From the NCBI GenBank assembly GCA_963783375.1, contig CAWANH010000029.1, forward strand, positions 1,312,001-1,376,000: 64,000 nucleotides of DNA. Direction: 5' to 3'. The notes beneath the pieces are model-generated. The model was not told where the DNA came from. It saw only the letters and a program-made list of their open reading frames with translations, and did no database searches. Source of the stretch: Candidatus Eiseniibacteriota bacterium (GTDB lineage: Bacteria > Eisenbacteria > RBG-16-71-46 > JABDJR01). The number at the start of each line of letters is the position of its first letter. Within the stretch, counting starts at the first letter, position 1. Of this stretch, positions 1-64,000 are shown piece by piece. Both the position numbers and the translations under genes were made by a program.

Positions 1-89
1 CGTCGGGGTGTCAACTTTACCGCGGGAGCACGGATTCAGTAACTCGCTATATTGCAATTGGTTGCCAGCCCGTCTCCGCGGGGCGCCCC

Positions 90-1919
90 CTACAGCACCA
101 CCCGGATGTGGAGGTCCTGAAGGTCGTGGGGATCCACTTCCGCCGGGGCCCCGTCCATGAGGCTCGTGGCCCGGGCGGTCTTGGGGAACGCGATCACGTC
201 CCGGAGCGACTTGCTCCCGTTCATGAGCATGACCAGCCGGTCGAGCCCGGGGGCGATCCCCCCGTGGGGAGGCGCCCCGTACTGGAAGGCCTCCAGGAGG
301 AATCCGAATCGGCGCTCCGCGTCTTCGGCGCTCATCCCCACCACCTTCATGACCCGCTCCTGGATGTCCCGCCGGTGAATACGGATGGAGCCCGAGGCCA
401 GCTCGAGTCCGTTGGCCACCAGGTCGTAGAGGTTGCCGTGCACTTTCCCCGGATCGGTTTCCAGGTAGTCCAGGTGCTCCTCCAGGGGCATGGTGAACAT
501 GTGGTGGGCGGGCTCCCACCGTCCCGACTCGGCGTTGAACTCGAAGAGGGGGAACTCCCGGACCCACAGGAACCGGAACTCCTTCTCCCGCCCCGCCACC
601 AGGGGCTCGCCGAGCAGGGTGCGGACCGCTCCCAGGCCGCGGCAGGCGATGAGCCAGGTATCGGCCACGAACAGGAGGAGGTCTCCCGGCTTCGCGCCCA
701 GGACGTTCCGGAGGGCCGTCCCGTCGCCCAGGAACTTCCCGATCCCCCCCTCGAGCCCCGCGTCGGTCACCTTGGTCCAGGCCAGGCCCTTGGCCCCGTA
801 GGGCTTGGCCGCCGCCTCCAGGGTCTCGATCTCCTTCCGGCTCCGCGCCGCGCCCCCCGGCACCCGGAGCCCCTTCACCGTCCCCCCCCGGGCCAGCGCC
901 TCGTCGAAAACCTTGAACCCGAGCCCCCGAACCGAATCGGAAACGTCGGTGAGTGGAAGCTCGAAGCGCAGGTCCGGCTTGTCGGTGCCGTAGGTGTCCA
1001 TGGCCTCGCGGTAGGTGAGCCGCTGGAACGGGATGGGGAGATCGACGTCAAGGCAGCTCTTGAACACGTGGGCCATGAGCCCTTCGACCACCTCGAACAC
1101 GTCGTTCTCGCGAACGAAGGCCATCTCCATGTCGATCTGGGAGTGCTCGGGCTGGCGGTCGGCCCTGAGATCCTCGTCCCGCAGGCAGCGCGCGATCTGG
1201 AAGTAGCGATTCATCCCGCTCACCATGAGAATCTGCTTGTATAGCTGCGGGCTCTGGGGAAGAGCGTAGAACTTCCCGGGGTGGAGCCGGGCGGGAACGA
1301 CGTAGTCCCGAGCCCCTTCGGGGGTCGGCCGCACCATCATCGGGGTCTCCACCTCGATGAAGTCGAGTCCGTAGAGGTACTTTCTCACCTCCAGGGTCAC
1401 CCGCGAGCGGAGCCGGAGGGCCCGCTGGAGCGCCGGGCGGCGGAGATCCAGATAGCGGTAGCGGAGCCGCAGATCCTCGGAGACCTCGGCTTCGTCTTCC
1501 ACCGGAAAGGGTGGGGTTCTGGACGCGTTCAGGACGCGCACTTCCGAGGCCTCGACCTCGATCTCCCCGGTGGGGAGCTCGCGGTTCACCATGTCGGCCG
1601 GGCGGGCCCCCACCGCGCCCCGGACCGCCAGCACGAACTCGGCCCGGGCCGCGCGCGCCTTGGCCAGGGTCCCGGCGCTCACCTTCCCCGGATGAAAGAC
1701 CACCTGGGTGAGCCCGGTGTGGTCGCGGAGATCCACGAACACCACCCCCCCGTGGTCGCGGGTGCGGTGGACCCAGCCCATGAGCACCGCTTCGGCGCCG
1801 GCGTCGGGGCCTCGAAGCTCCCCGCACAAATGGGTGCGGCTCCAATCCCCCAGAAGCTCCGGCTGGAGTTTCGGCCCGTCGTCGGGGGCGCCCCCGATCC
1901 GTTCGTTCTCAGACGTCAT
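90..1919 (-). CDS. aspS: Aspartate--tRNA ligase
   Basis: RTHLCGELR, RDHGGVVFVDLRD, LPQSPQLYKQ, RDEDLRADRQPE and GAPPHGGIAPGLDRL motifs; overlaps hisS stop. Confidence 0.97.
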   Translation of the reverse strand: MTSENERIGGAPDDGPKLQPELLGDWSRTHLCGELRGPDAGAEAVLMGWVHRTRDHGGVVFVDLRDHTGLTQVVFHPGKVSAGTLAKARAARAEFVLAVRGAVGARPADMVNRELPTGEIEVEASEVRVLNASRTPPFPVEDEAEVSEDLRLRYRYLDLRRPALQRALRLRSRVTLEVRKYLYGLDFIEVETPMMVRPTPEGARDYVVPARLHPGKFYALPQSPQLYKQILMVSGMNRYFQIARCLRDEDLRADRQPEHSQIDMEMAFVRENDVFEVVEGLMAHVFKSCLDVDLPIPFQRLTYREAMDTYGTDKPDLRFELPLTDVSDSVRGLGFKVFDEALARGGTVKGLRVPGGAARSRKEIETLEAAAKPYGAKGLAWTKVTDAGLEGGIGKFLGDGTALRNVLGAKPGDLLLFVADTWLIACRGLGAVRTLLGEPLVAGREKEFRFLWVREFPLFEFNAESGRWEPAHHMFTMPLEEHLDYLETDPGKVHGNLYDLVANGLELASGSIRIHRRDIQERVMKVVGMSAEDAERRFGFLLEAFQYGAPPHGGIAPGLDRLVMLMNGSKSLRDVIAFPKTARATSLMDGAPAEVDPHDLQDLHIRVVL

Positions 1920-3187
1920 GATTCAATCCTCAGAATGTCCTCTAGATGGGCTTCGAGGCCGGTGTCGTCCACCGACGCCTGGTCTCCCGAGACCATGTCC
2001 TTCACCGTCCAGTGCTTTCCGGCCAGCTCCCCTTCCCCCACGATCACCACCGTGCGGGCGCCGCTTCGGTTGGCCGCCTTCATCTGGTTTCCAAGGTTCC
2101 GCTCCAGGAGATCCACGTCCACCCGGAACCGCGCGCGGAGCCGGTGGGCGAGGCTGAGCGCGGCTTCACGTTCCCGATCGCCGCCCGCGGTCACCACCGA
2201 GACCTCGGGAGCGGGCGCGCCGGGGAGGGAGACGCCTTCGGCCTCCAGCGCGAGCAGGATTCGCTCCACCCCGGTGGAGAAGCCCACTCCGGGGGTGGCC
2301 GGCCCACCCACCTCCTCCACCAGGCGGTCGTAACGGCCGCCGCCCCCCACCGCGTTCTGCGCTCCGAGCCCGCCGTGCTGGATCTCGAACACGGTTCGGG
2401 TGTAGTAGTCCAGGCCGCGCACCAGCCGGTCGTCCACCACCACCTCGATGCCCGCGTCGCGCAAGAGCGTCAGCACCCGCTCCTGGTGGGCGCGGCAGTC
2501 GTCGCAGAGGTGCTCCTGGATGCTGGGAATTTTCGCCGCCACCGTGCGGCACCCCTCCACCTTGCAGTCGAGCACCCGGAGCGGGTTCATCCCCACCCGT
2601 CTCACGCAATCCACACAGAGCCCATCCAGGTGATCCTGGAGATAGGTACGGAGCGCCTCGGTGTAGGCCGGTCGGCAGGCGCCGTCCCCCACGCTGTTCA
2701 CCAGCGCCGTGACCCCGGTGAGACCCACCGCGCCGAGGAGCCGCGCGAAGAGCGAGATCATCTCGAAATCGGCCCCGGGCGAGTCGGCGCCCAGAAGTTC
2801 GGCCCCGATCTGCTGGTGCTGGCGATAGCGGCCGGCCTGGGGGCGTTCGTAGCGGAACATCGGGCCGAGGTAGTAGACCTTCCACGGTTTGGGTCCGGCG
2901 TAGAGCTTGTGCTCCACGAAAGCGCGGGCCACCGAGGCGGTGCCCTCGGGTCTCAAGGTCAGGCTCCGGCCCTTCCGGTCGGGGAAGGTGTACATCTCCT
3001 TCTGCACGATGTCGGTGGACTCCCCCACCCCGCGCAGAAACAGCTCGGTGTGCTCGAACACCGGGGTGCGGATCTCGCCGAATCCGTAACGCTCGAGCAC
3101 GCTTCGAAACGCGGCCTCCACCCGTTCCCACGCCGGAGTGCGGTCGGGAAGAATGTCCTGGGTGCCCCGGGGGGCGTTCAGTTTCAT
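1916..3187 (-). CDS. hisS: Histidine--tRNA ligase
   Basis: Starts MKLNAPRGTQD at 3187; LTLRPEGTA, FRYERPQAGRYRQ, LVRGLDYYT, GGGRYD. Confidence 0.97.
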   Translation of the reverse strand: MKLNAPRGTQDILPDRTPAWERVEAAFRSVLERYGFGEIRTPVFEHTELFLRGVGESTDIVQKEMYTFPDRKGRSLTLRPEGTASVARAFVEHKLYAGPKPWKVYYLGPMFRYERPQAGRYRQHQQIGAELLGADSPGADFEMISLFARLLGAVGLTGVTALVNSVGDGACRPAYTEALRTYLQDHLDGLCVDCVRRVGMNPLRVLDCKVEGCRTVAAKIPSIQEHLCDDCRAHQERVLTLLRDAGIEVVVDDRLVRGLDYYTRTVFEIQHGGLGAQNAVGGGGRYDRLVEEVGGPATPGVGFSTGVERILLALEAEGVSLPGAPAPEVSVVTAGGDREREAALSLAHRLRARFRVDVDLLERNLGNQMKAANRSGARTVVIVGEGELAGKHWTVKDMVSGDQASVDDTGLEAHLEDILRIES

Positions 3188-3612
3188 GATCCGGTGCTCC
3201 CGTGCGAGTTTTCCGCCCCACCCCGGTCCCGTTGCCAGAGCCAGTGGGGGGAGTTCGAGGTCCGGCCCCGGAGCCATGCGTCCACCGAGACCGCGATCAG
3301 GACCGCGGTCAGGTCGGTGAGCCAATCTCCCAGACTCTTGTCGCGACCCACCGTCCCCTGAAAGGTCTCGTCCAGGGCGGCGATCCCCGCGCCCATGATC
3401 ACCGCCAACGCCATCCGGAGCCCGGCCCGGCGATTCTGGAGGGTGCGCCCCCACGCCCGGGCCAGGAGTCCTCCCAGGAGGGCGTACTCCATGAAGTGGG
3501 CCACCTTGTCGGCGTTGACCACGTGACCGGGAGGCGCCAGGGTCGGGATCGACGACAGGGTGAAGATGAGGGCGGCGTAGGTCGCCACCGGCAGCCATGC
3601 GCTCAGACTCAA
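3184..3612 (-). CDS. VanZ family membrane protein
   Basis: YAALIFTLSSIP..DKVAHFMEYALLG..DE..Q..R..SLGDWLTD pattern; TTG start overlapping upstream stop (TTGA). Confidence 0.8.
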   Translation of the reverse strand: MSLSAWLPVATYAALIFTLSSIPTLAPPGHVVNADKVAHFMEYALLGGLLARAWGRTLQNRRAGLRMALAVIMGAGIAALDETFQGTVGRDKSLGDWLTDLTAVLIAVSVDAWLRGRTSNSPHWLWQRDRGGAENSHGSTGS

Positions 3613-4103
3613 CCCGTAATCCGCTCTTCCTCGTGTCGAATGCAGGCCATGGCCTCGGCCGGAGTGCGCGCGCGCAGGAGGTTCCGCTGGAGATCTCCCG
3701 AGTAGAGAAGCCGGCTGATCCGGGCCAACACCCGGATGAACCCACCCCGTTCTTCGGGTCCCGCGACCAGGAACACGAGCTGGACCGGACGCTCGTCCAG
3801 CGCGTCGAAGTCGATGGGCCGGACCAGGCGGCCCAACGCCAGGGAGAGCCGGGTGGCTCCCGGGCTCTGGGCGTGGGGAACGGCGATTCCCCCCCCGATG
3901 CCGGTGCTCATGACCCGCTCGCGCTGCTGGATGTCGGCGACCATGCGCGAGGCGTCGGTGACCGCTCCCGCCTCCACCAGCGCCTCGACCAAAGCGTCGA
4001 TGACGGCATCCTTGGTGGACGCCGCCACATCCAGCCGCACGCACGACTCGTCGAGGATCTCGGTGAGCAGGGTCGTCCCTTTCGAATGAAAACGGCCTCG
4101 CAT
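3609..4103 (-). CDS. PTS EIIA domain protein (PtsN/fructose-mannitol type); start uncertain
   Basis: QRERVMSTGIGGGIAVPHA phospho-His motif; PIDFDALDERPVQLVFL. Confidence 0.9.
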   Translation of the reverse strand: MRGRFHSKGTTLLTEILDESCVRLDVAASTKDAVIDALVEALVEAGAVTDASRMVADIQQRERVMSTGIGGGIAVPHAQSPGATRLSLALGRLVRPIDFDALDERPVQLVFLVAGPEERGGFIRVLARISRLLYSGDLQRNLLRARTPAEAMACIRHEEERITG

Positions 4104-4191
4104 CGGGCCCACGGGCCGCGAGGGCTCTGGGTGATCCGACGGCGACGCCGAACGCCGGAACGGTAATGCGCGCAATCGGTTTCTCCGATGA

Positions 4192-4219
4192 ACTATATCA
4201 GCCGCCGGGCGGCTGTCAA
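4192..4219 (-). promoter_or_regulatory. Sigma70-type promoter of the EIIA-VanZ-hisS-aspS operon
   Basis: TTGACA-16nt-TATAGT on minus strand with TG extension; spacer is an inverted repeat. Confidence 0.65.
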
Positions 4220-4301
4220 GGAACCGGGACCCCGCACCGCCGGATCCGGATTCCGGCTCGACCGGATACGGTCCCCGGGCGGCCGCGGGAGGCGGGCGCC
4301 G

Positions 4302-4970
4302 TCATCTCCGATACACGAAGCTCATCTCGAACCACGCCTCCACCGGCTCGCCCCCGCGTCGCGCCGGGACGAAACGCATGGCCCGGGCCGATCGTTCGAG
4401 GGCCTCACGGAGGGGAGCGGGGAGATCGGGTTTCCGGGGCACGACCTCGGCCACCCGGCCCCGGCGATCCACCCGCAGCCGCACCGAGATCTCGAGCGGC
4501 GAGGGGAGCCCCTCGGACTCCTCGGGGGTCAGGGGCAATGCTCCGGCCAGAAGCTTGGGGGGTCGATACCGGAGCGCGCCCGGCGCGCCGCTCCGGGGGG
4601 CCGTCGCCGCCGGCGATCCCGCCGCCGGTTCCGAGGCCCCGGCGCTACCCGCCCCCGTCGCCGCCGGCGTCCGGGCAGGATTCTCGGAGGGGGCCTCGGC
4701 CGGGGGCGGATCCTGGATGGGCGGGGCGGCCACCGCCGGAGCCGGCGGGGGGGCCTCGACCGGTTCCGGGCGCGGCGGCCCCGCCACGGCCGCCGGTCCC
4801 CACGGCACCAGCGATACCGTCAACGGACCTTCGAGGTGGCTCCCCGCCCGACCCGGCTCCTCCCGGGGAGTCAGCCCTTCCCACCAGCTGCCGGGCGCCA
4901 GGACCAGCGCGACGTGGAAGAGCACGGAGGCGGCCGCGGTCCGGGCCAGAACCCGGTTCTCGCCGCTCAT
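4302..4970 (-). CDS. TonB family protein (TM anchor, Pro-rich linker, TonB_C)
   Basis: ASVLFH anchor motif; VRLRVDRRGRV..AMRFVPARRGGEPVEAW C-terminal domain. Confidence 0.8.
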   Translation of the reverse strand: MSGENRVLARTAAASVLFHVALVLAPGSWWEGLTPREEPGRAGSHLEGPLTVSLVPWGPAAVAGPPRPEPVEAPPPAPAVAAPPIQDPPPAEAPSENPARTPAATGAGSAGASEPAAGSPAATAPRSGAPGALRYRPPKLLAGALPLTPEESEGLPSPLEISVRLRVDRRGRVAEVVPRKPDLPAPLREALERSARAMRFVPARRGGEPVEAWFEMSFVYRR

Positions 4971-6958
4971 CGCGCCCGCGCCCGTTCCAGGACGGTGAAG
5001 GGGCCGGAGCGCCCGGCGGCGCGTCCCCCCAGGAGATCCTCGACCTCCACCCGGAGAACGTAGCCACCGGGATCGAGAGGCGGCAGGTCCACCGAGAGGA
5101 GCTGGGACAGGTTCGGCCCCGGGCCCGAGTCCTCGAACACCAGCTCACCCTCCGGGCTCGACCCCCCGAAGGGAAGGAGGACGTGGAACCAGCCACGGGC
5201 GGTCTGCCGTCCGACGGTGACCCGGATCCGGACCGAGTGGTCCCCGTTCCCGTCCTGCTTCAGCCCGTAGGTTTCGAAGCCGATCCCGATCGGGCGGTCC
5301 CCCCGGTAGACGTGCCCGGGATTGGGAAGGGCGCTGCCGTAGGCCCAGGGATACCCCCCGTCCCCGGGATCGAACCCCACCTTGCTGAAGAAGGCGAGGT
5401 CGCTCAGGCTCGGGCGGGCGCGGGCGGTGTCCGGCGGGAGGGCCGCGTAGAGGTCGGACCGCCCCGCCTCCTGCCGATCGAGGGTCTCCATGCCCACGAT
5501 GAGGCTCTCGGGGAGCGCGTCGAGCCGGAAGAGACCGATGAGCCGTCCCAGGTCGTCCTTCTGGAACAGGGCCCAGCTTCCCACCGCCGCGTCGCGACGC
5601 GTCCAGGTCGAGTCGTAGAGGGCGATCCGGGTGGCCAGCCGGTAGGGCGCGTCCAGGACCCCGCCCGGCCAATCCTCGGGTGAGAGCGCCGCCGCCACCT
5701 CGATCCGCCCCCGACCGGTGGCCGGGTCGAGGAAACGCCAGATCTCGATCTCCTGGTCCCGCTCGGGCGACGGGAAGGGCGGCCGGTAAGTGGACGGGTA
5801 CTGGGCGGCGAAGAGGTCCAGGTTCGATGGGCTCCCGGAGATCGGCGGGAGAAACCGTCCGTTCAGGTTGTAGTCCAGGAAGGTGAAGAGGATCGTTCCG
5901 CCGTCCTGGCCGTAGCGAACGTCGATGGAGGGAACGGCCAGCCATGAGTTCACGCGACAGTCGGGGCCGCGCCGGACGTCGGCGAGGTAGCTCCAGTCCG
6001 AGGGAATGCCGTAGCGCACCAGCATCTCGCCCGGCGCGACGTCCCAGCCCGGGATCCCGGACGACTCCTGTCCGAACAGGAGCTCGGCCAGCACCATGCG
6101 CCGGTAATGATCGAGGAGCCGGGGGTTCTCCCGGTCGGCGGGAGTGGGGTCGCGCCAGCGCCAGTAGTCCCGCCAGTAGCGAAGGGTGTCGGCGGATGCC
6201 TCCCGTTCTTCTTCCGCCCGGGGGTCGACCGCGGCCAGGCTGATGAAGGGTTTTCGCTCCGTCTCGCTCATCAGGGCGAAAGCGGCGGCGTAGGCCCGGC
6301 GGGCCCGGGTCCAGGCGCCGGCCCGGGTGAAGAGCATGCCCCGGACCAGATGGGGCCACGCGCTTTCCGGCGCCGCGTCCCTCATCCGGGCGCAAAGGGA
6401 ATCCAGCGCGCCGTCCCTTCCCTGGATCGCGGCGATCCGCATCTCCCGCCTGAGGGTGGTGGTATCGCCGGGGTCGATGGCCAGGGCCCGCCCGTTCTCC
6501 CGCGCCGCATCGGCAAGGAAGCTCAGGCGGTGGAACTGCTCGAAGCGCCGAAGTTCATGCCCGGCCAGCTCGCCTCGAACGTCCGCCCGATTCGGGGCCA
6601 GCGCGATGGCCCGGCGGTAAGCGAGCCGGGCCTCGCGTCGGTATTTCCGGCGTTCCTGGAGCCTTGCCAGCTGCAGCCAGGTGTCGGGATCGCGATCGTC
6701 GATGAGAACAGCCTGATCGAGGAGCTCGGCCGCCTCCCGGCGGTTCTCCACGTCGTCGCTCGCCCCCAGGATGCGGGCAAGAGTGCGTCGCGCTTCCAGG
6801 TTCCGCCGATCGGCCCGGACCTCCCTCCGCAGTTCGTCGACGTGGGCGGTGGAGTCGGCCGGGGCCGCGTGGGAAGCGGGAGGAAAGGAGAGGTGAAGAA
6901 GTCCAACCAGGAGCGCTACGGCAACCCGCACGGGGCCGGTATGCCGTGGAGTGCGCAC
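4967..6958 (-). CDS. Exported TPR + GWxTD-like domain protein
   Basis: Signal peptide ..PPASHA-A; TPR helices; YWRWRDPTPADREN..HYRR..GWDVAPGEMLVRYGIP; C-terminal Ig-like (LDPGGYVLRVEVEDL). The listed ORF extension to 8176 is out-of-frame overlap. Confidence 0.75.
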   Translation of the reverse strand: MRTPRHTGPVRVAVALLVGLLHLSFPPASHAAPADSTAHVDELRREVRADRRNLEARRTLARILGASDDVENRREAAELLDQAVLIDDRDPDTWLQLARLQERRKYRREARLAYRRAIALAPNRADVRGELAGHELRRFEQFHRLSFLADAARENGRALAIDPGDTTTLRREMRIAAIQGRDGALDSLCARMRDAAPESAWPHLVRGMLFTRAGAWTRARRAYAAAFALMSETERKPFISLAAVDPRAEEEREASADTLRYWRDYWRWRDPTPADRENPRLLDHYRRMVLAELLFGQESSGIPGWDVAPGEMLVRYGIPSDWSYLADVRRGPDCRVNSWLAVPSIDVRYGQDGGTILFTFLDYNLNGRFLPPISGSPSNLDLFAAQYPSTYRPPFPSPERDQEIEIWRFLDPATGRGRIEVAAALSPEDWPGGVLDAPYRLATRIALYDSTWTRRDAAVGSWALFQKDDLGRLIGLFRLDALPESLIVGMETLDRQEAGRSDLYAALPPDTARARPSLSDLAFFSKVGFDPGDGGYPWAYGSALPNPGHVYRGDRPIGIGFETYGLKQDGNGDHSVRIRVTVGRQTARGWFHVLLPFGGSSPEGELVFEDSGPGPNLSQLLSVDLPPLDPGGYVLRVEVEDLLGGRAAGRSGPFTVLERARAR

Positions 6959-6966
6959 CGCCGAGC

Positions 6967-9900
6967 TTACACGCGCGGGACCGGCCGGATGCCGTAGCGG
7001 GTTATCTTGTTCTTCAGGCCCTTGCGGCTCAATCCCAGTTCCTGAGCGGCCCGGGTCTTGTTCCAGGCGTGCTTCTTCAGCGCATCCACCACCAGCCGCC
7101 GCTCCACGTCCTCCACCGAGGCCCGGAGATCGTTCTCCCCGTGGTCCAGGACGGAGCCGCGGGCACTGTCGGTGGCGGAAAGGATCTCGCGGGGAAGGAG
7201 GTCCAGGCTGATGGACTCGTCGTCCTCGGCCAGGATGGCCGCCCGGCGAACCGCCTTTTCCAGCTCGCGAACGTTTCCCGGCCACTGGAAGCGCACCAGT
7301 CTCTGCATCGCGGTGCGGTTGAACCCGCTGATGGACCGCGAGGTCTGGGCGTTGAAGGTCTCCAGGAAGTACTCGGCCAGAAGCGGGATGTCCTCGGGAC
7401 GCTCCCGGAGGGCGGGGACCCGGATGATGATGTCGTTCAACCGGTAGTAGAGATCCTTGAGGAAGGGTTCCTCGTCCTGGTTCAGGAGATCCTTCTTGCT
7501 GGTGGCGCAGATCACCCGGACGTTGAGCTTCCGATAGCTGTTGGAGCCGACCGGCCGCACCTCGCCCTCGTCGAGAAGGTGGAGCAGCCGCCGCTGGACC
7601 CCGAGACCCGACTTGCCGATCTCGTCCAGGAAAATGGTTCCACCGTCCGCCTCCTCGAAGAGCCCCTTCTTGTCGTGGCTGGCCCCGGTGAAGGCCCCCT
7701 TGGTGTAGCCGAAGAGTTCGGACTCCAGGAGGTTCTCGGGAAGCGCGGCGCAATCCACGGTCACGAACGACCCCTCGGCCCGGTCGCTGGACAGGTGGAT
7801 GGCCCGGGCGATCAGGGTTTTCCCCGTCCCGGTCTCCCCCTGGAGCAACACGGTGAGATTGGTGCGATTCACCTTCTCCACCAGCTTCAGGATCTCGACC
7901 ATTTCCTGGTTCTGGGTGACCACGTCGGCAAGGAAGGTGCGGCGGCGAAGGCTGTCCTCCTCGGTGGGGATGATCGTCGCCTCCAGGGAGGCGCGATCCA
8001 CCAGGGCCTCGAGCTGGGAGGTGAGAGCCAGGCAAAGGTTCAGATGACTCGGCCCGAAAGAGGACCGGCGCCCCTCCTCCAGTCGATCGAGATACAGGTA
8101 GGCCGCCTCGCCGTTCCCGTAGATCGGAATGACCATGAAGGAGGACATCCGGCGGGTCTCGACGAGGCCGGTCCACGGCTTACGGACCGTGGTGGCGGCG
8201 TCGAGCACGATCTCCGGCCGCTCGGGCCGGAGCTGGGTCAGGGTAGCGACCAGCCGCTGGCTGATGGCCGACCCGATGCGATAGGTGGTCGTGGGAACCG
8301 GACCGTTGGTGAAGACAAGGCCGGCTCCGTCCGCTTCCACCGCCTGGGCCATGATCCCGAGCACGGCGTCCAGCTTGGCCTGGTAGGGGCGGCGGGATTC
8401 CACCACCTCTTCGAGCCGGCCCGCGGTGCGGAAGGCGCCGAGGTTGGTGACCGAGGTATCCACGAGCCGGGTCTCCAACTCGTTCTGAACCTGGGCCAGG
8501 AGCTTGACCAGGGAGGGGTCGGCGACCACATCCATGCCGCTCCGCGCCGCCTCGAGGTATTCCCCCGCCCGATCGAGGTCCCCGCGGCGGCTGGCCGCCC
8601 CCGCCAGCATGATCGAGCACTCCACCTCCAGATCCCGGAGACCGAGAGCCTTGAAACCCTGGCGGGCCTCGCCGAGGGCGACCTCGGCCCGAGCCAGATC
8701 CTTACCGCCGTGAAGCCGCAGGCGGCCTTCTTCCATCAGGGTGTGGGCCAGCGGGAAGGGGCTCCCCAGCCGGCGGAGCAGGTCCTGGGCCTCGGCGATC
8801 AGTTCGTAGCCCGAGGCCTCGCCCTGGGCCAGAAGCACCCGCCCGTGGGTCAGCTTGGCCAGGGCGGATTCCATGCGATCCCCCACCCGCACCGAAAGCT
8901 CCTCGGCGCGGCGGGCCAGACCGGCGGCGTCCGCCGGCTTGCCGTCGACCAGATCGAGGTCGGCGCGAAGCCGGAGAAGCTCCCGCACGAGATCGCCCTC
9001 GGGGGAGATCTCCATCGCCTTGCGCCAGGCCACCTCGAAGCAGCGACGGGACCGGGCCAGATCGCCGCGAGCCTGGTGAAGCTGTCCCAACGATCGGTAG
9101 GTGAGCGCGGTCTCGCGCGGATACTGCTCCTCCGAGCAGAGCTCCAGGGACTGTTCGAGGGATTCCAGGGCGTGATCCCAGCGCCGCTCGATCAGGTCCA
9201 CTCCGGCCGTTCCCACCAGGGCGCGGATCGTGCCCAGGGGATCGTTCACCGCGCGGCAAAGCTTGAGCGATTCGGAGAAGCACTCGCGGGCGCGCTCCCA
9301 GTGTCCCATCTTGAAGTGGACGATACCCAGGTTGTGGAGCCCGCCGGCATGCCGCTCGGGGTACTCCCCCTCGATGGCCTGGAGGCTGGAGGAGACCTGG
9401 AGATACTCCAGGGCCCGCCGCCAGTCGCACTTCTCCTTGTAGATCAACCCGAGGTTGTTGTAGGCGAGAGAGAGGCTGCGGATGTCCCCCGCGCCCTTGA
9501 AGGCGGAAAGTGCCTGCTCGAAACAACGCGCGCTCTCTCCCAGATCGCCCTTGCGGTTGTGCGCGGAGCCGAGGAGGTTCAGCGCGAACCCGCGGGAGGA
9601 CGGATCGGTCTTGGGATCGATAAGCTTCATGGCGTCGGCGCCGCAACGAAGCGCGGTGTCGATAGCGCCCTGTCCTAGGTGGATCTTCCCCAGCTTGATG
9701 AGGACGCGACCCAGCTCAGGTTCGTCCTCCGCCGCCCGCGCGGCGGCGGCGGCGTCCTCGAGGACGTTGAGCGCTTCCTTCCACCGGCCGATTCGCTCCA
9801 GACAGCTCCCGATCCCCTTCAATGCCCGGGCCTTCTGGGATGCGCTGACGTCCGCGTCCAGGGCCCGACGGTACGTCCGTACCGCGGACTCGTAGTTGGC

Positions 9901-10008
9901 GGCGGCCTGTTCCAGGTCGGCCACGCTCAACATCTCCTCCGCAGTCTGGAGCTTCTGAGCCTCGGCACTCACTCCCGGTGAGGCGCTTTTCTGGGCTCGA
10001 TCAGCCAT
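6967..10008 (-). CDS. Sigma54-dependent enhancer-binding protein: N-terminal TPR array, GAF-like domain, AAA+, Fis HTH
   Basis: GETGTGKT, ESELFGYTKGAFTGA, IFLDEIG, WPGNVRELE, WNKTRAAQELGLSR; repeated AYNNLG/LHNLG TPR motifs in first ~500 aa. Confidence 0.93.
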   Translation of the reverse strand: MADRAQKSASPGVSAEAQKLQTAEEMLSVADLEQAAANYESAVRTYRRALDADVSASQKARALKGIGSCLERIGRWKEALNVLEDAAAAARAAEDEPELGRVLIKLGKIHLGQGAIDTALRCGADAMKLIDPKTDPSSRGFALNLLGSAHNRKGDLGESARCFEQALSAFKGAGDIRSLSLAYNNLGLIYKEKCDWRRALEYLQVSSSLQAIEGEYPERHAGGLHNLGIVHFKMGHWERARECFSESLKLCRAVNDPLGTIRALVGTAGVDLIERRWDHALESLEQSLELCSEEQYPRETALTYRSLGQLHQARGDLARSRRCFEVAWRKAMEISPEGDLVRELLRLRADLDLVDGKPADAAGLARRAEELSVRVGDRMESALAKLTHGRVLLAQGEASGYELIAEAQDLLRRLGSPFPLAHTLMEEGRLRLHGGKDLARAEVALGEARQGFKALGLRDLEVECSIMLAGAASRRGDLDRAGEYLEAARSGMDVVADPSLVKLLAQVQNELETRLVDTSVTNLGAFRTAGRLEEVVESRRPYQAKLDAVLGIMAQAVEADGAGLVFTNGPVPTTTYRIGSAISQRLVATLTQLRPERPEIVLDAATTVRKPWTGLVETRRMSSFMVIPIYGNGEAAYLYLDRLEEGRRSSFGPSHLNLCLALTSQLEALVDRASLEATIIPTEEDSLRRRTFLADVVTQNQEMVEILKLVEKVNRTNLTVLLQGETGTGKTLIARAIHLSSDRAEGSFVTVDCAALPENLLESELFGYTKGAFTGASHDKKGLFEEADGGTIFLDEIGKSGLGVQRRLLHLLDEGEVRPVGSNSYRKLNVRVICATSKKDLLNQDEEPFLKDLYYRLNDIIIRVPALRERPEDIPLLAEYFLETFNAQTSRSISGFNRTAMQRLVRFQWPGNVRELEKAVRRAAILAEDDESISLDLLPREILSATDSARGSVLDHGENDLRASVEDVERRLVVDALKKHAWNKTRAAQELGLSRKGLKNKITRYGIRPVPRV

Positions 10009-10045
10009 AACTCCAACCCTCCGTGCTTAACCCGCGGCCGGGGGC

Positions 10046-10408
10046 CTAACGGACGTGGTAACCAAAGATGCGAGTACCGAAGACCGCGAGCAGCCAACCG
10101 ATCAGCTGTCCGAAGGGACTGCCGGGGACCGTCGGAGGCGCTGGGGGGTTGATTCTGCCGAACCCCACGCCGAACTGGCCGTCGATCTGGAACGTGTCGG
10201 GATCTGCATCGAGGCCGCCGGAATCGCCCGTCCCACCGTGGTCGCCGGTGGGCCCGGGAGGATTCTGTCCCACCAGGAACTCCCCCATGGGGCCGGGGTC
10301 GTTGTCGTTGGCCTGGACGGCGGGAACGGCAGGCAGCAACACCCACAACACGAGTGCCGTCGCCACCGCGAGGAGGGCGGGCCCGTGGGATGTGTGATTG
10401 CGTTTCAT
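10046..10408 (-). CDS. Small secreted protein / candidate pro-peptide (120 aa)
   Basis: RBS GAGGTGA, ATG at 10408; Sec signal ending AVQA; G/P/D-rich middle; amphipathic C-terminal helix. Confidence 0.7.
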   Translation of the reverse strand: MKRNHTSHGPALLAVATALVLWVLLPAVPAVQANDNDPGPMGEFLVGQNPPGPTGDHGGTGDSGGLDADPDTFQIDGQFGVGFGRINPPAPPTVPGSPFGQLIGWLLAVFGTRIFGYHVR

Positions 10409-10460
10409 TGCGTCACCTCGCTCATCGGGTGTACATGGAAACCTTGTCACCATTACCAAA

Positions 10461-10476
10461 CGCACGTCCCATGCCA
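10461..10476 (-). promoter_or_regulatory. Sigma54 promoter (proximal)
   Basis: TGGCATGGGACGTGCG: GG-N10-GC spacing, ~50 nt upstream of ATG 10408. Confidence 0.6.
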
Positions 10477-10691
10477 TCCCACACGATTCCGTCCCGAATT
10501 CCCAAACACCGTAACTGTTTGAAAACTTGGGAGGTAGCCGGCAGGTTCCTCCCGGAGCCTCCGATTCTCTGAACGACAGTATAGCCGCCCCACCGGCTCG
10601 CCGCTACCCACCTGAAGGCGGATTTGAACTAACCTATTGAAATACAACAAGTTAAATATGGTAACCAAGTACCCACCCCAGGGCCGGATTG

Positions 10692-10708
10692 TGCAACCGC
10701 ATTGCCAG
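10692..10708 (-). promoter_or_regulatory. Sigma54 promoter (distal)
   Basis: CTGGCAATGCGGTTGCA, close to the YTGGCACG-N4-TTGCW consensus. Confidence 0.65.
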
Positions 10709-10760
10709 GCCTGACGTCGGGGGCGAGCCCCGGTCCCCGGCTTTCACGATCGCTTTCACA

Positions 10761-10789
10761 TTGACCTAAATCGTTGTGTTTGCTATGAT
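10761..10789 (+). promoter_or_regulatory. Sigma70-type promoter of the diguanylate cyclase gene
   Basis: TTGACC-17nt-TATGAT with TGn extension. Confidence 0.7.
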
Positions 10790-10973
10790 TTGCCTGCTTT
10801 ACTCCCACTGCCACGCCCGGTCCGATCGTCGAGAAAAATCGCCCAGGACCGGTCGGCGACCAGTCTGAAGGCGAAGGCGGCCACGAGCAGGCCGGCATCC
10901 AGGGCAACCGCATCTTGAGACGCAACAGGCTCGACCTGCCCCCCCCGGCCGGAGCAGGCGTGGACCGGGGAGC

Positions 10974-12347
10974 ATGAAACAGCGCGCCATTCCCTTCCGA
11001 GAGCTGCTGCAGCAGGTCCTTCCCCTGGACCGGCTGCCGGCGGCGGACCGCGCCCGTGTGGAAGCAGCCATCCGGGAAGGGGATCCGCGCACCCTGGAGG
11101 CGCTGGCCTTCGAGCTCCTCGACCGCCTCGTCGACCTCGGCCATCTCCGCCTGGTGGAGGAGGTGCTCCGGGGGGATGAGAAGATCCGCCGCTACCGGGA
11201 TCTCACCACCGGCAACACCATCGCCCTGAGGCTCCCGGTGGGCGACGAGGACGAGGGGATCCACAAGATCCCGCTCCCGCTCCGGGACTGGAAGGGGGCG
11301 GCGTCCCTCGACCAGATCCGCACTCTCTTCAACCTGTACAACAAGATCCTGACCCAGGACTCCCATCTCCTTCGCGGGCCCAGGGACATCCTGCGCCAGG
11401 TCATGCTCACCGTGCGACAGATCCTCGGGTGCGAGCGCGTCACCTTCTGGATGGCGGGAAAGAGCCCTGAGGGAGGCCTCCCCCTGGAGAACCTGAACGG
11501 GGAGCCCTACGACCCGGATCTGGCCCGGGAATGGGTGCTCACCCGGCGCTACCTGGTGGTCCTTCCCGAGCTTCCCGCCCAGATCGACCCCAGCACCGGA
11601 CGTCTGGAAACCGACTTTCACTCCCTGGCCATGATCCCGGTGGGTGAATCCGATCAGGCGGTCTACGGGGTCCTCCACGCCTGGAGCGTCCATTCCCACT
11701 TCTTCGACGAGGATCGCCAGGGACTGATGAGCCTGCTCTCGGAGTTCGCCACCGACCTCCTCCGCCGCTCCGAGATCCTGGGCAACCTGGTGTTCGTCGA
11801 CGCCTCGACCCAGGTCTACAACCGGGCCTACTTCAACCTCCAGCTCGACAACGAGATCGCCCGCGCCCGCCGGGATTCGAAGCCGCTGGCCCTGGCCATC
11901 GTGGACATCGACGACTTCAAGTCCTTCAACAGCCGCTACGGCTACGAAGGGGGGAACCAGGTCCTGGCCAACACCGCCCAGGTCCTGAAGAACGGCCTCC
12001 GCCCCTTCGATTCGGTGGCCCGCTGGGGCGGGGAGGAGTTCGCGCTCATCCTGACCCCGCCGGTCACCCCGGAGGATGCCCTGGCGGTGTGCGAGCGACT
12101 GCGCCGGGCGACCGAACTCTCCCACTTCAGCATTACCGGGCTCGAGGGCCAGTCGGTGGCCAGTCGCATCACGGTGAGCATCGGAGGCGCGGTCTACCCG
12201 CAGGACGGCGCCTCGGCGGGTTCGCTGTGGAGGGCGGCCAACGCGGCTCTCGTCCACGCCAAGCGCACCGGCAAGAACCGGGTCGTGTTCGCCTCGGACC
12301 TCCCCCCGGACGCCGAAGCGGGCCCGGAGCGCGAGCGGCGCGGCTAG
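10974..12347 (+). CDS. GAF + GGDEF diguanylate cyclase
   Basis: DASTQVYNR, DIDDFKSFNSRYG, RWGGEEF, AKRTGKNRV. Confidence 0.92.
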   Translation: MKQRAIPFRELLQQVLPLDRLPAADRARVEAAIREGDPRTLEALAFELLDRLVDLGHLRLVEEVLRGDEKIRRYRDLTTGNTIALRLPVGDEDEGIHKIPLPLRDWKGAASLDQIRTLFNLYNKILTQDSHLLRGPRDILRQVMLTVRQILGCERVTFWMAGKSPEGGLPLENLNGEPYDPDLAREWVLTRRYLVVLPELPAQIDPSTGRLETDFHSLAMIPVGESDQAVYGVLHAWSVHSHFFDEDRQGLMSLLSEFATDLLRRSEILGNLVFVDASTQVYNRAYFNLQLDNEIARARRDSKPLALAIVDIDDFKSFNSRYGYEGGNQVLANTAQVLKNGLRPFDSVARWGGEEFALILTPPVTPEDALAVCERLRRATELSHFSITGLEGQSVASRITVSIGGAVYPQDGASAGSLWRAANAALVHAKRTGKNRVVFASDLPPDAEAGPERERRG

Positions 12348-12430
12348 CCCGATCCGACGCCCATCTTCTCCCCCTCGCAACACGCCTTCGTGATTCGGAC
12401 GGGCTGGGCCCCCGGTCCCCATACCACCCC

Positions 12431-12460
12431 AAAAAGCGGGGCCCGGCGAACCCGGGCCCC
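12431..12460 (-). terminator. Intrinsic terminator of HU gene
   Basis: GGGGCCCGG-GTTCG-CCGGGCCCC followed by GCTTTTT on minus strand. Confidence 0.75.
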
Positions 12461-12500
12461 AATCACTATGGAATCAGTACTCTATGCGGTGGAAAGGATC

Positions 12501-12767
12501 TCAGAGGCTGGTCTTGTAGGCCTTTCCGGGACGGAAACGGACGCTCTTCGAGGCCTTGATCTTGATCGCCTCGCCCGTCTTGGGGTTCCGGCCGATCCGG
12601 GCCTTGCGGTTGGAAACGCTGAAGGAGCCGAAACCGGCCAGGCTGACCCCGCCCTTCTTGGTCCCGCGCTTGATCGCGTCCAGGGTGGCGTCGACCGCCG
12701 CGGAGGCGTCCTTCTTGGTGAGCTGGGTCTTCTTGGCGACGGATTCGATGAGCTCTTGCTTGTTCAC
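12501..12767 (-). CDS. hup: HU family DNA-binding protein
   Basis: MNKQELIESVA..GFGSF..RKARIGRNPKTGEAIKI..FRPGK; GTG start after GGAGG. Confidence 0.95.
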   Translation of the reverse strand: MNKQELIESVAKKTQLTKKDASAAVDATLDAIKRGTKKGGVSLAGFGSFSVSNRKARIGRNPKTGEAIKIKASKSVRFRPGKAYKTSL

Positions 12768-13026
12768 GGTGGTGCCCTCCATTGGTACCGCTGACGCGCG
12801 TCATTGCGCGTCAACCGGACTCATATCACCGTGGTATAAGTCCGTCAACGGAAAAAGGCGCCAATGGAGTTGATTTTCCGGGGAAATGCGGACCCGCGGC
12901 GGCGGATCCTTCGGCGCGGCGGGAGTTCCCCGGACCGGGGGGCGGGGAATCCTTGCCCGCCGGGAGCTTCCCGCCCTCCGGATCGGGAATCCGACCCGGG
13001 GCGGGGTCCGGACCGGTCCCGAGGGT

Positions 13027-16000
13027 TCAGCGAGCCACCGCCACCCGCTCCAAGTGCTTGATTTCTTTTCCGTTACCGCCGTGGGCGTCGAACATGAGCA
13101 GGTACACGCCGTTGGCCACCCGGTCCCCCCCTTCGTCGCGGAGGTCCCAGGCGAAGGCGTTGGTCCCGGCGAGGGAGGGTACCGGGGTCCTGAGAACCCG
13201 CCGGCCGGCCACGGTGTAGATGGTCACCCGGGCGTCCCGGGCGCTTTGATTCAGGGTGTAGACGAACCGGCCCCCTCCCCCGTCGGCCGGGTTGGGGTAG
13301 AAGAACGAGTTCAGGAGGTCGAACCCCTCTCCGGAGACCTGGAACTTGACCGATCGGGTCACCGCGCCCCCCACCTCGTCGGTCACCCGAAGCTCGGCGG
13401 CATGCAGGCCGGAGCCCCAGGTACGCTGGAGATCCAGCGTCCACTGCCTTCCCTCGGCGTCGAGCTTGGTCATGACGGGCTCGACGGAGGCCCCGTCTAC
13501 CACCAGGGCGATGGCCCCCTGGGCGAGGGGCACCGGGCTGGTAATCCGGGCCTGGATGACCGCGGTGGAGTCCACCAGGTCGGCTCCGGAGGAGCTTAGC
13601 TTCTTCCCGTCCGCGCTGAACTCGGTCTGGAACTGAACGGGGAGGGTGAATCGACTGATTCGCCCGGACCAGTCGGTGGCCTCGATGGCCACGTCGTAGG
13701 TGCCCAACCGCAGCGCGGTCTTGAACTGGACCTGGTAGGTCTGGGCCCCCTCCGCCCCGGCGTCCGGAGGCACCACCGTCACCCGGCCCGGCGGGACCTC
13801 GGTTTCCCCCTCGGTGACCCGAATCGTGGAGACGTCCACGTCGTCCGAGATCGCCGCGGACACCAGGATCGAATCCTGGAAGGAAGCGGCGGCGAGGGGA
13901 GTGCCGTCGGCCACCTGGGAGCCGTTCACCTCGACCCGGAGGTCGGCGGCGGCGATGTCCACCAAGAGAGCGGGATCTCCCAGGGTCACGTAGGTGCGGA
14001 GCATCTCCGCCCAGTGGGAGGTCATCCCGTGCTCCAGCGCGTTGGCCACGAAGGCGCGGGTCATGCAATCGCCCAGGATCCGCCGCGGACGGCCGGTGGC
14101 CGGGTCCCGGGGAAGGTCCCAGAACAGGGCCCGCGTGGTGTACGACTGGGCGTCGGGATTGGTGAGCAGCAGTTCGTAGGCGGTCGAGGCCACGGTGGCC
14201 ACCGCGCCCCGGTTGGGGGCCAGGAGCAGGGACTCCCCGATTGATTCTCCCCCCACTCCCCCGTTGGACCCCTCGTTCGCGTTCTCGAATTCGGCCAGGT
14301 GGCAGGCGTAGCCGAAGAAGAGGAACGGTTTGCCCAGGTTGTTGATCCGGTCCACGTCCCGCACCGAGAGCCGGGGATAGTTCTGGAACGTGGTCTCGGT
14401 GGTGATGATGTTGCGGTTGGCGTGTCCGGTGAACTCCCACACCAGACTCCCCCGGCTCACCTGGTCGACCAGGGCCGGGGTGACGTGGGACCGAACCCAG
14501 GGAATGGTCTCGGTCAGAAGACTCTTGCCGTCACGGCTGGGGCAATTGCCCACGATCCCGGGACGGCGGCCGAGAGACGCGACGGTGTCCACGTAGGCGT
14601 TCAGATAGAACGGGACGCACTGGAAGTCCATGAGCCCGCTTCGACCGGGGATGGAATCGCACATCGCCTCGGTGGTGGACCGGAAGACGACCTCGTCCGG
14701 CTTCCAGCAGTACCCCGAGTTGAAGGTGATGCTGGTCGAGTACTGGTCGTCGGCGAAGAAGACGCCGCGTTTCCGCCAGTCGTCGGTGGGTTGGGCGTTC
14801 TCGAAGGCGAGGATCTTCTCCACCATCCGGTTCACCTCGTCCACGCTTCCCACCGGGAGCCGGCCCACGTGCATCTCCGGGAGCACGTCCAGCTCGTCGT
14901 CCCCGGGGCGGAGCGCCGCCACGTACCAGTTGTCGGTCCCGGCCAGCTCCCGCCCTCCGGGGCCGGGCACGTGGCCGAAGTGCATCATGGTCGGCACCCA
15001 GTCCGGATCCGAAGTGGCCAGATCGTGCCGGTAGTCCTCGCTGGCGTCGCCGCCCAGCATGAGGTAGCTCGGGGCGGGGTCCCAGTTGCGGTAGGCCTGG
15101 GTGAGGAAGCGCCGGATGGCCCAGGGGGTCTTGTCGCCTCCCGAAAACTCGTCGTACACCTCCAGCACGTCGCAGAGGAGCACCTGGTGCCCCTGGGATT
15201 CCCGGTGCTGGACGAGCGGGGCCCAGGCGTCCCGGAACCCGGGTTGGGTCAGGAGCACGTAGTCGCTTCCCCGACCGGCGACCAGGAGGTCGCGGGTGAG
15301 CCCGGAGGCGATGGCCGTGGTGCCGAGATCGGGGGGCAGCGGATGCTCCGAGGGCGGAAGTCCGGTGATCCGGCTGGGGTCGAGGGCCACGAACGTGCGC
15401 CGGCTCCCGGTTCCCACGATCCGGATGGTGGCCGCATATCCGCCCTCCGAGGCCTCGACGTGGGGGGTGAGCCATACCGGGTTGGCCGGGTCGGTGATCT
15501 CCAGGACCTTGACGTCGGGGGTGGTGAACCCGGTCACCCGGAACTCGAGATTCCCGGTCAGGGACCAGTTGTTGAACACCAGCCGGTCGTCGTGGGCGCG
15601 GAGGAGCCGGCTGTAGTTCAGGTCGAACCAGTCGAATTCCGACCCGCTCAGGTTGGTGGAGAACGGCGTCCGGCCCAGGATGTGAACCTGATTCGTGCCG
15701 TCCACCAGACACCCGTTGATGGGCCGCGCGCCCGAATGCCAGGTGAACGTCTCCTGCTTCTTGAAGTGATAGTCCTCGAGGAGGGCGCAGTTGTTCATCT
15801 TGAAGGACACGACGTGGGTGTCCGCGGGGGCCACGGTGTAGACCCCCTGCCAGAGGGCATCCACCTGGAACATCCCGGCCGGGTCGGGGTCGTGGAGAAC
15901 GATGGACACGGTCTCGTTCACCTGGCGGGGATCGAACCAGTAGAGGGCGGACTTGGCCGGGTAGATCGAATTCCCGTCCTGGGGGGGATTGTTGAGGTAG

Positions 16001-17214
16001 TTCAGGTCCTTCTCGTAGTGCGTGTCCTGGGGGAACGAGGTGACCGGGGTCCATTCCCCATCCGCCGGATAGCCGTCCGCGCTCGGGATGTCCCGCCCCC
16101 CTTCATCCGACGCGGTAACCCAGTAGGTATGGAAGTACGAGTAGCGGCCGTCGGTGGGCTGGGGATGGAAACGATCCCGGTAGTTGAACCCGTAGAACTC
16201 CAGGAAGTCGCCGTCGTCGAACACCCCGTTGCCATTGGCGTCATCGATCGCCCGGGGAAGGTTGGTCACCAGGAACGGGTTGGCGCGGTTGGAGTCGTAG
16301 CCCCGTTCCTCCACCCGCACCCTGCCTACCGCCTGGTCCGCGGGGAATCCTTCCGAGGCCAGGTCGGCGTAGGGGATGCGGCTGAATCCGGTGGCGCCGA
16401 AACGAACCCGAACGAACGGCTGACCCTCGGGAAAGGCGCGGGGAACGCTCTGGGGCGCGGCCTGGGTCCGAAACCCGCCGGCCGAGGCCCCGTTCACCAG
16501 GACCTTGTCCTGGAGCTCCTCCCAGCCCGGAGCATCGGGGCCGGCGGGAACCGTCCGCACCACGCCCGGCTTGGCGCTCGGCGCCTCGCCGCGGCGATCG
16601 AAGGAGACCGTGACCTCGATCTGGGTGGCCACCCGGTATTCACCGGTGGCCGGGATCACCTGGACCGGGCTCACCGACACCACCGAGACCCGCTGGTGCC
16701 GCCAGCCCGCGGTCGGGCCCAGCTCGGCCACCTCGGGCGGGAACCAGCCGGCGGACCGGTAGACGGCAGGATCGGGGGTGTAGGTGTCCACCTCGGTGGG
16801 AAACGGATCGCCGTAGACGAACCGGGACCGGGGGACGGGAACCGGGGCCGACCCGTGAAAGGCGGTGCTGGCGATCACCCGGGTGGAAATCCGGGCGACG
16901 GCGCCCTCGGGGAGCGCAAACGGGAAACCGCGGCGGGGCAGGTTCGGGAGTCCGGCGTCCTCGCCACCCCGTCCGCCGTAGCCGGGGATCGTCACCGAGA
17001 GGTAGGTTCCCCCTTCCGGGAGGTCCACCGGCGCGGTGGTGGGCGGGGGCACGGTGACGCGGAGAGTGAAGCCGTCGGGGCCCTGGCGGGTCAGCTCCGA
17101 CCGTCCCGAGGTCGCAGGAGCGGGCGGAGCCGGAGCCTCGGCGGCCGGGACCGCGGCGGCGAAGACCATGAGGGCCACGGCCGATAACACGAACGAGGGC
17201 ATAGCCAGACGCAT
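13027..17214 (-). CDS. C25 (gingipain/PorU-like) cysteine peptidase with propeptide and C-terminal FlgD-Ig/T9SS-like domain
   Basis: YLMLGGDAS, MHVGRLPV, FTGHA (His) and GYACH (Cys) catalytic motifs, LGDPAL; YPNP..IYTVAGRRV..WDLRDEGGDRVANGVY tail; signal peptide. Confidence 0.88.
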   Translation of the reverse strand: MRLAMPSFVLSAVALMVFAAAVPAAEAPAPPAPATSGRSELTRQGPDGFTLRVTVPPPTTAPVDLPEGGTYLSVTIPGYGGRGGEDAGLPNLPRRGFPFALPEGAVARISTRVIASTAFHGSAPVPVPRSRFVYGDPFPTEVDTYTPDPAVYRSAGWFPPEVAELGPTAGWRHQRVSVVSVSPVQVIPATGEYRVATQIEVTVSFDRRGEAPSAKPGVVRTVPAGPDAPGWEELQDKVLVNGASAGGFRTQAAPQSVPRAFPEGQPFVRVRFGATGFSRIPYADLASEGFPADQAVGRVRVEERGYDSNRANPFLVTNLPRAIDDANGNGVFDDGDFLEFYGFNYRDRFHPQPTDGRYSYFHTYWVTASDEGGRDIPSADGYPADGEWTPVTSFPQDTHYEKDLNYLNNPPQDGNSIYPAKSALYWFDPRQVNETVSIVLHDPDPAGMFQVDALWQGVYTVAPADTHVVSFKMNNCALLEDYHFKKQETFTWHSGARPINGCLVDGTNQVHILGRTPFSTNLSGSEFDWFDLNYSRLLRAHDDRLVFNNWSLTGNLEFRVTGFTTPDVKVLEITDPANPVWLTPHVEASEGGYAATIRIVGTGSRRTFVALDPSRITGLPPSEHPLPPDLGTTAIASGLTRDLLVAGRGSDYVLLTQPGFRDAWAPLVQHRESQGHQVLLCDVLEVYDEFSGGDKTPWAIRRFLTQAYRNWDPAPSYLMLGGDASEDYRHDLATSDPDWVPTMMHFGHVPGPGGRELAGTDNWYVAALRPGDDELDVLPEMHVGRLPVGSVDEVNRMVEKILAFENAQPTDDWRKRGVFFADDQYSTSITFNSGYCWKPDEVVFRSTTEAMCDSIPGRSGLMDFQCVPFYLNAYVDTVASLGRRPGIVGNCPSRDGKSLLTETIPWVRSHVTPALVDQVSRGSLVWEFTGHANRNIITTETTFQNYPRLSVRDVDRINNLGKPFLFFGYACHLAEFENANEGSNGGVGGESIGESLLLAPNRGAVATVASTAYELLLTNPDAQSYTTRALFWDLPRDPATGRPRRILGDCMTRAFVANALEHGMTSHWAEMLRTYVTLGDPALLVDIAAADLRVEVNGSQVADGTPLAAASFQDSILVSAAISDDVDVSTIRVTEGETEVPPGRVTVVPPDAGAEGAQTYQVQFKTALRLGTYDVAIEATDWSGRISRFTLPVQFQTEFSADGKKLSSSGADLVDSTAVIQARITSPVPLAQGAIALVVDGASVEPVMTKLDAEGRQWTLDLQRTWGSGLHAAELRVTDEVGGAVTRSVKFQVSGEGFDLLNSFFYPNPADGGGGRFVYTLNQSARDARVTIYTVAGRRVLRTPVPSLAGTNAFAWDLRDEGGDRVANGVYLLMFDAHGGNGKEIKHLERVAVAR

Positions 17215-17380
17215 CCTTGGGCTTCCTCCCTGGGGTCCTGGGGCGTCGAAAAGAGTCGAAATCTTACACCCTGGGGCCGGTCCCGGGTTCCCGGGGTTGG
17301 GGGCGGGCTGGGCTGCGGCTTGACCCGGCCCTCCGGCCCTGGTAGCGTCTCGAATCCGCATCTGGGGAAACCACAGCGAC

Positions 17381-18307
17381 ATGGCCGAAACCGTCACCAC
17401 CTCCCCCGCCCGGTCCCGCCTGGGGCTGTACTGGGAACTCGCCCGCCCCTTCACCCTCCTCGCTCCCGCCCTCGGGATGCTCTCGGGAGGCATCGCCGGC
17501 GTCGGGGCGCGCCCGCCCCTTCCCCTCGGGCCGACCCTGTTCCTGAACCTGGCTCTCGGCACCCTCATGGCCGCGTCCCTGAACGCCGCCTCGAACACCC
17601 TGAACCAGATCTACGATCTCGAGGTGGATCGGGTCAACAAGCCGCGCCGTCCCCTGCCCAGCGGGCGGGTCTCGATCGCCGAGACGGGGGCGCTGACCCT
17701 GGTCCTCTTCATCTTCGCCCTCCTCCTGGCCTGGCTGGTGGACATCCAGTGCTTCATCCTCGCGTCGGCGGCCGCGATCCTCACCACCGCCTACTCCGTC
17801 CCCCCCCTGCGCACCAAGGCCCGGGGCGTCTGGGCCAACGTCACCATCGCCATCCCCCGGGGACTCCTCCTCAAGGTGGCCGGCTGGTCGTGCGTGCGCA
17901 CGGTGATCGCGCCGGAGCCGTGGTTCATCGGGATGATCTTCGGGCTCTTCCTCCTCGGGGCCAGCTCCACCAAGGACTTCGCCGACATCGCGGGCGACCG
18001 GGCGGGAGGGTGCCGGACCCTGCCCATCATCTACGGGGTCCGCCGCGCGGCCTGGATGATCGCCCCCTTCTTCGTCCTTCCCTTCCTCCTGATGCCGCTG
18101 GGCTCGATCCTTGGGATTCTCACCGGCAACCGGGCCGCCCTGACGTTTCTGGGCATCGGTCTCGCGGCGTGGGGAAGCTACGTGGTCTACCTGATCCTCC
18201 GCGACCCCGACGCGCTGGCCACCACCGAGAACCACCCGTCGTGGACCCACATGTACCTGATGATGCTCGCCGCCCAGATCGGGTTCGCGGTGGCCTACAT
18301 CCTGTGA
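17381..18307 (+). CDS. UbiA family prenyltransferase (DGGGP/chlorophyll-synthase-like motif)
   Basis: NQIYDLEVDRVNKPRRPLPSG and KDFADIAGDRAGGCRTLP motifs; multiple TM helices. Confidence 0.88.
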   Translation: MAETVTTSPARSRLGLYWELARPFTLLAPALGMLSGGIAGVGARPPLPLGPTLFLNLALGTLMAASLNAASNTLNQIYDLEVDRVNKPRRPLPSGRVSIAETGALTLVLFIFALLLAWLVDIQCFILASAAAILTTAYSVPPLRTKARGVWANVTIAIPRGLLLKVAGWSCVRTVIAPEPWFIGMIFGLFLLGASSTKDFADIAGDRAGGCRTLPIIYGVRRAAWMIAPFFVLPFLLMPLGSILGILTGNRAALTFLGIGLAAWGSYVVYLILRDPDALATTENHPSWTHMYLMMLAAQIGFAVAYIL

Positions 18308-18356
18308 CCGCCCCCGCCCACCCTTCCCATCGCCCCCCGGAAAGGAGGTCCGTCAG

Positions 18357-19112
18357 GTGAACGGGCTCCGAAACGCGCTCTACCTGGCCGCGGGCAGCGT
18401 GGCCTCCACCGCCCTCGGCTTCCTCCTCGGATGGTCGTGGCTCTTCCCGATCCTTGGCGCCGCCGTTCCCTACCCCCTCTTCATCCGCCGGGTCGCCGCC
18501 GCGCGCTACCGGGCCGCGGTGGGGTGGGTGCTCCTGTGGGCGGTTTTCCAGAGCCTCGCGGTGGGAGGGGGAGTATTGCTCTTCCCGGAACGCGCGGCGA
18601 TCACCGTCCACCGCGGCCCCTCCTATGCCCAGGAGATGATTCACTGGGTGCGGACCGGAGAGGGTGAAGAGGGCTCGCCCCGGCTCTACCTTCCCATCCA
18701 CCTCCGCCATTACGCGGGGTTCTGCGCGCTTTCGGTGCTCACCGCGGGGGCGGCATCCCTGGCCCTGGGGACGTGGCTCCTCAACTACATGAACTACTAC
18801 GTGGCCTCCCTGGTCCTGGTGAGCGGGGACCGGGTCACCGCGGCGCTGCTGGGCTGGCCGGTGTGGGCGGAGATCCGCGTGGTGGGCTACGTGATCACCG
18901 GCGCCGCCCTGGCCGCCCTCGGGCTCTCCATCTTCCGCCGGTGGACCGGGAGAAACGGGTCCCCCGAAACAGAGACGGACCGGGAAGCGCGCCTTCGCTT
19001 CCCGGTCCGCGTGTTCCTTCTGGGCCTGGGCCTCGTGGTCCTGGATGCGGCCCTCAAGGCCGTCCTGGCCCCCATCTGGCAGCCGGTGCTGCTCCGGGCC
19101 CTGACCGGCTAG
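18357..19112 (+). CDS. Multi-pass membrane protein (distantly SpoIIM-like)
   Basis: GGAGG RBS with GTG start; about 7 hydrophobic segments. Confidence 0.7.
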   Translation: MNGLRNALYLAAGSVASTALGFLLGWSWLFPILGAAVPYPLFIRRVAAARYRAAVGWVLLWAVFQSLAVGGGVLLFPERAAITVHRGPSYAQEMIHWVRTGEGEEGSPRLYLPIHLRHYAGFCALSVLTAGAASLALGTWLLNYMNYYVASLVLVSGDRVTAALLGWPVWAEIRVVGYVITGAALAALGLSIFRRWTGRNGSPETETDREARLRFPVRVFLLGLGLVVLDAALKAVLAPIWQPVLLRALTG

Positions 19113-20857
19113 CTCGTCCCTTCCTCGGTCGTCTCGCCGGAGGCTCCCGTGGTGTCCGCCGGCGCGGCGAGCTGCTCGAGGGCCTGGGTATGGATCGTGA
19201 CCCCGATCTTGGCCCGCTCCTTCTCCAGGAAAGCGTCCAGCTTCTTGTCGGCCAGGAAGGTCCTGGCGTCCTGGTCCACCTGCTGCTTGATCTCCGCGTA
19301 GCTCACGAGCCGCTCGGGCCGGCGGGCCACCACCCGGTACACCGTGGCCAGATCCGTGCGGAGCACGGGGTCGCTGACCCCGCCTTCCTTGAGAGGCGCC
19401 ACCGTGTTGTCGCGGACCACGTCCTGGCCCTCGTAGAGCCACTGCGATTCCCCGTCGGCCACCAGCCCCGGGTCGGTCTTCTGGTACTTGTCCCGGAGGT
19501 CGGTGAACGACGTCCCCTGCTTCCAGTCCTCGGCCAGCTGCTTCATCAGCGCCTCGTCCTTGGAGGCGAAACTGGCCACCTTGTAGGAGGGCGGCGCCTT
19601 GTAGGCGTCCTTGTGGGCCTGGAAATAGGTGTCGATTTCGGCCTGGGTGGGCTTCACGTCCTTGATGACGTCGTTGTAATAGAAGTAGGTGACCCGCATG
19701 TTCTGGGCCCGGTCCAGGAGCCGGGCCTTGAGCACCGGATCGTCGGTGAAATGCAGATCCTCCGCCGCCTTCGAATAGAGGTAGTCCCGCATCAGCACCT
19801 TGAAGACTTCCATCAGGTCCTCTTCGTCGGAGCCGGTGGGCCATAGGCCGGAGGGATACCACTCCAGGCGGTTGGCGAAATCCCGGGCCGTCCAGTCGGG
19901 AGCGTTTTCGAAGTCCACCACCTTGGTCGTCTCCTCCGCGGCGGTGAAGGGAGGCGTGGACCGCTGGGAGTCGAGCTTGGCGTAGGGATTGTCCATCTGG
20001 CTCGGGCTCGGCTGCCAGTAGTACTTGGTCATGAGGAGGGCCTTGCCCTCGGCCGGGTAGCTGGGGCCGGCCGCCGCGATCAACGAGTCGAGAACGGCCT
20101 TCTGCCGGTTGAAGTAGAGCGGCTGGCGGAGGGTCTGATCCAGAACGCCGTCCATTTCCTGGCGGGAAGACGCCACATCGGCCGGACGCTCATCGAGGAC
20201 CTTGAAGAAGTAGGTCCCCATCGCATCCTTCATCGGGCCCAGGGTGCTCCCCACCGGAGCGGTCCAAACCGCCGAGTCCACCGCCCAGGGCAGGGTCCCG
20301 GCCTTGGTCCACCCCATGTCCCCGTCCCGGCCCTCGCCCACCCACTGGGCGGAATAGTCCTTGGCCAGTTTCTGGAAATCGACGCCCTTGTCGAGCTGTT
20401 CCTTGATGAACTTGTCCACTCCGGGGTCGACGATCAGCATGCCCAGGAGGTGGCGCTCGCGACCCATGTGGGCGTAGAGCGAATCCTTCATCCCCTCGGT
20501 GACGTGAACCTGGTCCTTGACCAGCTTGGCCAGGACCAGGTGGGAGACCTGGGTGTCCCGAAAGCGGCGCAGGCGCCACTGCTGCTGGAGAATCAGGTCC
20601 GGATAGACCTCGGTGGCCGCGATCTCCATCAGATCCTTGTTGATGAGATCCTTGAGAAGACCCTGCTTGCCCTCCATCTGGGTGAGATCGGGGCGTTCCT
20701 GGGGCTTCATCTTGAGGTACGCCTGCTCGAAGTCGGAGGCGCGGACGGTCCGATTCCCGACTTCGGCCAGGACGGGATCATCCGAGTTCTGGCCGCACCC
20801 GACGATCATCGCCGCCGAGAGGGCGACGAGCCCCGCCAGTACGTGGATTCGCTTCAT
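19109..20857 (-). CDS. Parvulin-type peptidyl-prolyl isomerase lipoprotein (SurA/PrsA-like)
   Basis: Lipobox IVGC; VLAEVGNRTV; DFQKLAKDYS..DGDMGW; second rotamase-like domain. Confidence 0.85.
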   Translation of the reverse strand: MKRIHVLAGLVALSAAMIVGCGQNSDDPVLAEVGNRTVRASDFEQAYLKMKPQERPDLTQMEGKQGLLKDLINKDLMEIAATEVYPDLILQQQWRLRRFRDTQVSHLVLAKLVKDQVHVTEGMKDSLYAHMGRERHLLGMLIVDPGVDKFIKEQLDKGVDFQKLAKDYSAQWVGEGRDGDMGWTKAGTLPWAVDSAVWTAPVGSTLGPMKDAMGTYFFKVLDERPADVASSRQEMDGVLDQTLRQPLYFNRQKAVLDSLIAAAGPSYPAEGKALLMTKYYWQPSPSQMDNPYAKLDSQRSTPPFTAAEETTKVVDFENAPDWTARDFANRLEWYPSGLWPTGSDEEDLMEVFKVLMRDYLYSKAAEDLHFTDDPVLKARLLDRAQNMRVTYFYYNDVIKDVKPTQAEIDTYFQAHKDAYKAPPSYKVASFASKDEALMKQLAEDWKQGTSFTDLRDKYQKTDPGLVADGESQWLYEGQDVVRDNTVAPLKEGGVSDPVLRTDLATVYRVVARRPERLVSYAEIKQQVDQDARTFLADKKLDAFLEKERAKIGVTIHTQALEQLAAPADTTGASGETTEEGTS

Positions 20858-21107
20858 GTGATGGAACCTCCCTATGGCCAGAAAGGGGCGACCCGACGGT
20901 CGCCCCCAAAGCACCGAAAAACCCCTGGAAGTGTACCCTACCGGGAACGGTACCCTCAAGGTACGCCTCCCCGGGGGACCCATTCCACTACCGGGGGGGA
21001 GCTTGCTTGATTCCGGCCTCATCCGGCTGGTATCCTCTTCTGCCTTCGATGACAGGGACGGTACGGAACCGTGTCCGGGAGCCTCACACTCTGAGAGAGC
21101 CGATCCG

Positions 21108-24100
21108 TTGAATCCTAAGCCTTCCCCGGAGCAACGCGGCGCGCGTGCCGGACTGAGCCCGCTCGAGTCGGCCGTCCTCGCCCTCTTCTTCCTATCCGGC
21201 GCCAGCGCACTGGTCTACGAGGTGGTGTGGACGCGGGAGTTCACCACCGTCTTCGGCGGCTCCGCGTTCGCCATCGCCACCGTCCTCGCGGCATACATGG
21301 CCGGACTCGCCCTGGGGAGCACGGTCTTCGGCCGGTCCATCGACCGTCGCGGCCACCCTCTGCTGGTGTACGGGCTGCTCGAGGCCGCGGTGGGGGTCTG
21401 GGCGCTCCTGCTGCCCGCCATCCTCCACTTCCTGGACGGGGTGTACGGGGGGATCTACCGCGCGATGGAGCCGGGACCCTACGCCCTGGCCCTGATCCGC
21501 TTCGTGCTGAGCTTCGCCGTGCTCCTCGTCCCCACCACCATGATGGGCGGCACCCTTCCCGTCCTCGGGAAGCTCCTCTTCCGGAACTGGAAGGGGCTGG
21601 GGACCCGGGCCGGGCTCCTCTACGGGTCCAATACCCTGGGGGCGGTCCTGGGGACGGTGGTCGGCGGCTTCTTCCTCCTCCCCGGCATCGGCCTGAACGG
21701 CTCCACCTACGTGGCCGCGGTATTCAACGGGGTGGTGGCGGTGGCGGCGGTCCTTCTGGCCCGCGCCTTCCCTTTCCGGTCCGCTCCCCCGTCCCCCGAG
21801 GCCGCAGCGCCCGCCCCCCGGGCCTCCGCCCTACCGGCGGATCCCTCCGGCGCCGGCCTCCGGCGCACCGTGCTCTGGGTCTACGCGGCCAGTGGATTCG
21901 CCGCCCTGGCCTACGAGGTGGCCTGGACCAAGACCCTCTCCATGGTCCTGGGGACCACGAACTACGCGTTCACCTCCATGCTGGCTACCTTCCTCCTCGG
22001 CCTCTCCCTGGGGAGCCTCCTGTTCGCGCGGCTGGCCGACCGCTACGGTCGGCCCGAATCCCTGCTGGCCCTGGTCCAGGCGGGGATCCCGCTGTTCGCG
22101 CTCTTCACCATCCCGATCATGGGGCACATGCCCCAGTGGTTCGTGGACGCCTTCCCGCACCTCAATGGCTCGTGGTTCAAGATCGAGACCTTCCGGGTGC
22201 TCCTGGCCGGTTCGGCCATGTTCATCCCCACCGTGCTCATGGGGGGAACGTTCCCGCTGGTCACCCGCGCCTACGTGAACCGCTCCCAAACCGGGCGGAG
22301 CCTGGGCGCCCTCTACGCCGCCAACACCCTGGGAGCCATCGGCGGCTCCTTCCTGACCGGCTTCGTGCTGGTGCCCTGGCTCGGCCGGCAGAACTCCATC
22401 CTCGCCGCATCCCTGGTGAACGTGGCCGCCGCGATCCTGCTCCTCGCCGTCCTCGGCCGGCGGCGGGTGCCGGGAGCGATCCGGTGGGGCCTGGCGGTGG
22501 TGGTGCTGGGCATGGTGCCCGCGACCATCCTGGGCTTCCAGCGCTGGAACCCGCTGGTGATGGCCTCGGGTGCATACCTGTACGCCGGGGAACTGGGCAA
22601 GTATCCATCGATCGAGGAGAGCGCGGCCGGGGCGGACATCCTGCTCTACGACGAGGCCACCGAGGCCACGGTCTCGGTCTGGCAGACCGAGCAGGTCACC
22701 TCGCTCCGGACCAACGGCAAGGTGGAGGCCTCGACCCACGGCGACATGATCACCCAGAAGCTCATCTCCCACCTCCCGGTCTTCTACCACGCCGGAGAGG
22801 TGAAGGACGGGCTCATGATCGGCCTGGCCAGCGGGATCTCCGTCGGTTCGCTCCTCACCCACCCCTTCGAGCGGGTCGAGACCGTCGAGCTCATCCCCAG
22901 CATGGTGGACGTCGCGGGCTGGTTCGAGGACTTCAACCGCCGGTGCCTGGACGATCCACGTCACAAGCTCATCATCAACGACGGCCGGAACTACCTCCTC
23001 CTCACCCGGGAGAAGTACGACGTCATCGTGAGCGAGCCCTCCAACCCCTGGATCGCCGGGGTGAGCGCGCTGTTCACCCGCCAGTTCTTCGAACTGACCA
23101 AGCAGCACCTGAAACCGGGGGGAGTGGTCTGCCAGTGGGTGCAGATCTACCAGTACACCGAGGCCGATCTCAAGACCATGCTGGCGACGTTCATCGACGC
23201 CTACCCCTACGTTCACCTGTGGCGGGCCGCGCCGGGGGACCTCATCCTGGTGGGGAGCCTGAGCCCGCTCCACTTCCACCTGGACCAGGCCGAGGCCTCG
23301 TTGAACGGCCCGGTGGGCGACGACCTGCGCCAGATCGAGGTTCTCCCCCTCTCCCAGCTCCTGGCCTACTACCTCACCGACCGGGACGGGATCCAGCATT
23401 GGGTGGGCGACTGGCCCAAGCGGGTGACCGACGACAACCTCTACCTGGAGTACGCCGTTCCCCGCCATATGTACGACCTGAGCGGGCAGGTCAACATGAT
23501 GGTCCTCCAGGACGAACTGAAGCCGGTCACCCCGATCCTGGAGCCGGCCCCCACGGACAGCTCGCTGGCCGAATCCATCGACCGGTTCCGGCGCGCCCGG
23601 ATCCTCACCCTCCGGGCCCGGTTCCGGGGCCAGATTCCCCCCGGAACGCGGAACCTGGACGAGGCTCTTGGCCTGGCCATGGAGATCGAGCCGCGGGAAA
23701 TCCTGACCCGAACCCTGCTCTCCCACGACATCAACGAGCGGGGCATCCAGAAACTCCTGAACGGACAGTCCGCTCCGGCGGAGACGTACTTCCTCCGGGC
23801 GGCCAGGATCGGGGATTCCCTGGAGAAGGGGCTGGCCCTGAGCAACATCGGCACGATCAAGTTCCAGGCCGGGGATCTGGACAGCGCCCAGGTGTACTGG
23901 GATGAAGCCCGGGCCACGACGCCGGTGTACCCCACGCTCTCCTTCAACCTGGCGCTTCTGGCCGCTCGCCGGGGAAATTACGCCGAGGCGGTGAAGCAGT
24001 ACGCGGAGGTGGTGCACTGGAGCCCCGGAAACGCCCGGGCTCTGGGCGGTCTGGCCTACAACCGCGCCCTCCTGGGCCGGGATCTCGACCAGGCCCTCGT

Positions 24101-24380
24101 CGAGGCGAAACGAGCGGTGGCCCTGAGCCCGGTGGCGAACAACCTGGATACCCAGGGGTTCGTGCTGATCAAGCTAGAACGCTGGAAAGAGGCGGAGAAG
24201 GTCCTCGAACGCGCCGTGAATCTGGCCCCCGACCAGATGGCGATGCTCCTCCACCTGGGAATGGCGCGGGCCGGATCCGGAGCCGTCGACGGGGCCCGCA
24301 CCGCCTTCCAGGCCGTGGTGGACCGGAGCAAGGATCCGGACCTCGTTCGTGAGGCCCGGGAAGCCCTGGGGAAGCTGTGA
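21108..24380 (+). CDS. Fused MFS-like membrane domain / spermidine synthase-like domain with C-terminal TPRs
   Basis: SGASALVYEVVW, LYGSNTLGA, IGLASGIS, DGRNYL..YDVIVSEPSNPW; TPR tail; start approximate. Confidence 0.88.
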   Translation: MNPKPSPEQRGARAGLSPLESAVLALFFLSGASALVYEVVWTREFTTVFGGSAFAIATVLAAYMAGLALGSTVFGRSIDRRGHPLLVYGLLEAAVGVWALLLPAILHFLDGVYGGIYRAMEPGPYALALIRFVLSFAVLLVPTTMMGGTLPVLGKLLFRNWKGLGTRAGLLYGSNTLGAVLGTVVGGFFLLPGIGLNGSTYVAAVFNGVVAVAAVLLARAFPFRSAPPSPEAAAPAPRASALPADPSGAGLRRTVLWVYAASGFAALAYEVAWTKTLSMVLGTTNYAFTSMLATFLLGLSLGSLLFARLADRYGRPESLLALVQAGIPLFALFTIPIMGHMPQWFVDAFPHLNGSWFKIETFRVLLAGSAMFIPTVLMGGTFPLVTRAYVNRSQTGRSLGALYAANTLGAIGGSFLTGFVLVPWLGRQNSILAASLVNVAAAILLLAVLGRRRVPGAIRWGLAVVVLGMVPATILGFQRWNPLVMASGAYLYAGELGKYPSIEESAAGADILLYDEATEATVSVWQTEQVTSLRTNGKVEASTHGDMITQKLISHLPVFYHAGEVKDGLMIGLASGISVGSLLTHPFERVETVELIPSMVDVAGWFEDFNRRCLDDPRHKLIINDGRNYLLLTREKYDVIVSEPSNPWIAGVSALFTRQFFELTKQHLKPGGVVCQWVQIYQYTEADLKTMLATFIDAYPYVHLWRAAPGDLILVGSLSPLHFHLDQAEASLNGPVGDDLRQIEVLPLSQLLAYYLTDRDGIQHWVGDWPKRVTDDNLYLEYAVPRHMYDLSGQVNMMVLQDELKPVTPILEPAPTDSSLAESIDRFRRARILTLRARFRGQIPPGTRNLDEALGLAMEIEPREILTRTLLSHDINERGIQKLLNGQSAPAETYFLRAARIGDSLEKGLALSNIGTIKFQAGDLDSAQVYWDEARATTPVYPTLSFNLALLAARRGNYAEAVKQYAEVVHWSPGNARALGGLAYNRALLGRDLDQALVEAKRAVALSPVANNLDTQGFVLIKLERWKEAEKVLERAVNLAPDQMAMLLHLGMARAGSGAVDGARTAFQAVVDRSKDPDLVREAREALGKL

Positions 24381-24393
24381 GGGGAGCCTGACC

Positions 24394-26595
24394 ATGAAAC
24401 GAATCATCCCGCTGACCGTCTTCGCGGCCGGCGTCGTCGCCCTGACCGCCGTCTCCGTGCTTTCCGTCGATCGGGGCCCCTTCGAGCGCACCCCGGTGGG
24501 GAGCGAGCAGGGCTATTGGGACGCCGCCCGGCAGGTGGCCTCGAGCGGGGCCGCCCCGGCTCAGCTCAACGTGCACCCCAGCCCGATCTATGTCCGGGCG
24601 CTCGCCGTCCTGGCCTCCGACGACCCTTCGGCCGCCCGCCGAGCCCATCGTATCCTCACCGCCGTCTTCCTCCCCCTGATCGCGCTCGGAGTGCTCGGCC
24701 TGGCCTGGAAACGGAGCGGACCGTGGGCCGCGACTACGGCCGGGATCCTCGCCGCGGCGGCCGGGCCGCTGGTGATGAGCGCGGGGGCCTTCAGCCCCGC
24801 GATCCCCGGGGCCCTCCTGGGGCTCGCCGCCCTCCTGGTCCTGGACGGGAAGCGGACCATGGCCTCCTGGGCGGTGGCCGGACTCCTGGTGGGCCTTGCC
24901 GGACGCATGGACGCGACCCTGGGATGGAGCCTCGGCCTCATTCTCCTGATCCTGGCCCTTTTCGCCTCCGGCCGGGGCGGTCGTTCGCGCCTCCCCGCCG
25001 TCATCCTCTTCCTCGGACTCTGGGCGGGGGGATCGGCCGCCGCGGGAGCGCTGGCCGGAACCTCGGACGTTCTCCCCCCGGTTCGAGGCGTGGACGTCTA
25101 CCGGGGGAACCGCGCCGAGGCCTCGGGGGTCGAGCCGCAACGCGGCGATCACGACGGCAGGGCCTGGTGGGTCCGCCGGGATTTCACCCGCGAGGCCGGG
25201 CGGGCCGAGAACCGTCCGGTCACCGCCGCCCAGACCGACCGGTACTGGGCGGGGCAGGCGCTCCGCGAGGCGTTCACCCATCCGCTCTCGAGCTTGAAGC
25301 GGACCGGGGTCAAGGTGCTGGCCACCTTCACCGGCGAGCCCCTGCCCCGCGAGGTGAGCGCGGCCTTCCTGCGCGACCGCGTGGAGGGGGGGTGGCTCAA
25401 CGTCATCACCTGGGCGGGGCGGATCCTCATCCCCCTGGGCCTGGTGGGGCTGGTCCTCCGCCGGCGGAAGGCGGGCGGGCTTCTGTGGGCGGGAGCCCTG
25501 TCCGGGCTCCTGGCCGCGCTCCTCACCACCGCCGACGCCGACACCCGACAGCTCACGGTCATGACGCTCCTCGCCGGGTTCGCCCTCTTTCTCACCGCGG
25601 TTCTCGATGCCCCGGCGCGGACCCGGATCGCCGCGGTGGCGGGAGGGCTGGCCGCGATCGCGATCTGGGGGATCTGGGCCCCGGCGGGCGCCGTCCCCGG
25701 CCTGGGGATCACCGGTCAGGACGTCTTCCAGCTCGGCTCGGTCTACGACCGGGAGAAGCGGGGCTCGGCGGCGCTCCGGGAATACGAGCGGTCCCTTCGT
25801 CTCGATCCGGCGAACCCGTACCCGCGGTTCGCCCTGGCCGCCATGCTGGTCCGCGACAACGTGAACGAGGAGGCCACCCGGGAGCTGGAGTCCCTGCGCA
25901 CCGACCACCCCGACTTCGTCCCCGGGCTGGCGGCCCTGGCCCGGCTCTACGAGCACAAGCAGGACTGGCGGGGGGCGGCCAACGTCTACGGCGATCTCCT
26001 GAATCTCGATCCGGTGAACGCGGAGTACTGGAACAACCTCGGCACCCTGGACGCGCAGATGGGAATCTACGATCAGGCGGCCATGGCCTTCCAGAGGGCC
26101 CTCCAGCTGAACCCCGCCTATGATGTGGCCCGGAACAACCTGCAGTCCCTCCGGGATCAGGGGCTGGTGGTGACCGCGGGCGGCGCCCCCGCCGACACCA
26201 CGGCGGTGATGGCCCCCGCCGATTCGCTTCGACTCATCCAGGAGCGCGTGTTGGGGCTCATCCAGAACCGGGACTTCGAGGGGGCGGAACAGGTGCTCCA
26301 GGACGCCTACCGGCGGATGGGGCGTCGCCCGGAGCTGGTCTACGCCGACGGGACCCTGAAGCTGGTGTGGGGGAAGTCCGGCGAGGCGGCGGAGCTCTTC
26401 GAGTCCATCTACCCCCGGATGAAGCAGAACCAGTTCTACCTCAACAACCTCGCCGCGGCCTATGCCAACCAGGGCGAGTTGAAGAAGGCGGAGAAGACCT
26501 GGAAGGAGGCGCTGGCGCTGCAGCCCTCCAACGTCCGCATCCAGCAGAGCCTGGCCCGGGTCCAGGCCCGGATCGACTCGCTCGGCGCGAAGTGA
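24394..26595 (+). CDS. Membrane GT-C (ArnT/PMT-like) protein with C-terminal TPRs
   Basis: Many TM helices, GVDVYRGN loop, TPR motifs (WNNLG, LNNLAAAY). Confidence 0.7.
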   Translation: MKRIIPLTVFAAGVVALTAVSVLSVDRGPFERTPVGSEQGYWDAARQVASSGAAPAQLNVHPSPIYVRALAVLASDDPSAARRAHRILTAVFLPLIALGVLGLAWKRSGPWAATTAGILAAAAGPLVMSAGAFSPAIPGALLGLAALLVLDGKRTMASWAVAGLLVGLAGRMDATLGWSLGLILLILALFASGRGGRSRLPAVILFLGLWAGGSAAAGALAGTSDVLPPVRGVDVYRGNRAEASGVEPQRGDHDGRAWWVRRDFTREAGRAENRPVTAAQTDRYWAGQALREAFTHPLSSLKRTGVKVLATFTGEPLPREVSAAFLRDRVEGGWLNVITWAGRILIPLGLVGLVLRRRKAGGLLWAGALSGLLAALLTTADADTRQLTVMTLLAGFALFLTAVLDAPARTRIAAVAGGLAAIAIWGIWAPAGAVPGLGITGQDVFQLGSVYDREKRGSAALREYERSLRLDPANPYPRFALAAMLVRDNVNEEATRELESLRTDHPDFVPGLAALARLYEHKQDWRGAANVYGDLLNLDPVNAEYWNNLGTLDAQMGIYDQAAMAFQRALQLNPAYDVARNNLQSLRDQGLVVTAGGAPADTTAVMAPADSLRLIQERVLGLIQNRDFEGAEQVLQDAYRRMGRRPELVYADGTLKLVWGKSGEAAELFESIYPRMKQNQFYLNNLAAAYANQGELKKAEKTWKEALALQPSNVRIQQSLARVQARIDSLGAK

Positions 26596-26614
26596 GGCCC
26601 GCTCCGGGCGCCCG

Positions 26615-28251
26615 CTACTGGATGTAGGGCAGCGCCCGCAACCGCTCCTTCTGCTCCGGGGTCAGCACCTGGGCCGGCGCCCGGTCGAGAAGGAACCCCG
26701 GCACCGATTTCCTGCTCACCGGGTGCTTGTTCAGGAAGTCGGGCTTCATCACCTCGGTCCACACCCGCCCGTCCATCGCGTCGGGGACCACCTGCCCCAT
26801 GAGGGCCAGGAGGGACGGCGTCACGTCGATGATCTGGGCGTCCTTGAAGTCGCCACCCGCGGCCAGGCGCGCCCGGGCGTCCCCCTCGCGATTCCGGTGC
26901 ACGGCGGGACCGCGCACCGCGATGACTCCCTGGGGGCGATGGTTGGCGGTGAACGAGGTGGTCCAGACGTCCTGGAAGTAGGGGACGTCGGCCTTGACCG
27001 AGTCCGGCACCCCGCGGGTCACGAAGTAGTGCGGGATCTCCTGGAAGACCACGTCCGGGGCCTTCTCCACCACCGGCCCCTTGTAGAGGTCCTCGCGGCG
27101 GAAGATGTTCTCGAAGGGGCAGAGACCGGTCTTGGGGTCGTGGAGATTCATGGCCATCGTCTCGAACTTGTCGATGAACGCCTGACGGTCCGAACTCCCC
27201 TCGAGCCCTCCCTGCAGGATGTAGTGCATGATGCCGTTGGTGATGGTCATCTGGGGGACGGCGTGGGTGCCGAGCCACTCGGGTATGTCGGTGTCCTCGA
27301 CCCAGTTCGACAGGTTGAGCTGGCGATAGATGGGCCCGAATCCGTGGTCGGACATCACCAGCACGGTGGCGTCGGGGGGGAGCGCGGCCACCAGATCCCC
27401 GAACATCACGTCCAACCGCTCCCAGACGTCCTGGATGGCGTTCCCGAACTCCTTCGCCCCCTCCGCGGTGTGCTCGGGGTGGTTGGGGTCCATGTCCTTC
27501 CAGAAGAAGTGCTGCACCTTGTCCGAGGCGGTGAAGACCATCCAGATGAAGTCGTACTTTCCCGAATCGATCCACTGGCCGGCCACCCTGAACCGGTCTT
27601 CCTGGCGGCCTGAATGCCCTTCAGCATCTCGGCCTGGGTGCGGGTGAACAGGCTCTCCCCCAGATAGTCCAGGAGGTAGGGACCGAGCTGCTTCTGATAC
27701 TCGGGGGGATAGGTGTAGTTCACGTCACCGCTGGGGAAGGGGAACCCGCTGATCATCCTTCCCCGCACCGGGTCGGGAGGGTAGGTCATGGGGACGTTCA
27801 GCACCCCCACCCGGTAGCCGGCGTCCGAGAGGAGCATCCAGATGGGGGTGGCCCGCCGGTTGGTCGCGGTCTCGAGGATCTGCCCGTCCCCGGTCGGATC
27901 CTGCTTCTGAAAGTCGTAGATGCCGTGCTTGCCGGGATTGACCCCGGTGAAGCCCGAGGTCCAGCACACCGGGCTCAGGATGGGGTAGACGGTGGTCAGG
28001 TCCCCCACCGCCGCCTCGTCCATGAACCCCTTCAGATGGGGGAGCTTCCCCTCCTCCATCCAGGGCACCAGGAGATCCCAGGTCGCCCCGTCCATCCCGA
28101 TCACCACCACCGGAGGCTTGGACTTCCCGCACCCCCCCGTCCCCAACGCGAGCCCCGCCGCCGCCACGGCCAGCAGGCTCAGTACCAACCCCGCAAACGC
28201 TCCCCGCCGCCGCCGGGCCGGGGCCGTTCCGCTGCGCGACTCACTGGACAT
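26615..28251 (-). CDS. Alkaline phosphatase superfamily (NPP-type) lipoprotein; one frameshift near 27603
   Basis: VIGMDGATW, SPVCWTSGFTGVNPGKHGIYDF, VMSDHGF, DVTPSLL; continuous homology across two ORFs. Confidence 0.82.
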
Positions 28252-29802
28252 AGGGCACCGCCTTGATCCGTTCCACGGCCTCGGAGCCGGTCTCCTCGGC
28301 CTCGGTCTTGTCCACCTTCACCGGGTGGGCATGGAGATAGTCGGGAAGGAAGAGCCCGGTGAGCACCCGTCCTTCCATGTACCCCGGCACCGTCTCCCCC
28401 TCCAGATACATGAGGGTGGGGGTGATGTCGAGCAGGTTCTGGCGGCCCTCGAGCTTCCCGTTCCCGAACATGGGTCCCGAGGCGATCAGGATCCCGTGCA
28501 CCTCGTGGTGGGCGCTGAAGGAGAAGGCCGGGGTGCCGAACGGGGGCCTTGTCCCCGCTCTCATTGATGAGGTAGTAGCCGGGCCGGGCCAGGAACACCA
28601 GGTCGGGGGCCTTGTCGGTGTAGCGTCCGGTGAAGACGTTCTCCTTGCGATCGCCGAAGATCACCGGGCAGAGCCCGTTCTGGGGGTCGCGGGCGGCGAG
28701 GATCCGGCGAAGCACCTCGTCCACCTCCGCGTCGTGCTGCTCCCGGGTCAGGGTCGCGTTGTACTCCCGCCCGATCTCCGGCACGTAGAGCATGGTGGCG
28801 TTGGTCTCGAGGGCGTAGGCGTCGAGTGATCGGCTTCTCGCCGTCCGGCGGGTGGGCGAGGAAGGACTCGGGGCGGAAGGCCCGGTGGACCCCGCAGAAT
28901 CCGTGGTCGGAGAGCACGATCACCGCCAGCTCCCGCCCCTGCGCGGCGGCCTGGGCCGAGGCCTGATCCACCAGCTCCCCTACCGCCTCATCGATCGCCT
29001 CGTAGACGTGAAGGATGCTGTCTCCGAACCGGGGAGCCAGGGCCGGATCGTAGAAGGGGTGATCCTTCTCCATGAACTTCCAGAAGAAGTGCTGGATCCG
29101 GTCGGTTCCGGTGAAGACCACCCAGTACATGTCGAGGTCGGGGTTCTCCTCCCCCAGTTCCAGGGCCACCTGCTTCCGTTTCCTGAAGGTGCCCACGATC
29201 TCCGATTCCAGATCGGCCTCGTGTCCCGCGATCAGGGCCTCCCCCATCCGGTCCAGGCGATAGCCCTCCCGGTGGAGCCGCGCCTCCAGCTCCGGAGGAT
29301 AGGCGAACCCCACGGAATCGGGATGAGGCAGGCCGGCCACCATGAAGCCGTCCACCGGGTCCGGGGGATCGGTCATCGGCATGTTCAGCATACCAACCTT
29401 GTGGCCGGCTTCGGAGAGGAGCGTCCACACCCCGGGCACCCGCCGGCTTCGCGCGGTCTCGCTGTAGACAATCATGCTGTCGGGGTCGAGGCGGAAGAAG
29501 TCGAAGATCCCATGCATCCCGGGGTTCACCCCGGTGGCGGCGGAGGTCCAGGCCGGGGGGGAGAGCGGGGGGATCACCGAGAGGAGGGGCCCGTAGACCC
29601 CGCCGTCTCGGAGGGCCTTCAGCCGAGGGAGGTGCCCCTGGTCCATGAAGGGTCCCATGAGATCCCAGGTGGCGCCGTCCATTCCGATCACCAGGACCTT
29701 GGGCGGGTTCTGCCCCTTGCCGCACCCACCCAGGAACGCGACCCCCAGGAACGCTATGCAACCGGCGAGGAGGATCGAGGCCCGGGGTCGGAGTCTTCTC
29801 AC
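28241..29802 (-). CDS. Alkaline phosphatase superfamily (NPP-type) lipoprotein; frameshifts near 28825 and 28545
   Basis: LGGC lipobox, VIGMDGATW, SPPAWTSAATGVNPGMHG, LSDHGF, DITPTL; three ORFs join into one paralog of the neighbour. Confidence 0.82.
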
Positions 29803-29808
29803 GTCGGG

Positions 29809-30525
29809 TCAGCGATTGTAGAGGGTCTTGACGCCACCCCAGGTGGACTCTTCGGTGACCCGCTTGAGACAGGGCAGGCTCCCCTTCTCGCTGTCGTCGT
29901 CGGAGAAGCCGACCCAGCCGAGATGGGTCGTCTCGAGGTAGGTGGTCGCGGGCCCGTCACAATCCACGAGCTGTATGTTCTTCCCCGGCCCGTCGACGAT
30001 CTCGAGCCGGTCCGGGCTGTAGGCGGTCACGGTGAAGTACCCGGCCACCGCGGTCACCCCGTCTCCAATCCCCCCCGGCTCGTTCCTCTGGCAGTTGGTG
30101 GTTCTCACCCAGACCATGGTGTTGCCGTGGCCGGCCCCGGCCCGGTTGGGCCAGCCGTCCTGAGGCCACTCGATGTCGGCGCAACTGGTCCACCCGAAGA
30201 TGTCCACGCCGCGGTGGATCTGGTCGTCGTAGCGAAGCCCGCACTGGACCCCGGAGATGCCCGGGCCGGAGTCCGCCTTGAACACACACAGAAATACGAA
30301 ATAACTCAAATTGAGTTCGCCCGTAACCTGGATCTGGTCGTCGTCACAGGCCAGGGGTTCGATCTTCTCGCAGTTGAATCGCGATGTGGCCTCGGAGATG
30401 TAGAAACCCAGGGTGGCGTCCTGTTGGTTGTTGAGTTGCGCCAGGGCGACCCCGGGGAGGGCCCCCGCGGCAATCAGGAGGATCGGGGCGATGCAAAGCA
30501 GGTTGCGAGATCTGGTAGCAATCAT
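29809..30525 (-). CDS. Secreted Cys-rich protein, TWG-tail family (divergent copy)
   Basis: Signal peptide; GISGVQCG, GVDIFGWTSC, VWVRTTNCQR, TAYSPD; ends STWGGVKTLYNR. Confidence 0.8.
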   Translation of the reverse strand: MIATRSRNLLCIAPILLIAAGALPGVALAQLNNQQDATLGFYISEATSRFNCEKIEPLACDDDQIQVTGELNLSYFVFLCVFKADSGPGISGVQCGLRYDDQIHRGVDIFGWTSCADIEWPQDGWPNRAGAGHGNTMVWVRTTNCQRNEPGGIGDGVTAVAGYFTVTAYSPDRLEIVDGPGKNIQLVDCDGPATTYLETTHLGWVGFSDDDSEKGSLPCLKRVTEESTWGGVKTLYNR

Positions 30526-30758
30526 GGCCGAGGCAGACTCCTTGAGCCGAAACGGGAGGTGCTCGAAGCGACCTCCCAACCGGCCCTCTGAGGACACACC
30601 GTGCCCATCGGCACCCGGACCGCGGCGGCGTTCCACAACCCGCGGCCCGTCGGGGGTTTCTACCCCCCCGCCGGCACTTTTCTCCCGAAAGTTCCCTCCC
30701 GGGAATTCCCCCCCGGATCAAGCACCATAAGAGTTTAGCAGAGAAACCCCTCCCCGGC

Positions 30759-30797
30759 CAAAAACGAGACGGCGGCCCCCGCGAGGGGACCGCCGCC
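30759..30797 (-). terminator. Intrinsic terminator
   Basis: CGGCGGTCCCC-TCGC-GGGGGCCGCCG then TCTCGTTTTT. Confidence 0.6.
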
Positions 30798-30863
30798 GAT
30801 CGAACGAATCGTCAATGCTACCGGGGGGATAGCGGTTGTCCGCCTCCCCAACCCCGGCGCCGG

Positions 30864-31628
30864 CTAGTTCTGGTACTGCTTCTTGAGGCTCCCCCAGGTC
30901 GTGCTCTTGGTCGGGGTGTAGGGATCGGTGCAGGGGTTGTACCCACCGCCGGGAATGCCGAAAGCAACCTTCCCCGCCGCAGCCGGATAGGAGAGGTCGG
31001 AAAGAGCCGGTCCCGGACAGTCCACGATCTGGTACTCATCCGGGGTTTCCAGGTTCCGGTTCATGTCCACCGCCATGATGTCCGGGCCGTAGGCGTACAC
31101 GTAGAATACGCACGCCGTGGCGTGAACCTTGTGCGGCGGAATCACATGGCGCTGGCAGTTGGTGGTGCGGACCCAGATCAGCCGGTTGCCGCCGCTGGCG
31201 GACGGGAACTCGGTGGAAGGGTCCACGATGCTGTTGATTCCGTTGGTGTATTCGAGATCCGAGCAGAACGTGTACCCGAACACGTCGACGCCCTCACCGT
31301 CGGTCTGAACGCCGGGAGTATTCCCGTACGTCACGCCGAGGCTGACACCGCTGATTCCCAGCATGGAGTCCGCTTCGGCGACGATCATGAACACGTCGGC
31401 GCCAACGCCCACATCCCACTCATCGACGTAGTCCTGGCAGCCGACGCCCGCAGCCTCGGGAGAATTGTCGCAGTTGATGCCCTTGGTGTTGTGGGCCTGG
31501 ACATGCATGGTGACCACCGAGTTTTCCTGGCCGTTGGTGATTTGGGCCAGGACCTGCGCGCTCCCCATCATTGCGAACATGGCCGCGAGAACCGCGACGA
31601 ACCCGGCCTGTCTTATCAGCAGTTTCAT
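30864..31628 (-). CDS. Secreted Cys-rich protein, TWG-tail family
   Basis: ATG 31628 with purine-rich RBS; signal peptide; HNTKGINC..CSDLEYTN..GGNRLIWVRTTNCQ; ends TTWGSLKKQYQN. Confidence 0.85.
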   Translation of the reverse strand: MKLLIRQAGFVAVLAAMFAMMGSAQVLAQITNGQENSVVTMHVQAHNTKGINCDNSPEAAGVGCQDYVDEWDVGVGADVFMIVAEADSMLGISGVSLGVTYGNTPGVQTDGEGVDVFGYTFCSDLEYTNGINSIVDPSTEFPSASGGNRLIWVRTTNCQRHVIPPHKVHATACVFYVYAYGPDIMAVDMNRNLETPDEYQIVDCPGPALSDLSYPAAAGKVAFGIPGGGYNPCTDPYTPTKSTTWGSLKKQYQN

Positions 31629-31925
31629 GGTAGGACCCCCTTCTCCGAACATCCGTTGCGAGGGAGCGACTTCATTCGGGCTTTGTCTTGTAACCACCCA
31701 GCGGTGCCGCCCCTCCCGATGACACGCGCTTGGCTTCAGGATAGCAGAGACTTTGCCAGACGGCTCGGCCAAACGACAAGCCCAAAAAAGACCGCGGTTT
31801 GGCTGCCGGAGGAGGTCTCGCCTCCGCCGGGCGCCCGCCGGGCGAGGGGGGTCGCCGGTCCCCCTTGGAACGTTCAGGACCGGCGGAGATGCGGGCCCGG
31901 GGGGGCTTCCCGGATTCGTGAGCAG

Positions 31926-32122
31926 TCTGGTAGACGTCGGCGCCCGTGTGCAGCGGCCAGGTCGGTGGTGAACTCGCTGCAAGGGAGATGGGGTCCAGCC
32001 CGCCGCAGCTGATCCCCATGGTGTCGTGCACCGGGACGTGGAGGGCGAGCACCGCCCCGGTCTGCCCGGTCTGGGCCCATCCTTGCGTCCAGGCCGGCAG
32101 GGTCGGCGGCCGCCGTTTTCAT
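31926..32122 (-). pseudogene. Truncated, frameshifted relic of the TWG-family domain
   Basis: RBS+ATG at 32122; frame-corrected translation AQTGQTGAVLALHVPVHDTMGISCGGLDPxLPCSEFTTxWPLHTGADVY matches the N-terminus of the 34769 protein, then homology stops. Confidence 0.7.
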
Positions 32123-32186
32123 GGCGGAACTCCCCCTTTGAGAATCGAACGCCCGGCGCGAGCACCGGGCGTCCGATCGGATCGGA

Positions 32187-34769
32187 TCAGTGATACTGAT
32201 TCTTGAGCCTTCCCCAGGTCGTCTTGACGGTGGGGGTGACCACGCTGGTGCAGGGGTTGAATCCGCTAGTGGCGCCGAAGGCGACGAACCCGGCGTGCCC
32301 CGGGTACGCCATGTCGGAGAGCGCCGGCCCCGGGCAGTCCACGATCTGGAATTCGTCCGGAGTGTGCAAGTTCCGGTTCATGTCCACCCGGAACACGTCC
32401 GGGCCGTAGGCGTACACGTAGAACGCGCACACCGTCACGTGCACCCCGTAGGGGGGTAGCTCGTGCCGCTGGCAGTTGTCGGTCCGCACCCAGATCAGCC
32501 GGTTTCCCCCGCCCGCAGCCGGGAAATCGGTGCTGGAATCCCCGCTGTTCACGCCGTTGGTGTACTCGAGGTCCGAACAGGACACATACCCGAACACGTC
32601 GCAGGCTTGTCCGTCGGTCTGGACACCGGCGGTGTTCCCGTATTGCACCCCCAGGCTCACCCCGCTCACCCCGAAGACCGGGTCTGCCTGGGCAATCACG
32701 AAATACACGTCGGCTGGGGATTGGATCGGCCACCCCGTGGTGAACTGGTCGCACCGCAGGTTCGGGTCCAGGGCCGCGCAGTCCAGACCCTTCAGGTTGT
32801 GGGCCCGGACATGAACGGTCACCACCGCCCGGCTCTGATCCCCCATTCCCCCCCCGGAAGTCCCGGTGGTGAAGCTCACGGTCGAATTCGGAGCGATCGC
32901 GTTCCCCGACGCGTCCTGAACGTTCGAAACCTCCACCGTGTAGGAGGTGCTGGCACCCAGGACCGTGGTCAGGGACAACGTCACCTGGGACCCGACCGCC
33001 GTCGCCGAGTTGATGGTGAGGGTCCCCGCGGGATTGGCGGTCGGGTAGACGGCGTAGTTCGGCACCGCGGTCGCGCCCAGGGCCACCGGCTCGCTGAACC
33101 ACACCACCACGGCGTTGGCGCCGGTCGCCCCGGCGGCGTTGGTGAGGGTCGGCGGGGTGGTGTCCACGGTCCCGGTGGTGAAGCCGGCGGTCGAACCCGG
33201 AGCGATGGCGTTACCCGCCAGATCCTGGACGTTCGAGACCTCCACCGTGTAGGCCGTCGACGAGGCCAGGTTCGAGGCCAGGGTGAGGGTCACATTGGAC
33301 AGGGAGGGCGCGGCCGAGTTCACGGTGAGCGGCGACGAAGGATCGGCGGTGGGGTACACGCTGTAGTTGGCGGGGACGTCGGCCCCGGTCCCCACCGTCT
33401 CGCTGAAGCTCAAGCTCACGGTGTTCTGGCCGGAGGTTCCGGTGGCGCTTACCAGCTCGACGGGGGTTGCGTCCCCGGGACCGGTGGTGAAGCTCGCGGT
33501 CGAGTTCGGCGCGACCGGGTTCCCGGCCGGGTCCTCCACGTTCGAGACCTCCACCGTATACGAGGTCGATCCGGCCAGGTTCGGGGACACGGTCAGGGTG
33601 ACGCTATTGTTCAAGGGCGAGGCCAACGTGACGGTCAGGGGCGAGCCGGGATCGCCGCTCGGGTACACGCTGAAGTTGGAAGGCGTGCCGGCCCCGCTGG
33701 ACACGTTTTCACTGAACGCCACGACCACGTGGTCGGTCCCGGCGGCGCCGGAAGCGCTCACCAGGGTGGGGGGCGTGGTGTCCAGATAGCCGGTCACGAA
33801 GCCGATGGTCGAGTTCGGCGCGATCGTGTTCGCGGACAGGTCCTCGACGTTCGAGACCTCCACCGTATACGTGGTGGAACCGGCCAGGTTCTGGACCAGG
33901 GTCAGGGTGACGATGTTGAGGGACACCGCCGCCGAGGTCACGGTCAGGGGGGACGAGGGGTCGCCGGTCGGGTAGACGGCGTAGTTGGATGGGGTGGTGG
34001 CCCCTCCCGACACGGCCTCGCTGAAGGTGATCGAGACCGTCGGAGATCCCGCGGTCCCCGAGGCGCTGATCAGGACCGGCGGGGTCAGGTCCCCCGTTCC
34101 GCCGGAGCCGCAGGGGTTGTACCCCGGCTGGCCGAATCCGACCTTCCCGGCATGGCTGGGATATTCCAGGTCCCAGCCGGCGGGAGTCGGACAGTCGATG
34201 ACCTGGAGCTCGGGCCCGTTCAGCAGATTCTCGTTCCGGGTCACCTCGAACTCGTCGGGACTGTAGGCGTACACGTAGAACACGCAGGCCACCGCGTGCG
34301 CCCCGTCGCTCCCCCGCACCGTCTGCTGGCAGTTGTAGGTGCGGACCCAGATCAGCCGGTTCCCGCCCCCGGAGTACGGCCATTCGTGGGCCACGGTCCC
34401 GTCGGGGCTGTTGGTGTACTCGAGGTCGGAGCAAGCCGTGTAGCCGAAGACGTCACAGCCGATGCCGTCGTTTATGGTGACCGGGTTGGAATACCGGATG
34501 CCGCAGCTCACGCCGCTGATTCCCAGAACCGGGTCGGCCTGTCCCACCACCAGGTAGACATCGGCGCCCGTAGCGAGCGGCCAGGTCGTGGTGAAATCGC
34601 TGCAAGGGAGATTGGGATCCAGCCCGGAGCACACGATCCCCTTGGTGTTGTGGGGCTGGGCGTGGAGGACGACCTTCGCCCCGGTCTGGCCGATCTGGGC
34701 CGAGGCGGGAGCGGAGAGGACAAGGCTCACGAGGGCAAACAACGAGAGGATACCCAGGGTCGGCTTCAA
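32187..34769 (-). CDS. Secreted protein: two TWG-family Cys-rich domains flanking four Ig-like (Big_5/SbsA-type) repeats
   Basis: AAAGGAGG RBS with TTG start; ends KTTWGRLKNQYH. Confidence 0.87.
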   Translation of the reverse strand: MKPTLGILSLFALVSLVLSAPASAQIGQTGAKVVLHAQPHNTKGIVCSGLDPNLPCSDFTTTWPLATGADVYLVVGQADPVLGISGVSCGIRYSNPVTINDGIGCDVFGYTACSDLEYTNSPDGTVAHEWPYSGGGNRLIWVRTYNCQQTVRGSDGAHAVACVFYVYAYSPDEFEVTRNENLLNGPELQVIDCPTPAGWDLEYPSHAGKVGFGQPGYNPCGSGGTGDLTPPVLISASGTAGSPTVSITFSEAVSGGATTPSNYAVYPTGDPSSPLTVTSAAVSLNIVTLTLVQNLAGSTTYTVEVSNVEDLSANTIAPNSTIGFVTGYLDTTPPTLVSASGAAGTDHVVVAFSENVSSGAGTPSNFSVYPSGDPGSPLTVTLASPLNNSVTLTVSPNLAGSTSYTVEVSNVEDPAGNPVAPNSTASFTTGPGDATPVELVSATGTSGQNTVSLSFSETVGTGADVPANYSVYPTADPSSPLTVNSAAPSLSNVTLTLASNLASSTAYTVEVSNVQDLAGNAIAPGSTAGFTTGTVDTTPPTLTNAAGATGANAVVVWFSEPVALGATAVPNYAVYPTANPAGTLTINSATAVGSQVTLSLTTVLGASTSYTVEVSNVQDASGNAIAPNSTVSFTTGTSGGGMGDQSRAVVTVHVRAHNLKGLDCAALDPNLRCDQFTTGWPIQSPADVYFVIAQADPVFGVSGVSLGVQYGNTAGVQTDGQACDVFGYVSCSDLEYTNGVNSGDSSTDFPAAGGGNRLIWVRTDNCQRHELPPYGVHVTVCAFYVYAYGPDVFRVDMNRNLHTPDEFQIVDCPGPALSDMAYPGHAGFVAFGATSGFNPCTSVVTPTVKTTWGRLKNQYH
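32860..34091 (-). repeat. Four intragenic 309-nt (103 aa) Ig-like repeats
   Basis: D.TP..L..A.G..G...V...FSE.V..YTVEVSNV.D..(G/A)N...P.ST..F.TG units start near 34091, 33782, 33473, 33164. Confidence 0.9.
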
Positions 34770-35283
34770 GGTCAGCCTCCTTTCCGGTGAATCGATCACG
34801 GTGGGGGGCCAGGATCGACCTTGCTCCATCTTTTTAGCCCTTTGCCCGAGGATTCACAAGCTTCGAATTGCCCGAAGGGCACGGCGGCTCGATTGTGGCC
34901 GGTGGCTGCGCCGCCGCACCGGAGCCTTGGAGATCATTGGGCGGGAGGGCCCGCGTCGGGGGACGGCGCAACGGGTCCCGGGCGACGGCACAGCGAGTCC
35001 CGGGGGACGGCGCGGTCGGCGTCGGCGGACGGGGTGACCGGCGCCGGTTCCCAGCTGGACGCCCCATGGGGGGACCTGCAACCCGGGAATCGCCCGGGCC
35101 AAGGGCTTGAATCGCGTCCCCCCACTTCAAATATATTAGACGATGTACAAGCCGTCGGTTACGAAAAAAACGGCGTGGGGAGCCCCGGTTCGGCCCGCGA
35201 ACGGTGGGCGGCGCCGACGTCGAAGGCGACCGGATTTGTCCTCTTGCACGGGCGGTTTCAGGTGCGGGCCGTTCGGTCCCGCC

Positions 35284-35466
35284 GTGCTTCCCCGGGGAAG
35301 CAATGTTCGCAATAAAGCTCCGGTCGCGATCCCCGGCCGATAACCCCCGCGTGCTTCCCCGGGTACACAATGTTCGCAATAAGGCTCTGGCCGTGCTTCC
35401 CCGGGTACACAATGTTCGCAATAAGGCTCTGGCGGTGCTTCCCCGGGGAAGCAATGTTCGCAATAA
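35284..35466. repeat. Four copies of a 32-bp direct repeat
   Basis: GTGCTTCCCCGGG(G/T)A(A/C)(G/A)CAATGTTCGCAATAA at 35284, 35351, 35393, 35435. Confidence 0.95.
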
Positions 35467-35494
35467 CGTGTTTATCGCGACGCGGCCTTTGAGA

Positions 35495-36290
35495 CGGTCC
35501 GCGTGCGGGTGGCTGGTCCGGAGCCCGGAGCGCGACCGCGCGGGGCGGCCTGCCCCGGAGCGAGGCGCGAATCGGATACCGCGGTGGGCGCCTCCGACGA
35601 GCCGGCGGCGAGACGGAGGCGGGGTCCCACCGCGGGGGCCGAGCGAGCGAGGAAACGTCCGGGGGACGTTTCGAGCGAGCGCTGAGCGCCGAGACGAGGG
35701 GGCACCGGCCCGAAGGCCGCGTGCCGGCCGGCCGCGCCTCGGGCACGCCCCCTGAATCGGTCCGCGTGCGGGTGGCTGGTCCGGAGCCCGGAGCGCGGCC
35801 GCGCGGGGCGGCCTGCCCCGGAGCGAGGCGCGAATCGGATACCGCGGTGGGCGCCTCCGGCGAGCCGGCGGCGAGACGGAGGCGGGGCCCCGCCGCGGGG
35901 GCCGAGCGAGCGAGGAAACGTCCGGGGGACGTTTCGAGCGAGCGCTGAGCGCCGAGACGAGGGGGCACCGGCCCGAAGGCCGCGTGCCGGAGCCCGCCCG
36001 CCGAGACGGCCCGTGTGCGAGCGGCCGCCCCGGGATACCCGGCCCGAAGGCCGCGTGCCGGGCCCGCCCGCCGAGACGGCCCGTGTGCGAGCGGCCGCCC
36101 CGGGAGACCCGGCCCGAAGGCCGCGCCTCGGGTCCGCCGCACCCGGGACTGCGTTTGGAACCGCGCCAGGTAGCACGCCGGGGGCACCGGCCCGAAGGCC
36201 GCGTGCCGGACCCGGCCCGCGCCTCGAGGTCGCCCCCTGAATCGGTCCGCGTGCGGGTGGCTGGTCGGAGTCCCGGAGCGCGGCCGCGTG
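35495..36290. repeat. Nested GC-rich tandem repeats (263-bp period x2, 70-bp period x2, partial third copy)
   Basis: 35495-35727 nearly identical to 35758-35990; GGCCCGAAGGCC at 35707, 35970, 36041, 36111, 36189. Confidence 0.92.
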
Positions 36291-36332
36291 CCGGCCGCGT
36301 GCCGGGGCCGCCCGCGCCCAACCCCGTCCCCG

Positions 36333-36368
36333 AATAAAGAGAGCGGCGGCTCCGTTGGGAGCCGCCGC
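36333..36368 (-). terminator. Intrinsic terminator
   Basis: GCGGCGGCTCC-CAAC-GGAGCCGCCGC then TCTCTTTATT. Confidence 0.75.
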
Positions 36369-36429
36369 CCTTTCGATCAGATCTTCGGCCTGGACCGAAG
36401 AACCAAACCGTTCGACCGGTGAGGGTCGA

Positions 36430-37176
36430 CTAGTTGTACTGGTTCTTCAGGTGACCCCAGGTGGTGTTCTCGGTCGGGGTCGAGATGTCGGTACAAGGAT
36501 TGTACTCGGCACCGGTGCCGCCGAACGCGAGCACGCCCGCATGGGCCGGCCAGTCCATGTCGGAGAGCGCAGGACCGGGGCAGTCCACGATCTGGAACTC
36601 GTCCGCGGTCACCAGGTTCCGGTTCATGTCGACGATGAAATTGTCCGGGCTGTAGGCATAGCAGTAGAACACGCAGGCCACGGCCTGAACGCCGTAGGGA
36701 GCCACCACGTTCCGCTGGCAGTTGGTGGTCCGGACCCAGATCAGGCGGTTTCCGCCGCCGGACCAAGGGAACTCGTCCACCGCGGTCCCGGACGGGCTGT
36801 TGGTGTACTGAAGGTCCGAGCAGAACGTGTAACCGAACACGTCCACGCCCACACCGTCAGTGATGGTGTCGTACTCGCTGTACAGAACGCCAAGGCTCAC
36901 GCCGCTGACGCCCAGAGCCGAGTCGGCCTCGGCGATCATCATGTACACGTCGGCGCCGGTTCGCAGCGGCCAGGTGTTGACGAACTGGTCGCAGGGCAGA
37001 GCGGTGTCGATCCCGCCGCACTGGATACCCTTGGTGTTGTGGGCCTGGGCGTGGAGCGCGACCATCGCACCCTCTTGGCCGTTGTGGATCTGGGCGAAGG
37101 CGGATCCGGCGAAAACCATGCCGACTACCGCGGCGATAGCGGCTGCTTTCCCCATCGTCATTAGCACGCGCTTCAT
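36430..37176 (-). CDS. Secreted Cys-rich protein, TWG-tail family
   Basis: AAGGAGGT RBS; signal peptide ending AFA; same core motifs; ends NTTWGHLKNQYN. Confidence 0.87.
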   Translation of the reverse strand: MKRVLMTMGKAAAIAAVVGMVFAGSAFAQIHNGQEGAMVALHAQAHNTKGIQCGGIDTALPCDQFVNTWPLRTGADVYMMIAEADSALGVSGVSLGVLYSEYDTITDGVGVDVFGYTFCSDLQYTNSPSGTAVDEFPWSGGGNRLIWVRTTNCQRNVVAPYGVQAVACVFYCYAYSPDNFIVDMNRNLVTADEFQIVDCPGPALSDMDWPAHAGVLAFGGTGAEYNPCTDISTPTENTTWGHLKNQYN

Positions 37177-37429
37177 GAGAGGAGACCTCCTTATTGCGAT
37201 ACGCATCGTTGCGAGAGACTCTCTTTGGTTTGCTGCGGTTCCTCAGGAAACCGCGTCCCCCGGGAGCGCTCCCGGAGGGCTTTTCGGCCACCGGACTCCC
37301 CCGCCGGGAAGCCGACGGGGGGCCCGGGTCCGAAAACGTTGTCCGGCAGTCATCCGACTGCGGGAACTTGATACCCAGTAAGTCTACCAGAGATCAAGCC
37401 CCCCAGCCAAGGGCCATTTGCCGACCAGG

Positions 37430-38170
37430 TTACGGGCAGACGCCCATGACGTGGCAGATCAGGCTCTTGGAGTTCTTGATGTAGTCGGCCGCGATGGACG
37501 CGTCCGCACCGGAACCGCCGTCCCCGTAGTCGTGTCCAGTCACGCCGCCGGTGTAGTCGCTGCAGAGATCGACCAGACCGTTCTTGAACTGGGGCGCGTG
37601 GTAGGCGCCGTCGTTCGCCGAAACGGTGCTGACACCAGCCTCGCAGGTGCTCTCTCCGTCGGGGTTGACCTGCGTGTAGGTGCACTTGTGGCCGACGCCG
37701 TTCACCACGTCGGGCGAATTGACCTGGGACTGGCGCAACGGCACGAAGTCGGCATCGATCTGCGTGATGTACAGGGTCCCGTTGGCGGCTGCGTAAGGGG
37801 CGTTCTCGATGCAGGCGCCGCCGGCGATGTTGAAGGTAGCTTCCCCGTTCGCGTCGGCCACCGCCGTGTAGGTCCGGTAGGGCTCGTCCGTGCACTCCAG
37901 GTGAGAGGGTGCGTCCCCAAGCTGGAGGGGATCGGACCAGGCAATGAGCCGGGTGGCGTCGGGCGAGAACGTGATGGTCACCACCGCGCCCTGGACCGGC
38001 CCGAGCTGGCCGTTGACGACGATGACGACGGGAAAGTTGCCGTCCGGGGTGATCGTGATGAAGTCCGGAACGACGCTGAGACTGGCGTCAGGAATGTTGG
38101 CCATGGCCCCGGTGGACACGATGGCGAGGGCCGCCGCCGCGATGAGGCCGGCACGAAGGAAACGAGTCAT
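37430..38170 (-). CDS. Secreted surface protein with Ig-like region and dockerin/EF-hand-like C-terminus
   Basis: GGAGGT RBS; signal peptide ending AMA; ADANGEATF; SPD..V...D and CSDY..G..D repeats. Confidence 0.75.
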   Translation of the reverse strand: MTRFLRAGLIAAAALAIVSTGAMANIPDASLSVVPDFITITPDGNFPVVIVVNGQLGPVQGAVVTITFSPDATRLIAWSDPLQLGDAPSHLECTDEPYRTYTAVADANGEATFNIAGGACIENAPYAAANGTLYITQIDADFVPLRQSQVNSPDVVNGVGHKCTYTQVNPDGESTCEAGVSTVSANDGAYHAPQFKNGLVDLCSDYTGGVTGHDYGDGGSGADASIAADYIKNSKSLICHVMGVCP

Positions 38171-38212
38171 GGATGCACCTCCGAGTTGATATGCGCTGTA
38201 TCGTCGCTCTAC

Positions 38213-38405
38213 GGGTCCTGGAAGACCCCGATAGGCTTCGGGAACGTCGAGCGGTGGCGGAAATCCGTTGGTCCCCCCGGGGAACCGCCGCCGGTGAACC
38301 GACCCTCTCGGGCCGCCTCCGGTGGCGCTTCGGGAGATTTGCCATCCCACGGTCGCGAGCCACCGCCCGCTCCCAGGAGCCCCCAGGGCCGGTCTTCAAG
38401 GACCC
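38213..38405 (-). promoter_or_regulatory. Structured 5' leader RNA candidate
   Basis: 15-bp closing stem with one mismatch (38391-38405 / 38213-38227) enclosing nested stems. Confidence 0.55.
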
Positions 38406-38436
38406 AACCGTCTCCGGGGATCTCCAGGCTGTGAAC

Positions 38437-38465
38437 AGTGTAGGCGGGGGTTAACGAAATGTCAA
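38437..38465 (-). promoter_or_regulatory. Near-consensus sigma70 promoter
   Basis: TTGACA-17nt-TACACT. Confidence 0.8.
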
Positions 38466-38521
38466 GGAAACTTTAAGGGGACTTCACATTCAGGGGGGGA
38501 TCCGGCCCCCCTTCCAAGGGG

Positions 38522-38598
38522 TGGTGGGCGAAACAGGGTTCGAACCTGTGACCTCTTGCGTGTAAGGCAAGCGCTCTAACCAGCTGAGCTATTCGCCC
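38522..38598 (-). tRNA. tRNA-Val (TAC)
   Basis: GGGCGAATAGCTCAGCTGGTTAGAGCG-CTTGC-CTTACAC-GCAAG-AGGTCACAGGTTCGAACCCTGTTTCGCCCACCA. Confidence 0.97.
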
Positions 38599-38894
38599 TT
38601 CTGCGGATCCTCCCCCGTGGCGGCGGCCCCACGCTCCCCCCGGCCCGCGGCCAGGCCGTAGGGGACGAGCACGCAGTACCCCAGGACGAGGAGGATGGGG
38701 GCGGCGGTGATCGACCCCCGGCTCAAGAGCAAGAACCCCAGCAGGATGGACACCAGGGCCCCGGCCAGGGCCAGGTAGTTCCGGTTCCCCAGCACCAGCC
38801 CGGCGGGGGCGGAGCGCGGGCGGGCCCGGTCGGCGGCCGCGCCCCCGGTCTTGTGAGCCTTGCGGGGTCGGACCTTGGTCGTTTCGTTCACCAC
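38589..38894 (-). CDS. Small membrane protein, DUF3098-like
   Basis: NY..L......ILLGFLLL..SITAAPILLVLGY pattern; GGAAGGAG RBS. Confidence 0.75.
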   Translation of the reverse strand: MVNETTKVRPRKAHKTGGAAADRARPRSAPAGLVLGNRNYLALAGALVSILLGFLLLSRGSITAAPILLVLGYCVLVPYGLAAGRGERGAAATGEDPQKGE

Positions 38895-38955
38895 GTGAGG
38901 ATCTCCTTCCGGCCTAGACCGGCGCGAGGGGGCATTCCCCCACCTCCGCCTCGTT

Positions 38956-39975
38956 TCAGGGCGGCCCCGGGGCACGACGGGCCTCGCGGCGGCGGTACTC
39001 CTCGGCCCGCTTCCGGTTCCGGCGGTGCTCGTCGAAGTCCCGGGCGAACAGATGGGTGCCGTCCCCCCGGGCCACGAAATACAGCTCCTTGGACTCCGGG
39101 GTCGGCCAAAGAACCGCCCGGAGCGAACCGAGCCCCGGGCTTCCGATCGGACCCGGGGGAAGCCCGGGCCACCGGTACGTATTATACGGGGAAGGGTTCT
39201 CCAGGTCTTCCAGGAGGGTTTTCGGCCGCCGTTCCCCGAGAGCGTAGTTTACGGTGGGATCCGCCTGGAGCGGGAGCCCCACACGGAGCCGGTTCAGGAA
39301 GACCGCGGCGATCCGGGGCCGCTCCTCGGGCACCCGGGCCTCCGCCTCCACGATCGAGGCCAGGGTCACCACCTGGTTCAAGTCGAGCGGCGTCGATCCC
39401 GCCCGCGCGGCCAGATGCGTCCGCCAGACCCGGAAGAACTGGCCCACCATCTCCCGAACCGCCTCCCGGGCCGGGGAGCCGGGAACGATCCGGTAGGTGT
39501 CGGGGAACAGGTAGCCTTCGGCGGTCGGGCCGGGGACCCCCAGGGAGCGGACGAAGGCGCTGTCGGTGGCCGCGGCCATGAAACTGTCCGCGCCGCCCTC
39601 CACCCAGGGGTCCACGCGCCGGGCGATCTCGGCCATCCAGAGCCCTTCGGGAATGGTGACCGAGGTGTCCTCGACGTCTCCCGCGGCCAGCCGATTGACC
39701 AGCTCCCACGCCCACTCGTCCGAGGACCCGCGGTAGGGTCCGGCCTTCAGATCCCTGGACTTCCCCATGACGACGGCCAGAGCGGAGAACGCCCGCCGCT
39801 CGCGAATCAGCCCCACCCCGTGCAGGGTCACCGCGATCTCGGACAGGCCCTCCCCCGGCTCCACCACGAAGGAGGTCTCGTAGGGGTGGGACGGCTGGAC
39901 CGGGGAGAGGAGCGCGAGGAGGAACGCCAGGATCCCGGCCGCCAGGACCACGGGCAGGAGCCGGAGCTTACGCAC
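38956..39975 (-). CDS. mltG: Endolytic transglycosylase MltG
   Basis: VTIPEG, EGYLFPDTY, LASIVEAE, LQADPT, SPYNTY..GLPPGPI. Confidence 0.95.
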   Translation of the reverse strand: MRKLRLLPVVLAAGILAFLLALLSPVQPSHPYETSFVVEPGEGLSEIAVTLHGVGLIRERRAFSALAVVMGKSRDLKAGPYRGSSDEWAWELVNRLAAGDVEDTSVTIPEGLWMAEIARRVDPWVEGGADSFMAAATDSAFVRSLGVPGPTAEGYLFPDTYRIVPGSPAREAVREMVGQFFRVWRTHLAARAGSTPLDLNQVVTLASIVEAEARVPEERPRIAAVFLNRLRVGLPLQADPTVNYALGERRPKTLLEDLENPSPYNTYRWPGLPPGPIGSPGLGSLRAVLWPTPESKELYFVARGDGTHLFARDFDEHRRNRKRAEEYRRREARRAPGPP

Positions 39976-40393
39976 CCCGCTCTCCCCGGGCCGCCGCCGC
40001 GAGATGCTCCTCCAGGAGCAGCAGGGCCGCGGTCTGATCCACCCGTCCCGGCGCGGGGCGGGTCTCTCCCCGCTCCCGGAGGAAGTCCCGGGCCGCCTCG
40101 GAGGTCAGGCGTTCGTCGAGGTAGCGGACGGCGAAGCCTCCGGCGGCCAGCGCCGCCCCCAGCTTTCGCGCCCGCGCCGCCGAGGCCCCCTCGCTGCCGT
40201 CCATGTTGAGGGGGAGCCCCACCAGGACCAGGTCGGCGCCGGTCTCCCGGGCCGTCTCCAGAACCTTCGAGGCGGCCTCGCGCGCGCTGTGAACGGCCAG
40301 GGTGGGAAGCGGCCGCGCCACCACCCCGGTGGGATCGCTCACCGCCAGCCCCACCCGCTTCGTTCCCCAGTCCACGGCCAGGACCCGCGTCAC
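39968..40393 (-). CDS. ruvX: RuvX/YqgF pre-16S rRNA nuclease
   Basis: VLAVDWGTKRVGLAVSD, VGLPLNMDG, DERLTS. Confidence 0.93.
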   Translation of the reverse strand: MTRVLAVDWGTKRVGLAVSDPTGVVARPLPTLAVHSAREAASKVLETARETGADLVLVGLPLNMDGSEGASAARARKLGAALAAGGFAVRYLDERLTSEAARDFLRERGETRPAPGRVDQTAALLLLEEHLAAAARGERGA

Positions 40394-40842
40394 CCCTTCT
40401 CCTCGGCGTCGCCCCCGTCCCGCTTGCTGCGATGCTTGACCAGGCGAACCAGGGTTCCCCGGGAGAAGTCGAACTCCACCTCGTCCATCATCGACCGCAT
40501 GATATAGATGCCGCGGCCGCGGGTGGCCAGAAGGTCGGGAGGGGGAAGAGCCCCCGCCCGCTGGGGATCGAATCCCCCTCCCACGTCTTCGATGGTGATG
40601 GTGAGGGTGTCCTTCTCGATCTCGAAGGTGACGCTCACCGACTTCTGCGCTTCGGCGTGATGGCCGTGCTGAATGGCGTTGGTGCAAGCCTCGATCACCG
40701 AAATGGCCACCGCGTCCCGGTCCACATCCTCGAACTCCATGTGCTCGGTGATTCCGTCGGCCAGCTTGTCCACGACTCCCAGCAGCTCGAGGCGACTCGG
40801 CAGGCTCAGCTGAATCATGTGTCCACCCTTGGGGTCAGGCAT
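40390..40842 (-). CDS. RsbW-like anti-sigma factor kinase
   Basis: EACTNAIQHG, EDVGGGFD, GRGIYIMRSMMD. Confidence 0.9.
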   Translation of the reverse strand: MPDPKGGHMIQLSLPSRLELLGVVDKLADGITEHMEFEDVDRDAVAISVIEACTNAIQHGHHAEAQKSVSVTFEIEKDTLTITIEDVGGGFDPQRAGALPPPDLLATRGRGIYIMRSMMDEVEFDFSRGTLVRLVKHRSKRDGGDAEEKG

Positions 40843-40849
40843 GGTCGGG

Positions 40850-41185
40850 TCAAAAGCTCGCGAGGGCTCGGGTTTCGTCGTCGAAGGACTCGAAAATCGT
40901 GTTCAGCTTGGTGACCATGAAGATCTGGTCGATCCGCTTGTTGACGTGGAGGAGTTTGAGCATCCCCCCGCTGTTCTGGAGGGTGGTGTACCCGGAAATG
41001 AGGATGCCGAGGCCGGTGGAGTTCACCCACGAGACCTTGCCCATGTCCACCAGGACCTTCTTCCGGTCGGTGCCCAGAAGATCCTTGATGGCCTTCCGGA
41101 ACTCGTCCGAATCGGGGCCCCCCATGAGCTTACCCTCCATACGGAGGATCGTGATCTCCCCGTTGTCCTCACGCTTCAGCTTCAT
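40850..41185 (-). CDS. STAS anti-anti-sigma factor (RsbV-like)
   Basis: DMGKVSWVNSTGLGIL; TKLNTIFE. Confidence 0.9.
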   Translation of the reverse strand: MKLKREDNGEITILRMEGKLMGGPDSDEFRKAIKDLLGTDRKKVLVDMGKVSWVNSTGLGILISGYTTLQNSGGMLKLLHVNKRIDQIFMVTKLNTIFESFDDETRALASF

Positions 41186-42189
41186 ACTTCCTCCTTCGAA
41201 CCTACCGTCATCGCCCCGGGGGGGACGCCGAGCAGTCCGGCCGCCCGGCTCATGTCTTCCGCCAACCTGCTCGTGAACTCCAACCGGGCCCCGGAGACCG
41301 GATGCCGAAAGGCCAGGATCACGGCGTGGAGGGCCTGGCGATCCAGGACCCGGAGAGCTTCCCGGATCCGCGACCGCTCCGCCTCCGAGGGGGAGAACCC
41401 CCGAACCGAGCGCCCACCGTACTCCGGGTCCCCGAAGACCGGCCACCCCTGATGTTTGAGGTGGGCGCGAATCTGGTGAGTCCGCCCGGTTTCCAGGGCC
41501 AGGGTCAGGACGCTCACCCCGTTCCCCGACCATCCCACCCGATACCGGGTCGCCGCCGCCCGCCCTCCGGTCCCCACCACCCGCATCCGGCGCCGGTCGG
41601 CCCGGCTCCGGGCCAGCGATCCGGTGATTCTACCTGTTTCCGCGCCCGGCGCACCCCAAACCAGAGCCCAGTAGCGACGCGACACCTCCCGGGCGGCCAG
41701 GGCCGCCGAGAGCCGCCGGTGGGCGGCGTCGGTCTTGGCCACCACCAGGAGCCCGCTGGTTCCCTTGTCCAGCCGGTGGACGATCCCCGGGCGGAAGGGC
41801 GCCCCCACCGTGCTGAGCGGCGTCCCCCGGCCCAGGAGCGCGTTCACCAGCGTCCCCCGGCTCCGCCCCGCGCCGGGGTGCACCACCAGGCCCGCCGGCT
41901 TGTCCACCACCAGGATCGACTCGTCCTCGAACACGACGTCGAGCGGGATATCCTCGGGCTCCGGGACCACCGCCGGCGGCGGCGGGACCTCGATCTCCAC
42001 CCGCTCCCCGGCGCGAACCGGGTGACCGGCCTTGACCGCGATCCCGTCCACGGTCGCCCGGCCCTCGTCCATCAGCTTCTTGATCCGGGACCGGGTGAGC
42101 CCGGGGTCCGCCTCCGTGAGCCTTCGGGCCAGGAGCCGGTCCAGCCGCTCCCCCGCCTCAGCGCTCGTCACGCGATGACGCCATCGCAT
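41182..42189 (-). CDS. rluD: RluA family pseudouridine synthase with S4 domain
   Basis: RLD..L, DKPAGLVVHP, IVHRLDKGTSG, LETGRTHQIR, RQALHA. Confidence 0.93.
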   Translation of the reverse strand: MRWRHRVTSAEAGERLDRLLARRLTEADPGLTRSRIKKLMDEGRATVDGIAVKAGHPVRAGERVEIEVPPPPAVVPEPEDIPLDVVFEDESILVVDKPAGLVVHPGAGRSRGTLVNALLGRGTPLSTVGAPFRPGIVHRLDKGTSGLLVVAKTDAAHRRLSAALAAREVSRRYWALVWGAPGAETGRITGSLARSRADRRRMRVVGTGGRAAATRYRVGWSGNGVSVLTLALETGRTHQIRAHLKHQGWPVFGDPEYGGRSVRGFSPSEAERSRIREALRVLDRQALHAVILAFRHPVSGARLEFTSRLAEDMSRAAGLLGVPPGAMTVGSKEEV

Positions 42190-42907
42190 GAGGGGGTTCC
42201 TCCGGGCCGGGGGGCTCCGCGTCTCCGGCTTCGTCCGCGGCGCCGGGTTCGCCCACCGAGGCCTCGTCGTCTTCCTCCCGTCCCCAGAAGACCAGCCCCA
42301 CCGCCAGCCAGCACACCCCGATGGTCACCGCGGAGTCGGCCACGTTGAACACCGGCCAGTAGAGGTCGGGGGGGATCCCGATCTGGACGAAATCGACCAC
42401 CTGGCCGGCCAGGACCCGGTCGACGAGGTTTCCGATCGCCCCGCCCAGGATGAGGCCGAGGGGAAGAATGGTGTGGAGGCGGGTGCTGCGGCGCCAGGCC
42501 ACCGTGACCACGATGATCACCGCGGCCACCGACACCGCCACCAGCACCGGGCGGCTCCCGGGGAAGAGACCGAAGGCCGCGCCGGGGTTGTGAATGAAGG
42601 TCAGCCGGACCCAGTCCCCCACGATCCGGACCACGCCATGGTATGGGATGCTCTCCACCACCATCCGCTTGGTGATCCAGTCGGCGATGAGGATGACCGC
42701 GGCCAGGGAGAGGAAGATCGCCCGGTTCCGGGTCGGAGACCCCGCCCCGGTGGATCGGGACCCGGGATCGGCCGATGGGGGCCCGGCCGGGAGCGGCGGC
42801 CGGTTCAGCGGGCGCCTCGCCGCTTCTCTTCCTTGGCCTTGCACTCGATGCAGAGCCGGGCCTGGGGAAGAGCCAGGAGCCGTTCCCGGCCGATGGGCTC
42901 CCCGCAC
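42158..42907 (-). CDS. lspA: Lipoprotein signal peptidase II (true start probably near 42808)
   Basis: NPGAAFG, GGAIGNLVDR, VVDF, WPVFNVADS. Confidence 0.93.
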   Translation of the reverse strand: MRGAHRPGTAPGSSPGPALHRVQGQGREAARRPLNRPPLPAGPPSADPGSRSTGAGSPTRNRAIFLSLAAVILIADWITKRMVVESIPYHGVVRIVGDWVRLTFIHNPGAAFGLFPGSRPVLVAVSVAAVIIVVTVAWRRSTRLHTILPLGLILGGAIGNLVDRVLAGQVVDFVQIGIPPDLYWPVFNVADSAVTIGVCWLAVGLVFWGREEDDEASVGEPGAADEAGDAEPPGPEEPPHAMASSRDER

Positions 42908-43185
42908 GACTCGCAGGCGCCGAATTCCTTCCGGTAGAGCCGGCGAAGGGCGTCGATGGTGTCGTAGAGCATTTCCCCTTCGGCCGAGGAGCGAAGGAAA
43001 CTCATGTCCCGCTCGAAGGCGTCGGATCCCAGGTCGGCCATGTGGAACGAGTAGGACGAGAGGTCCCCCGAGGACTCCTTCACGTTCTGAAGCAGGCCCG
43101 ACTCGAGATGTCCCAGCTCCTTGATGAGCCGCTCGCGCTCCTCCAACAACTTCCGTTCGATGAGGGCCAAATCTTTCTTGTTCAT
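42805..43185 (-). CDS. DksA/TraR C4 zinc-finger protein (YteA-like HMAD motif)
   Basis: HMADLGSD; CESCGEPIGRERLLALP..LCIEC. Confidence 0.9.
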   Translation of the reverse strand: MNKKDLALIERKLLEERERLIKELGHLESGLLQNVKESSGDLSSYSFHMADLGSDAFERDMSFLRSSAEGEMLYDTIDALRRLYRKEFGACESCGEPIGRERLLALPQARLCIECKAKEEKRRGAR

Positions 43186-43255
43186 CGGGGTTCCCTTCCT
43201 CGCTCGCATCCCGAGGTCCCCCTGCGTTACCTCTTGGCCGGGCGGAGCCGGTTGC

Positions 43256-46200
43256 TCAATCCTTTTTCTCGAGTCGCACGGTGACCCGCGCCCCCTCCAC
43301 GTCCCACGCATCGTCTTCCGGAACCGGCGGGCCGAGTTCCAGCTCGTCGGCCAGAAGCTCGGCCTGCATGAATCCCCGGTGCTCCCCGGCCGCCTCGGCC
43401 AGGGGGCCTTCCGCCCCCACCCGGACCCGGACCCGGTCGGTGATGGCCAGGCCCCGCTCCTTGCGGAGGTTCTGGAGCCGGTGCACCAGCTCCCGCACCC
43501 GCCCCTCCCGCTCCAGGGCGGGGTCGAGCCGGGTGTCCAGAGCGACCCGGAGCCCTCCCTCCTCCATCGCGGCCAGGCCTTCCCTCGCGGTGGTCTCCAC
43601 CTGGATCTCCTCGCCCCCCACCCGGACCGGCTCCATACCCTCGGGGGCCACCAGCCAGGAGGCCTCGGCCAGGCCCGCCCGCACCGCCTCGGCGTCGAGG
43701 GCCTTGACCGCCGCCGCCACCCGGTTCACCTCGCCCCCGAACCGGGGCCCCAGCGCCTTGAAATTCGGCTTCAGACGCGCGTCCATCAGGGACTCGGAGT
43801 CGGTGAATTCTACCCGCTTGACGTTGATCTCGTCCCGGATCACTTCGAGAAACTCCTCGTCCAGCGCTCCTCCCCCCCCCGCCACCAGCAGCCGGGCCAG
43901 GGGTTGGCGCACCTTGATCCCGACCTGGGTGCGGGCGGCCCGTCCCAGCTCGGTGATCCGGAGCGCCCGGTCCATGGCGGCTTCCAGGGCGGGATCGCGC
44001 CGGTCGTCGCCGGGGGCGGGATAGCGCGCGAGGTGGACGCTCTCGACGGCGCCGGAATCATACGGAACCACGAGGGCCCGGTGCAGGGTTTCGGAGAGGA
44101 AGGGTGCGAAGGGGGCGACCAGCCTCGCCACCGTGCCCAGAACCTCGTGGAGGGTGGCGTATGCCGACTCCTTGTCCGGCCCCCGCTCCCCCTTCCAGAA
44201 CCGGCGGCGGCTCCGGCGCACGTACCAGTTGGAAAGCTCGTCCTGAACGAAGGCGGAAAGGGTGCGGGCGGCCCGGGTCATCTGGTACCGGCGCAGATCC
44301 TCGCGCATGGAGACGGAGACCGCGTCCAGCCGGGCCAGGAGCCAGCGGTCGAGGACCGGGCGCTCGGCGAACGGGGGCGGCTCCCCCGGGGGCGTCCAGC
44401 CGTCCACGTTGGCGTAGGTGGCGAAGAAGGACGCCACGTTCCTGAGGGTGCCGAAGAACTTCCGGGCCGCCTCGGTCACCCCCTCGCGGGCGAAGCGGGT
44501 GGTGACCCAGGGCGGGGAATTGGCGGTGAGGTACCAGCGCAGGGCGTCGGCCCCCTCCGCCTGGAGCACGTCCCAGGGATCGACGGTATTGCCCAGGCGC
44601 TTGGACATCTTCCGGCCCTGATCGTCCAGGATCAGCTCGTTGGCCACCACCGCCTTGAACGGGGCGCGTCCCTCCACCAGGGTGGCGATGGCCAGGAGCG
44701 AGTAGAACCAGCCCCGGCTCTGGTCGATCCCCTCGCAGATGAAGTCCGCGGGAAAGCTGTGGCGGAAGACGTCCTCGTTCTCGAAGGGATAGTGCCACTG
44801 GGCGAAGGGCATGCTCCCCGAGTCGAACCACACGTCGGTGACCTCGGGGATGCGCCGCATCTCCCCGCCGCACTCCGGGCAGGGGAAGACCACCCGGTCG
44901 ATGAACGGGCGGTGGAGGTCGTCGGGAACCCCGGCCCCCCGGTCGGCGATCTCCTTCCGGCTCCCGATGCAAAGGGTATGGGCGCATTCCTCCGCCCCGC
45001 AGCGCCAGATCGGAAGCGGGGTGGCCCAGAAGCGCTCACGGGAGATGGCCCAGTCCACGTTGTTGTCGAGCCAGTTCCCGAACCGGCTCTTCCCCACCTG
45101 GGGCGGGAACCAGCTCACCCCGGCGTTCTCCGAGAGCATCTTCTCCTTGAGCGCGGTGGTCCGGAGATACCAGGAGTCCCGGGCGTAGTAGAGAAGGGGG
45201 GAATCGCAGCGCCAGCAGAAGGGATAGCTGTGCTCGTGGTCCTCGCGCTTCACGAGCAGGCCCTGTTCATCCAGGAAGGCGATGATCTCCGGGTCCACCT
45301 CGCGGACCTTCCGCCCGGCGAAGACGGGGACGTCGGCGGTGAAGTGGCCGGTGGGATCCACGGTGTGGAAGGCGGGAAGGTCGAGCTTCATGCCGAGGGT
45401 GTAGTCGTCGGCCCCGTACATCACCGCGGTGTGAACCACCCCGGTCCCCTCCTCGGTGGTGACGAAGTCCGCGTCGGCCACGTAGTAGGCGCGCTTGCCG
45501 GTTTCGGCTTCGAGGTCCAGTCCCTCGAAGAGGGGCCGGTAGCGGAGGCCGACCAGGTCCGCGCCCTTGAACGTTCCTCGACCACCTCGGGGGCTTCCTC
45601 GTGGTGGGGCCGTTTCAGGACCTCCAGGCGGTCCTTGGCCAGGACGAGGTACTCGGTCTTCCCGGTGCGGGGGTTCCGCTCCCGCACCTTCACGTAGTCG
45701 ATGTGCTTCCCGACGGCCAGGGCCACGTTTCCGGGGAGGGTCCAGGGGGTGGTGGTCCAGGCCAGGATGTAGGTATCGGGCTGGTCCACCACCGGAAATC
45801 TCACGGTGACCGAGGGATCGACGACGGTCTTGTAGCCCTGGGAGACCTCGTGGTCGCTGAGCGCGGTCTGGCAGCGCGGGCAATAGGGCACCACCTTGAA
45901 GCCGGCGTAGAAGAGCCCCGCGTCCCAGAACCGCTTCAGGAGCCACCACACCGTCTCCATGTAGTCGTTTTCGAGGGTCACGTAGGGGTGCTCGAGGTCG
46001 AGCCAGAACCCGATCCGCTCGGTGATCCGGTCCCACTCGTCCTTGTACTTGAACACGCTCTTCCGGCAGCGGGCGTTGAACTCGGCCAGCCCGAAGCCCT
46101 CGATCTGGTCCTTCCCCTCGATCCCCAGCTCCTTCTCGACCTCGATCTCCACCGGGAGGCCGTGGGTGTCCCAGCCTCCCTTCCGGCGGACCTTGTACCC

Positions 46201-46473
46201 CTCCATGGTCCAGAAGCGGCAGACCAGGTCCTTCACCGTGCGGGAGAGGACGTGGTGAACGCCGGGGCGGCCGTTGGTGGTGGGCGGGCCTTCGAAGAAG
46301 ACGAAGGGCTTCTCCTCGGGGCGGTCCTCCATGGACTTCCGGAAGATGTCCCGGTCCCGCCAGAACGCGAGGACCCGCTCCTCCTCGGCGGTGGCGGAAA
46401 GCCCGGTGTCGAACGCCGGGAACGGGGGCGCAGGCTGGTCGGGCGCGTTGGGCGTGGCGGGACGGTCGGTCAT
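43256..46473 (-). CDS. ileS: Isoleucine--tRNA ligase (IleRS2 type); one frameshift near 45575
   Basis: EGPPTTNGRPGVHH, GWDTHGLP, WTTTPWTL, DWAISRERFW, DQSRGWFY, KMSKR; two ORFs join. Confidence 0.93.
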
Positions 46474-47355
46474 CTAGAGACGCTCCAGCATCTTGGTGAT
46501 GAGCCGCTTCAGGGCGGGTTCGGCCGAGGCCGCGGTGGCCAGGATGCGGGTGATGTCCACCGGCTCCAGGGCGTCGGGAAAACAGGCGTCGGTGATGACC
46601 GAGAGCCCGAGCACCTTCATGCCGCCGTGCACCGCCACCAGGGTCTCGGGGACCAGGCTCATGCCGACCACGTCGGCGCCGATGCCCCGGAGGAAACGGT
46701 ACTCGGCCCGGGTCTCCAGGTTGGGCCCCGACACCGCCACGAACACGCCCTTCCGGAGGGGGATCCGCTCCTCGAGGGCGATCTCCTCGACCAGCTCCAC
46801 GAGCTTCCGGGAGTAGGGCTCGCTCATGTCGGGAAAGCGCGGACCCAGCTCGTCGGCGTTGGGCCCGATCAGGGGGTTGTCCCCCATCAGGTTGATGTGA
46901 TCGGTCACCGCCATGATGTCGCCGGGGCTCATGAGCGGGTTCATGCCGCCGACCGCGTTGGAGATGATGAGGGCTTCCGCGCCCAGCGCCCGCATCACCC
47001 GGACCGGGAAGGTGACCTCCAGCATGGAGTACCCCTCGTAGTAGTGGACGCGGCCCTCCATGGCGACCACCGGGGTGTTCTTGATCCTGCCCAGGACGAG
47101 GTTCCCGGCGTGGCTCTCCGCGGTGGAGCGGACGAAGCCGGGGATCTCCCCGAAGGGGATCCGGTCGGGCTTGTCCACCGCGCCGGAGAGGTCTCCCAGG
47201 CCGGTGCCCAGGATGAGCCCCACCCGGGGGGCGACCTTCGAGCGGCCGCGGATGAAGTCGACCGCGGTCTGGATCCGTTCGAGCAGGGAGGCGGCCGCGT
47301 CCGGAGTGGACGCGGGGTGGTCTGAGGCTGCCGGGTTCCGGGGGGTCGGGGTCAC
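46474..47355 (-). CDS. punA: Purine-nucleoside phosphorylase
   Basis: LILGTGLG, GRVHYYEG, GPRFPDM, GPNLETRAE, GADVVGMS. Confidence 0.93.
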   Translation of the reverse strand: MTPTPRNPAASDHPASTPDAAASLLERIQTAVDFIRGRSKVAPRVGLILGTGLGDLSGAVDKPDRIPFGEIPGFVRSTAESHAGNLVLGRIKNTPVVAMEGRVHYYEGYSMLEVTFPVRVMRALGAEALIISNAVGGMNPLMSPGDIMAVTDHINLMGDNPLIGPNADELGPRFPDMSEPYSRKLVELVEEIALEERIPLRKGVFVAVSGPNLETRAEYRFLRGIGADVVGMSLVPETLVAVHGGMKVLGLSVITDACFPDALEPVDITRILATAASAEPALKRLITKMLERL

Positions 47356-47395
47356 GTCGGTCTCCTAGGTCATGAGGCGGTTTGATTGTCTCGGT

Positions 47396-47441
47396 TACGG
47401 GGTCGTCGGCTTCCCCGGGTACGGGGTCGTCGGCTTCCCGG
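47396..47441. repeat. 24-bp tandem duplication
   Basis: TACGGGGTCGTCGGCTTCCC(C)GG x2. Confidence 0.85.
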
Positions 47442-47465
47442 ATCGTCCTACCCGGTTGCGGGCGG

Positions 47466-48248
47466 TCAGGCGCGGGAACCGAAGAGATCGGTACCGACCC
47501 GTACCTGGGTCGCCCCCTCCTCGATTCCGATCTCCAGATCTCCGCTCATGCCCATGGAGAGCTCCGGGAACTCCCGGCCGAGGCGCTCCCGGAACCGGTC
47601 CCGGATCTCCCGGAGACGCCGGAAGGCGGGCCGGGCCGCCTCGGGGTCGTCGGCCAGGGGGCCGATGGTGAGGAAACCCCGGGGGTCCACCCCGGCCGGC
47701 GGCTCGGCCAGACGGCGGGCGAGCGCTTCGAATTCCTCCGGTTCGAACCCCCCCTTGGAAGCCTCCCCCGAGCAGTTGAACTCCAGGAGCACCGGGACGG
47801 TGCGACCGGCCCGGACCGCCTCCCCGGCGATCGCGTCCAGAAGCCGAAAGGAATCGACGCTGTCCACGGTGTCGAAGAGCGCCAGGGCCTGTTTCACCTT
47901 GTTCCGCTGGAGGTGACCGATCAGCCGCCAGGTGAGCGGCGGGCCGCTCCAGACCCGGTTGACCTCCGGGACCTTGTCGCGGGCCTCCTGCACCCGGTTC
48001 TCGCCGAAGACGCCCTGACCGGCCGCGGCCAGCTCCGCCACCCGCGCGGCGGGAACGGTCTTGGACACCGCGACCAGCGTGATCTCCGCCGGGTCCCGGC
48101 CCGCCCGCTCCGCCGCCTTTCGGATGCGGTCCCGGACGGTTTCCAGGCGGCCGGCGGGGCCGGCGTCCTCGGTGCGGCCGGAGTCTTCGGGAGGCCCGGC
48201 TTCGCCCGGTCTCCCCCGGTTCTGGGCTCGATCCCTCTCCTCGGACAT
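47466..48248 (-). CDS. yggS: YggS family PLP homeostasis protein
   Basis: LVAVSKT, FGENRVQE, IGHLQRNK, LSMGMSGD, VRVGT..FG. Confidence 0.95.
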   Translation of the reverse strand: MSEERDRAQNRGRPGEAGPPEDSGRTEDAGPAGRLETVRDRIRKAAERAGRDPAEITLVAVSKTVPAARVAELAAAGQGVFGENRVQEARDKVPEVNRVWSGPPLTWRLIGHLQRNKVKQALALFDTVDSVDSFRLLDAIAGEAVRAGRTVPVLLEFNCSGEASKGGFEPEEFEALARRLAEPPAGVDPRGFLTIGPLADDPEAARPAFRRLREIRDRFRERLGREFPELSMGMSGDLEIGIEEGATQVRVGTDLFGSRA

Positions 48249-48356
48249 GAGGCGGCAACTATACGGGAAGCGGGAATGCGGGGGAAGAGGCGGGTGGGCC
48301 CGGGGGCGGGGGGTATGGGCCGCGGGGAGGATCGAATCGGTGGAGCCGGGCCGCCA

Positions 48357-49505
48357 TCAGAACAGGGTGAGGTCCTCCGCGCCCGGCAGGGGCTCGGATT
48401 CGGACGCGAGAATGCGGGCCAACCGCTCCGGCCAGGATCGAGAGACGGAGAGGACCGCCCTCCCCCCGGTGAGTCTCCCCGGCGACCGCAGGTCAAGCTC
48501 CTGGAGGCTCCGGCGAAACTCCCGGACGAGGGTGGGATCCCACCATCCCTTGCCCGCTTCCTCGGCGAGGATGTTGAAAGCCCCCTCCACGCTGAACGAG
48601 GGGCGATAGGGTCGCGTGCTGGTGAGCGCGTCGAAGACGTCGGCGATGCTGGTGATCCGGACGAGGAGCGGTATGGCCAGGCCGCTCAGCCCCTCGGGAT
48701 AACCGGATCCGTCCAGTCTTTCGTGATGAGACAGCACGATCGGAAACACCCGGGAGAACGTGCGAAGGTGGCCGACGATCCGGGCCCCCTTGGCCGGGTG
48801 AGTCTGCACCTCTCTCCGCTCCTCCGCGGTGAGGGCGCCATCCTTGAGCAACACCGCGTCGCCCACCGCGACCTTCCCGATGTCGTGGAGCAAACCGCCC
48901 AGACGGAGCGTTCGTAGATCCCGGGGATCCAGGGCGATCGTCCGGCCGAGGGCTTCGGCGTACAGGGAGACCCGCTCGCTGTGACCCGCGGTGTAGGGGT
49001 CGCGGGCGTCGATGGAAGAGGCCAGGGTCAGGATCACCCGCGTCGCGTCCTCGAGGACGTCGGTGAAGGACTTGAGACGAACCAGGGACCGCACCCGGAC
49101 CAACAGCTCCTCCGGATCGAAGGGCTTCTTGAGAAACTCGGTCGCTCCCTCCCGGATGGCGGTGAGCTTCTCCGTCGCGACCTCGGTTCCGCTGAGCATC
49201 ATGATCGGAATCAGCCGGGTATCCGGGTCGAATCTCAGCTTCCGGAGAATGTCGTGGCCGTTGGCGTCGGGCAGGTCCAGGTCCAGCAGGATGACGTCCG
49301 GGTCGGCGACCCCGAGAACCCGCCAGAATGCCGCCCCGGAATCCGCCTCGAGCACCACGAATCCGGCCCCGGTCAGGAGCGTGCGGAGAAACTCCCGGAA
49401 GGGGCGATGGTCGTCCACCACGAGCACGACCCCACCTTGAACGGGATCATCGGCATGAAGAGAATACGGAACCGCGCTCGGTGGTTGGCCTGGGGCGGTC
49501 GACAT
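48357..49505 (-). CDS. REC + HD-GYP cyclic di-GMP phosphodiesterase (RpfG-like)
   Basis: VLVVDD, ILLD, KPF; GHSERV, LHDIGK, HHERLDGSGYP, RPYR. Confidence 0.92.
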   Translation of the reverse strand: MSTAPGQPPSAVPYSLHADDPVQGGVVLVVDDHRPFREFLRTLLTGAGFVVLEADSGAAFWRVLGVADPDVILLDLDLPDANGHDILRKLRFDPDTRLIPIMMLSGTEVATEKLTAIREGATEFLKKPFDPEELLVRVRSLVRLKSFTDVLEDATRVILTLASSIDARDPYTAGHSERVSLYAEALGRTIALDPRDLRTLRLGGLLHDIGKVAVGDAVLLKDGALTAEERREVQTHPAKGARIVGHLRTFSRVFPIVLSHHERLDGSGYPEGLSGLAIPLLVRITSIADVFDALTSTRPYRPSFSVEGAFNILAEEAGKGWWDPTLVREFRRSLQELDLRSPGRLTGGRAVLSVSRSWPERLARILASESEPLPGAEDLTLF

Positions 49506-49771
49506 GCTGATTGTCCTCGTTGAATCCGGCGAGCCCAGTCGCTCGTGCGGACGCACGGTAGGGGGTGAACTGAACAGATTACAACTTTGATGCATTTTTT
49601 CCAATTTATTTAATTTTCCCAGGTCGTCAACTCCGTACTGCGGCGGGGGTTCGGAGGACGCGGGGACGATCGGACGGACGGGCACGGGGGGATCGAACCG
49701 CAACCGGACCCCTTCGGGTGGGGCGAGCGGGGAGGGGCGTGGCCGCTCCCCACCCCGCGCGGCGCGGCCGC

Positions 49772-50323
49772 TCAGGGCCGCTGGAGCGCGGCTTCGACCT
49801 CGTCGCGCCTGAGGCGTCCGGCCAGGACTTCGACCAGGGTGAGGGCGAAGTCCATGGCCGTTCCCGGACCCCGCGAGGTCACCACCGCGCCGTCCACCAC
49901 CACCGGCTCGCTCCTGAGGGTCACCTTCTCGAGGTTCATCTCCTCGAGCACGCCGGGGTAGCCGGTGGCGTTCTTCCCGGCCAGGACGCCGGCCTTGGCG
50001 AGAACCATCGGCGCCGCGCAGATGGCCGCGGTGAACTTCCCCGACTTCGCCATCTCGCGGAGCAGGGAACCGACGCGCTCGTCGCCGGCCAGGCGCTCGG
50101 CGCCCGGCCCGCCTCCGGGAAGGGCCACCATGTCGAAGTCCTGGTGGAGGACCTCGTCCAGGAGCACGTCGGGAAGAAGAACCGTCCCCCGGCTGGCCCG
50201 GATCGGGCCTTCGGCGAGTCCGGCCGCGACGACCTCGATCCCCGCCCGGCGGAGGAGATCGATCACGGTGACGGCTTCGAGTTCTTCGCATCCTTCGGCG
50301 AGGGGTACCAGTACGCGAGGCAT
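49772..50323 (-). CDS. yajL: DJ-1/PfpI family protein (YajL/ThiJ)
   Basis: GCEELEAVTVIDLLRRAG, LPGG, AAICAAP, TSRGPGTA. Confidence 0.9.
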   Translation of the reverse strand: MPRVLVPLAEGCEELEAVTVIDLLRRAGIEVVAAGLAEGPIRASRGTVLLPDVLLDEVLHQDFDMVALPGGGPGAERLAGDERVGSLLREMAKSGKFTAAICAAPMVLAKAGVLAGKNATGYPGVLEEMNLEKVTLRSEPVVVDGAVVTSRGPGTAMDFALTLVEVLAGRLRRDEVEAALQRP

Positions 50324-50503
50324 GGGAGTTCCTTTCGATAGCGACAACGCACCCTCTACCAGAGTACCACCGCCGCGGCCCGGGTTTGAGCGCCACCCGG
50401 CGACGGGCCCGCCCGGGCTCCCGCGCGCCGCCCGCCACGCTCCGGGAATCCCCCGCCGGCGCCCTTGAGTCCCCCCCCCCGCATCTGACACGCTTCCCCC
50501 GCC

Positions 50504-51411
50504 ATGCCCGAACTCCCCGACGTCGTCGTCTACCTCGAGGCCCTCCGCCCCCGCATCCTGGGGGAGCGGCTCGAACGGGTCCGGATCGCGAGCCCGTTTC
50601 TGCTCCGGAGCGTGGAGCCGCCCGTCGCCCAGGCCGAGGGGCGGGCGGTGACCGGGCTCCGCCGCCTCGGGAAACGGATCGTGATCGCGCTCGAGGGCGA
50701 CGTCTTCCTGGTTCTCCACCTCATGATCGCCGGCCGCCTGCGGTGGCGCGATCCGGGGGCCGTGGTGCCGCGAAGGCTCGGCCTGGCCGCCTTCGACTTC
50801 CCCGCCGGCGCCCTGCTCCTCACCGAGGCGGGAACCCGGAAGCGCGCCTCGCTCCACGTGGTGCGGGGCGCCGGCGCGCTGCGCCGCCTTCGATCGCGGC
50901 GGCCTCGAGGTGCCCGAAAGCACCCGCGCGGCCTTCGCCGAGGCCCTCACCCGGGAGAACCACACCCTGAAGCGGGCGCTGACCGACCCGCGGCTCCTGA
51001 GCGGCATCGGCAACGCCTACTCCGACGAGATCCTCCACCGGGCGCGGCTCTCCCCCATGAAGCTCACCTCGAAGCTGGACGACGACGAGACGACCCGTCT
51101 CTGGGGGGCGGCGCGCGAGGTGCTCCTCGAGTGGACGGATCGCCTCCGCGCCGAGGCCGGGACGCGGTTCCCCGAGAAGGTGACCGCGTTCCGCGAGGGG
51201 ATGGCCGTCCACGGCCGCTTCCGAAAGCCCTGCCCGGTGTGCGGGACCGCGGTCCAGCGGATCGTCTACGCCCGGAACGAGTGCAACTACTGCCCGCGCT
51301 GCCAGACCGGGGGGCGGGTGCTGGCCGACCGGTCGCTCTCCAGGCTCTTGAAGAAGCGACTGGCCGCGGCGGATCGAGGATCTGGAGGAGGGGCGGAAGG
51401 CGGCGGAGTGA
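50504..51411 (+). CDS. Fpg/Nei family DNA glycosylase; frameshifts near 50890 and 51357
   Basis: MPELP N-terminus, [27 protein letters not shown] zinc finger. Confidence 0.88.
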
Positions 51412-51523
51412 CGCGTTCCCGAGGCGGGGAGCGGGCCCCGGGATTCCGGAGGAGGCGCGGGAGGCGCCGGAGTGACCCGGGCGCGGCGGAATCGCGGGAC
51501 CGGCGCGGCGACGGCCCGGCTTC

Positions 51524-53431
51524 TCAACCCCGCCGGGTGTGGACGGACTGCTCGATGTAGAGCTTCTCCGGGTAGGGGTCGGTCGGACCGACCCGCCGGC
51601 CCCGGATGAAGACCTCGGGGGGCGCGGCGAACCGGACCGCTTCGACGGCCACGGACGCCACCAGGACGCCTCCGGCCAGAAGCGCGGCCCAGCGCCTCGG
51701 GCGCGTGGAGCGCGCGAGCAGCCATCGGTCCACGGCCACCGCGGCCAGGACGAAGAGCGCCGGCGCCATGGTGGCCCCGATCCGCGCGTACCCGAAGAAG
51801 AAAACCACGGTGATCGCCTTGGCGGCGAGGAAGAGCACCCAGGGAACGATCGCCGCCGCGCGCCGCCCCGCGACGATCCCCGCCGCCGCCGCGGCCAGGG
51901 CCAGGATCCTCCAGACCGCGGCCGTCCCTCCCCCGCGGGGCACGGTGAGGTCCACCGGCTTTCGCGCGCCGTCCATCCCCACCGGGAACCCGTAGCCGGT
52001 GAATCCCAGGGACGCTCCGGCCCACGCCTGGTCGAGCTTCCGTCCCACCAGGTCCAGCCACTCTCCGGGGTGGCTCCGGATCCAGCGCCATCCCAAGGCG
52101 TAACCCCGGTTGATCGCCTCCAGGTGCGGGGGGTAGGCGAGGGAGAGCCGGTCGACCGGAGGAAACCCCGCGATGAGCCGCTTGGGGTAGCGGTCCGCGC
52201 CCCCGGCCAGGGGAGGCGGAGTTTCCATGACCTCCCGGGAGAACCCGCCTCCCCCCTCGGGGCGGTTGGCCAGGTAGAAGTTCAGCGGACCGTAGAGGGT
52301 GAGGAACGGCGCCGGATTGAAAGGCCGGGGGCGACAGCCGAAGGCATCGTCGAGGATCCGGAAGTCCTCGGCGCGGATCTCCTTCCCCCCGCGATAGACC
52401 ACGGTCCCGACCACGAAGGCGCTCCAGTAGTCCCGAGCGAATCCGGGGAGCTTCGCCGCCTCCGCGCGCGCCTCCGGAGTCCAGGGAAGGTCCCTCGTCG
52501 CCCCCAGCACCACCTTCGCCACCTCGTCGATCTCCGGGTCCAGCTCCACCGTCCGGGTGTTGAACCGGTGGACGGTCCGGATCACGTGCGCCTCCCAGGG
52601 GAGGACGGCGAGCGCGAAGAACGCCGCCGCGAAGGCCCCCCGGGCGGCGATCCTCGCCGCGCCCGGTCCCCGCCCTCGTTCGCTCTCGCCCCCGCGACCG
52701 CCTTCGCCCCCGCCTTCGTCCCCACGCTCGCGCTCGCGGCGCGACCAATAGACGGCCAGGAAGACACCGCAGAACAGAACGTAAAGCACGTGCTCCACCC
52801 GGAAGAGACAGGTGAGGCCCGAAAGCGCCCCCCACGCCCCCAGGGACACCGGGCCGGGTCGGCGGGCCGCTCTCTCCAGCACGGCGATTCCCAGGGCGGT
52901 GAGGACCAGGTACGGGGTCTCGTTGTTGAGGGAGGTGGAGAGCACCAGCATGGCCGCGGCCGGGACCAGGGCCGCACCGGCCAGAATCGCCGTCCGGAAC
53001 CCGAACCAGCGCCGGGCGGCCAGGAAGAAGAGCGGCGGGACCAGGGCCCCGAGTCCCACCATGGCGAGCTTCGCCCCGGTGAAGCCGGCGTCCCCTCCCG
53101 GCCAGACGAGCGCGGTGAGCCAGGCCATCCCCGGAGGGTGCATGGGGAGCCCCCACTCGAAGGGGCGGTGCTCGTGCATGGCCCGGGCGAACTCGACCCA
53201 CTTCGGTGCGTCCCCCTTGTACCAGGCGGAATAGGCCCACGCGGCGTCGGGGGTCGCCCGCCAGAAGAGGAACCGCACCAGGAACGCGGACGCGAAGAGC
53301 AACGCCGCCGCCCCGGCGATCCACCCGCGACCCCCCTCCGCCGCGCCGGATCGACCCTCACGCGCGTCCGGCGCGGGGGATCGCGCGCGGCCCCCGTTCT
53401 TCGCCGGGACCGGGGGCCGCCGTCCCCTCAT
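51524..53431 (-). CDS. GT-C (ArnT/PMT-like) integral membrane protein
   Basis: GD loop, HPPG, many TM helices, GPLNFYLAN loop; ATG overlaps upstream stop. Confidence 0.65.
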
Positions 53432-55871
53432 CGATCCCGGTCCCGCCCCCGCGCCCCGTTCCGCCGGTAGGCCTGATAGGCCGACACCACCCGCTCGGCT
53501 CCGGCGCCGTCCCCGCAATCCACCCGGAGACCCGCCCCCACTCCCGCGGTTCCCTCGCCCCCGTTCAGATCGAGGGTATCGGTCGGGAAGGTGAAGCTCA
53601 CCGTGCGACTTCCGGCGGCGGTGAGTCGTACCTCGGCATTTTGGGCCGGCGCGTCGAAGAAAAACGCGCGCACCATGATGCGGACCTCTCCGGGAGCGTC
53701 CTCCGGGGTCCAGCTCAGGATGACCTTCACGGTAACGCTTCCCCCCGGGCTCACGTCGGGAGGAAAGGCATGGGAGGGAAGCTCCAGGCGAAGCTCCCCC
53801 GCCTTGCATCCGCCCGAGGCCGTGGTGCGGGTGAGGGGCACGCCGGCGGCGATGAAGCGGGCCGCGCGATGGACGGCCCCGGTGTCCGCCGCCGCTCCGG
53901 TCCCCGCCGCCTCCTCGTCCCCCGGCGCGGTGACCGTCGGAGCGGGGGGCTCTTCGTCTTCGGAGACCGGCCCGGAGACGGACGCGTAGTCCCCGGAGTC
54001 GCCCCACGCCGGGTTCCCCGCGCCGGAGTCGGGCGGAGCCAGGATCCCCGCGGTCTCGGCGGTGGGAGCCAGATCGAGCACCAGGTCCACGCCCCGCCGC
54101 TCGGGGCCGAGGACGGTGAGACGGGTCGAGGCGGCGGCGTCCAGCCGGATCGTCCTGACGGTGAGCGCCTCGTTCTGGGCCGCCTGCACGATGAGCCGAT
54201 AGGCGCCGTCGATCCCCGTGATCGACCGGGCCACGGTGCCGCGAACGGTGCCGGCGGTCACCTCGGCCCCGCGCACCGGGATGCGGGAGCCGCGGTGGTA
54301 GACGCGCCCCAACACCACGAACGGTTCGGGAGCCGGGTTGAGCTGGAAACGGCGATCGGCGAGAAGGCGGGTGGGCAGGACCCCGGTCTCGGTCACCGCC
54401 TGGTAGCCGGCGAGGCTCACCGTGCCCCGGTAGACCCGTCCCGGAGCCCCGGGGAACGCCACCCCGAAGCGGCCCCGGGCATCGGTCCGGTCCGAGGCGG
54501 GTTCCCCCCCGCGGCGAAGGTGACCGAAGCTCCGCTCAGGGGACCCCTGGTGCGGGCGTCCATCACCCATCCCGCCACGTAGGCGTGGTTCTCGTGAAGC
54601 GCGGCCAGGCTCTCGGCGCGGGCGGCGAAACCGGGATCGAGCAGGGCGCGGGCGCGGAAGGTTGCGGGGGGAAGGTTCAAGGCCTCGGCCAGGGGGCGCG
54701 CGCACCCGAGGGCGGCGAAGAGCGCCCGGTCCCGCGCCCCCCATCGCCGGAGTCGGGCCTGGAGGGTATCGGCCCGGACCGACGCTTCGGGGCCCACCCT
54801 CCCGGCGTCCCCGGCGAACGCCGCCGCGTCGCCGGGGGGAGACGGAACGAGGAGCCGGCGGTAGCGCCGGACCGTCTCCGCCCGGTCGCGGGGGACCAGG
54901 AATCCCTCGCGAGTGGCGGGATCGAACAGGAACACGTCGGCCGCGGACTCCCAAGCCGGGGCTTCGATCCGTGGGTACGCGGAGGCGAAGAGGAAGTCGC
55001 GGCAGTCGGCCAATCCCTCACGCCCGGCGGCGGCCCGAAGAAAGGCGCGGCGGGCGCCGTCCCAGCGGCCGGGGTCGCCGCAGAGGGGCTCGCGGGGAAA
55101 TCGAGCCGAGGCCTCGACCAAGCGCTCACCGGCGGCGGCGTAGAGCGCGGCCGCCTCGTCCCAGGTCTCGCCCCAGAGCACCAGGGCGGCGGAGCGCGGA
55201 AGGGCCTCCCGGACCGGGTCGAGCCGTCGCCGGCCGATGCGGAAGAGCTCCGCCGGGCGCCGGATGACCGCGGGGAGTTCGCCGTCGGGGGCGGCGGGAT
55301 CAAGGCCGCGGGCCAGGTCCGCCAGGTCGCCCGCGTCGGGGGCGGTCTTCTGGAGCGCCTCCAGCCCGGCAGCCAGCGCGGCCACGGTGTCGGGGAAGCC
55401 GTTCGATTCGAGACGGTCGAGGGCGCGGACGAACGCGCCCAGCCGGTCCGCGGCGCCGTCCTCGTCCCATCCGAGGGCCCGCCGCGCGTCGGCCAGCCGG
55501 CGGGTGGAGTCGGGGTCGGCGGCGATCGACCGGTAGGTTTCGTACTCGGTCCGGAACACGGTGAGCTTACGGGCGGTCCGGTCAAGGGCCCGGGTCCAGG
55601 CCGCCCAGTCGGAGCGGGTCGCATCCATGGCCCGGTGCCAGGCGTCCAGATCGGCGGCGGCGGAGTCGGTGGCGGACCGGGCCGGCGATGCCGCGGGCGT
55701 CCCCGCCGGCGAGGCGGAGTCGACGGAGGCGGACGGCCGGGGCGCGGACGGACCCCCCGACGTCGCCTCGGCCGCGCCGGCCAGGGCCGCCCCGATGAGG
55801 ACCGCGATCATCGTCGCCCGCAACCGGAACCACCTCCTTCGCCCCGCGCTCCGGGAGGGGGCGCGAGGCAT
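53428..55871 (-). CDS. Exported hypothetical protein with two carboxypeptidase-regulatory-like domains; frameshift near 54505
   Basis: VAGWVMDARTRGPLSGASVT joined to TDARGRF; LGRVY..PVRGAEV..TGIDGAY; break lies in a G homopolymer. Confidence 0.6.
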
Positions 55872-56068
55872 GACGTCCACGAGCCCGCCCCTTCGGGGCG
55901 GAACCAGGAGACCACGACTCCGCGGGGGGGGGAAAGGGAAAAGAGCCGGGCGGAGGCGAGGGTGCTTTGCGTGTTGCCCCGGCGTTTCCCGCACTGCAGT
56001 ATGGAGGGCGGCCCCCCCCGCGGACCGCCGGCCCGCGCTCTTATCCCCCAACCGAGGAGGCATCCCCG

Positions 56069-56770
56069 TTGTCCTATCACATGGATCGTATCTCGAGCCC
56101 GTGGGCCGGGTTCCCGGCCCACGCATTTCTGGCCGCCACGTTCCTGGCCGTCTCCCTGGTCTGGCTCCCCGGCGCCGCGCAGGCCGCCGCCGTATCCGCG
56201 GAATTCAATCCCTCCTCCGGGAACTCCAGCTACGGGGGTTTCGGGAAGGACGGCTCGATCGACAGCCGGGCGCAGATCTTCCTGGCCACGGTCGGAGGCC
56301 GGGTGGACAGCGTGTCGCTCCGGGTGTCCCGCGACGTGGAGAACGCCGGCGACCTGGTGATCGCGATCGCCGAGGCGGACACCGGCGGGCTTCCCACCGG
56401 CGATCCTCTCGGGAGCATCACCGTCCCCGAGGCGGAGGTCCAGCTCAACACCTACGCCCTCCAGACCTTCTCCTTCGGGGACACCGGCCCGCTGCTGGTG
56501 GCGGGACGGAAATACGCCATCGTGGTCACCCCGGTCACCCTGAACCCCGACACCTCGCCGTTCGGCCTGAACGGGGCGAACCACGAGAGCGTCGACTACC
56601 CGGACGGGAACTCGGCCTACCGGCTCGGGGCCGGCGCGGCCTGGAACTACACCGACATCACCAACTACGTCTTCCGGGTCGTCGTGGACGAGACCACCCC
56701 GGTGGAGCGGACGAGCTGGGGCGGGGTGAAGCGGCGCTTCGGCGGAACTCCCGGGTCCCCTGCTCCCTGA
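56069..56770 (+). CDS. Secreted beta-sandwich protein (choice-of-anchor R/DUF4082-like) with TWG-type tail
   Basis: GAGGAGG RBS with TTG; signal peptide; AQIF..VDSVSL..LVAGRKYAIVV; ends TPVERTSWGGVKRRF. Confidence 0.75.
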   Translation: MSYHMDRISSPWAGFPAHAFLAATFLAVSLVWLPGAAQAAAVSAEFNPSSGNSSYGGFGKDGSIDSRAQIFLATVGGRVDSVSLRVSRDVENAGDLVIAIAEADTGGLPTGDPLGSITVPEAEVQLNTYALQTFSFGDTGPLLVAGRKYAIVVTPVTLNPDTSPFGLNGANHESVDYPDGNSAYRLGAGAAWNYTDITNYVFRVVVDETTPVERTSWGGVKRRFGGTPGSPAP

Positions 56771-56922
56771 TCCGAGCCCTCGGAGGGGCGGACACCGGGA
56801 GCCGGGCGGGCGATGCCACCGACGGTCGGCTGCCGGCCACCGATGCCGATGGGCCCGGACCGGCCCCGGCCCGGGAGCGGCGAGCCCCCGGGCCGGCACG
56901 GATCGCGGAAAGACCGCCCCGA

Positions 56923-57531
56923 TCACATGGTCCGGGTGTAGGCGATCTCCATCATCTTGAATTCCTTGCCGTCGGGCCCCTTGTCGTACATCACGAACGT
57001 GTGATGGTCCTTGTCGGTCCAGGTGTCCACCACCCGGTAGGTGCGGTTCTTACCGCTGATCGGGTCCGGGCTCTCCGCGGTGAAGGTGTACACCTTCCCC
57101 GCCTCGTCGGCGGTGCCCCGCGAGATCATGAACCCGGTGCCCATGTTGTCCCACCACACGTTTTGGTACTGCTGGTTCAGATTGTCGTAGCCGGTGATGC
57201 TCATGCCGTTGAAGGGCTGGCCCATGTAATCGCCGTGGGTGCTCTCCGTCAGGTACCGCCCGCCCAGGACCATCTCCCGCTCGGACGTGCCGCTCGATTC
57301 CACCGGCGGCGCGCCCGGGGCCATCCACATCGTGTTGGTGAAGGTCCACTTCCCGGCCGACTCGGCCAGCAACTTGTGGGGCGCTCCGGGGGTGGCGAAG
57401 GCCATCCACTTCTGCATGGCCTCCTGCTCTTCCGGGGACATCTTCTGCTGCTCCTGGGCCAGGGCGCCGGAGGCGAAAGCCAGGGCCGCGGCCAAGGCGA
57501 GCAATCCGATCAGATACCGCCGTGCCTTCAT
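56923..57531 (-). CDS. DUF1579 family exported protein
   Basis: TPGAPHKLL..GKW, LGGRYL, GYDN..WWDNMGT. Confidence 0.85.
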   Translation of the reverse strand: MKARRYLIGLLALAAALAFASGALAQEQQKMSPEEQEAMQKWMAFATPGAPHKLLAESAGKWTFTNTMWMAPGAPPVESSGTSEREMVLGGRYLTESTHGDYMGQPFNGMSITGYDNLNQQYQNVWWDNMGTGFMISRGTADEAGKVYTFTAESPDPISGKNRTYRVVDTWTDKDHHTFVMYDKGPDGKEFKMMEIAYTRTM

Positions 57532-57714
57532 GAGATTCGATCTCCTTTCGGGACGTTGCGCGGGGGGGTTCGGGTGAAGTCTGGCTCGGTCCTCCGGGCG
57601 GATCGCGCCGGGGACCGAGGTGCGGGAGAGGCTATCAGATACGAAGAAAAAGGCAAATACCATGAATCCCGGCCCCATCCAGGGCCGGGATCCAACAAAA
57701 CGGCCGCCCGCCGG

Positions 57715-59293
57715 CTAGTCCCCGAACTTGATCCCCTGGGCCAGGGGCAGCTCGGTGCTCCAGTTCACGGTGTTGGTCTGGCGGCGCATGTAGGCCTTCC
57801 AGGCGTCGGAGCCCGACTCGCGCCCGCCGCCGGTCTCCTTCTCGCCGCCGAAGGCGCCGCCGATCTCCGCCCCGCTGGTCCCGATGTTGACGTTGGCGAT
57901 CCCGCAGTCGCTCCCGCGATGGGAGAGGAAGTACTCCGCCTCGCGGACGCTGTCGGTGAAGATGGCCGAGGAGAGCCCCTGGGGCACGTCGTTGTGGATG
58001 CGGAGGGCGTCGGCGATCTCCTCCACCGCCTTCCGGCCGGTCCGAGTCCTTCTTCCCGTACCCGATGATGTAGAGAATGGGGGCGAAGGTCTCCTCCTGG
58101 ACGATGGCGTACTCGTTCTTGACCGAGGCGATGCACGGCTTCACGTAGTGGCCGCCGGGGTAGCCGGGGCCGTCGAGCTTCTCGCCGCCGTAGAGGATCT
58201 TTCCGCCTTCCTCCTTCACCCGCTGGATCGCCTTCTGGAGATCGTTCACCGCGTCGTGGGTGACCAGCGGCCCCATCAGGGTCCCGGCCTCCCGTGGATC
58301 GCCGATCGGGATCCCCTGGTAGGCCTTGACCAGCCGGGTCTCCAGCTCCTCGCGGATCGACTCGTGGACGAGAATTCGCCGGGTGCTGGTGCAGCGCTGG
58401 CCCGCGGTGCCCACCGCGCCGAAGAGGATCGCCGGGAGCGCCAGTTCCAGGTTGGCGCTGGGGGTCACGATGATGGCGTTGTTCCCGCCCAGCTCCAGGA
58501 TGGTCCGCCCCAGACGCTCTCCCACCACCGAACCCACCCGGTAGCCCATCCGACAGCTGCCGGTGGCCGAGATGAGCGGCACCCGCTTGTCGTGGAGCAT
58601 GCGGTCGCCGACCGTCGATCCCTTACCGATGGTGAGCGAGAAAACCGCGGGATCGACCCCGTTCTCCTTGCACACCTGCTCGGCGATCCGGGTGCAGGCG
58701 ATGGCGGTGAGCGGCGTCTTCGACGCCGGCTTCCACACCACGCTGTCGCCGCACACCGCGGCCAGGGCGGTGTTCCAGCTCCACACCGCCACCGGGAAGT
58801 TGAAGGCGCTGATCACCCCCACCACCCCCAGCGGGTGCCACTGCTCGAACATCCGGTGGTCCGGGCGCTCGGACGGCATGGTGAGGCCGTAGAGCTGCCG
58901 GGAGAGGCCGACCGCGAAGTCGCAGATGTCGATCATCTCCTGGACCTCGCCCTTTCCCTCGGGGAGGATCTTTCCCATCTCCAACGTCACCAGCGCGGCC
59001 AGATCGTCCTTCATCTCCCGGAGCCGGTTCCCCAGCTGGCGCACCACCTCGCCCCGCTTGGGACCGGGGACCTTCCGCCACTCCAGGAACGCCCGATGGG
59101 CGCGTTCCACGATCCGGTCGTACTCCTCCTCGGTCACCTGCTCGACCACGGCGATCCGGGAGCCGTCGATGGGGGTGATCACCTCGAGTTCCGGGCCCGA
59201 TCCCATCCACTCCCCACAAAACCCGCCCGGGTTCTTCTCGCCGATCCCCAGCTTCTTCAGAAATTCATGCGTCGCGGTCGTCGTCGTTGCCAT
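57715..59293 (-). CDS. amaB: ALDH7 / piperideine-6-carboxylate dehydrogenase; frameshift near 58030
   Basis: [71 protein letters not shown]. Confidence 0.9.
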
Positions 59294-59533
59294 TGTTCCA
59301 CCCATGATCGTGCCGGTGCGTTCAGGCGCGCCCCTTGCGCGCCCTGAACGGCCCGGACTCGTGATTGAAAAGCCGGTGTGCGCGGGGTCCAAGGCCTCGC
59401 CGCCGGCCCCCGCCGTTCCTGAACCGGAAAGCTTACCACGGGGTCGGAAGGCGGGGCAGGCCGCGGACGGGGACGGGCGCGCCGGCCGCGGAACCCGGGT
59501 TGGAGGACGGGCGGCGGGCGGGGACGGGAGCGG

Positions 59534-60844
59534 CTACTTCAGCGCCAGCCGCATCACCCGCGGGTCGAGGAACTTCGCGTCCTCGGGGAGCGAGCCGTCC
59601 TTGGCGAACTTGCTCCACTGGCTGTCGGCCACGTAGATGAACGCGCTCCCCCGCACCTGACCCAGGGTCGGCTCGTCCCAGTCCGGGAGCGCGGCGGCCA
59701 GGACCGTCACCGAACGGACCCGGGTCCGGTCGTCGTTCAGGGCCACCTCCACGATCCGGTGGGGGCGGATGCCGTTCTGGACCGCGATCAGCCGTCCCCG
59801 GTGGATGTCGAGCCCGTCGACTCCAAGGAGGGTGGCGTTGGGGGGGCAGTCCAGGAGGAGCACGTCCCTGGATCGCATGTCGATCCGGAAGATGCCGTTT
59901 CCGTAGTCGGCGGCGAAGAGATAGCGTCCGTCCGCCGACACGCAAAGACCCTGGAGGGAACCGAAGACCGGGTCGCCCTTGAAGATCTCCAGGGTGTCGG
60001 CCCCGGCCCGGTGCACGTAGATCTCGCCCCGCACGCTGTCGGTGAGGTAGACCGCGCCCCGGGGGCCGAGACAGAGATCGCCGAACCAGTAGGGCTTCTC
60101 GCTCGCCGGGGGAACGAACCGCCCGGTCACCTTTCCCGAGGCCGGATCGAAGGCCACCAGCGCCGCCTTCCCCATCTCCGCCTCGGTCGTCCCTTCCCCG
60201 TTCACGCACGCGGTGGTGGTCACCCAGAGAACGTTTCGCGCGGGATCGACGCGCATGCCCATGACCGACCAGAGCCCGTCCTCGCGGTCGGCAAAGGGCT
60301 CGGCCTTCCCGTCCCGCACCCGGACGATGGTCCGCCGGTGCACGCTCCCCAGGAAGTACGCGCCCGACGCCGGGTCGTAGGTCACCCCTTCGGGGATGAA
60401 GCCGGTCGCGGGGACGGTGAACACGGTCGCGCCGTCGCCGTGGGGCTTCCCGTTCCCCTGGAGCTGCTTGGTCGCCTCCACGAACTGCGGGTCCATGAGG
60501 AGGGAGGCGAAGTCGGGGTCGGCCACCGGGTCCACGTAGACCCCCATCTCGATCAGGCGGCCGAGCGCGCCCAGCGAGGCCTCGGCCTGGCCGTTCAGCG
60601 CGTAGGCCGCGGCGAGGTTGTAGACCAGGGTGGGATGGTTCGGCCTGAGATCCGACGCCTCCTTGAAGAACCGGGCCGAAGCCGGGTAGTCGTGGCGGTC
60701 GTGGGCGGCCAGGCCCTGGCGGGCCAGGTCCCGGGACTGCTGGACGGGGTCCTTCTCCCGGGTCACGGTCTGGGCCGGGGCCCGAGAAACCGCCAGGACT
60801 CCCGCGGCCAGGATAGGCACGAGACAGGCGACGATTCGTTTCAT
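59534..60844 (-). CDS. Exported TPR + SMP-30/gluconolactonase-like beta-propeller protein
   Basis: Signal peptide; YNLAAAYAL; IPEGVTYD, GVDGL, VQNG. Confidence 0.75.
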   Translation of the reverse strand: MKRIVACLVPILAAGVLAVSRAPAQTVTREKDPVQQSRDLARQGLAAHDRHDYPASARFFKEASDLRPNHPTLVYNLAAAYALNGQAEASLGALGRLIEMGVYVDPVADPDFASLLMDPQFVEATKQLQGNGKPHGDGATVFTVPATGFIPEGVTYDPASGAYFLGSVHRRTIVRVRDGKAEPFADREDGLWSVMGMRVDPARNVLWVTTTACVNGEGTTEAEMGKAALVAFDPASGKVTGRFVPPASEKPYWFGDLCLGPRGAVYLTDSVRGEIYVHRAGADTLEIFKGDPVFGSLQGLCVSADGRYLFAADYGNGIFRIDMRSRDVLLLDCPPNATLLGVDGLDIHRGRLIAVQNGIRPHRIVEVALNDDRTRVRSVTVLAAALPDWDEPTLGQVRGSAFIYVADSQWSKFAKDGSLPEDAKFLDPRVMRLALK

Positions 60845-60970
60845 GGCCCCCCCTTCCGAATGTGACGACGGGCTCGGGAAACTCCGGGGATCACGGGGAT
60901 GATAGCAGCCCGGGCGGCGCGTCGCCGGGGGCGGGCGGGCGCTTCCTACCGGTGGACTACCCCCGTGCGC

Positions 60971-61819
60971 TCACCGCCCGACCGAAGCCACCGACGCCGC
61001 CCCCGCCGGGCGGGCAAAGGTGAGGGGTCCGTAGACCGCGGATGCCTCGGAGCGGGTGTTGTCGCTGTCCGTGTAGACCCCCACCGCCTTGACCGGGTCG
61101 GCCTCGCCGCCGAACACCCGCCGGTAGTCGGCGGCCAGATCGCGATCCTCGACTCTCCATCCCGCGGCCTCCCCGGATCGAACCACCAGGATCCGGATCT
61201 CCCCGGAGAAGGTGCTCTTCATGATCGTCTCGGCGGGAACGTCGCGGCTCCAGACGTACATGATCGCCCGGAGCTTCCAGGGAAGGATGGATTTCCGGTA
61301 GAGCACCACCACCGCGGCGGCGCGGTCGTCGGCTTCCTTCCGGCGGAGGTCGGCGCCCCGGGGAAACGTGTTCACCTGCCAGGACCAGGTGAGGTGAAGG
61401 GCGTCGGTGGGAATCGGGGCGATCTCGCGATAGAGGATCGAGCCGTCGGCGCGGGAGTCGGCGGCCAGGCAGGCCTTCCGTCCCATCTCGACCACCCGGT
61501 AGCGGGTGTGGCCGTGAATGACGTGTTCCTTCCAGCCCGCGTCCGGTTCGCGACCGCGAGCCGAAGCGAGGGAGACCGGAGCGCGACTCCACTCGAGAAC
61601 CCGGAGCGGGGTCAGGCGCCGCGCACAGGGGAGAGGCCCGGCGCCCACGCCGGCCGGCGCCGGGCCGGGTGAACGGGGGGAAGCGCAATCGGCCGTCCGG
61701 TAGCCCGCCCCGGCGGGCGGATCGCCCGGTGGCCGGGTCTGGGCCCGGGAGGAGGAGGCGCCGGGGGTGAGGAGCAGGGCGGCGAGGACAGCGGAGAAGG
61801 CGAGGGAGTCGGATTTCAT
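60971..61819 (-). CDS. DUF3047 family exported protein
   Basis: LTWSWQV, DDRAA, YVWS, RDLAADYRRVFG, TDSDNT. Confidence 0.85.
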   Translation of the reverse strand: MKSDSLAFSAVLAALLLTPGASSSRAQTRPPGDPPAGAGYRTADCASPRSPGPAPAGVGAGPLPCARRLTPLRVLEWSRAPVSLASARGREPDAGWKEHVIHGHTRYRVVEMGRKACLAADSRADGSILYREIAPIPTDALHLTWSWQVNTFPRGADLRRKEADDRAAAVVVLYRKSILPWKLRAIMYVWSRDVPAETIMKSTFSGEIRILVVRSGEAAGWRVEDRDLAADYRRVFGGEADPVKAVGVYTDSDNTRSEASAVYGPLTFARPAGAASVASVGR

Positions 61820-62120
61820 GCGGCGTCTCCAGCCCAGGTGAGTGCCTGCGCACGACCCGGGACGGGACGCGCGGCGCGACCGACGTATCGCCGGGCCGGC
61901 ACCGCGCCGCGGTCCGACTGAGGGGTTCGGAGATGAACGCCGATGGGGCTTATACCCGACCGCTACGGTCGGAGTTCCCGGAACCGCCCGGTGGGTCACC
62001 CGGACGAGGCTCCGGGCCGTCCGGCGCCCCTCCCCCGGACACCGGCCACGGAGGCGTGGAGGCCGGCGCGACCGGGTCACGAACCCGCTGCGGCGGCGGA
62101 CATCCGACCGTCGAGTCGGG

Positions 62121-62906
62121 CTAGTCCCGGCCGGGAAGACCCAGCAGCGTTTTGCCGTCCGCGAGTCGAAGCGGATGCTGGAATGAATCCAGGAGGAAGC
62201 GCCGCGCGCCGGAGCAGGCGGCCACGACCGCGTCACCGTGGGCGACCCGGGTGGCGACGGCCGCGGAGAGGATGCAGCCGCTTCCGTGGCTGGACACCTC
62301 GCGCATCCGCTCGGCCGGCCAGCAATGGAGATCCCCCCCGGTCCAGAGAAAGTCCACCGGGTCCCCGGGAAGATGACCGCCCTTCAGGAAGATCGAGGTG
62401 GAGAACATCCGCCCGAGCTCTTCCGCGGCCTCGGCCATGGCCTTCTCGGAGTCCACCTTCCGGCCGAGGAGCACCCCCGCTTCGTCCAGGTTCGGGGTGA
62501 TCATGTCGGCAAGGGGAAGGAGCCTCTCCAGGTAGGCGATCTCGGCCTCGTCCTCCAGGAGCCTCGCCCCGTTCGCCGCCACCATGACCGGATCCACCAC
62601 GAGGAACGGGCAATCGGCCGAGTCCGTGACCTCGGCGACCGTCTCGATGATTTCCCGCGAGAAGAGCATGCCCGTCTTGATCGCGGCCACCGGAAACCCG
62701 TCGAGAACCGCGGCGAGCTGCGCGCGTACCGCCGACGCGGGGATCGGGGTCACCGAGGACACCGCCTCGAGGTTCTGGGCGGTGACGCAGGTCACGACCG
62801 AGGTCCCGAAGCCGCCCAGAGCGGTGATGGTGCGAAGATCGGCCTGAAGACCGGCCCCGCCTCCGGAGTCCGAACCGGCGATGGTGAGAACCGTGGGTCG
62901 CAACAT
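62121..62906 (-). CDS. thiD: Hydroxymethylpyrimidine/phosphomethylpyrimidine kinase
   Basis: LTIAGSDSGGGAGLQADL, KTGML, DPVM, TPNLDE, KGGH, HGSGC. Confidence 0.95.
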   Translation of the reverse strand: MLRPTVLTIAGSDSGGGAGLQADLRTITALGGFGTSVVTCVTAQNLEAVSSVTPIPASAVRAQLAAVLDGFPVAAIKTGMLFSREIIETVAEVTDSADCPFLVVDPVMVAANGARLLEDEAEIAYLERLLPLADMITPNLDEAGVLLGRKVDSEKAMAEAAEELGRMFSTSIFLKGGHLPGDPVDFLWTGGDLHCWPAERMREVSSHGSGCILSAAVATRVAHGDAVVAACSGARRFLLDSFQHPLRLADGKTLLGLPGRD

Positions 62907-63065
62907 GGCGGATGTCCTCCCGAAGAAATTTCTCTCCCCCAACCCGTGAGGAGCATTGTGCCATGTCCGGCGCACCGGCGTGCCGGCATATTCCGGCGAT
63001 TCGGAATATTTGCGCGCGTGAGGACCGGCGTCGAGGAGGATTGGATCCGCGTGGAGCTCGAATCG

Positions 63066-63108
63066 AAAAACCGCTCCACCGACCCGAATTGAAACAGGTC
63101 GGAGCGCG
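63066..63108 (-). terminator. Probable intrinsic terminator
   Basis: CGCTCC-GACC..GGTC-GGTGGAGCG followed by GTTTTT. Confidence 0.5.
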
Positions 63109-63159
63109 AAACACCTCAGATAGGACTCAATGGATGCGGGCCCGAGGAGGACCGTGCGG

Positions 63160-64000
63160 TCACCCCGCGGCCGGCGTCTCGGTGATCCCGGCCAGCTTGC
63201 GGGCCATGTCGCGCTTGGGGACCAGGTCCCCCTTCCGGGTGGCGATCCCGATGCCGTCGCGAAACACCCGGGCCGCATCGTCGTTTCGACCGAGCTTCAT
63301 GAGGCAGGTTCCGAGGTGGTTCATGGCCATGCTGTAATCGGGCTGGCCCTCGACCGCCTTCCGGAAACACGGGACCGCCTCTTCGTATCGCTCCAGATCG
63401 AGGAGGATCTTCCCCAGTCCGAAGTTGGCGATCACGTCCTCGGGGTCCATCTCCAGTACCCGGCGGAAGAGTCCGATGCGCTCCTCGAGTTCGGCCCGGC
63501 GCCGTTCGGTGTCCGCCTGCGCCCGGCGCTCGGCTTCCTTCTCCCCCATCTCGCGTTTCCAGATGAGGTAGGTCACCCGGCCCTTGATTTCCTCCGCCTC
63601 CTCGATCAGGCCGCACTGGGCGCAGTACCGGCTCAGGTTCGTCCACGCCATGACGTGGCCGGGGTCCATCTCGGTGAGGGCGCGCATGGTTTCGATCGCG
63701 TCGTCCAACCGTCCGAGCCGTTCCTGACTCACCCCCATCGATTCGAAGGCGTCGGCGTGGCGCGGGTTCATGAGGATCGCGCGCTCGAAGAGGCCGAGGG
63801 CCTCCTCGAACCGGTCGGAGCGAAAGGCCTCCATCCCGCGGCGATAGAGGACCTCGGCCTGCTCGGCCGGTCCCGGCGGCCGGTAGAGCGGAAGCTCCTG
63901 CACCACCGCGGGCACCATGGCGCCGTCGAGGTTGAGATGGACCACCGTGCCCGGCTCGATCGCTTCGCGCCTCACCATGGCCAGGGCGATCGGTCTTCCC
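63160..64000 (-). CDS. Partial CDS: GcvT/YgfZ C-terminal-like segment fused to TPR repeats (5' end outside window)
   Basis: PIALAMVRRE..PGT.V..AVVQELPLY followed by TPR motifs. Confidence 0.7.
   Translation of the reverse strand, partial: GRPIALAMVRREAIEPGTVVHLNLDGAMVPAVVQELPLYRPPGPAEQAEVLYRRGMEAFRSDRFEEALGLFERAILMNPRHADAFESMGVSQERLGRLDDAIETMRALTEMDPGHVMAWTNLSRYCAQCGLIEEAEEIKGRVTYLIWKREMGEKEAERRAQADTERRRAELEERIGLFRRVLEMDPEDVIANFGLGKILLDLERYEEAVPCFRKAVEGQPDYSMAMNHLGTCLMKLGRNDDAARVFRDGIGIATRKGDLVPKRDMARKLAGITETPAAG

What the first reader, a model, noticed from the sequence alone, without database searches (positions are those of the whole stretch)
4302..10708. Candidate sigma54-coupled peptide-sensing (RRNPP-like) system in a diderm: pro-peptide + TPR-bEBP + GWxTD + TonB
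Seen: four co-oriented, tightly packed genes (gaps 37 nt, 8 nt, 4-nt overlap). They encode a 120-aa secreted protein, a 1013-aa activator with a ~500-aa TPR array, GAF-like domain and intact GAFTGA AAA+/Fis, an exported TPR/GWxTD-like protein and a TonB. Two -24/-12 motifs precede them. Known: RRNPP regulators (Rap, NprR, PlcR, AimR) bind re-imported peptides via TPRs and sit next to their pro-peptide gene, but are described in Firmicutes with HTH or phosphatase outputs. Inference: the TPR array senses a fragment of the secreted protein and the activator drives its own operon (positive feedback). GWxTD/TonB may handle capture or import across the outer membrane.
Basis: partly seen in the sequence, partly recalled or inferred. 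Interest (0 to 1): 0.82.

Follow-up and report, generated by a model that had tools for sequence, protein, structure and literature searches.

The report
Peptide-sensing sigma54 switch with new RNA
In an uncultured two-membrane bacterial phylum, a small protein with an export signal is encoded just before a large gene activator that likely senses a piece of it, and in this lineage the activator is predicted to switch on its own genes and an undescribed structured RNA that likely turns the activator back down, which would be a new kind of peptide-signalling circuit.

Summary
[quoted passage not shown] The host belongs to Ca. Eisenbacteria. A 90-126 aa signal-peptide ORF with a [GA][DE]PD-type motif precedes the TPR-GAF-sigma54 activator in 54 of 54 genome loci read. 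The activator's TPR groove keeps Arg/Lys/Asn residues that would suit an acidic peptide. Binding is untested (complex tool unavailable). This scan noted the pair before on other DNA. New here: a 17-bp palindrome plus sigma54 promoter marks the operon and a second unit, a structured non-coding RNA of about 270-440 nt with no Rfam match, found in 17 of the 18 genomes with this promoter pattern. Its invariant loop is complementary to the activator's ribosome-binding site (window 10019-10011) or to the peptide gene's leader in 12 of 17 lineage loci, against 1 of 37 others. This suggests LuxO-Qrr-like negative feedback. GWxTD and TonB-like genes follow only in one subclade (10 of 10 versus 0 of 34) and are likely cargo. 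It likely works like RRNPP but fails RRNPP membership.

The parts
10659..10675 (-). Distal 17-bp imperfect palindrome (TGGGTA-N5-TACCCA type); predicted enhancer (UAS) of the activator, 199 bp upstream of the -24 element
   Evidence: Found with at most 3 mismatches in 15 of 15 subclade loci, 179-207 bp upstream of -24 in 14 of 15; coordinates
10594..10610 (-). Proximal, weaker copy of the palindrome, 65 bp downstream of the first
   Evidence: GGGTAG invariant in 7 of 7 aligned promoters of the family
10578..10583 (-). Conserved TATACT; possible -10 hexamer of a basal sigma70-type promoter (inferred)
   Evidence: Invariant in 7 of 7 aligned promoters; function untested
10461..10476 (-). Conserved sigma54 -24/-12 promoter motif of the operon
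   Evidence: 15 of 15 subclade loci, 0 of 39 other loci by the strict pattern; rpoN present in the genome
10692..10707 (-).
   Evidence: -12 GC kept in 2 of 7 aligned promoters
10046..10408 (-). 120-aa protein with predicted export signal (putative pro-peptide): signal peptide, Gly/Pro-rich linker, motif ADPDTF (10207-10190), C-terminal amphipathic Trp-containing helix
   Evidence: no Pfam or NCBIfam family; differences from the closest relative fall mostly at third codon positions (18 of 35)
10011..10019 (-). GGGTTGGAG overlapping the activator's Shine-Dalgarno; predicted pairing site for the invariant loop of the RNA encoded at G000:C28:1072893-1072450 (minus strand)
   Evidence: Present in 7 of 8 loci of this family and 9 of 10 metagenome subclade loci
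9977..9986 (-). Possible second pairing site (GCCTC) in the first codons of the activator, for the RNA's GAGGCAGC loop; weak
   Evidence: Best match at the same offset in 13 of 14 loci, but not above background in the window itself
6967..10008 (-). 1013-aa activator: 12 TPR-like repeats, GAF-like domain, AAA+ with GAFTGA, Fis-type HTH
4967..6958 (-). TPR + GWxTD-domain protein with predicted export signal; subclade-specific operon cargo, function unknown
   Evidence: TIGR04514 over cut-off; 10 of 10 subclade loci vs 0 of 34 others
4302..4970 (-). Membrane-anchored, Pro-rich protein with a weak TonB-C-like end; subclade-specific cargo
   Evidence: Below family cut-off; tblastn relatives in 6 of 10 subclade loci
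10974..12347 (+). Divergent GAF-GGDEF gene, conserved neighbour sharing the intergenic region; not shown to belong to the circuit
   Evidence: Pfam; tblastn relatives in 15 of 40 extended loci

Best explanation
This is likely a peptide-controlled sigma54 switch: the small protein is predicted to be exported and cut, a short acidic piece around ADPD likely returns to the cytoplasm and binds the activator's TPR groove, and the activator is predicted to drive sigma54 transcription of its own operon and of a structured RNA that likely pairs with the activator's ribosome-binding site as negative feedback. Shown: gene pairing, motif conservation, domain layout, conserved promoter and palindromes ahead of both units, the RNA's conserved loops and fold, and the complementary site. 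Inferred, with rough odds: the activator binds the palindrome (0.8); the motif binds the TPR groove (0.7); the RNA represses the operon (0.6); the peptide travels between cells (0.45). Whether the peptide activates or inhibits is unknown. Import through an Opp-type ABC transporter is recalled from RRNPP systems and not shown here. The GWxTD and TonB-like genes are read as regulated cargo.
For: Pairing: 54 of 54 unique genome loci have the ORF; 51 carry the strict motif, against a mean of 1.7 in shuffles. 70 of 70 evaluable metagenome loci carry it (62 strict, 4 GD[ST]D, 4 after re-picking the ORF). In the own genome 3 of 91 small signal-peptide-like ORFs have the motif, and 2 of these precede the two TPR activators. 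The paralog's peptide repeats the motif twice, as duplicated Phr pheromones do (PMC11343458, abstract). Groove: R152, N184, N185, K191 and N226 are 92-98% conserved over 108 pairs; Asn-backbone anchoring is described for Rap (PMC3601957, passages). The TPR model matches peptide-bound Rap at Z 26.2, rmsd 3.9 over 339 residues, and NprR-NprX at Z 22.3. Regulon: palindrome + 160-190 nt + sigma54 motif gives 25 hits in 18 of 206 genomes, 1 hit in the reversed control; 11 are this operon's promoter and 12 the RNA. All 18 genomes hold this activator clade. RNA: sigma54 motif ahead of 16 of 16 model-confirmed copies and 0 of 14 chance pattern matches; fold z -5.58; 22 of 118 pairs with double changes. 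Feedback site: 12 of 17 vs 1 of 37 loci, chance about 0.03 per locus, at two different positions in two families. Seven PF00496 matches in the genome.
Against: No binding, processing or expression data. The groove-peptide covariation test did not beat its controls. APC5, APPBP2 and MalT domain III score above Rap, so the fold is a generic TPR superhelix; no RRNPP protein is among the Foldseek rows listed. The precursor is 120 aa and has a conserved amphipathic tail (44 of 54) that may tether it to a membrane rather than free it. The 4-residue core motif is nearly the same across the phylum, which gives little room for private signals. Eleven further genomes with a similar HTH lack the promoter pattern, and most pairs in the phylum have no sigma54 promoter, so autoregulation is lineage-specific. 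The feedback site is missing in 5 of 17 lineage loci. By duplex energy the activator's start region ranks only 20th of 1038. Related genomes are not independent samples. Which of the genome's roughly 25 sigma54 activators binds the palindrome is inferred from position and distribution.
Confidence: 0.5

Rival explanations
1. Cell-autonomous envelope or export sensor. The motif does bind the TPR groove, but the protein stays with its own cell: it is tethered by its amphipathic tail and released by a stress protease, or caught in the cytoplasm when export fails. No cell-to-cell signal.
For: Conserved basic, Trp-rich amphipathic C-terminal helix (44 of 54) at a fairly fixed distance from the motif; nearly invariant core motif; cargo genes and one further target are envelope proteins (GWxTD, TonB-like, a TonB-dependent-receptor-like gene).
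Against: Tandem duplication of the motif in paralog peptides and clade-specific residues after the core fit a diversifying ligand; feedback loops of this shape are typical of quorum circuits (PMC3262071, passages).
Confidence: 0.27
2. The small protein is only an output or partner of something else. The activator senses a small molecule through its GAF-like domain or a cytoplasmic protein through its TPRs, and the gene pair is kept for co-expression.
For: No direct evidence of contact; covariation test inconclusive; MalT domain III is a closer fold match than Rap.
Against: The pair is kept in 39 loci with no sigma54 promoter by the strict pattern, where the ORF would not be a local output; only four residues of the mature protein are conserved, and the groove keeps basic and Asn residues.
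Confidence: 0.12
3. The small ORF is a secretion-monitoring leader (SecM/VemP-like arrest peptide, recalled) that couples its own export to translation of the activator.
For: Signal-peptide ORF 10-116 nt upstream of the regulated gene in all 54 loci; Pro-containing motif.
Against: Residues upstream of the motif are not conserved, unlike tunnel-interacting arrest sequences (recalled); the motif is duplicated in some peptides; it does not explain the conserved groove.
Confidence: 0.06
4. One reading: the GWxTD and TonB-like proteins capture and import the peptide across the outer membrane.
For: Kept behind the activator in three families (10 of 10); the palindrome-promoter pattern also precedes a TonB-dependent-receptor-like gene in G056; a TonB gene follows the RNA in 5 of the 12 RNA loci read.
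Against: Absent from 34 other loci that keep the pair, including what is likely the G061 operon that has promoter, box and RNA; no outer-membrane receptor in the operon; the TonB match is below cut-off.
Confidence: 0.15

Closest known systems
RRNPP(A) receptor/pro-peptide pairs of Bacillota (Rap-Phr, NprR-NprX, PlcR-PapR, AimR-AimP)
   Same: Adjacent Sec-type small ORF and cytoplasmic TPR protein; conserved groove Asn/Arg; occasional motif duplication; fold match to Rap Z 26.2, NprR 22.3, AimR 21.5, PlcR 19.8.
   Different: Two-membrane host; receptor 1013 aa with the TPRs N-terminal and a GAF-AAA+-HTH sigma54 output; precursor 90-126 aa, upstream rather than downstream (PMC9765709, passages), with a conserved amphipathic tail; homology to RRNPP TPRs not shown.
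LuxO - sigma54 - Qrr sRNA circuit of Vibrionaceae
   Same: A sigma54 activator with two upstream sites drives an sRNA (PMC10162802, passages) that represses the activator's production (PMC3262071, passages).
   Different: LuxO is a phosphorylated response regulator fed by membrane kinases (recalled). Here the input is predicted to be direct peptide binding. The RNA is larger, matches no Rfam family, and no Hfq was found in the genome.
OxyS-fhlA two-loop kissing complex (E. coli)
   Same: Two exposed loops pairing with the RBS and early coding sequence of an activator mRNA (PMC10578473, passages).
   Different: OxyS is 110 nt and peroxide-induced; here the second site is only weakly supported.
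MalT domain III and other TPR-sensor ATPase activators
   Same: Superhelical sensor joined to an ATPase activator; Z 27.3, rmsd 3.6 over 359 residues.
   Different: MalT is a STAND-class sigma70 activator that senses maltotriose (recalled); it has no partner exported ORF.

Membership tests
RRNPP (criteria of PMC10075063, passages read) | Propeptide small (10-100 aa; validated 21-50 aa) | tested here: not met
   120 aa here; 90-126 aa over 54 loci
RRNPP | Propeptide secreted through Sec | tested here: inconclusive
   Basic N-terminus and hydrophobic stretch in 54 of 54 by a hydropathy rule; SignalP not available
RRNPP | Receptor 250-500 aa | tested here: not met
   1013 aa
RRNPP | Receptor has TPRs | tested here: met
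RRNPP | Receptor and propeptide genes adjacent | tested here: met
   37 nt here; 10-116 nt in 54 loci
RRNPP | Mature peptide is re-imported and binds the TPR groove | not testable with these tools
RRNPP | Common ancestry of the TPR domain with RRNPPA receptors (conserved Asn equivalent to RapF N227) | tested here: inconclusive
   Rap 6t3h matches the profile at E 5.8e-13 but far below LGN and KLC; non-RRNPP TPRs score higher in fold search; residue equivalence not mapped
sigma54 enhancer-binding proteins | AAA+ domain with GAFTGA and C-terminal HTH | tested here: met
   GAFTGA or GSFTGA in 51 of 51 long members
sigma54 enhancer-binding proteins | Target -24/-12 promoter with upstream palindromic sites | tested here: met
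   Sequence level only; binding not tested
Qrr or any Rfam RNA family | Match to a curated covariance model | tested here: not met
   No match over the RNA at E<=0.1 in the own locus or E<=1 in 9 relatives
GWxTD domain proteins (TIGR04514) | Score above family cut-off | tested here: met
   32.7 vs 28 bits
TonB family (TIGR01352) | Score above family cut-off | tested here: inconclusive
   13.4 vs 27.1 bits; N-terminal anchor, Pro-rich linker and weak C-terminal match present

The most novel reading that the evidence does not exclude
A complete peptide quorum-sensing circuit in a two-membrane phylum, built from parts not found together in the papers searched: an exported pro-peptide is re-imported and read directly by a TPR-sigma54 activator, whose main output is a new class of 270-440 nt Hfq-independent RNA that shuts the activator's translation through exposed loops and may control further mRNAs.
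Probability: 0.3. Interest if true: 0.92.

Novelty: new variant of a known kind. Interest (0 to 1): 0.8.

Why it matters
The papers read describe cytoplasmic receptors for secreted peptides as a feature of Firmicutes and their mobile elements (PMC10075063, PMC9765709), and the searches made listed no paper on a sigma54 activator controlled by a secreted peptide or on this pair. The published detector would miss this system by its length limits. The finding gives a testable circuit for an uncultured phylum: ligand motif, groove residues, enhancer, promoter, an RNA family without Rfam match, and its predicted target site. All can be rebuilt in E. coli. A peptide-gated sigma54 switch would also be a useful tight on/off part for synthetic biology.

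Tried and rejected
Complex prediction of TPR domain with peptide: tool not available, no result. Mutual-information test of peptide vs TPR groove columns on 108 pairs: 10 of the top 30 at groove positions for the motif window, but 11 of 30 for a flank upstream of the motif and only 7 of 30 for the core (shuffled pairings up to 7), so inconclusive. MAFFT + RNAalifold across families gave no consensus RNA fold (-0.09 kcal/mol); the shared three-way shape rests on 15 single-sequence folds read by eye and on within-family alignments. Second-loop target: 7 of 14 loci above background, none in family f12. A weak RNA-model hit in G016 lacks both loops and was rejected. The model missed the G055 copy, which is present. 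Two viral-contig matches to the RNA pattern were not followed up. No RNA holder listed. No RRNPP protein among the Foldseek rows shown; the full-length model returned only AAA+ domains. ESM Atlas gave no family for the small protein. A transmembrane C-terminal anchor was rejected (5 of 54 TM-like). A coding role for the RNA was rejected (ORFs differ in start and length; 1-2 nt indels). The 10707 motif was rejected as a conserved promoter. 'GWxTD' found 0 papers. The tree is the quick IQ-TREE version, as the careful search did not finish. Distribution outside Eisenbacteria was not tested. No supplementary files were read.
Full report
Observation. The four minus-strand ORFs, their spacing and domains are as described. 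The closest named loci are Ca. Eisenbacteria. The activator has 12 helix pairs, an alpha/beta domain read as GAF-like from the model only, an AAA+ domain with GAFTGA and a Fis-type HTH. The GWxTD call passes its cut-off; the TonB call does not. Of the two -24/-12 motifs only 10476 is conserved.

The pair is phylum-wide. The TPR-GAF part matched in 204 of 206 genomes at E<=1e-20; some of these may be other TPR proteins, and I read only part of them. From 70 fetched loci (15 duplicates and 1 without upstream DNA dropped) 54 of 54 have a 90-126 aa signal-peptide-like ORF 10-116 nt upstream, chosen by hydropathy and not by motif. 51 carry G[DE]P[DE], ADP[DN] or GD[NG]D; shuffles give a mean of 1.7 and a maximum of 7. 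The pattern was written after seeing the sequences. A metagenome scan gave 80 loci, 70 with enough upstream DNA: 62 strict, 4 GD[ST]D, and 4 with the motif once the right ORF was picked; some are the same organisms as the genome set. Five more loci also had the ORF with a variant motif. In the own genome 3 of 91 small signal-peptide-like ORFs have the motif, two of them ahead of the two TPR activators. The paralog's peptide holds the motif twice. Outside the signal peptide only four residues are conserved, plus a basic, Trp-rich amphipathic tail (44 of 54; transmembrane-like in 5 of 54).

The sensor. Over 108 unique pairs, 14 polar TPR positions are at least 75% conserved. Five (R152, N184, N185, K191, N226; 92-98%) fall on groove-facing positions by TPR numbering recalled from memory. 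Rap receptors anchor peptide backbones through such an Asn and an Arg (PMC3601957, passages). The TPR-only model (pLDDT 92.9) matches peptide-bound Rap (Z 26.2), NprR-NprX (22.3) and AimR (21.5), but APC5 (28.4), APPBP2 (27.4) and MalT domain III (27.3) rank higher. Binding is therefore inferred.

Autoregulation. The tree (quick method) separates an ortholog clade from a paralog clade. The sigma54 motif precedes the small ORF in 15 of 15 ortholog loci of families f1, f2 and f12 and in 0 of 39 others. The same 15 carry a 17-bp palindrome, 179-207 bp upstream of -24 in 14. A pattern of palindrome, 160-190 nt and sigma54 motif gave 25 hits in 18 of 206 genomes and 1 hit when reversed. The window's own promoter misses this exact pattern by one base. 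Eleven hits are this operon's promoter, including one in G061 found blind. All 18 genomes hold the ortholog (16 by HTH search, 2 cut by contig ends). Against a strict link: 11 other genomes have a similar HTH without the pattern.

A second target. Twelve of the 25 hits precede a non-coding stretch with changing neighbours; in most copies it ends in a terminator-like hairpin and T run. In the own genome it lies at C28, about 1072893 to 1072450, minus strand, behind two palindromes placed as in the window. It is present in 17 of the 18 genomes; the one without is 75% complete. All 16 model-confirmed copies have a sigma54 motif upstream and 15 a palindrome (one copy is cut by its contig end); 14 chance matches to the short pattern have neither. 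A model search of 150 genomes found 15 copies, all in these lineages, and one weak false hit. It has no Rfam match, folds at z -5.58 and shows 22 of 118 pairs with double changes in six sequences. A cross-family consensus fold failed, while single folds show an outer stem holding two hairpins with loops CCAACCCC and GGCAGC. The other two hits are a TonB-dependent-receptor-like gene and an unexplained leader in G041.

Predicted feedback. The complement of the first loop, GGGTTGG, overlaps the activator's Shine-Dalgarno in 7 of 8 f1 loci (window 10019-10011) and lies 33-37 nt ahead of the peptide start in 5 of 5 f12 loci. In total 12 of 17 lineage loci have it, against 1 of 37 others; that one is the paralog pair of a genome that has the RNA. 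Metagenome loci give 9 of 10 against 4 of 56; chance is about 0.03. It is missing in f2, f9 and G053, and in G061. Kin are not independent, so this amounts to two origins. The activator's start region ranks 20th of 1038 by duplex energy. A second site in the first codons is weak. The layout parallels LuxO-Qrr (PMC10162802 and PMC3262071, passages) and OxyS-fhlA (PMC10578473, passages). rpoN is present, Hfq was not found, and there are seven PF00496 matches.

GWxTD and TonB. A GWxTD profile hit 10 of 10 subclade loci with downstream DNA and 0 of 34 others, one of which had only 769 bases held. TonB-like relatives were found in 6 of the 10. These genes are conserved cargo of the autoregulated operon, not core parts. 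An import role is possible but unsupported.

Comparison and novelty. By the five published RRNPP criteria (PMC10075063, passages) two are met, one is inconclusive and two fail, so this is not a member; it likely works like one. In Bacillales systems the pheromone gene lies downstream (PMC9765709, passages); here it is upstream. Searches (listings only, apart from the papers cited) showed no paper on this pair, on GWxTD, or on this RNA; the library lacks most subscription papers. Earlier notes of this scan describe the pair and the two binding sites in other genomes. Look-ups by the RNA's sequence and by words returned nothing.

Verdict. Real and well conserved. The autoregulated sigma54 operon and the RNA target are well supported at sequence level; peptide binding is likely; cell-to-cell signalling is the least certain step. 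Interest 0.8.

Noticed in passing
G000:C28:1072893-1072450 (minus strand; L175, L212): Structured non-coding RNA without Rfam match, behind a sigma54 promoter and two palindromes; followed by a TonB-family gene in this genome.
   Followed up: yes
G000:C28:1470379-1473906 (L156): Paralog pair: 125-aa signal-peptide ORF with the motif twice, ahead of a second TPR-GAF activator with a different HTH and no sigma54 motif upstream; its targets are unknown.
   Followed up: partly
G000:C17:141659-141675 (L157): Perfect copy of the palindrome about 95 nt ahead of a 388-aa lipoprotein-like ORF with a Nal1_C domain; no sigma54 motif nearby.
   Followed up: partly
G056:C1:555950-559007 (L226): Palindrome plus sigma54 motif ahead of a 917-aa CarboxypepD_reg + Plug protein (TonB-dependent-receptor-like).
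   Followed up: partly
G041:C2:209836-210026 (L170): Palindrome plus sigma54 motif ahead of about 490 nt without a clear ORF, then an aminotransferase-like gene; possibly another RNA.
   Followed up: no
window 10974-12347 (+): Divergent GAF-GGDEF gene stays next to the pair in f1, f2, f12, f9 and f3, and could link the circuit to c-di-GMP.
   Followed up: partly
window 13027-17598 (-): Large C25 (gingipain-family) peptidase with propeptide and FlgD-Ig C-terminal domain, typical of the secreted proteins of this lineage.
   Followed up: no
window 90-4175 (-): PTS EIIA-like and VanZ-like genes, then genes that read as hisS and aspS (named from the translation, not from a family search), follow the operon; the PTS gene directly follows the activator where GWxTD/TonB are missing (f9, f3).
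   Followed up: partly
L058, L128, L142, L153, L154: Paralog-clade peptide leaders of f12-like loci also carry the GGGTTGG site, a hint of cross-regulation by the RNA.
   Followed up: no
L234, L235: Two viral contigs match the short RNA pattern; not examined, possibly chance.
   Followed up: no

Follow-up and report, generated by a model that had tools for sequence, protein, structure and literature searches.

The window analysed here, a 64,000-nucleotide stretch of DNA, carries an array of four genes (A to D) whose products share a Cys-rich domain with a predicted cohesin fold. We tentatively propose that these proteins capture the Ig-dockerin-like product of the head gene E, giving a structural cell-surface assembly without enzymes. 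Since the cohesin-like array lies behind a conserved, enzyme-free head gene, the product would more plausibly be a snap-together surface coat than an enzyme complex. The preliminary description, which had suggested a modular surface scaffold, adhesin or S-layer-associated system, is partly supported by our results. The features of the locus are as follows.

38522..38598, minus strand: tRNA-Val(TAC), fixed neighbour upstream of the locus, found at 6/6 relative loci
38437..38465, minus strand: sigma70-like promoter match (10/12) upstream of head gene E; a lead only, since one was found against 0.8 expected
37430..38170, minus strand: head gene E, 246 aa; signal peptide, Ig-like (X-like) domain and degenerate dockerin-like tail
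37718..38098, minus strand: N-domain of E, predicted Ig-like fold (model and structure search)
37433..37717, minus strand: dockerin-like tail of E, two loop-helix repeats, assigned by homology
36430..37176, minus strand: gene D, 248 aa; signal peptide, cohesin-like domain (36493-37092), TWG tail (36433-36486)
36340..36371, minus strand: terminator-like 14-bp hairpin 3' of D
35230..36030, no strand assigned: dispersed non-coding repeats within the array; 263-nt tandem duplication and 42-nt units
32187..34769, minus strand: gene C, 860 aa, TTG start; signal peptide, cohesin-like domain (34110-34697), four Big_5 Ig repeats (32868-34094), second cohesin-like domain (32250-32843), TWG tail (32190-32243)
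about 31929..32077, minus strand: relic, the 5' part of a sixth copy, frameshifted and truncated, closest to C
30864..31628, minus strand: gene B, 254 aa; signal peptide, cohesin-like domain (30930-31544), TWG tail (30867-30923)
30768..30797, minus strand: terminator-like 13-bp hairpin 3' of B
29809..30525, minus strand: gene A, 238 aa, divergent last copy; domain (29869-30441), TWG tail (29812-29868)
26615..29802, minus strand: two PF01663 phosphodiesterase-superfamily genes, fixed neighbours downstream, split by apparent assembly indels

Gene A adjoins a phosphodiesterase gene and is orthologous across the family. On reading the sequences, we noted that the N-terminus of each of A to D is a signal-peptide-like stretch ending in A-x-A and followed by Q. 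The hairpins 3' of D and B suggest that the array is not one transcript. Codon use in E, D and B lies at the 97-98th percentile of ribosomal-protein-like usage, a weak signal and the sole hint of abundance. Repeats of the type found at 35230..36030 occur at about 20 places in the genome. We also considered a link between the array and the C25 peptidase encoded 12 kb away (13027-17598) but dropped it, having found nothing specific.

Coordinates, identities and tblastn comparisons confirmed the earlier count of five intact domain copies in four genes plus one relic. The five copies (191-205 aa) lie in the four signal-peptide genes; B, C1, C2 and D are 55-65% identical to one another and 37-46% identical to A, and the tblastn E-values between copies (1e-18 to 1e-90) indicate that their similarity is not due to chance. 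The motifs quoted for the domain are present, except that HNTKG is absent from A and reads HNLKG in C2. The proposed bivalent member with four Ig spacers is gene C, in which two domain copies are bridged by four ~103-aa repeats matching Pfam Big_5 (E 2.4e-37, 4 stretches; 309-nt period). Across 150 nt the relic shares 82% identity with the beginning of C. Short-read contigs from two runs of the same study, possibly the source sample of the assembly (X1, 31565-32202; X2, 31727-32105), agree with it throughout, without a single difference or gap, and we therefore rejected assembly error as its origin. The genome holds ten more domain copies and one diverged copy, spread over 6 places outside the array; these, and the C-terminal tail common to the array genes, had been overlooked previously.

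The domain belongs to an unannotated family of 786 clusters (50% identity, E<=1e-10), for which Pfam and NCBIfam hold no name and a PDB sequence search gave 0 matches at E<=10. No enzyme family was found in Pfam or NCBIfam for any of A to E, nor did the PDB sequence search return an enzyme; a match to a characterised enzyme family would have counted against the earlier interpretation. A Toxin_32 match of A (14.2 bits against a cut-off of 25) was discarded as chance-level. Six cysteines are conserved in 97-100% of 90 aligned members.

Support for the suggested cohesin-like beta-sandwich is at the level of fold, and comes from three structure searches of a single predicted model. The AlphaFold model of the domain (pLDDT 93.5, pTM 0.88) is a nine-stranded jelly-roll beta-sandwich, as PF00963 Cohesin requires. 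The top 12 rows of a Foldseek search were all cohesins (best E 1.1e-4), and a Foldseek-free search of 48,161 chains gave 18 with Z>=8, namely 17 cohesins and YcnI. The best match was 2vo8 (Z 11.0, rmsd 3.0 A, 129 aligned residues). In the Atlas, the nearest named cluster (score 0.86) has Cohesin on 16% of its members. No PF00963 sequence match was found at E<=1, and an hhalign comparison with Pfam-type cohesins of the phylum covered 19 columns at a probability of 1.3%, above all 20 shuffled controls; as the similarity is confined to one strand, we rejected it as a profile bridge. The best structural matches are the non-cellulosomal cohesins (Clostridium perfringens X82 modules 2vo8, 2jh2 and 2w1n; Archaeoglobus fulgidus 2xdh), at Z 9.6-11.0 and rmsd of about 3 A over 119-130 residues, which share the nine-strand jelly-roll predicted here and have a role outside cellulose breakdown, as the array domain would. 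Unlike these, the array domain has about 60-70 extra loop residues, six conserved cysteines and no Pfam match, shows 5-11% sequence identity to cohesins, and is encoded by stand-alone, TWG-tailed genes in an expanding array of a diderm host.

Each of the genes A to D ends in a tail of ~18 residues, [ST]-W-G-x-[IVL]-K-x-x-Y. Genome-wide, the motif lies within 20 aa of the stop in 73 ORFs, which fall into 44 unrelated clusters, and a tail HMM scored at least 20 bits on 71 of 45,048 C-termini and on none of 19,459 internal controls. Among 172 family proteins, a sample that favours tailed proteins since its queries contained the tail, 136 carry the tail, 24 a T9SS-type end, none both and 12 neither. 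Thus the tail swaps with the T9SS CTD on the same domain, and at least 24 of the 172 relatives end in a FlgD_ig/Por_Secre_tail-type domain, an ending that marks surface export in Bacteroidota. The type A CTD of T9SS cargo is absent from the window genes, which end in the TWG tail. T9SS translocon and shuttle genes are present in the genome (SprA and, over cut-off, 6 members of the PorV family), together with a C25 peptidase and 103 matches to FlgD_ig. Like the type A CTD (PF18962/FlgD_ig-like), PEP-CTERM and MYXO-CTERM, the TWG tail is strictly C-terminal, multi-copy and found on unrelated signal-peptide proteins. It differs from them in its length, in having no Ig fold, transmembrane helix or Arg cluster, and in that no processing enzyme was identified. 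A short helix is predicted for the tail, whose logo contains no hydrophobic segment and hence not the PEP-CTERM-type tripartite signal, described in bioRxiv 2023.06.07.544157 as a signature motif, transmembrane helix and basic cluster.

Gene E encodes no catalytic domain, TWG tail or CTD. Its N-domain resembles filamin, intimin D0 and SbsC Ig domains at Z 6-7, a generic likeness. Its tail keeps Asp at positions 1 and 12 (dockerin loop numbering) of two loop-helix repeats, with D131, D164, D182 and D200 retained in 36, 36, 33 and 36 of 37 rows, respectively. Loop 1 has a long insertion, and loop 2 is diverged and without the usual inner acidic residues; type III dockerins likewise do without a canonical second Ca loop, according to PMC12484212. 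The description of this tail as dockerin-like holds by homology: distant E homologues carry canonical double loops, and comparison of the E-clade tail with distant tails gave P=0.0015. E itself has no match to Pfam Dockerin (PF00404), and its tail was modelled at pLDDT <50, with two helices (193-197, 222-233) predicted from 17 sequences only. Against Dockerin_1, 6 of 28 homologues match (1 over the curated cut-off, 5 below) and a paralog scores 17.3 bits (cut-off 22.9), while the tail of gene E itself reached an E-value of 0.053 with a dockerin HMM built from relatives. An Ig-like module followed by a dockerin recalls the type II/III cohesin and X-dockerin dyads (C. thermocellum CipA XDoc-SdbA 2b59/5k39; R. 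flavefaciens ScaE 2zf9), in which the X-dockerin meets cell-attached cohesins. Unlike these, E is autonomous, with no scaffoldin or enzyme attached and no SLH or LPXTG anchor.

The order tRNA-Val, head gene, array and two phosphodiesterases was kept in 6/6 relatives compared (Ca. Eisenbacteria), and E lies directly upstream of the array in 8/9 sampled genomes of the order, the present one included, whereas the upstream domain copies expand genome by genome. This main gene order represents one vertically inherited locus and not independent pairings. Two further places, G000:C29:2452-3755 and G006:C44, also have the modules side by side, and in one relative (G086:C485) a single reading frame encodes both as a fusion. 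For 5 of the 7 domain-bearing places, no E-like neighbour was found. The genome has about 15 cohesin-like copies and 4 dockerin-like genes, the reverse of the ratio in cellulosomes. Where TWG-tailed genes lie next to distant X-dockerin genes (L051, L056, L058 and L060), they gave no significant profile match to the family or to cohesins and so were not counted as pairings. Nor was a four-domain frame in G027 accepted as a scaffoldin, since frames there overlap and have repeated ends, a pattern suggestive of indels.

Under the surface-assembly reading, the proteins, which have signal-like N-termini, would be exported by Sec and cleaved, and the six conserved cysteines would then pair as disulfides. 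The portability and terminal position of the TWG tail, and its exclusivity with the T9SS-type domain, point to an address tag, probably read by the genome's T9SS-like machinery. The dockerin helices of E would bind the cohesin face, probably with calcium, as the fold, gene order and single fusion suggest. Since E carries no cargo, the product would be a coat or mesh, in which the two-headed C may form an extended cross-bridge and genome-specific paralogs may vary the surface.

Several observations keep this reading tentative: the 5-11% identity to cohesins, the tie with YcnI, the degenerate E tail, the single inherited locus and the reversed copy ratio. Since E lacks both tail and CTD, its passage beyond the outer membrane is unexplained in a surface assembly. 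The absence of any outer-membrane export tag from E would suit a periplasmic envelope scaffold with the same pairing, in which the TWG helix anchors the proteins on the periplasmic side of the outer membrane or to a partner within the periplasm; the short helix without a transmembrane segment and the adjoining mltG and lspA genes of the core locus would fit as well. However, the FlgD_ig/Por_Secre_tail-type ends of relatives argue against this arrangement, which we consider improbable. Somewhat unlikely, in our judgement, is that the domains act on their own as adhesins or ligand-binding modules built on a cohesin fold, with Ig repeats as stalks, paralogs that diversify specificity and E a conserved neighbour or chaperone. 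Such a role is consistent with the expansions specific to each genome, the stalk architectures in the family (Big_5, PKD, Fn3 and ASH spacers), the fusions to an NHL propeller and to other large proteins in some members, the conserved aromatic ladder Y143/Y145/Y147 (88-97%) and the many copies without an E neighbour. Yet cohesins outscore pilin and adhesin folds (Z 11 against <=7.0), no CBM ranked among the leading matches in any of the fold searches, and the adjacency of E and the domain repeats at other loci and as a fusion.

We hold it very unlikely that the domains recruit dockerin-tagged hydrolases, as in a cellulosome. Two- and three-domain members look like scaffoldins (no protein here has more than 2 copies, those in relatives reach 3, and Ig spacers are always present), and one fusion has a segment that appears peptidase-like by eye. 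There is also a precedent: according to PMC8542988, Ca. Stygibacter (Cloacimonadota), also an uncultured diderm, has cohesin and dockerin modules and a scaffold ending in a T9SS-type CTD. There, however, the cohesins are database-recognised and the dockerins are on glycoside hydrolases and peptidases, whereas no enzyme cargo was found for the array locus. No Dockerin_1 match over cut-off occurs anywhere in the present genome, and a custom dockerin HMM returned four genes only, all enzyme-free Ig-dockerin, although more divergent dockerins could escape it. No enzyme with an E-type dockerin was found in the genome, and a Pfam scan of 43 long members gave no catalytic family over cut-off. We give least credence to a YcnI-like family of metal (copper) binding surface proteins. 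YcnI, which is not a dockerin binder, reaches Z 9.2-9.3 and ties with several cohesins, and His14 (93%) and two Trp positions are conserved in the family alignment. However, cohesins rank above YcnI, which binds metal via its mature N-terminal His, while the array proteins start with Gln after predicted cleavage.

In the open literature we found no paper joining Krumholzibacteria and dockerin, Eisenbacteria and type IX secretion, or Eisenbacteria and S-layer, nothing on the Cys-rich family in titles and abstract starts, and no cohesin or dockerin passage in the main text of PMC11495043 and PMC4454575. An unlikely but far-reaching extension of our proposal is that a cohesin/X-dockerin lattice, free of enzymes and encoded in the core genome, forms the outer surface in this order of Eisenbacteria. 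A conserved X-dockerin connector would then link disulfide-locked, fast-evolving cohesins brought out by a branch of type IX secretion, as yet undescribed, with an 18-residue "mini-CTD", and the resulting plug-and-socket coat would show antigenic-style variation. To our knowledge, the envelope of this diderm phylum is undescribed. Cohesin-dockerin pairs are familiar as components of enzyme assemblies; if the surface-assembly reading is true, the pair would here have a structural use and be vertically inherited, with a cargo-free dockerin-like partner and cohesin-like partners expanding per genome. An unannotated secreted family is now named, and its small secreted proteins suit direct binding work. 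The natural swaps of tail and CTD on one domain offer material for probing the TWG tag, and the two modules may provide a new orthogonal, disulfide-stabilised pair for engineering.

Five copies of one domain, of 191-205 residues each, are carried by four genes on the minus strand at 29809-37176, and a sixth copy is present as a frameshifted relic of 150 nt, which bears out the count in the preliminary description.

Genes of the array and its head gene
Gene E, 37430-38170, minus strand: head gene, signal peptide, Ig-like (X-like) domain and dockerin-like tail
Gene D, minus strand: 248 aa
Gene C, minus strand: 860 aa, copies C1 and C2 linked by four Big_5 repeats, the bivalent member with four Ig spacers described earlier
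Gene B, minus strand: 254 aa
Gene A, minus strand: 238 aa, last gene of the array

Pairwise identity is 55-65% among the B, C1, C2 and D copies and 37-46% between these and the A copy. The relic, to which the start of C is 82% identical, was matched exactly by short-read contigs (two runs, one study). Hairpins after D and after B argue against a single transcript for the array. Among 3,104 called genes, codon use places E, D and B at the 97-98th percentile and A and C at about the 80th; the high rank is a weak hint, as the genome has little bias. REP-like dispersed repeats at 35230-36030 recur in ∼20 places across the genome, and several rearranged joints were seen there in short-read contigs. 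In Bacteroidota, mature chains begin with Gln under the pyroglutamate 'Q rule'; the mature A-D chains are all likewise predicted to start with Gln.

The domain returned no match from Pfam, NCBIfam or PDB sequences, and hence no characterised enzyme family in the first two, the finding that would have spoken against the preliminary description. That description had proposed a cohesin-like beta-sandwich. AlphaFold modelling of mature D (pLDDT 93.5, pTM 0.88, 90 aligned sequences) gave a model for which cohesins fill the top 12 Foldseek rows and which re-aligned to 2vo8 with Z 11.0 and an rmsd of 3.0 Å over 129 residues; a search independent of Foldseek, over 48,161 chains, found 18 with Z≥8, 17 cohesins and YcnI. 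Identity to cohesins is 5-11%, and comparison of the family profile with 26 of the phylum's Pfam-type cohesin domains aligned 19 columns, covering only the strand picked out earlier, at a probability of 1.3% (score 17.5; 20 shuffles reach at most 13.7). The proposal thus holds for the modelled fold, with profile agreement over one strand, and the domain is, on its predicted structure, built like a cohesin yet no member of PF00963. Across the D alignment, six Cys positions are 97-100% conserved. Non-cellulosomal cohesins are already known (2vo8, 2xdh).

All four array proteins end in P-[VT]-P-[VT]-E-x-T-[TS]-W-G-x-[IL]-K-x-x-Y (logo), hereafter the TWG tail. Its core motif, [ST]-W-G-x-[IVL]-K-x-x-Y, lies within 20 residues of the stop in 73 six-frame ORFs, some of them duplicates or alternative frames, and at 40 or more in 15; the 73 form 44 clusters after tail removal. 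With a tail HMM, 71 of 45,048 C-termini reach ≥20 bits, most of them sequences on which the HMM was trained; no internal control does (0 of 19,459). A sample of 172 family proteins divides into 136 that bear the tail, 24 that have a T9SS-type end instead and 12 that have neither; no protein has both, and the tail never follows a non-terminal domain copy. Many distant X-dockerin proteins bear it themselves. SprA and a C25 peptidase are encoded in this genome, which also has six genes scoring over cut-off for the PorV family and 103 matches to FlgD_ig. Tripartite signals are defined by a transmembrane helix in the available text of bioRxiv 2023.06.07.544157; the TWG tail differs from the signals described there in lacking that helix.

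E residues 23-155 are predicted to be Ig-like (Z 6-7, generic); out of 151 genomes, 92 have an E-family member. In distant members of this family the C-terminus is a plain pair of dockerin loops, with which the E-clade tail aligns at P=0.0015. In the E clade, the Asp that opens and the Asp that closes each loop are conserved in 33-36 of 37 rows, with a long insertion in loop 1 and a drifted loop 2. The dockerin-like tail of the preliminary description is therefore supported, in a degenerate form, by homology and not by its own model (pLDDT <50), and E is, judging from these alignments, a degenerate X-dockerin-like dyad free of cargo. Dockerin_1 matched 6 of 28 E homologues, one over cut-off, and the Atlas suggests for E a cluster in which 19% of members carry Dockerin_1 (at 0.89; a lead only). 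E's dockerin type was found in this genome only on four genes, all of them enzyme-free dyads of this kind. Elsewhere (L080, G007:C14:2780299-2782993), four X-dockerin-like genes lie in tandem, and a search out to 11 kb found no cohesin-like gene.

For gene context we sampled places where E-family and domain-family matches fell close together, leaving out 22 related loci (18 Ca. Eisenbacteria, 4 'uncultured bacterium') that may be from the same genomes. The order mltG, small ORF, tRNA-Val, E, array and two phosphodiesterases was found in 6/6 long loci (genomes G037, G027, G007, G003, G006 and G036), and a 3.3-kb contig of G086 has E with two domain copies; G020 (440 contigs) gave no E match. 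This conserved E-array order is one inherited locus. The smallest array has 2 domains and the largest about 11. In a tree of 44 domains (those with <130 aligned residues dropped), gene A forms one clade over six genomes of the family (99/97) and upstream copies cluster by genome (G027 100/100, G007 100/99, G037 100/96; this genome 90/93, not starred), a pattern suggesting that the frame of the locus stays fixed and its middle turns over. E-like modules and the domain also occur side by side outside the main locus, at G000:C29:2452-3755 in this genome, at G006:C44, and within a single frame at G086:C485, where the dockerin tail is directly followed by the cohesin-like domain. That frame (L077:3-4475, ≥1491 aa) continues through InlB-type B repeats, a peptidase-like segment, whose His/Cys pattern we take by eye to be clan-CD-like, and a beta-helix. 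In another family's genomes (L056:2173-2997, L058:434-1252, L060:425-1168), an X-dockerin gene precedes Cys-rich TWG-tailed proteins of a different family, cohesin-like in strand pattern by eye and with no profile match to the A-D family.

The family profile matched 972 clusters at an E-value cut-off of 0.001; a cut-off of 1e-10 leaves 786 of them, and 1e-30 leaves 296. The profile took in signal peptide and tail, so weak matches may be tail-driven. With the same proviso, matches turn up in 79 genomes out of 151 from the phylum, strong ones in this order only. Apart from the relic and one diverged copy, this genome has 15 domain copies, spread over 7 places. Pfam identifies Ig-like, PKD, Fn3, ASH and BACON spacers and FlgD_ig/Por_Secre_tail among the ends of 43 long members, none with a catalytic family over cut-off. 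Two further C-type genes (domain, Big_5 repeats, domain; L027, G000:C28:705416-708056, and L028, G000:C28:1096922-1100335) share 65-70% DNA identity with C, one split by frameshifts. C's Big_5 module recurs in a 1683-aa protein with a T9SS-type C-terminal domain (CTD) beside PorV-family barrel genes (L106:8218-13269, G000:C3). At G000:C28:850233-855575, CTD proteins carry, by eye, a second, unrecognised dockerin-looking segment and then a cohesin-looking domain, and flank a small cohesin of the Pfam type that bears a TWG-type tail (E 3e-5).

Beside the array, at 26615-29802 (minus strand), two phosphodiesterase genes each span two frames (relatives are single ORFs of ∼515-580 aa); these splits are likely assembly errors, because short-read contigs differ from the assembly by one-base indels at 27607 and 28827. 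A 1523-aa Peptidase_C25 protein with a FlgD_ig end (PorU/gingipain-like) lies 12 kb away (13027-17598, minus strand). At 20874-26595 (plus strand), a gene for a membrane protein with spermidine-synthase-like and TPR parts precedes a membrane and TPR gene that resembles a GT-C glycosyltransferase by eye, with no such Pfam match; several relatives keep both genes downstream of the locus, and the products could modify surface proteins.

We tentatively propose, at somewhat short of even chances, that the TWG tag would direct array proteins to the surface, where E would bind the cohesin-like domain to give a structural coat bridged by C-type proteins. Signal-like starts, conserved Cys, a terminal portable tag, conserved order and a fusion are observed; the cohesin fold and the Ig fold of E are predicted. 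Counting against the proposal, along with the hairpins after D and B, most array-like loci have no E neighbour, and E has a degenerate tail and no TWG tag. That the array domains act instead as adhesins seems unlikely. Cohesin/dockerin systems in uncultured diderms are already described in the available text of PMC8542988, and we found no paper on this domain family, locus or tail in the open literature, supplements aside. What is new here is an unnamed, probably disulfide-rich cohesin-like family, its cargo-free X-dockerin-like partner, their core locus and an undescribed tag.
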